The translations under genes and the position numbers were made by a program. A model generated the notes under the pieces. It was not told the origin of the DNA and did not search any database. It saw nothing but the letters and a program-made list of their open reading frames with translations. 30,131 bases of DNA, taken from Patellaria atrata CBS 101060 (lineage: Eukaryota). Below are positions 1-30,131 of this stretch, in pieces. Numbering within the stretch: position 1 is the first letter of the stretch; each line of letters starts with the position of its first letter. The DNA lies in NCBI GenBank assembly GCA_010093705.1, contig MU006091.1, positions 1,798,001 to 1,828,131 of the forward strand, in the 5' to 3' direction.

Positions 1-146
1 AGGATAAAGAAAACCTGCTTCCGCCTACCACCCAACAGCTCATGGTCCTAGCGTGTCGGGGTAGGCCGGAGACCGAGCGGTCCATTTGAGGTGATCGGCT
101 GGTGATGAGACTGAGAAAGTCTCGCATCAAAATGTAGCCGTCTGTC

Positions 147-670
147 TCATCCTTTCTCGACGGCGACTACCATGTCCACGTGAAGGGCCCGGAGAACCAG
201 CACCCACTCGTCCGCGATACATAGACCTTCACCCATTCGGTACAGCCATAGGTAGTACATGTCACTGTGCCACCAGAAGTTCGTCCTGCCGAGGCTGTGC
301 TTCGCGCCCGACCAGTCAACCGTCCACGAAGTCAAACCCGTCTGCAAACTGCACCTCCCCCCTCAAGCCGATTAGTGGTTCCAGACAGACTTCCGACCAT
401 ATTAGGTATAGGTATTAGGTCCGCGTTGATGTGGGTGAAGAGTGTGACGATACCCACATCATAGTCGCATGAACCCATGCTTCGGAGGCAGAGGTTGTTA
501 CGGATGCCCATCAAGCTATATATCGTATCACTGGAATCCGAAGAGCGGCGGAAACGCTACCGGTAGATCAGGAACGGCGTCTTCTCTTCGATCAATGCGC
601 GTACCCCGCTCATGGCCGCCGTGATGTCGTCCAGGAGGCTGTTGGGCTCTATCTCCTGGTGTTGTTGATA
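147..670 (-). pseudogene. Degenerate fragment resembling the C-terminal region of a HET (heterokaryon incompatibility) domain protein
   Basis: Manual minus-strand translation gives ...FLIYR*RFRRSSDSSDTIYSLMGI...CDYDVGIVTLF..., then after a frameshift LQTGLTSWTVDWS. These resemble the D-x-RDKIY-x-L-x-G, PDY and LPSWVPDW motifs of fungal HET proteins. Contains an in-frame stop and a frameshift; boundaries approximate. Confidence 0.4.
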
Positions 671-1507
671 CTATTCCCATTGTCTAGCTAATCATCCCCC
701 CCAAAACCATCATGTCATGTCGTACCCTTCCTCGCTTCTCTTACCTCCTCAACCGAACACAGGAGGGATAGTTTTCGGGGTATGAGTGGGTGGTGTTCGT
801 AAGGTATTTCGTGTAAGAAGGTTTAACGGGAGGTAGTTGGGAGTAGAGAGGCTTCACGCAATTTGATCGCAGGCGAACAGGAAGGCGTTGGGAAAGGTAT
901 ATTTGAATTGGCATCTGTTAAGTGATTGGGGTAGTTGGCGTTCAGGAACAGTATCTCATCATGTGTTCCATTATGAAAAACTCAAGTGCGGCCTAGGGTG
1001 CACACGGGGAAAAGGACGGGTTAAGGCTCCAGTCAGGGTTCTAATTGAACACTACTAAAGAAATAGTCCTCACCGCCGCCCGAAAAGATCTCGAAACACG
1101 AGTTTTCATTTAAACGGAACTGTGGTTTCAAGAATTGAAGAGAGGGAAGCTTTGAAGACCGAAAAGGACTTGGGAATAACCTAAGGCGCCAAGGGATGGA
1201 GCTTATAATTGAAATAATGCTGATTAGGTTCACGGATTGCGTTCTCATTTTCCCTGACTACTTAATTTTCATGGAGTGCTCGGAGAAGGTTGAATTCTTA
1301 TGAAGAGCTGCAGAATTACTGTTCATACCAGCATCGATATGGAGTTATCTTGGACTGTTGGTCTATTTATGTGTCTACACTATATCCTGATTGCAATAAT
1401 GCTTGCTTACCATTTCATTGCAAAACAAACAGGAAGTGACATCAATACTGAAAGATAGCTCATTCATGAGCAAAGTACGCAACGTAAATACTCCGCATAG
1501 TTATTAC

Positions 1508-2086
1508 TGTTACGGCCACAGGACGAAGAAGCGGCATTACCCATAGAGCGGTAGCGCAGAAGTGTCAGAACGGAACAACCATCACGGGTAGGAGATCACG
1601 TGATGTGATCGATGTGCTCGACGTGCTCGAGGGGCGAGCAGAGCGAGCAGAGCGATCAATGTGCTCAATGTGCTCGATGTGCTCGATGTGCTCGACGTGC
1701 TCGAGGGGCGAGCAGAGTGAGCAGGGCGAACACCACCAAATTGAACTACGAAGGATAGGAATATTTAAGGACGGTCTTCCCCTCATGTATTTAGATTCTT
1801 CGTAGTTATTCTTACCATCAATCTTACCCATAGATTTGGATGTTACGGTTTTGAACTTGACTTCACTTGTTACGCTGTTTCCATACAGTACGTCTTGTCT
1901 CATTGTGAGCATTACCCGAAGTCAAGGAGTCAGCAAGTTGTATCGTCAACTTGAAGTGCCTTTGTTATACGTATCCTATCACTTTGCCAAACCTACCTCA
2001 GTGGTTGACCACGTTAAGTGAGAAGCCAGGCGCGTTTCTAGACTTATCCTGTTCTGTCTCGATAAGTATAGACTCCCGTTGTAACA
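1508..2086. mobile_element. Solo LTR (579 bp) with intact termini and 5-bp target-site duplication
   Basis: Starts TGTTAC (1508-1513) and ends GTAACA (2081-2086), a perfect 6-bp inverted terminus. Flanked by ATTAC at 1503-1507 and 2087-2091. Confidence 0.8.
1602..1729. repeat. 9-bp minisatellite (GATGTGCTC-type and GAGCAGAGC units) with a higher-order duplication, inside the solo LTR
   Basis: GATGTGCTC-like units at 1602, 1611, 1620, 1658, 1667, 1676, 1685 and 1694. Block 1611-1655 recurs at 1685-1729. Confidence 0.9.
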
Positions 2087-2091
2087 ATTAC

Positions 2092-2382
2092 ATGGATGTT
2101 ATTGTCAAGGCTCAACCTCAGATGAGAGCTGAAAGGTATATTGCTGTATGTACATGAAGCTTAAACTTAAGGAAAGAAAGTAAAAGAGAGTATTAGAACA
2201 GCGTGAGCTGTTCTATTAAAGTATAATATGACTAAGCTACTAGATCATGCATGAAGCTTAAACTTAAGGAAAGAATGTAAGAGAAAGTGCCAGAACAACG
2301 TAAGTTGTTCTATTAAAGTATAGCATAGCTAAGCCGCTGGATCATCCAAGGCACTTATACCTATCGGGTCTAACCCGTGACA
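2092..2382. mobile_element. Probable older LTR remnant
   Basis: Ends ...AACCCGTGACA at 2382 (reverse complement TGTCACGGG, an LTR-like terminus) and contains a tandem duplication. The other terminus and a TSD were not found. Confidence 0.4.
2153..2346. repeat. 97-bp tandem duplication (2153-2249 and 2250-2346)
   Basis: Both copies begin CATGAAGCTTAAACTTAAGGAAAGAA and share GTTCTATTAAAGTATA. About 17 differences by hand count, about 15 of them transitions. Confidence 0.9.
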
Positions 2383-2391
2383 GTTATCTGC

Positions 2392-2734
2392 TGTGAGATA
2401 AACTGTATCTGCAGGTGCATGGAGTATGTCGCTTGATTCTCCATCTATCCACTAAAGAAATTTCTATATATATTGAAGAGCTACCGAGAACACGTATCCA
2501 AATCTCAATATATCTAATAGTCTCTGAGATATCTGTTGAGATAGTGGAGTCAGTTGAGGACGAAACAGATAATTGTTGAAGAGAGATTTTTTTCGTGCTC
2601 CATGCTACTCCGTGGCTGACAGCTGACAGATAGATAGTTGACAGATATTTGACAGATCCATCAAAGGACCCATACTTCAACATTACCCCTGGTCGCCAGT
2701 AGGTCCAATACTCCAACAGCTTCACCATCTAACA
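2392..2734 (-). mobile_element. Solo LTR (343 bp) related to the LTR of the copia element at 21139
   Basis: On the minus strand it begins TGTTAGATGGTGA, identical to 21139-21151. It ends ...GCACCTGCAGATACAGTTTATCTCACA; the last 47 nt match 21361-21407 at 42/47 positions. Confidence 0.85.
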
Positions 2735-2769
2735 GTTATCTTCTGTACTCTACAATCGGAGAACGTGTT

Positions 2770-3325
2770 ACTTCGAAGAGGGAGGTCTATTGTTGAATTA
2801 GAATCAATAGGGAATAATATCTAGACTAGAGTAAAAGAAGGAAGAGGTAAGGGAAAGAAGGGAAGGGGTAAGGCAGAGTAAAAAAATAAAGAACTAAAGT
2901 TAAGACTCTTATCCACGTTAAGAACGAGCTATTTATAACAAACCCCGGAAAGATATTAGACACATATGAAGAGCTAAAGATAACACTAAATATAAGAATA
3001 ACGATAATAAATTTCCAGGAATGCCGCGGAACCGGACGTTTTGGTCTCGAACGAGGAATGTGTTCGGAAGCAAGATCGTAGTGTGAGCGTATAGATAGTT
3101 CTAATAACCTAGTAAATTAGTCATTAAGACTTAAGAGTCTATTGAATAACGAAAAAAGATACTCTATTTAAGATTCTTTCTATACATTATTTACCCCTAT
3201 TTCAAATACTCTTTCAAGATACAAAATACTCTATTATATAAAATAATAAATACCCCCTTAACTATCTCGGGTTAACTAAGTTAACTCTAAATTAATAACC
3301 TACTAGCACTGTATTAGCCTTCTCC
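2770..3325. other. AT-rich, TpA-rich tract, probably RIP-degraded repeat DNA
   Basis: Visibly TA-rich and depleted in CA/TG (e.g. 3101-3310), with no ORF. Abuts the P450 stop codon. RIP indices not computed. Confidence 0.6.
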
Positions 3326-5003
3326 TTACTTGATAATAACCCTAACCCCCTTACTTGTCCTCCTAGGCATCGGTACCACAATATCAAGCACGAAATCCGC
3401 ATCCTCCCGCCCCGTCTCCCACAACTCCAACTCAAACCTGCGAAACACAGTTGCAAGCGCTACAAACAACTCCATATATGCCAGCTCCCTGCCGAGACAC
3501 ACGCGCGACCCGCGCCCAAACGACACGAGGTAGTTCGACAGCGGATGCGTGCCGTCTGGACCCTTGGGGTCGTCAAGCCAGCGCTCTGGCGCGAAGGTCG
3601 AGGGGGACGGGAAGATGGACGCGTTGCTATGCATATGGTAGGCGTCCATGCTTAGGGCGGTGTTTGCGGGGATCTTGTAGGTGCCGAAGTGGATCGGGTG
3701 GAGGCGGTTGAGGCGGGGGATGCGTTGAACTTGGCCGTAGGAGAGACGGAGGGCTACGTGGGTGTTGTTAAGAAGAGGTGGGCTAAGGAATAGGTGTAAG
3801 GGAACTCACTCTCTTGAATAACGGCGGATAGGTACGGTAGTTTCTCCAGTTCGTCCCAGGGGAGGATAAGCGCGGGATTCGGCATCGCGGCTGCGAGTTC
3901 GGCCTTCAGCCGCGCGTGGATGGGGGCGTTGGCCAGGATGTGGTATGTCGCTACCGTGAGGGCCCATTTGGTTGTTTCCATCCCGGCCCCGTTGATGCTG
4001 ATTGCTTCGTCCGTGAGGCGTTCGAGGGTGATGTCGGATGGGGGCAGGTCGGAGGCAATGATGTCGTGGAATATAGTTGTACCGGAGTCGTCTGGTTTGA
4101 GGGAGTTTCGGGCGAGAATGTCGGCGATCTGCGAGCGGATGTTCTGGGGCTATCCATTAGCGTCGGTGCGAGGATATTGGGATCTGACCTCACGGCTCGG
4201 AAATCTAGGATGGGCTTAAATGGCGGCAGTAAAGCTCCCATTATTGGATCTGGGATTAAGCCCATCATGTCGTTTAGAAACTTGAAGTGAGCGTTCCAGT
4301 GAGCACCCCAGGTGATATTCTGCATTCCCTTGGATAGAGGCGACTTGAAATCCACGGCTGCAGCTGAGTTTGCCGGGCGCCCAAAGGCCAGCGTGGTTGT
4401 AATGTCCATTGTCATGCTGGACCACATATCGTTGACATTAAGCACTCTCCCTGTCCCGGCGTATTCAGCCGCCAAACGAGCCGAAATCCGTTCGATGATA
4501 TCCGAGAGCTTTCCGTGCAGACTCCAAATACGTTGCTTGGAGAAAAAAGGGGCCAGAGCAGCGCGTCGCTCACGATGCTGCTCGGCATACGTGGTGCTGA
4601 ACGTTGCGTTTGGAATGCCGAAACGGTACTTAAACCGCGGTGACTTGTCCATGGGCTTGGCACGGGTGCTCGCACAGTACAATTCCTTATGGAATTCCGG
4701 ATCGTCGATGTGAAGTTCGGAAGGGGTGATCCGCACGATCGGGCCGTATTGATCGTGCAATTTCTTAATATGCCGGGTGAACTGGCCGCCCTCGCCGCCA
4801 TTCGCAAAGAGATTGTAGTACATTTCGTACCATTCTGTCACCGCTGCAAGCTTCGGTCCCGGGAACTTGGCCAGTGGGCTCAACCATAGGCGGTAAATAG
4901 CAAGCCCTAAGCCGTATAATGCATACAGGGACGCGAAAGCTGAAAATAAAGTTGGAAGAGCCAAGAGAAAAGTCATATCGCTAAATACCGTTAATAGACC
5001 CAT
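3326..5003 (-). CDS. Cytochrome P450 monooxygenase (trichodiene-oxygenase-like), 523 aa; exons 5003-4194, 4143-3810, 3753-3326
   Basis: N-terminal membrane anchor, PLAKFPGP, I-helix GAGMETT, ExxR (ETLR, formed across intron 2), PERW and heme motif FGRGSRVCLG. GT-AG introns at 4144-4193 and 3754-3809 restore the frame. Confidence 0.95.
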
Positions 5004-5672
5004 AGAGATTGTTGCTGACGGTCTATACTTAGGATGGTGAACTAATGAAATGGATGGCAAACTGAATGGAAGAAAACCTAATCTACCTTTAACTAGCAAA
5101 ATTCCATATAAGGGGAGATCTATGCTTTAACCCATTAAGTGCCATACTGTTGAACCATTCCAAACAAATATTTTAGAATGGAAGCGAAAAGGTGCAATAC
5201 TCAATTTAGCCCACATTAACGCAGGTAAGCGTTCGTGAAACAAAACATCATCGCATTTGTCGTAAACGCAAGTAAGCATCTAGACCCCAGGAATTTAGAT
5301 GAACTCCAGATCTGCGCTAGAACCCGCAACGGGCCGATCCCGAATGTATGCTTATCCTACATTAGCGCCTTCTTATGGGTTAGGTGAGGGTCACCTTCCC
5401 GAAGAGGAAGTTTCACAGCTGTGGTCACGGGAATACCTTAGTAAACAGTAGGCGCATTCCATTTAAGATCCATATAACACAGCTCGCTTAGAAATCGAAC
5501 CGGGGAAACAAATTTGCGATATCGCTACTTTTCTTTAACCTTCTTTGTAGTGTTAACGCCCGTAGTAGGAAGTTCGATGGCATAATACGGACGAGAGAAC
5601 GCATTTCATGCTACTAGAGAAAACTAAGCTGTGAAAACACCCACCTTATTCAATCTGGAATAGTCTGATACT
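5004..5672. promoter_or_regulatory. Divergent promoter region shared by the P450 and SDR
   Basis: Head-to-head ATGs at 5003 (-) and 5673 (+). GTAAGC at 5225 and 5272; AP-1/Yap-like TTAGTAA at 5438-5444. Confidence 0.65.
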
Positions 5673-6699
5673 ATGTCTTCTTCAACCGTGGTACTTATTA
5701 CTGGCGTGAGTAAAGGTATGCAACGGTTCTTCCCTCTCCCACCGGCTCTTTCTTCTACCTGTTTTATTGTCAACTGGGTCTAACATGTGTTTGATATTCT
5801 TTGGTAGGAATTGGCAAAGCATTAGTAGAAGAATATCTCCTACGACCGAACTGTACCGTCATTGGAACCGTCCGTGACAGCACCAAATACGATGAGCTGA
5901 AGAGCTCACCAACAGCCGACGGGTCCCGTCTACTTCTCGTCAGCATTGAGAATACATCGCAATCGGATCCCGCGAAGGCTGTTGAGGAGATAAATGCAGC
6001 TGGGATCGATCACGTTGATATCGTCATCGCCAACGCCGGCCTATCCCCTACACCTGGACCACTCGACACCTACGATATCCAAGATATCATGGATGCGTTT
6101 ACCATCAATACTGCTTCACCTATCTTACTTTTTCAAGCGGTGAAGCCTTTACTCGAGAAGTCCAGGGCACCGAAGTGGCTATCCATATCCAGTGGAGCCG
6201 CTTCTATCGGAAAACTGGAGGTCCATGGGGCGCATTTCGTGAGCGCATACGGCATATCCAAAGCCGGTCTGAACTTTTTCACTGTGTAAGACGGCCTGTA
6301 TAGGATGAATCCTAGGATCTACCTAACAACCAAGCGTTGATTAATTGTAAATCTGTTAGGGCTGTGCACGCTGCAAACCCGAACCTGATTGCGTTTGCTA
6401 TTCATCCTGGGTAAGCATTAGCTTGCCCCGAGTGATATATAGACTCAGACCCAACTAACAAAGTAACAGTCTTGTCCAGACGGAGATGGGTAATCAGGGA
6501 GCGCGCATGCAAGGGTTGGAAAAAGCCCCAGTAACCTTGAAGGAGTGCACTACAAAGACAATGGCCGTGGTAGGTCATTAGACGTAAGCTAACAAAGAAA
6601 GATCGTACAAAGCTAACTGAATAGCTTGATAATGCTACCCGAAAGACCACCTCTGGGAAGTTTATCAACATTATTGATGGAACTGAGTTTCCCTGGTGA
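5673..6699 (+). CDS. Short-chain dehydrogenase/reductase (Nor-1/AflD-like ketoreductase), 248 aa; exons 5673-5715, 5808-6285, 6360-6410, 6470-6569, 6625-6699
   Basis: TGVSKGIG cofactor motif across intron 1, IANAG, ISSG, catalytic YGISK (YxxxK), HPGLVQTEMG and C-terminal ...EFPW*. Four GT-AG introns; total 747 nt in frame. Confidence 0.93.
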
Positions 6700-7719
6700 G
6701 CAAGCTTACACTAGAAGCAAATCCGGCTATCTTGATGAGTGCAAGGCACACGGTCCTGTTTGATGCCAGGGTTAGCATTAGACATGTAGGGTGGAGGAAG
6801 ACCTAGGCCCCGCAGCAAATATTAGAATTGATCTCGTCCATAAGTAGTGTGCTGTGCAGATGAAAGTCCTCTATACAGCCCAATGGCGGGCTAGCTGCTC
6901 AACCATGCCGTAAAAGCACGATCATGATCCTTGGTGCTTAAAATGCTTATCTATCATCACCGGTCAATCACTTATCATTGTAACACAAATGGTGGGGTTA
7001 AAAGGACACAGTGTAGACGTGCTACAAGTCTGCTAGGCATGTATATGAGTGAGCTAGTGGGGGACCTTCTCAGCTTGATTGTGTGCTCGCCATTTGCTTT
7101 ACCTTGTTCTCGGCCTCTTTGGTTTTTGCTACCATCGTCCTCGTGCCGAAAGGAGACGTAGAGTTGCCGTTGTCAGCAATGAAGTATAAACCCGGAGGAT
7201 TGCGTTAGAGACCCGAGGAGTAGTCTAGTGTAGTCTGAAGGAGTATACTGTACTATAGAAGCATGGATACGGGAGAACCACGAAAACCTGTTAAGTGCGG
7301 CTCCTGAGAGAGATTGGAACCAATAGTATACCCCTCTATCATAGCCGTCTACAAATCGGTACTTTTGTGTATAACTATGAGCGGCGGTACTGCTTTGTAT
7401 GACCATAAGCCGCGGTACTTTCTTAGGTTACATCCACAAAGCATAGATTCCTGCTGGATACAAACAATGCTTTGATAGAAGCGTAAGCAATTTCATGACA
7501 TGCTTCTTGCTTATTTACAGTGAGCGAGGGGCTGGTCACCGACCTTGCATGTCATCCGATCTGGGCCGTTTCGCAGGCAATGTGGTGGCTTAATAGCCCT
7601 TACAGTCGATCTTGCTAACAACGAGAAATGCGACGCCACCGTGAGGCGAGAATATTAAGCCAACCATGAATGAGGATGAAGTAGTGGAGCGGTATTGTCC
7701 GTGCAGTTTTACCAAACGA

Positions 7720-7726
7720 TATAAAA
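7720..7726 (+). promoter_or_regulatory. Candidate TATA box of the flavin oxidase gene
   Basis: TATAAAA about 70 bp upstream of CACCATG at 7795. Confidence 0.4.
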
Positions 7727-7794
7727 GATATCAGGGAACCGGACTTACCTGTCTTAGGTCCTACCTGCAGTGTGCTAACAGTCGGGAGTTCACC

Positions 7795-9645
7795 ATGTCT
7801 CCATCTTCCTTATTCTCCTCAGCTTGTTTCCTTACAATTGTTACCAGGGCGGTGCTTGGTACCTCAGAAACATTCTGTAAAAGAATCCCTGGCGATGCAG
7901 ATTGGCCTGGATTGGATGCCTGGAGCCAGTTAGATCGACAGGTCGATGGCAGACTGATCGCTGCTTTTCCTCTCGCCCACGTTTGCCATGATCCAACCTA
8001 CTCGGAAACCGCGTGTACAAGGTTGCAGCAGGGATGGGGGTTTCCAGACACTATGTGAGTACAGTTTGGAATTACCAATCGATCCAATCTAATTCTCAAG
8101 GGTCCCTCAACCGGCCGAGTTCATGGCAACCTGGTTTCAGAATCAATCTTGCACGCCATTTACGCCGAAGTCGACACCATGCAATCTAGGCAATCATGTC
8201 AGCTATTCGGTCAACGTCAGCAGCGTTCAAGATGTTGCCAAAGGTTTAGCATTCGCACAAAGGCATCGGATCCGCGTTGTGATCAAGAACTCAGGACATG
8301 AGTATGAAACGATTTCACCCACTCTGTTCAACAATGTTACTGACCACGTGATCCAAGTTTCTATGGGAAAAGCACAGGAAAAGGCGGCCTTGGGTTATGG
8401 GTACATCATCTCAAACATAAGCAAATCATCCCGAGATATCGCACCTCGTATTACCAGGGGCCAGCGATCAAGATCGGCGCGGGGGTAAGTGGCGGCGAAG
8501 CATCGGCATTTGCATCACAGAGGGGATATCGAATCGTTACCGGGTCGTGCCCTACGGTCAAAACAGCCGGGGGATATTCGCAAGGAGGCGGACACTCGTA
8601 CCTCACAGGATTGTACGGATTTGGGGCCGACAACGTACTTGAATGGGAAGTCGTTACAGCGTCAGGTGACCATGTCGTTGCATCTCCAGTCAAAAATCGC
8701 GAGCTGTACTGGGCACTCAGCGGTGGCGGTGGTGGTAGCTATGGCGTTGTTGTTTCCATGACTGCTCGCATCTTTCCAGACGGTCAGATAGCTATTGCAT
8801 CCATGTCATTCAGCGCAACAAGCGTTGGAGGGGTTGATGCGTATTGGGATGCGGTCAGTGTGTTCCATACACAGTTGCAGCCTTTAGTGGACGCCGGTAT
8901 GGTTGCCCAGTACATTGTGACCAACGACACGTTGAGCCTCTTTGGAATGATGGCACCTGGTTTCACCGGCGACGAGCTCACTACCGTGATGCAGCCCATG
9001 ATGACAGCCCTTTCGAAGGACGGGTTAGCGACTGATAGTTCGGCAGCCATGAATCTGGTGGTGGCCGAAAGTAACAGTTACTATGATCTCTATGCTGCCA
9101 AGGTCATGCCCCTGATGGCGGAGAACAGCATTGGTCCTGTTGTTAGTGGCCGATTCGTCTCCCGCGAGAACATGGCGACAAATGCCTCGGCAGTTAACGC
9201 GGCCCTGCGCACTACCACAGGTAACGGCAGATTTATTGTAGCCATAACTGCTCTCAATGCAACAGGTCCCAGCCGTATTGTCGATCCCATCGCGAGCAAT
9301 GCGATGCAGCCCGCATTCAAGGAGGCGTTCATGAGCTTGATTATCGCGGCACCATGGAACAGCAGAAGCGACCCATGGGCAGAGGCTGCGGTACTGCAGG
9401 ATGAGCTGCATAGTGTAATCAGGCCGGTATTGGAGTCGGCCACACCAGGTACGGGGGTGTACATGAATGAGGGTAACTGGCAACAGCCGGGTTGGCAAGA
9501 CGTCTTCTACGGGTCGACGTATGAGAGATTGCTGCAGATCAAGAAGAGATATGATCCAGAGGGTGTTTTCTACGGTCTGACAGCTGTAGGTAGCGAGGCT
9601 TGGGCTCAGGATGCGAACGGTCGCCTCTGTCGGACTGACACGTGA
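7795..9645 (+). CDS. Secreted FAD-linked oxidoreductase (berberine-bridge-enzyme-like), 582 aa; exons 7795-8054, 8101-8301, 8358-9645
   Basis: Hydrophobic signal-peptide-like N-terminus and CKRIPGDADWP. KNSGHDFYGKSTG carries the flavinylation His (across intron 2), and GSCPTVKTAGGYSQGGGHS a candidate second flavin-attachment Cys. Also YGFGADNVLE and the BBE C-terminus YMNE...FYGSTYERLLQIKKRYDP. Confidence 0.93.
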
Positions 9646-9914
9646 TGGTGGAACTAGACGATTGAAAGCTATTATTTCGAGAAAAAGCCTCCCTGAGAGT
9701 GGAACCTACCTCAAGGCATGAATGAATGCTGGTGTAGCTTATTAAGTCAGAAGCTCTTAACGTTAGTTAAAATAAGATACACGAGTTCTGCCAAGACACC
9801 TAACCGAGTTTCGCCCGACCCTCTTCTAATGCAACATCCATCATCATCGGATATCATGTATCCCTTACTATACTGTACGAGTAGCACTGTGTACCCTCAA
9901 TTCATTCCAATTCA

Positions 9915-10905
9915 TTAACATGCCATATCAAGTAGCAACTTTACCACCTCATCATACCCTTGTGACACCGCACAATAGAGCGCATCCTTTCCAACCGTGT
10001 CACGCGCCCGCGGATCCGCACCGTACAAAAGCAGCAACGCAACGACTTCTTTATTGCCCAGCTCCGCCGCGACTTGGAGCGCCGTACGGCCTTGCTCGTC
10101 ACATTCATCCACTGCCGCGGCACCGCGCTTCAGCAACGTTCGCACGATTTTTCCGTTTCCTGCCTTGGCGGCGACGTGCAATAGTGGCGGCAGCGGTGGC
10201 AGCGGTGGCGATGGCGAGAGCGCGAGTGACGGTTCCAACCTTAATTCGGTATTCTTCGCCTCGAGTTTACCAGTTTGACATGGCAGCGTAGCCCGCTGCT
10301 CCCGGTGCTGTGCAGCTGCAGAGGACTCGTTTACCAATACTGGCGTGGGGCTTGGCTGTGGGGTCGACTGGATGTGGTTGGAGTCCTCTGTCATGAAACT
10401 CGGAGAAGACAGCGTGGTGGACGAAGGTGAGGATAAAGATGCTGGTGAAGGATACCAGTAACCAGTATTCTGCGCATACACACCCTCATCTGCATGATTC
10501 ATCCCAGGGGAGAAGAGATCTTGCTGGAGAATTTGGTTTATGCACCATGGGTCATCTCCCTTGTACACAATCCCGATGTCCGTATCCAGATCCGTGGTAG
10601 GCATCAAATTCCCTAAAAATTCATCCTGGCTTTTCATCTTCAGCGCTCTTCGTTCTACAGAGTCACGTTAGCAAGCATTCCATTCCTAAGAGTAGTTGCT
10701 TTCGAACTACAGATCTTGAATCCTCACCCCGAAATTTCCTCTGAGCAACACGATTTTGTAACCTCCTACGTGTTGAAACCGTCGGCCATTTTCCTTCGAT
10801 CTGGAAATTTTCAAGCGGGGGAGATAACATCCAGGCTGTCTTCGACGAACGGGTAGATTCTATGAGATCTGAAGGATGCGCACGATGGGTTTCGTAGACC
10901 AGCAT
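9915..10905 (-). CDS. Pathway-specific transcription factor with bZIP basic region and C-terminal ankyrin repeats (bANK / TOXE-like architecture), about 305 aa; exons 10905-10728, 10654-9915
   Basis: Basic region STRRRLQNRVAQRKFRERR completed across intron 10655-10727, with no obvious leucine zipper. Ankyrin repeats LLHVAAKAGNGKIVRTLL, GRTALQVAAELGNKEVVALLL and GKDALYCAVSQGYDEVVKLLL. The start codon could be the downstream Met. Confidence 0.88.
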
Positions 10906-11584
10906 ACCGCAGGTCGCTTGTCAGACCATCTAGGAGTAGGATTATTTTAAAGAACCCATTGCAGTCACTACTCATCTGAAGTTTTCAGCGTCGCATCTTC
11001 TTGCCGCCTCGACCCGAGAGGAAACCGAACAAGTTGTCTTATATGCAATGCACTATCTATTCATCTTGGCGCGAATCGCTACAGAAACGGCCCTACTATC
11101 ATTTACTGGGAAGAAGTGCGTTCGTGTTCTCTTCGCTGCCGTATTCTCTATCCACGGTAACTATGAATACCTTACGTTATGGTAGATGTTTGATTTATTA
11201 TGTTTGCTTAAGATTGTGCGACCCGAATTTCATCAAAGGCTGAACGATTGTTGGTTCGGACGTACTCCGTACTGAATGGGGCAGGAGGATGTTTTATACG
11301 TCTCGCCCACCTCCACGCCCTAGGCACCCGCCAATCTTGACCCTATACATCTCTACGACCCACGCACCTTCTATCTAGAACGAAGGGGACCCACGCATCT
11401 TCTATCTACAATATTCACCGAGAGGACAGGAATCGCGGGTTGTACCCTCCTCTCGTGGTTACTGGAATAGGAGTAGGAATGCTGGTAATACTAATGGTAT
11501 AAAGAGAAGGTGATTGTCGCACGGGATAGTTACCCTAAAGTTGAATAGTATGTTGTGCAGCATTAACATCTGATATCCCGCTAT

Positions 11585-12541
11585 CTATAATCGTTCTGTA
11601 CCAAACGCCCGCTGAAGAAACGCAACCTGCGCATCAAGTACCTTCTCCGAATCATGACCACTCATGATATTCATATGCGCTTTATTTGGTACGGTATGCA
11701 ACAGTTTCGGCTCTGACAGAGCGTCATAAACCAGCTCTTTCTGAAGATCCGCCGGCGAGATCAAATCCAACTCCCCTGTCACCACCATCGAAGGTGTCGG
11801 GGTCACAGATTCCAGCAGCGGGAAAGGTTGAAAAGCAGCGATGTGGTAGTAGCTGCTCAACGTGGTTTCCGGTACGAAATTCGGCTGCAACTCGACGGCC
11901 CGTGTGATGATATTGCCCACATCTTCCTGCTCAAAGCCGGTACCGAACCCTGCCGGTTGCTCTCCTTCATCTGTCAACATGGGAAGGTACACAGGTCGAT
12001 TACCGGATAGGCGGGACTCTCGCTCCTTCATCGATTTAGCCAGGACTTGTCTCCACTTGGTGAAATGCCAGATGGTCAGCGGTGAGATGGCAACAACGGC
12101 CTTGGCGCGCTTATCGAGTGCTGCTGCGCACAGGGCTACCATACCGCTGAATGAGTAGCCCCAATAGGCTATGCGCTTGGGATCGACCATGGTGTGCTTT
12201 TTGAGAGACGTCAGCGCGTCGTGATAGTCCTCGATGTTTTTGACGGGGTTGGTTTCGTTTCGCGGCATACCATCGCTCGCTCCAATTGATCTTGGATCGT
12301 AACTCAAGACGGTGAAGCCCGCAGCGAAGAAGTATTCTGCCACATCAGAAATGATCGTCTCCTTTGTCATGTTGAACTGTATCACTTTGTTAGAAGAGCA
12401 CTACGCTGCACAGTCGGATCCGTCTTTACATACCCCGGGAGTCATAATTATAGCTGGACCTCTTCGGGCTGCAGGGAAGAGCCAACCTCGAAGTGTGAGC
12501 CCATCAAGGGTTGGGAAGCTGAAATCCTCTCTCCCTTTCAT
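11585..12541 (-). CDS. Alpha/beta-hydrolase, trans-acting polyketide thioesterase/thiohydrolase, 299 aa; exons 12541-12434, 12376-11585
   Basis: [23 protein letters not shown]..., [11 protein letters not shown], nucleophile elbow WGYSFSG, candidate acid in GELD and His in KAH. Divergently paired with the PKS, an arrangement seen in HR-PKS clusters with a stand-alone releasing hydrolase. Confidence 0.9.
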
Positions 12542-13259
12542 GGCGTAAGGAGCAATTCAAGAAAAGATCTTCGATGTGAGCTGGTGTAGCTGCGGATGCC
12601 AGTTAGTACGATACAAACAATACATAAAATGCTACTTAGGGTTCCTAGGCATAAATCCTATTTTGTAATTGTAAGTTCATATCGTGGCCATTTTGCAGAC
12701 TTGGAATATTCTCACTGTTGTGTAACGGAAAGATGCGTAAGATGATCCCCATAATACGTAGCTTACTATGCCTTGCTTGAGGTCGCCTCGTGAACCACCT
12801 TACGGCATCCACTAAGAGTATTAAATGCTTACCGGCAGATCATTGGATGTCAACGTACGATCATGCAAGTAAGCTTGTTACATCTACGAGAGTGGATATA
12901 CTTAGGGCTGCACATAAGCCGCATAGACCATGGAACGGCTTGTGAATTTGTATCAAGGACGTTGATGAAATTCGGGATCACAGGTTCATGAGCATATGGT
13001 AAAGTCCCAATGAAGAGAAGTGGCTACGCTAACTATCAATGCTTGAATAAGATAGAGACAAAACCTTACAGCGGTTGATGAAGCACCTTATGGCCGCTAA
13101 ACATAGAAGTAAGCAATGGTCTTACGTCTTGTTTCTAATCATCTATTAGGTTAATTCTAAATCTATCTCTACACCCCTTCATTGTCTGGTTGAGAAGAAA
13201 ACGTTATTGACAAGGCTCACTCCAAAAGACTTCAATGTTGAACAGATGCAACCTTCACA
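12542..13259. promoter_or_regulatory. Divergent promoter region shared by the thioesterase and PKS, rich in CTTAC/GTAAG
   Basis: Head-to-head ATGs at 12541 (-) and 13260 (+); ten CTTAC/GTAAG copies counted by eye. Confidence 0.7.
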
Positions 13260-16200
13260 ATGGTGATTCACAGCGCATCCACGAGCTACTCAAGTTCGGC
13301 GAATTCAACAATCACCAGCAACTGTTCCAGTGATGATGGACTTACCGGACTGCAAGATGTGGCGGATATACGTGGCCCTGGCCATCGTACCCAAGTGCCT
13401 ATCGCCATTGTTGGTATGAGTTGCCGTCTCCCTGGTCATAGCAGCTCCCCAACAGCTCTGTGGGACTTTCTCCAGCGAGGTGGAGTAGCAAAGAATGAGC
13501 CACCAGCGTCGCGCTTCAACCTCGCTGGCCATTATGACAAGACAAGACGGGCGCGAACCATGAAATCTCCTGGTGGTATGTTCATGGAGGATGTGGATCC
13601 CGCAGTTTTTGACGGTCAATTTTTCAATATAAATCGGGTGGACTGCATCGCCATGGATCCGCAGCAACGTCAACTTCTGGAAGTCACATATGAATGCTTG
13701 GAAAATGCCGGAATACCACTACAGACGTTAAATGGATCCAAAACGGGAGTGATTGTCGGTGCAAACTTCATCGGTGAGTGCTGCCCTATACCGTTCAGTT
13801 TTATTCCCATACCCTTGACTAATTGTCTCCAGACTATGCGGCCGTCCAGAATCGTGATCCAGAGGATAGGGCTGACTCTATCACAATCGGGCTCGCCACG
13901 TCAATTCTAAGCAATCGAATCAGCCACTTCTTGAACTTGAATGGCCCAAGGTACGTACACGGCTATAAAGCCATCAACGAACCGGAAACTCAGTACTGCG
14001 GAAGTTCATTAGCTTACTCTTGTTATCTCGCTCTAGCATGACATTAGATACCGCTTGCTCAGCGAGCTTAGTCTCCGTTGATGTTGCCTGTCGCTACTTG
14101 GATAGTTTCCAGGCGGATGGGATGATCGTAGGAGGAGCGAATATGTGGCTTACTCCAGAACACAACGAGGAAATCGGCATGATGCACATGACACAATCTG
14201 CGTCGGGAAAGTGCCATAGCTTCGATGAAAAGGCAGATGGGTACGTTAAAGCTGAGGGAATCAACATCATTTATCTTAAAAGACTGGACGACGCCATCCG
14301 TGACAACGATCCGATACGGGCCGTTATCCGAGGAACAGCTTCCAACGCGTCGGGTCGCACTGCCGGTCTTGCAAATCCCAGCGCAGATGCTCAAGCTGCC
14401 GTTACCAGAATGGCGTATAAGAATGCTGGTATCAGCGATTTTCGTGCAACACAATTCCTCGAGTGTCACGGAACGGGTACCCTAGCTGGTGATCCAATCG
14501 AGGTGAAAGGCGCCGCATCTGTCTTTGGAGCTGGCCGTTCGGACGGGCAGGAGTTGGTAATTGGGTCAATTAAAAGTAATATTGGCCATTCCGAGGCAGC
14601 CGCTGGCCTCTCGGGTTTGATCAAGGCAACACTTGCTGTAGAGCACGGCATCATTCCTGGAAATCCTACTTTTACCAAACCAAACCCTAAAATCGACTTC
14701 AAGGCATCTCGTATCCGCGTCAGCCGGACATCCGTCAAGTGGCCTAGCGGAGCATCTATCCGACGGGCCAGCGTCAACTCATTCGGGTTTGGAGGTGCAA
14801 ACGCTCATGCAGTGATTGAGAATGCTATCACTTCTCCACACATCTCGTCATTCCAACGTGTGACGAAAGATTTCTTCGACGACGAGGATGATGAAGAGGA
14901 AAAGGAAGAGGAAGGGGGTACAGAACGCACAATGACACCCAAAGTGTTGGTCTTCTCAGCCAACGACCCTCTATCCCTTCAGAACTACATCAAGGCGTTA
15001 TCCTCTCACCTCCTTAATCCTGTAGTGTCGATTGATATTGAAGATTTAGCATATACACTCTCTCAGAGGAGAAGCCAACACTACTGTCGAGCGTTTTCTG
15101 TCACACGTTCTAGCAAGGGATTACTTGATGAAGAAACCATTATGATGGGAAAGCAGGCACCGTTGCCACCTCGAATTGGCCTCGTATTCACCGGTCAAGG
15201 CGCCCAGTGGTCTCAAATGGGTTCGAATCTAGTGAGAGACTTCCCATTTGCACGGAAGGTTATCGGTGATTTGGACAAAGTGTTACAGACTGTGGAAGAG
15301 CCACCTCAGTGGTCCCTGCTTGAGGAGCTCACTGCCGCTCGAAGCAGCGAAGTTCTCCGCCAGCCTGAGTTTTCGCAGCCGCTGGTAACTGCATTACAAT
15401 TGGCACTTCTAGAGGTTCTCAACAACTGGGGTATTCGTCCTCACGCTGTTGTGGGACACTCCTCGGGTGAGATTGCCGCAGCTGCCGCAGCAGGACTTAT
15501 CACATATGCCGATGCAATCAAAACAGCATTCTATCGCGGACAGGCTGCCAAGAAAGTAGTCACTTCTACCGAACCTGTGGGTATGCTAGCGGTAGGCGTT
15601 AGTCCTGATAAAATAAAGAAGTATCTTCAATCAGAAGAAGGCAACGTCCAGATTGCGTGTTACAACAGCCCAGACAGTTTGACCATGTCAGGCACTGTTG
15701 CCGCCTTGGAAAGCCTCCGCATTCATCTTCAAGCAGATGGTCATTTCGCAAGAATGCTGCTGGTTGACCTGGCGTATCACTCTCAATATATGAGAGAAAT
15801 AGGAGTCATATATGAGCAGATGCTACTACGTGACCAGCTGTTCCACAATCAACCCAGTAGTCCTCAACCAGATGTGCAAATGTTCAGTTCCGTTCTGGGG
15901 AGGTTGATGCAGGCTGATGAAAAGCTAGATGCGGCATATTGGAAGAAGAACATGGTCTCACCTGTGCAATTTACCCAGGCCACGTCAGAAATGCTCCGGA
16001 ACGTCCAATTTGGCGCGAACTTTCTGATCGAACTCGGCCCAAGCAATGCGCTCTCTGGCCCGATCGCGCAGATCAAGAAGAACATCAGCGACACTGTCGC
16101 TAGGGATACCGTATATGTTTCAGCGCTTAAACGCGGTGCTGACTCGACGCTCGCCATGTATCAGACGGCTGGCCAGCTATACCTTGCCGGTGGCACTATC

Positions 16201-19200
16201 GACTTGAGTAAAGTGAACATGATAGACAAGCATTCTGCTAAACTTATTGTCGACCTACCTAATTATGCTTGGAACCACTCAAACCGATATTGGCACGAGA
16301 CCAGGGCCAGCAAAGACTGGCGTTTCAAAAAATTCGTTAACCATGACCTCCTTGGCTCCAAAGTCCCTGGGACCGATTGGCGGGCGCCTTTATTCAAGAA
16401 AGTACTGAAGGTAGCAAATGTCCCCTGGCTACGTGACCATAAGTTAGGCAGTGAGATTGTCTTCCCGGCAGCCGCGTATGTGTCGATGGCTGTAGAAGCT
16501 ATGTATCAGACCGCAATGTCGACACACTGGGACCATCAGGTACCAACTCGCTATCGATTCCGGTTGAAAAATGTGCAGCTGCTTCGAGCTCTTGTGTTGG
16601 AAGAAAATGGAGACGTTCGCTTAACACTGGCTTTAACACCTATTAAGGGGTGCTCCACGCGATCCTGGTACGAGTATCGTGTGTGCTCAGTGCAGGAATC
16701 GCTCCAAAACGACCCAGTGCACAGTACCGGTTTGGTGTGCGTTGAGACCAACTATCAGGTGACTAACCACCAAATTGAGAATATGGAACCGTTAGACTTG
16801 CCCACGCCTGCTCACGTGTGGTATAAGGCACTGGCTGATCTCGGATATAATTTTGGCCCTTGCTTTCGTAAACATCTAATGGTAGAAGCAACTATTGGTA
16901 AGCGAAATACACGCTCCACTGTCAACCTTGAACCTCCGCCGTCCATCCCCCTCGGCCAATCCTACTACCCAATACATCCAGCTGTCATGGATTCCTGTTT
17001 CCAGACAGGATCGCCATCACTATGGAATTGCGAACCACCCACATCGGGAGGAACTGTACTTGTCCCTAAAATTATTGATAGCATCGTTGTTGAAGCAAAT
17101 CGAGACTTGCCAACAGAAGGTATAGCATTGTCGTCCGCAAAGTTCGTTGGTGTTGGAAACGCAGCGCTCCCTAGGAACTATGCCACAAGTGTGAAGCTAT
17201 TCGATCCTCGAGACGGCACCTTTCTTTTCGAGATGGAAGGTCTACATTCGGGCGAGATTGAGATGAGCGACATTGCGAATCCGGCCCATACATTCACTCG
17301 CCTTGCCTGGGATGCAGATGTCGACATGCTCATGGCAACATCCAACACAGTGGCTGTACAGCAGTGGCTTAGGACCAAAGAGCTTCATGACGTTTTCAAT
17401 ATGATAGCGCATAAAACCCCTGGCTTAAGTCTCTTGGAACTGAATTTGAATCCCGAAGATGTTTCCAGCCTCTGGTTAGAGGAGACAGATAGAATGAACC
17501 ACATCCGAACCGTTTGCTCACAGTATCATGTTGGCGTCCGGGATCCCAAAGCGGTCTTCCGTGCCGCAGAGCAAATGGCTTCACAAGTCTCCAGCTCACA
17601 GATACATGTCGTGGACACCTCTAAGGCTGCTGCCGTGGTCCCCGGTATTGGTTTCGACTTAGCAATCGTGAAGACAAATCCACAGACTAGAGCAGAAGCA
17701 GGTATTATTATTAAGAGCCTCGCTTTATCATTAAGGCCAGGAGCATATGTCATCACTATCGGAATCGACGACGTACCACTTAGAAGTCTCGGACAAACAG
17801 TTCGCCTCAGGGACAATATCCACCTCTGTCATTTTGAGAATAGAATACGAGAGGGCGCGCATCCGAATATCACTCATGTGAGCCTTCTTGATCTCGAAAC
17901 GCAGCGAACATGCGACATGGCTCAGGTTATTGACGCTCTCCGGGCAAATCAGTGGGTTATACAAACCAGCTCTGCTCCACTTAATGACATCAAGTCCAGC
18001 ACAGATGTTGTGGTCATCATCGACGAATTGTTTTCTTCCGTCATGGATTCACTTGAAGAGCGGCAATGGGATGTGCTCAAGTACCTCGCTGAGAAGCGTT
18101 GCCGTCTTCTTTGGGTCACCGCCGGTGCACATTTATCCGTAACTGATCCAACCAAGGCAGCTATTGCTGGCCTAATTCGCGCCATTCGCGCGGAGGAACA
18201 GCTAAGTTTCATGACTCTTGATGTTGAGAGTGCCACTGGCAATGCCACTAATGTAGCCATTTCGCTATGTCTTGAATGGCTGTGTGTATCCGACACCTTC
18301 AAGCGCGATGTTCCGAGGGATAGTGAGTTCGTTGAGCGAGGAGGTATCATATACACCAGTCGACTTGTTCCTGACGCTGCTCTCACAGCACTACAGAGCG
18401 ATCATGTCGCCGATAGGCCCACTGACATAACTGATCTGCATGCATGCAAAGCTCTCGTTCAACTACGCTGTGAACGTCTGGGCAACCTAGACAGTTTGCA
18501 TTTCGACGAGACACTATCCAATGAGGTCCCACTGCCGAATGGTTTGCTTGAAGTAAAGGTTTGCGCGGCGGGTCTGAATTATAAAGACGTCGTCGTTAGT
18601 ATGGGCACTGTTCCAGGAGACGAATCGCAGCTAGGCCATGAAGCAGCTGGTGTGGTCACGCAAATTTCTCCAGGCATATCAGATTTCAAGGTTGGAGACC
18701 GTGTTGTGGTATTCGGCAAGGGATGTTTCGCAAATCTGATACGAACTACCCCATCGCGTGCGTATCGTATTCCTGATAACGTGTCATTCGAAGAGGCTGC
18801 GACTCTTGCCGTGGTCTACTTAACAAGCATCTACTCGCTCTTTGACCAGGGCAATCTTTCCGCAGGAAAGACTGTTCTTATTCACTCTGCTGCTGGAGGC
18901 GTGGGTATAGCGGCCATTCAGCTTGCCCAGTATGCCGGAGCCGATGTATTTGTAACGGTTGGTACTCCTGAAAAGAGACACTTTCTCCAGTCGACTTTCG
19001 GCCTGAGCGATAACCGTGTTTTTGGTTCTCGCAATACGGATTTCGGTGATCAAATTTTAGCGGTAACAAATGGCCGTGGAGTAGACGTCGTACTCAATTC
19101 GCTCACTGGTGACATGCTCGATGAGTCGTTCCGCATCCTGGCAGATGGGGGTATCATGGTCGAGATCGGAAAGAAGGATATCCTAGAGCGTAATAGTTTG

Positions 19201-20731
19201 TCCATGAGGCCGTTCGACCGCAACATCTCATTTAGAGCAGTTGATCTGTCTCCCGAACGCACTCCCGATGCACTCGTGGCCCGACTCATGTCTAAGCTCT
19301 TTAAGCTCCTCATAGGTGGCCATATCAAGCCAATCAAACCAATGCACTGCTTTTCTTGGGCTGAAGTTCCGTCTGCATTTCGATTCTTGAGACCGGGAAC
19401 ACATATTGGTAAGGTTGTGCTGTCGGATGATCCCGATATAAAGATTCAGGTTCCGGTACGTGCAAAAGCCTAATTATTTCTAGCCATAGTTCTCCAGTAG
19501 CCCCAGCTAACTTTTTTATTGTTTTAGATTCGTAGAGCACCACCAAAACTTCATTTCCGTGACGATGGTTGTTATATGATTGTTGGCGGGCTTCGTGGTC
19601 TCTGCGGTTCTCTTGCCGTCTACCTAGCTAAAACAGGAGCCAAATTCCTTGCTGTGATTTCTCGCAGCGGATATTTAGATGACAAGTCACAGAGGGTTAT
19701 AAAACAGATTAAAGCTCTCGGAGCGTATATCGATCTTCTCACTATAGATGTTACGAAGGCAATAGAGGTCAAGAACGCTTTCAAGCAGACAACCAAACCC
19801 GTTGCCGGTATTATCCAAGGTGCTATGGTCCTACGGGTAAGTTTATATTTATAATTGATACCAGGCATTCTCCTAACGTATTTATCACTAGGACCGAGCC
19901 TTTGATCAAATGACACTCGCCGAGTACCATGAAGCAATCCAATGCAAGATCCGTGGTACATGGAACCTACATAATGCTGCCGAATCGCTAAGTCTCAATC
20001 TGGACTTTTTCACTCTTCTCTCAAGCATTTCCGGCATCATCGGCAACCGCGGCCAGGCCAACTACGCAGCCGCGAATACATTCCTCGATGCTTTCGCCGC
20101 ATTCCGTCACTCCCGAGGGCAGGCTGCCTGCTCAGTCGATCTCGGTGTCATCGAGGATGCCGGTGTGATCGCTGAGAATACCAAACTACAAGCTCAGTTT
20201 GATGGGCGGATATTTAGGGGCATCAATGATGGATTGCTGCGTAAAATTGTCGGTCTATCAGTACTTCAACAGGAGAGTCCTGCGCCCAGTCCAGCGGCAC
20301 AAACGCAAATTATTACCGGCCTTATCACTCCTCAACCATCTTACTCGAGCTTGAAACGCGACGCACGTTTTTCAGCCCTCTTCACCAGTGATAAAAGCAC
20401 TGATGACGGTGATTCTGGCGCTAAAAGGGGAAACACAGAGGTGCAAATAGTGCTGATGATGTTACGGACCGAGTCGATCGACGTGGCAGCAAAGCTAAAC
20501 GCGGTGGTGGACTTAGTTAATGCGAGCTTCATGCGCATTCTACAACTTCCGGAGCCGATGGATCCAGCGCGCCCGTTGTCAGTGTATGGCATCGATTCCT
20601 TAGCGGCGGTGGAGTTACGGAATTGGGTGAGGACGGAGCTCGGTGCATTGGTTACGACTTTGGATGTGCTGAATGCTAGCTCGTTAAATAAGCTTGGTGA
20701 AAGGATTATAGCGAAGATTATCGGTGAGTAG
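13260..20731 (+). CDS. Highly reducing iterative type I PKS, KS-AT-DH-(no functional cMT)-ER-KR-ACP, 2399 aa; exons 13260-13773, 13833-13950, 14037-19455, 19528-19836, 19892-20731
   Basis: KS DTACSAS / HGTGT / GHSE; AT GHSSGEI and AYHS; DH LRDHKLGSEIVFP and HPAVMD; ER LIHSAAGGVG; KR GGLRGLCG, VLRD and YAAAN; ACP GIDSL. The SAM-binding GxGxG is missing (LLELNLNPED at the equivalent place). Four GT-AG introns give 7200 nt in frame. Confidence 0.96.
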
Positions 20732-20791
20732 GGAGAGATTAAAGCGTCAAGATCGAATATCTTGATTATTTCATAACTTAAATAGGAGAAC

Positions 20792-21088
20792 TAGCGCCTT
20801 CCATATAGCCTTTGCCAATGGATGGACACCTTTCTAAGTGACAGGAAAATGCAACTGGCTTTCAATGGAGAAAGGCAGGAAAAGTGCAACGTAGAGGTGG
20901 GAATACCACAAGGATCGCCGATCTCACCTATACTATTCCTAATCTATATTGGGGAAATCTGTAAAGACATTAAAGGGATCCAGAAACTGAGCTACGTTGA
21001 TGATTTTTCGGTAACAGTAATTTCAACGTCTGTTAAGAACTATGAAGTCACAACGATAGCAGATATAATCAGAGAGAATTCCTCATAA
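20792..21088 (+). pseudogene. Fragment of a non-LTR (LINE-type) reverse transcriptase
   Basis: RLPYSLCQWMDTFLSDRK...GIPQGSPISPILFLIYI...SYVDDF are LINE RT motifs; truncated on both sides. Confidence 0.85.
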
Positions 21089-21138
21089 GAAAGGGTAATA
21101 GTGAAATATTCTTCCTACAGCATAATGCGGTCAAATCC

Positions 21139-21407
21139 TGTTAGATGGTGAGGTTCGCTACCGGGTAAATGGATGCTTACTAGTTCAAAACAGTGGTGAA
21201 AACAATGGTATGGAACGGTAGCTTGAGACAGAGCGTCAAACCGTATTAAAACAGATCTCTGACGAGAGCACGGATCTGTGGTGTTTTATCTGTTCTCTTT
21301 CTGACCCAGTATCATTGTCAACTGTTCAGTATATAGTCCATATCTCTCTCAGTAGTTGCAAATCAAGCGATATATTCAGTGCACCTGCAGATCCAGTTTA
21401 TCTCACA
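21139..21407 (+). repeat. 5' LTR (269 bp)
   Basis: TG...CA termini (TGTTAGA...TCTCACA); both ends are matched by the solo LTR at 2392-2734. Confidence 0.88.
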
Positions 21408-21418
21408 GTTATGAGCCC
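21408..21418 (+). other. Primer-binding site
   Basis: GTTATGAGCCC immediately after the LTR, resembling the GGTTATGAGCCC PBS common in fungal copia elements. Confidence 0.7.
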
Positions 21419-21568
21419 GGACTTTGTGCTGTTTTGAAGCCGTACATCTTGCTCAATTTCGATCCGTTTATACTCATCTCATTTTGAATCGATATATCCG
21501 AATCTTTTGAAGTCAGCTGTGCTGCTCCACCGTTGTTTACATCCATCTCTTGTGCTATCAATTTAAAT

Positions 21569-24500
21569 ATGTCGACTTCAACAAATCCTTCGTCTCAAGT
21601 GGCCACAGTCACTCTGAAAGATGCCTCTGACTGGCATAATTGGTACTATCTTATCAAGAATCAGGCGGAAATGGAAGATATCTGGGACTATTGTGATCCA
21701 GATCTTCAAGAGAAACCTGAGTTACCATCATCACCGCCCCAACCGGCCAATGTGAAAGAATGGCTCCGTACAGGCACTCCACCAACTGGAGAGACCCAAG
21801 CATCTATGACCGGATTGTACACCTCGCTTAGAGCTAACGCCAGAGATCAATCAGAAAAGAGAGCCAAGATCGTGAAACTCTATTCTCTGATTACGAGTAC
21901 TGTTCCAGCCAGCAACCTACCGTTAAGTGAGGAGACGAAAGAACCATACACCCTTTTGAAGAAGCTTAAGTCAAGATTTAAGCTTGAAGACCGGACGATT
22001 CGGAACGAAGCATACAGCAAGTATCTACATCATCTGCGAACAATTAGAAAGAGAGATATTGACGCTTGGTGTACAACTTACCTAGGCTTGTATGAAGACT
22101 GCATCCGTTTTAAAGTCCCCGAAGTGGCCGGAGAAGGTCTAATTAGGGATCTACTAAACACTCTAGCCAAAACCTATGAACAATGGGCAACAGCCAAAGC
22201 TGTCAACGTAAACGACCAGCTCGACGCAAATGAAAAGGTCGAAATTTCGATGATCATATCTCAATTCCGCAATTACCACAAAGCCCAGACAATCAAAGAC
22301 CCAGCTAGAGGTGTGTTTGCTGCACTCCAAGGCCAGTCTCTCGATGAATCCACCACACAAGCTATTGTTTCCACGGCAAAGAAGACATCTAGAAATGACC
22401 GTCTTAAGAAATGCCTTTGTGGGAAAGACCACCGTTGGGGAGCCTGCCCTTATATCAATCCACGAGCTACAAAGCCAAAAGACTATTCTGAGACCACCCA
22501 AAAGCTCGTTGATACCAAGATTTTGGAGCTAAATGAGTGGCAACGACTCGCAATCCAGAAGATTCGAACATCTAGGCCAGAGAAGGCTAAAGATGAGAAA
22601 GAAGACGCCTCTAAATCTGATGACAATCGAAAAGGAGACATTGGTATGTTCGTTGGAGCAAAGTTTTCGGGTCCTACAGACATCGTGTTAGCGAATGCAC
22701 GTTCCTCTAACCAACACTGGCTTCACGACTCCGTTCTTCTTGATTCGGGATCTAGCATCCATATAACCAACGATCGGTCAAATTTTGAGATTGAAAGCTA
22801 CTGCGATAATCGATGGATTGAAGTAGGAAAGGGGTCATGCCAGATATTAGCGAAAGGCAGGTGGACAATTGAAGTTGAAGGACCAGAGGGTACCCGAAGA
22901 ATGATTTTCAGTGAAGCTTATCTCTGTCCGGACTTTAATGCCTCTGTTGTTGGTCTCAAAAGCCTTAGAAAACGGGGAGCATTTTGGAACCACCGTCGTG
23001 GCTGTCTTGAGTACGAAAACGGAGATATGATGTGCAAAGTTCTGGAAAAAGGCGACCATTACCTATTGAACTATAAAGATGTTGTTCAAGTCGGATCAGT
23101 ATTTGCTGCTCACAAATCAACAGACCCAAAACCTCCAGTAAGCGCAACAACTAGACGTTGGCATCGGATTATGGGCCATGCCGGGCCTGAGGCAATCAAG
23201 CATCTTACTACCGATGTAGTAGGAGCAGAGATAGATGGCAGAGGACTATCTACAATTGAGTGCGAGGTTTGTGCTGTCTCAAAGGCAACAGAAATTATCA
23301 GTCGACGCCCTTTAGACGAGCCGGCAACACGGATTTTCCAACGGGTATCCTATGATATTGTATCATTCCCACCGGGCTATAATGGCCATCGTTATCTCAG
23401 CCACTACCATTGCGACTACTCTCACTGGATTGATCTAGAGACGTCAGCGACAAAGCCAGAGACGAATGAAAGTAATCGCAAGTACTTTAAACGCACCAGA
23501 ACTCAGTTTGGAGTTGAAATTCAAAGATTCAAAAGTGACAACGAGACAGCGTTAGGAAAAGCTCACAATAGGCTTTTAGAAGAGACCGGCACGATAGCAG
23601 AGCCTTCAGCTCCGGATACTCCAGCCTAGAATGGTGATGCTGAACGCTCTGGAAGGGTGATTATTACCAAGGCTCGTTCCATGTCCACTGATTCTATGAT
23701 CCCTTGGGAGCTTTGGCCGGAAATTGTGGCAGCAGCGGTGTTCATTAACAATCGGACACCTCATCGATCGCTTAACTGGAAGACGCCATTTCAAGTAGTA
23801 ACAGGGCGAAAACCGAATATATCTCACCTTAAAACGTACGGCTGCAGGGCATACGTACTCGATAAGCATATTCCACGCTTACAGAAGCTCCAGCCAAGAG
23901 CTCTGATTGGTTATCTTGTTGGATACGATTCCACAAACATTTACAGGATCTGGGTTCCCAGCAGGAAACGAGTGTTTCGATCTAGAGACGTTAAGTTCGA
24001 CGAAGATCGGTTCTATGATCCAGCAGAGCTGGATTTCGGTCATTTACTGCGTGAGAGAGCTGACGAGGTGATCGTTATGCTTGAAGTTCCCCCTATGATC
24101 ACTTCAATTGAAGAAGTTGACGAACCAGTGCTCCTTAAAGATATCGTGGACCCTGAAGCGACTCAAGTTTACAATTTAAAGCAGACGATGCAAGTAGCAG
24201 TTGGAAATACTAAAGATGGAAGGGTGGACCAGTCCGGAACATTTCCTACCCCTCCTCCAGATACACCCTCAATCTTAGAACAACCACAGCCGCCAGCTAG
24301 GACAGCTGGAAATGCTGAAGAAGCGCAAGAAACGAGTCTTAGTGGCCCTACGGATTCAGCTGATGCTATGGAAGACCCCGAGGCCGCGCCGCCAAGCTTA
24401 TCACTCTCCGACCATCCACGACAGAGGCAATCGTCGTCTTCTTTAAGGACAGATGAAGAAGGAGAGGTAATAGAGGTAGAGAGGGGCCAAGATAAACCCA

Positions 24501-26224
24501 CACAGGAAGAGCTAGTGGAGCAGCAGATCCAAAGCGAGCTTCATACTAGCTAGAAGAGGGGTTCAGGGGTAAATACCCGTCGGAATCGGGCCCCACGGGC
24601 CATAGAGATTTCCTCCCGGATGGCCGAGACTAACATTCTACCGGAAGGATCAAAACGAGTTCGGAAACCACCAAGAAACAACGATCCAGCTGTATTCTAT
24701 GCTGAACATATAGCTAAACAGCTGTCAGATCTGAAGACGACTCACCAGGACGATTTGTCACCTCCTCCAAAATACTATAAGGACGTTTTGAAGCATCCGT
24801 ACAGAGCTCAATTCCTTGCAGCTATGGAGCTGGAGATGTCTGCCCTTCAGAGTCGTGGTACGTATGAGCCAATCAGAGCGTCGGAGATCGACAATACTAA
24901 GCCTCTTCTGCCTCTTGTCTGGGTATTCACGTACAAACTAGACGTGGAAGGTTTTTTGACGAAAACAAAGGATCGACTTTGCGTCAGAGGTGATTTACAC
25001 GAGACGGAACTCGATACGTACGCAGCAACTCTCGCCGTACGTACAATACGGGCCATACTAGCCATAACAGCCGCCTTTGATCTTGAAGCTATCCAATTGG
25101 ACGCTCTAAATGCCTTTGTCAACAGTAATCTGGACGAAGAAGTCTACTGCAGATATCCGGACGGATTCCATAAGCAGGGACTTGTTATGAAGCTTCACAA
25201 AGCTTTGTACGGACTGAAGAGATCACCTCGGCTATGGTATCAGTTGTTTTCAACAGCTCTAGAAGAGCTGGGGATGATGCCGGTTCCTGGTGTCAATTGC
25301 TTGTTTACTGATGGCACCATATTAGTGTTTTTCTACGTGGATGACATAGTGCTATTAGCACGTTCTCAATTTGCGACGAAGCTCCACGAATTCAAAGACA
25401 AAGTGATGGGAAAATTCCCCATGCGAGATCTTGGAGATATCCAGTACTTTTTGGGCATACGTATCGTTCGCGACAGACCAAATTTGAAAATATGGCTGTG
25501 TCAAGATGCCTATATTGACAAGCTCATAAACAGATTTGAGCTTCAAAACTGCCGGATGAGACATACTCCCCTTTCCTCAGAAGAGCTCGTTCAAAACGTC
25601 TCAGACGAAGCACCCCCAAGCCGTATATCGGCATACAACACTCGGGTCGGCTCTATCGGCTGGTTGAGCAGCATAACCAGACCAGACGTCGCCAAAGCCC
25701 ACAGCAAGCTGTCGGAATTCCTTAAGAATCCGTCAAGCAAGCATCTCGAAGCTGCAAATCAAGTGCTGGCTTATCTGAAGCATCACAAGCACCTGGCAAT
25801 TCAGTATGACGGAACGTTGACTGGAAGGGTGTTTGCAAGCTCTTCTGACGCCTCATTTGCAGATAACCCCGACCGGCGAAGCTCTCAGGGGTTCCTCTTC
25901 TCATTATTCGGTGGACCAATTGACTGGCAGGCCTCAAAGCAGAAGACAGTCACCACATCAAGCATAGAAGCTGAGCTGTTAGCTCTCAGCCTCGCTACCA
26001 GAGAGATGGTAGCATGGAATCGTTTCTTTGAAGCGATCGACTTTGATCCAGAGCACCGAAGCTCAATTTGGTGCGACAATCAACAGACGATACGGCTTCT
26101 CAAAGCACCTGAACCTCAGTTAACAACAAAACTCAGACACGTGGATATCCACCACCTGTGGCTGAGGCAAGAGGTTCAGCATGACCGGATAAACGTAGAA
26201 TGGAAGCCTAACTGCAATGCTTAA
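21569..26224 (+). pseudogene. Copia gag-pol polyprotein, single frame with two in-frame TAG stops (23627-23629, 24551-24553) and truncated RNase H
   Basis: Gag knuckle CLCGKDHRWGAC; protease LLDSGSSIH; integrase WHRIMGH...CEVC, SYDIV, KSDNE, PA*NGDAER; RT KALYGLKRSPRLW and YVDD; RNase H SDASFAD and IEAE. Track ORFs 21533, 23657 and 24620 are all in the same frame. Confidence 0.93.
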
Positions 26225-26316
26225 ATCAGTAAATGTATAACTGATTTAAATGTGGACCGTGCGCACCTGAAGAGCAGGGGTATTACTGATTTAAAAAACT
26301 TGCTGCAAATCAGTAA
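26221..26316. repeat. Two pairs of perfect 10-bp inverted repeats built on AAATCAGT
   Basis: TTAAATCAGT (26221-26230) / ACTGATTTAA (26240-26249) with a 9-nt spacer. TTACTGATTT (26283-26292) / AAATCAGTAA (26307-26316) with a 14-nt spacer. Confidence 0.9.
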
Positions 26317-26635
26317 AGGGTAAATCTTCAAGTAAATGCAGATATAATTCGATAGAAAGGTAAAATCAACCTTACGCAATCAGCCGGTCAAATTAGATTT
26401 TTTATATCGCTTCTAGTTCCTTTAATGCAGCCTGCGATATAAATCGCTGGTCAGGAATGTTAATGGGGTCACTTTCTATCTATGCGTCCCTACTGGCGCT
26501 ATCCCTCCAACCAATTAAAAGAAGAAGAAGGAGAAGAAGCGAAGAAAGTCCGAATAGAAGAAATGGAATATCTCCCTCTCTCTATTCTCCCTCTCCTTTG
26601 TTGTAACTCCCTTTTCATTAGGCTTATCAATATTA

Positions 26636-29600
26636 ATGGATCAATTTAATACCCTTTTTATTCATATTCCATGCTATCGTGTCGCCGTTTGTAAAGAATG
26701 TCACGTTGGTATAGTAAAGGCCAATATCGCCCGCCACCTAGACACTCGACACGCGAATTTGACGAGGAGCACACTGCAGGAAATCGCCCGGGCGGCTAGA
26801 GCGATCGAGGAGCTGGCGGAAGGTGAGGAACAGGTGGTATACCCGGGCCCGGACTCCGAGCCCGTGCCCCACCTTGCTGTGTGGCGCGACGGGCTAAAGT
26901 GCACGCGGTGCGGTTATATCCGCCGAACTATACAGGACGTGCAGTCGCACTGCCGCGAGCAGCACGGCTGGGCGAACCCGCGGAAGAGGGGCCGCATGGC
27001 CAAGGGCTGCCGGGCCGAGGCCAACGCGATGTGGGTGGAAGGGGTGCACTGCCAGAAGTTTGCGGGAGCCGGCAAGCTAGGGAAGCTGTTTGAGGTTAAG
27101 AGCCAGGAGGAGAAGATAGACGCGGGGAGAGGTATACCGCAGGACGAGGGAGTCGAGATAAGCCAACAACTAGAAAGAATGTTTATCAAGGTGTCTAGAC
27201 AGCTAGAGAAGGCGGAGGAGGATGCGTACTCGATCGTGGAGCCGGACAGTGACAGGTTCATCCCCAACACGTGGCTGGACAGATCAGGATGGGCAAAGCA
27301 TTTTGCCGGTTTCGATCGCACTTGGCTGCGCTCATTGGTCCAGAGGCCAGGAAGGCACGAGAGCGCGCTGACAAAGCTATGCTGGGCGGTTGAGAGTGTG
27401 ATATATAAGGCCCAGCGGTCATCGACAGCTGAGGTTATGGGATTGCCATCCATGAATTACATCAATAGAAGAGAAGCAGGGAATGATACTAACGAGAAGC
27501 CGTTAAACACGCGGCAGGCCGGCTCAACGATGATTAGATATAGTCGGGTCTGGGTCGGCATGATTGGCTACATCTGGAGGACATACAAGCTGGAAGCAGG
27601 CTTGCCGGCAGCGGGCAATGGCGTAGTAGAAGAAGACGGGGAAGAGGGAAGCGGGCATGAGCGTACTAAGAGGAGGCCAACGTACCGGCTGACAGGTAAG
27701 CAACAGGAATGCTTATCAGGGATTATTGATATAGTTAGAGAGGATAAGGATGAGGAGGATGGTGAGGGAAGAGAAGACGAAGAAGAAGTATACTATAAGC
27801 TCACGGCGGTAGAGGATGACGATTACAGCGAGGCTAGTGAGTATAACGTGGAAGACTTATTAGGAGAGGAGGAAGAAGCCCAGCTAGAGAGTAATACCTT
27901 AGCGTTCCTACTATCGCTGTTAGATCACCAGTTAAAGGATAGCGAGTATCAAAGCGCGCTTATCAGTGCCACGGCTGCATTCGGTGTAGATGCAGACCAG
28001 GGCTGGAAAGGTGTGCTCGCATACACACCTACGCTCTCAGCAATCATCACGGTCGCCAGGATGCTAGTGCTCTACCAGGCAAGACAGACCAGAATCCGGA
28101 GCATCGAGGAGATGATAGGGAGGGATGGAATTGACGGAGAGAAGGCACAAGACCTGGCGCCATCTCACTTCGAACTGGTGAAAGAGATGACTGGCCGATT
28201 TATGACGCTGACGGCTTTTGGAGGCCAGCCTAGTCCGATGGACTCGTTACTACGGCTGCGAACGTATGGGTTCAAGATTAGGTTCAATACCAACGCTGAG
28301 GGTAAAGTGGACTGGGCGGGGGACACGCTACTGTATGGCCATGTCAAGTTCACCGTTCCAGAGCTGCGATCGATGATCCATGGGCTGGTGGAGACAGCGC
28401 GGCTGGAACTGATGCAGGACCTGCTACTGCTAGACATGGATGAGGATGGCCAGGTTAAGGAAGGCTCGACAACGGCGCCGGCCATATGTTGGGACAGCCT
28501 GGTGGACAATCCGGCGGAGATGAAGGCCGGATGGAACCTCTTTAAAGATTCCAGAAACACATTTGGAGGTGTCGACGGCAAAGAGTGGCTGTCAGGGCGC
28601 ATGGTTAGGGAGCAGAGGCTGAGGCGACGGTTTATCAATAGCATAGCAAAGGACACGGCTGCTCCGGATGGCTACGGGATCGCTTGGAGGATAGCCCAGG
28701 TCAGGCGGTACCAGAAAGCAGGGAAATCGTTCCGCCAGAAGCTGCTTGTGCTGGCACATATGACCGGAGGGATGCCAGCGCGGGGGACCGAGATCGTCTC
28801 AGTCCAGTACATGAACAGCCCCAACGGGGAGGGTAGAGGGTTGTTTGTGGAGGATGGGCTGCTCGTCTATGTCACCAGGTACCATAAGGGCATCGGAGCG
28901 AGTTCAAGAGCCAAAGTGATCCACCGCTATCTACCAAGGGAGGTTGGCGAGTTGATGTTCTACTACCTCTGGCTGGTCATCCCGTTCCAGGCCAAGTTGA
29001 GCATGGCACCGAGCGGGAGCGTCGCAAGGCAGCCCAGCGCATTCATCTGGGAGCCAGCGGGGGAAAAGACGTGGGAAGGGCCGCAGCTCAAGAAAAGAAT
29101 GGGGAGAGCTGGAAGTCGAGAAGCCGAAGGGTCGAGCGAAGGTGATACTATAGCAGAAGATAAAGGTTTGGAGGAGACGGAAAGGTGGGATACTAACCGT
29201 ATAGGAAGAGCGCTACAGCAAGTATCTATAAGGTGGCTAGGAGTTAAGCTTGGCATCTTAAGCTGGAGACACTGCGTTAAGGCAATCTATCGCAGGTATA
29301 TCAGCGACGAGACAGCCCAGCACGCGCTGATAGAGAGCGATGGAGAGGAAGAGGAAGACGAGGCGGACAATCCATTTGACATTGGCTTTGGGCACGGGTC
29401 AAAGACCGCAGAGGCTGTTTACGGCAGGACGGTTGACGAGTCCCCATTTAGTACCGCCAGTCAGCGCTCAGCCCTACGTAAGGTTAGCAAGAGATGGCAC
29501 GAGTTTCTTAAGTTCCAGTCGACGCTAGAAGATGATGCTTATCGCAAAGGAAAGATAACAGCAAAAATAAAGAAGAAGGAAGCTATAGAGGGAGAGATGA

Positions 29601-30131
29601 AGAGGTGGAAAAGGTTACGAGCGGTTAATATCCGGGAGCAATTGAAGTTGCTGGTTGGGAGCGAGGCAGAGTTTAGGAGCGTCCAAAGACCGGCACTAGA
29701 GGCGATCATGCAACAGAAAAATCCCGTGGTCGTGGTGATGGGAACAGGCGCCGGGAAGAGTATGCTATTCATGCTACCGGCATCGTGCTTAATAGGTGTG
29801 ACAGTTGTCGTGGTCCCACTAATTTCGCTGAGGGCAGATATGAAGGCACGCTGCAGCCATGCCGGGATCGAGTGTGTCGAATGGGACAGCAGGAGGCCAC
29901 AGGAATGGGCCTCGGTCGTCTTGGTAACACCGGAGTCGGCGGTCAGCGAGGGATTTGGGAACTTCATCAACCGGCAGAGGTCGATGGGAAGGCTAGATCG
30001 CATTGTGGTAGATGAGTGTCATGTCGTGCTGGACTCGACCAAGGGCTGGAGGACGCGTATGCTAAGGCTACGGGAGCTAGTCAAGGCAGAGACACAGCTA
30101 GTGTATCTAACAGCCACGATGAGGCCTAACT
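26636..30131 (+). CDS. DUF3505-type zinc-finger + tyrosine-recombinase-like + RecQ-family DExH helicase protein (telomere-linked-helicase-like), more than 1165 aa, 3'-partial
   Basis: Hand-translated with no stop from ATG 26636 to the window end. Zinc fingers CKEC...HLDTRH and CTRC...HCREQH; WLDRSGW; TGGMPARGTE, YHK, SWRH and GHGSKTAEAVY. RecQ motifs FRSVQ, MGTGAGKS, VVPLISL, VTPE, VVDECH and LTAT. Confidence 0.9.
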   Translation, partial: MDQFNTLFIHIPCYRVAVCKECHVGIVKANIARHLDTRHANLTRSTLQEIARAARAIEELAEGEEQVVYPGPDSEPVPHLAVWRDGLKCTRCGYIRRTIQDVQSHCREQHGWANPRKRGRMAKGCRAEANAMWVEGVHCQKFAGAGKLGKLFEVKSQEEKIDAGRGIPQDEGVEISQQLERMFIKVSRQLEKAEEDAYSIVEPDSDRFIPNTWLDRSGWAKHFAGFDRTWLRSLVQRPGRHESALTKLCWAVESVIYKAQRSSTAEVMGLPSMNYINRREAGNDTNEKPLNTRQAGSTMIRYSRVWVGMIGYIWRTYKLEAGLPAAGNGVVEEDGEEGSGHERTKRRPTYRLTGKQQECLSGIIDIVREDKDEEDGEGREDEEEVYYKLTAVEDDDYSEASEYNVEDLLGEEEEAQLESNTLAFLLSLLDHQLKDSEYQSALISATAAFGVDADQGWKGVLAYTPTLSAIITVARMLVLYQARQTRIRSIEEMIGRDGIDGEKAQDLAPSHFELVKEMTGRFMTLTAFGGQPSPMDSLLRLRTYGFKIRFNTNAEGKVDWAGDTLLYGHVKFTVPELRSMIHGLVETARLELMQDLLLLDMDEDGQVKEGSTTAPAICWDSLVDNPAEMKAGWNLFKDSRNTFGGVDGKEWLSGRMVREQRLRRRFINSIAKDTAAPDGYGIAWRIAQVRRYQKAGKSFRQKLLVLAHMTGGMPARGTEIVSVQYMNSPNGEGRGLFVEDGLLVYVTRYHKGIGASSRAKVIHRYLPREVGELMFYYLWLVIPFQAKLSMAPSGSVARQPSAFIWEPAGEKTWEGPQLKKRMGRAGSREAEGSSEGDTIAEDKGLEETERWDTNRIGRALQQVSIRWLGVKLGILSWRHCVKAIYRRYISDETAQHALIESDGEEEEDEADNPFDIGFGHGSKTAEAVYGRTVDESPFSTASQRSALRKVSKRWHEFLKFQSTLEDDAYRKGKITAKIKKKEAIEGEMKRWKRLRAVNIREQLKLLVGSEAEFRSVQRPALEAIMQQKNPVVVVMGTGAGKSMLFMLPASCLIGVTVVVVPLISLRADMKARCSHAGIECVEWDSRRPQEWASVVLVTPESAVSEGFGNFINRQRSMGRLDRIVVDECHVVLDSTKGWRTRMLRLRELVKAETQLVYLTATMRPN

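Follow-up and report, generated by a model that had tools for sequence, protein, structure and literature searches.

The analysed window is a stretch of 30,131 nucleotides from contig MU006091.1 of Patellaria atrata CBS 101060, in which a truncated copia retrotransposon is followed directly by a helicase gene unit. The 5′ LTR of the copia element (TG...CA, + strand, 21139–21407) was preceded by AATCC at 21134–21138, and a Logan contig of run X1 terminated exactly at 21407, as expected for a repeat edge. The gag-pol gene occupied a single reading frame (+ strand, 21533–26209) with two in-frame stops at 23627 and 24551. It contained the Pfam domains Pol_BBD, rve, SH3_retrovirus and RVT_2, and the domain order was that of Ty1/copia. 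The frame 24620–26224 ended in ...RQEVQHDRINVEWKPNCNA and a stop codon, and the copia part of it ended within RNase H after ...VEWKP, of which the last codon, CCT, is 26207–26209. The C-terminal region was aligned with 15 full-length relatives, chosen from at least 120 matches listed. In all 15, the W-x-P was followed by (T/S)-x-x-M-(P/L/V)-ADG(L/M)TK and then by about 25–70 more residues, while the window sequence left the alignment directly after the Pro codon, leaving the RNase H about 25–70 aa short. Moreover, no direct repeat of the LTR was found in 20500–30131, where the longest repeat family detected by the same search was 28 nt long with 71% identity. The sequence beyond the junction (26225–26635) had 38% G+C and carried short direct and inverted repeats. 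The sequence-only reading, that the copia pol breaks off into unrelated AT-rich repeat DNA and that the RNase H end and 3′ LTR are absent, was in agreement with these results.

The helicase unit began with a 14-nt terminal motif, CCTAACTGCAATGC (+ strand, 26207–26220), and related units with unrelated flanks began on the left with the same motif or a variant of it. Its first 3–4 nt overlapped the final copia codon, and CCT, perhaps CCTA, can be claimed by both copia and the unit. The microhomology proposed earlier was kept in this short form; the longer shared stretch CCT ACT GCA would require a one-base shift at the junction. The junction word CCTAAC (26207–26212) directly adjoined the copia coding sequence and is a permuted reverse complement of TTAGGG, a telomere-like word, which corrects the previous statement that no telomeric repeats were in view. 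Among related metagenome loci, the similarity between units with different left flanks broke off at C(C)TA(A/T)C, 430–490 nt upstream of the ATG. Such shared limits were observed for L010 and L027 (100% alike), L016 and L017, L019, L020 and L021, L049 and L055, and L003, L004 and L022, and the boundary motif was conserved across distant subfamilies. Because related units with differing left flanks lose their likeness at the same motif, the unit has a discrete left end, which lies at 26207/26208 and not at 26210–26216 as first placed. In addition, a tblastn search of the flanks of other units with four copia polyproteins gave no match at E < 0.01, indicating that this motif does not derive from copia. 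Ragged or longer left ends, which the first reading had named as signs of a deletion, rearrangement or assembly join, were present in part: the copies at L005, L006, L009, L070 and L077 were 5′-truncated or rearranged (5′-truncated at L005 and L006), and the likeness within the subfamily of L060, L074 and L079 extended leftward past the usual boundary by more than 2 kb.

Two dyads were identified by repeat search next to the terminal motif. The first (26221–26249) had perfect inverted arms of 10 nt with 9 nt between them, and the second (26283–26316) had the same half-site with the arms outward and 14 nt between; the right arm of the second dyad recurred about 45 nt downstream in relatives. 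Both lie in the leader, which measured 429 nt from terminus to ATG (+ strand, 26207–26635), and the terminus of the relatives lay 404–549 nt before the ATG. Across 15 units, 82% of the cells of the first dyad were paired versus 58.7% in shuffles, and none of 500 shuffles reached 82%. The cells altered on both arms numbered 43 versus 18, and the pairing fell to 33–53% when the dyad was slid. The dyads differed from unit to unit with both arms changing together, which suggests that they may be bound by the unit's own protein. Furthermore, CTAWC with a dyad after it was detected in 14 of 37 upstream segments but in 0 of 42–43 for each of the four control segments, and 200 shuffles averaged 0.22 hits (maximum 3).

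The gene of the unit was an open reading frame of 1165 stop-free codons (+ strand, 26636–30130) running off the window end. Of 7989 candidates scored, 880 were homologues of its protein at E ≤ 0.001, and most of these were about 1400–1700 aa long. The N-terminal region (residues 7–111, + strand, 26654–26968) matched Pfam OrsD (E 3.5e-22), and C19, H34, C89, C92, H105 and H110 were nearly invariant, which fits two N-terminal C2H2-type zinc-binding motifs. Of a RecQ-type helicase core, only the first half (DEAD/ResIII, residues 1012–1163, + strand, 29669–30124) lies in the window; it matched Pfam DEAD (E 9.3e-16), and its best PDB sequence matches were RECQ5, RECQ1, RecQ, WRN and BLM. The relatives also carried Helicase_C. 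A conserved block at about residues 700–960 preceded the helicase; its position fits the "TLH domain" of about 250 aa that stands before the helicase in known telomere-linked helicase (TLH) proteins, as described in the available parts of 10.1101/2024.02.27.582403. The unit is assigned to the TLH family by the domain order, the telomere linkage of the relatives and the shared boundary. For residues 109–559, nothing relevant was found by Pfam. The fold model of residues 112–559 (pLDDT 77.8) gave the Brujita integrase N-terminal domain as best match (Z 5.0), with XerA (Z 4.5) and Xer (Z 4.2) among many coiled-coil rows at Z 4.1–4.7, a hint at most that this region might resemble an integrase N-terminal domain.

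The TLH domain itself (+ strand, 28313–29635) was delimited by conserved columns, model and fold searches. Its AlphaFold2 model had a pLDDT of 86.2 and a pTM of 0.86, and VIA-align against 48,161 chains gave the Xer recombinase 4a8e as best match (Z 11.2, rmsd 3.3, 174 residues aligned). All 28 chains with Z ≥ 5 belonged to the tyrosine recombinase/type IB topoisomerase fold class according to entry titles or recall, and the first unrelated row appeared at Z 4.6. Ndc10, MrpR and SroF were among these chains, and we take them to share the tyrosine-recombinase fold. Foldseek placed the same proteins at the top ranks, with weak E-values of 0.044 to 2. The invariant columns of the domain were read in sets of 40, 86 and 39 sequences. 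The putative catalytic-type residues R716 (28781), K751 (28886), R878 (29267), H920 (29393) and Y929 (29420) were invariant in the 86 sequences, which had 30–60% identity, and their order and predicted secondary-structure placement would fit the catalytic residues of tyrosine recombinases. In place of the first His of a classical HxxR motif, the domain has a hydrophobic residue, as does the topoisomerase IB pentad.

Sequence searches with the same domain found no recombinase family in Pfam at E ≤ 10, and the TLH protein had no Pfam match to Crypton or DUF3435. A PDB search with a profile of 39 TLH domains gave no recombinase at E ≤ 10 and only chance-level matches, and a protein atlas gave weak leads (0.82–0.84) to Phage_integrase, NDC10_II and Integrase_2. 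In a domain-profile search of a representative library, the best 150 of 5446 matches (E ≤ 0.001) were all TLH-like, so these matches provide no link to other recombinase families. As judged from the model, the TLH domain is predicted to fold as a tyrosine recombinase with an invariant catalytic-type residue set, and the earlier proposal that the unit encodes a recombinase was thereby supported as far as a recombinase-like domain is concerned. The fold alone is no proof of catalysis, as the inactive Ndc10 has it too. In the literature available, no report of a tyrosine-recombinase fold for the TLH domain was found. The predicted fold is accordingly what appears new here, and the TLH boundary in Magnaporthe oryzae was already known.

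The related loci were also compared for what lies on either side of the unit. In 10 of the 79 related metagenome loci, (TTAGGG)n was located downstream of the gene, at 0 to about 5 kb after it. Inspection by eye of the 300 nt that precede the telomere repeats at these 10 loci revealed no conserved right-end motif, and no inverted copy of the terminal motif was seen at the right end beside the repeats. At L022, L024 and L055, a distally truncated older unit was followed immediately by a complete unit starting from the exact terminus, and L024 contained several nested units. At L075, the truncated upstream unit (aa 8–282) did not resume past the full unit. In L001, L005, L032 and L061, other genes were present 1–8 kb downstream, with no telomere in view.

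TLH genes at fungal chromosome ends have been known since about 1998–2002, and the TLH domain was reportedly defined by Rehmeyer et al. in 2009; its conservation in fission yeast tlh1/tlh2 is reported in 10.1101/2024.02.27.582403. The TLH families of Magnaporthe oryzae (region I), Fusarium oxysporum and Botrytis cinerea have N-terminal C2H2-type fingers, a RecQ core and telomere linkage in common, as far as the available parts of the published accounts describe them. In the literature available, up to November 2025, the function of TLH was called undetermined and the genes were treated as host genes. For M. oryzae, a "near boundary" beginning CCTAAC was described in 2006 as the edge of the subtelomere, and the accessible text gives it no mechanism (PMC1635262). 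According to the same text, the C/CCTAAC proximal boundary of the M. oryzae TLH is followed by palindrome-bearing repeats (PMC1635262), and the arrangement in the window was the same. Frequent distal truncation is likewise a feature of TLH families in the available parts of PMC1635262, 10.1101/2024.02.27.582403 and 10.1101/2022.03.07.483234. Compared with what is available on M. oryzae, the window had one 14-nt terminal unit instead of a tandem HAR-C array, and its boundary abutted a truncated copia.

Several other elements share some of these features. Copies of the Y′ elements of Saccharomyces cerevisiae have telomeric repeats between them, and Y′-Help1, unlike TLH, is not known to contain a zinc finger or a recombinase-fold domain. 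Like TLH units, Y′ elements are helicase-encoding subtelomeric units of 5–6 kb; they occur at some ends, form tandem arrays and are amplified upon telomerase loss, according to the available portions of PMC1635262 and PMC4522978. The fungal tyrosine-recombinase DNA transposons, Cryptons and the Starship "Captain", resemble TLH in fold and in joining at short shared sequences. Cryptons have a eukaryotic tyrosine-recombinase fold and no terminal inverted repeats, and join at short shared sequences without classical target duplication. Unlike these transposons, TLH fuses the recombinase fold to RecQ, and the unit has one defined end with the telomere at the other. Helitrons combine an HUH nuclease with a helicase, move by single-strand "peel and paste", and have precise termini with a nearby hairpin and no target duplication. 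A DNA-cleaving domain joined to a helicase and precise termini with a hairpin or dyad make them comparable to TLH by analogy only, since TLH has a predicted 3′-phosphotyrosine recombinase fold, not HUH, and another helicase family. A repeat described as "Helitron-like" flanks TLH genes in B. cinerea, according to the available parts of 10.1101/2022.03.07.483234. As in TLH arrays, the units of MoTeR/FoTeR arrays have an exact proximal end and an eroded distal end, so far as the accessible sources describe them. HeT-A/TART likewise form chromosome-end arrays with an exact proximal end and an eroded distal end. TLH units differ from these telomere-specific retrotransposons in that they encode no reverse transcriptase, and they are attached by the sense-strand 5′ end, whereas HeT-A/TART and MoTeR/FoTeR are attached by a 3′ poly(A) or telomere-primed end.

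The results above establish what the unit is, that its left terminus is discrete and conserved, that its family is linked to telomeres, and that the TLH domain combines a recombinase fold with invariant catalytic-type residues. The junction as a whole was best explained by a break in the copia followed by a one-ended terminal addition of a TLH unit, which we regard as probable, though well short of certain, when its inferred steps are counted in. The break would have followed the Pro codon of ...VEWKP in a copia that was otherwise nearly intact, and everything beyond would have been lost from the chromosome. The TLH unit would then have been joined to the broken end, with terminal motif, dyads, leader and the zinc finger/tyrosine-recombinase-fold/RecQ gene reading toward the telomere, and it probably brought its own telomere. 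By such an addition, the copia RNase H end, polypurine tract and 3′ LTR would have been lost, not displaced downstream. The window ends within the gene, and the unit presumably continues to a telomere. On the unit side, the joining may have been site-specific, a putative step in which the recombinase-like domain suggested by the model would act at the terminal motif and dyads, with CCT(A) serving as the short shared sequence.

The sequence-only reading regarded the helicase unit as an internal mobile element inserted in the copia, which would resume past the right end of the unit. Its discrete element with a defined left end was retained, and that conserved end, the recombinase-fold domain encoded by the unit, and the relatives lying far from a visible telomere with other genes downstream would all suit an insertion with two ends. 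Its other half, with the copia remainder, a 3′ LTR and a TSD downstream, is quite improbable in view of the telomere repeats ending the ten loci, the lack of a conserved right-end motif by eye before those repeats, the upstream unit of L075 that is not continued beyond the full unit, and M. oryzae, in which the same boundary is the edge of the terminal domain in the available parts of PMC1635262. It might also be supposed that assembly mis-joined two sequences at a repeat edge and that the copia and the helicase unit lie apart in the genome. Run X1 was the only public run found to carry part of the stretch, and its contigs left most of it uncovered. No read or contig across 26207 was seen, and a run X1 contig of 1392 nt, 99% alike with 5 mismatches over 26207–26738, ends at 26207; this stop would also suit a discrete end of the unit, though it may be a coverage gap at a depth of 6.6, and the window itself may come from X1. 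Such a mis-join is very improbable: an overlap or k-mer join would need more than the 3–4 nt shared here, and junctions of the same form occur in 79 independent contigs as well as in M. oryzae.

An unlikely, though more serious, objection is that the broken end acquired a TLH end through the host's own repair, whether by break-induced replication, by end joining or from an RNA/cDNA copy, with no recombinase from the element. The sharp boundary would then be a boundary element, replication origin or transcription start, and the recombinase-fold domain a DNA-binding or telomere-maintenance module. Terminal truncation and sequence capture are documented at M. oryzae ends in the accessible text of PMC1635262, and Tlh1/2 of Schizosaccharomyces pombe are said to aid telomerase-free telomere maintenance in that of PMC7074392. 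Moreover, telomere-repeat proteins could bind CCTAAC, and Ndc10 shows that inactive recombinase folds exist. Against this, the Arg-Lys-Arg-His-Tyr set was strictly invariant over the 86 sequences at 30–60% identity, the unit-specific dyads co-changing on both arms suggest binding by the unit's own protein, and homology-driven copying alone would not end at one nucleotide in independent junctions.

The one-ended addition may be extended to the whole family. It is proposed, tentatively and with clearly less confidence than we would need to prefer it, that TLH units, rather than being host genes that happen to lie near telomeres, form a widespread group of one-ended "terminal transposons". The recombinase-fold domain would nick at the conserved left terminus, beside the unit-specific dyads, and the fused RecQ helicase would peel the strand toward the chromosome tip. 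The free 5′-OH end would then join a cleaved or broken target sharing a few bases, here CCT/A in the copia, and the target chromosome would be capped with a ready-made subtelomere and telomere.

The recombinase fold, the conserved boundary motif and the unit-specific dyads together offer a concrete, testable mechanism by which TLH units may reach new chromosome ends. Such a mechanism would have a bearing on how subtelomeres evolve, how broken ends are repaired and how terminal genes are lost. A polyketide synthase cluster is located only 5.5 kb from the junction in the window. If the terminal-transposon reading is true, TLH units would be a mobile class able to cap chromosomes, and not host genes.

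The Ty1/copia LTR (21139-21407) was followed by gag-pol (21533-26209) in one frame of 1563 codons, with in-frame stops only at 23627 and 24551. The frame ended with ...RQEVQHDRINVEWKP and then NCNA*. In a C-terminal alignment with 15 full-length relatives, chosen among 120 listed, the stretch beyond W-x-P read (T/S)-x-x-M-x-ADG(L/M)TK in all 15 and was prolonged by some 25-70 residues, and the window parted from them immediately past the Pro codon CCT (26207-26209). Furthermore, no second LTR was found within 20500-30131. The sequence-only reading that the element is cut off in RNase H and lacks its 3' LTR was thus confirmed on both points. The truncated copia is nearly intact, since the single frame contained only two stops and its dinucleotide ratios were close to those of the polyketide synthase (PKS) gene in the same window, and its truncation may therefore be fairly recent.

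This ascomycete window also carried a highly reducing PKS with tailoring genes, followed by transposon debris. The secondary-metabolite cluster (3951-20731) lay 5.5 kb from the telomere-linked helicase (TLH) unit's boundary and contained a P450 (3951-5099, minus strand), a short-chain dehydrogenase (5801-6289), a FAD/BBE oxidase (8123-9645), an ankyrin protein (9915-10637, minus strand), an alpha/beta hydrolase (11585-12385, minus strand), and the highly reducing PKS in pieces (13260-13910, 14020-19473, and 19910-20731). A 97-codon open stretch (20795-21088) that separated the copia LTR from the end of the PKS showed non-LTR reverse-transcriptase motifs (..GIPQGSPISPILF..SYVDD..) and was judged by eye to be a LINE fragment.

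The TLH open frame started at 26636 and ran for 1165 codons, continuing past the window edge. In the protein, an OrsD zinc-finger region occupied residues 7-111, the middle was long and conserved, and a RecQ-type helicase core came last, its first half lying within the window. Among 7989 candidates scored, 880 homologues were obtained at E<=0.001, mostly 1400-1700 aa in length and with a best identity of 56-58%; those with names came from Dothideomycetes, Sordariomycetes, and lichen fungi. TLH proteins are described as combining C2H2 and RecQ motifs with a 'TLH domain' of ~250 aa (10.1101/2024.02.27.582403; 10.1101/2022.03.07.483234). These features match; the gene was assigned to the TLH family, reading toward the telomere, and the whole is a subtelomeric unit of the TLH kind. 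When metagenome contigs were scanned for relatives, 79 loci (L001-L079) were obtained, and 10 of them (L010, L018, L019, L049, L051, L053, L054, L070, L074, and L075) had (TTAGGG)n at the contig end, 0 to ~5 kb after the gene; for L070, the repeat was added within the coding region. On the TLH coding strand at 27000-30131, G strongly exceeded C, the GC skew reaching 0.32, and A strongly exceeded T; the gene-to-telomere stretches of relatives were skewed in the same direction. The sequence TTAGGGTTAGGG at L006:4010-4021 and L035:4254-4265 was rejected as an interstitial telomere repeat because it encodes the conserved ..ALGLG.. motif in the helicase gene, the resemblance being a coincidence.

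The TLH unit started with the terminal motif CCTAACTGCAATGC at 26207-26220. This 14-mer, with 0-2 changes, was found 404-447 nt upstream of the ATG in L024, L039, L049, L051, L055, and L050 (on the other strand in the last); L040 and L052 had further copies, differently spaced. A variant, CTATCARTCHATGGG, occupied the equivalent position in L003, L004, L008, L022, and L024. When 15 termini were aligned, the CTA, C, and AT columns of the motif proved invariant or almost so. The left flanks of related units were mutually unrelated, and no copia was found in them. Likeness between units with differing flanks ended at the terminal motif in L010/L027 (100%), L016/L017 (90%), L019/L021 (97%, plus L020), L049/L055 (96%), and the trio L003/L004/L022. 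The left end is therefore exact and conserved, since units with unrelated flanks share the same limit, and the sequence-only reading was right that it is discrete. In addition, a terminal 13-18-nt unit starting with CTATC was doubled in tandem at L020:1380-1420 and L021:125-167, resembling the tandem HAR-C units of M. oryzae. At L016:843-887, the exact left terminus came immediately after GGGTTAGGGTTA and three bases, and this unit may have been added onto a very short telomere remnant.

Behind the terminal motif, each unit carried an inverted repeat of varying sequence, the right arm of which reappeared ~45 nt further downstream; the dyads in the window were at 26221-26249 and 26283-26316. 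Across 15 units, the share of paired cells at 10 arm positions was 82% vs 58.7% in shuffles, a level that none of 500 shuffles attained. Cells altered on both arms numbered 43 vs 18 expected, and pairing fell to 33-53% when the partner was slid. A scan for CTAWC followed by a dyad matched 14 of 37 segments 370-620 nt upstream of the ATG, while overlooking several known cases near the segment edge. Each of four control segments gave 0 matches out of 42-43, and 200 shuffles gave a mean of 0.22 and a maximum of 3.

The arrangement of other units bears on how the junction at 26207/26208 arose. In L022, an older TLH gene that broke off close to its C-terminus was followed by a unit with an exact terminus. 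L024 had a unit behind three nested termini, and another terminus came after the gene of that unit at ~residue 865-884. A unit also followed a gene fragment in L055, and the spacing in L015 and L036 fitted the same pattern of a unit after a truncated gene. The same picture is given for M. oryzae chromosome ends, where the available text describes a boundary, then a repeat with a 23-bp palindrome, and frequent terminal truncations (PMC1635262). For these reasons, the window junction is an ordinary example of a known boundary type. The earlier suggestion that the unit lies inside a retrotransposon and hence moves was right as to the junction in copia; its mobility reading gives way to a canonical boundary of a telomere-linked unit. 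Most likely, the chromosome was truncated within copia and then capped by the TLH unit, and it is fairly probable that the unit was added to the broken end and runs to the telomere.

A true two-ended insertion is a rival explanation. Against this rival and for a one-ended addition, the upstream fragment (aa 8-282) in L075 was not resumed past a complete unit, and in the gene-to-telomere stretches, which were G-rich and C-poor, no conserved right-end motif was seen by eye. Several observations count against addition to a broken end: L001, L005, L032, and L061 had other genes downstream (in this group, an AAA_12 helicase, a zf-MYND protein, and a hAT transposase) with no telomere in view; copies in L005, L006, L009, L070, and L077 were 5'-truncated or scrambled; and the window ends inside the TLH gene, its right side lying beyond. 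Also against addition to a broken end, the subfamily of L060, L074, and L079 shared >2 kb left of the usual boundary. Its common sequence extended to 2.0-2.4 kb upstream of the ATG and may correspond to M. oryzae 'region II'; a motif resembling the terminal motif lay at L079:448. L050:13-5024 contained two TLH units tail to tail, a plus-strand gene end being followed by a minus-strand unit cut at ~residue 456 with its terminal motif at 5011-5024, as if two eroded ends had fused. Another rival is a mis-join. A 1392-nt contig from the public sequencing run X1 matched 26207-26738 with 5 mismatches (99%) and ended exactly at 26207. Past 26738, it turned into diverged sequence resembling the window from ~26959; with ~220 nt (26739-26958) absent, a deletion not a multiple of three, it is another copy, a second paralogue. 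A second X1 contig ended at 21407, the LTR edge, so X1 contigs tend to break at repeat edges. The end at 26207 supports the junction weakly, because X1 depth was low, no bridging contig was seen in it, and X1 may be the source of the window itself.

Five residues of the TLH protein, numbered as in the window, were invariant in three alignments of the family (40, 86, and 39 sequences): R716 (..PARG.E..), K751 (..YHK..), R878 (..WR(H/Q)..), H920 (..GH..), and Y929 (..(I/V)Y(G/A)..). The structure model of residues 560-1000 had a mean pLDDT of 86.2 and a pTM of 0.86, and its top Foldseek ranks against the PDB were Cre, XerA, XerH, Brujita and lambda integrases, and type IB topoisomerases, but at E 0.04-2. 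In an unbiased structural alignment against 48,161 chains, 28 chains reached Z>=5, and all 28, by entry title or known fold, were tyrosine recombinases or type IB topoisomerases or else shared their fold (Ndc10, MrpR, and SroF). The best match was an archaeal Xer (Z 11.2, rmsd 3.3 Å, 174 residues), and the next unrelated row had Z 4.6. Sequence methods gave no recombinase match for the domain, the protein atlas gave weak leads to Phage_integrase, NDC10_II, and Integrase_2, and the preceding region matched recombinase N-terminal domains at noise level. The modeled domain thus has a recombinase fold, which the unit encodes beside a RecQ helicase. The first His of HxxR was absent, leaving what we take to be a topoisomerase-IB-like pentad. 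Because the R/K/R/H/Y residues are invariant, recombinase activity may be expected. In the literature searched, mostly outside subscription journals, no publication linking TLH proteins to a recombinase was found, and as far as that literature goes the fold is new. The word 'recombinase' occurs 0 times in the 2025 FoTeR paper and 0 times in the 2024 F. oxysporum preprint, where TLH function is called undetermined (10.1101/2024.02.27.582403).

Tentatively, the unit's own putative recombinase might make the site-specific step. Cleavage by the protein at the terminus would provide the unit with a 5'-OH, the helicase would unwind toward the chromosome tip, and the 5'-OH would be linked to the 3'-phosphotyrosine intermediate of a target that has a few bases in common. 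The 3-4 nt CCT(A) fit the copia continuation (P-T...) and the terminal motif alike; this overlap is compatible with the recombinase scheme and also with microhomology-mediated end joining, and host-driven capture without a recombinase is a rival to the scheme. What makes the unit worth pursuing is the TLH domain's recombinase fold together with the family-wide terminal architecture.
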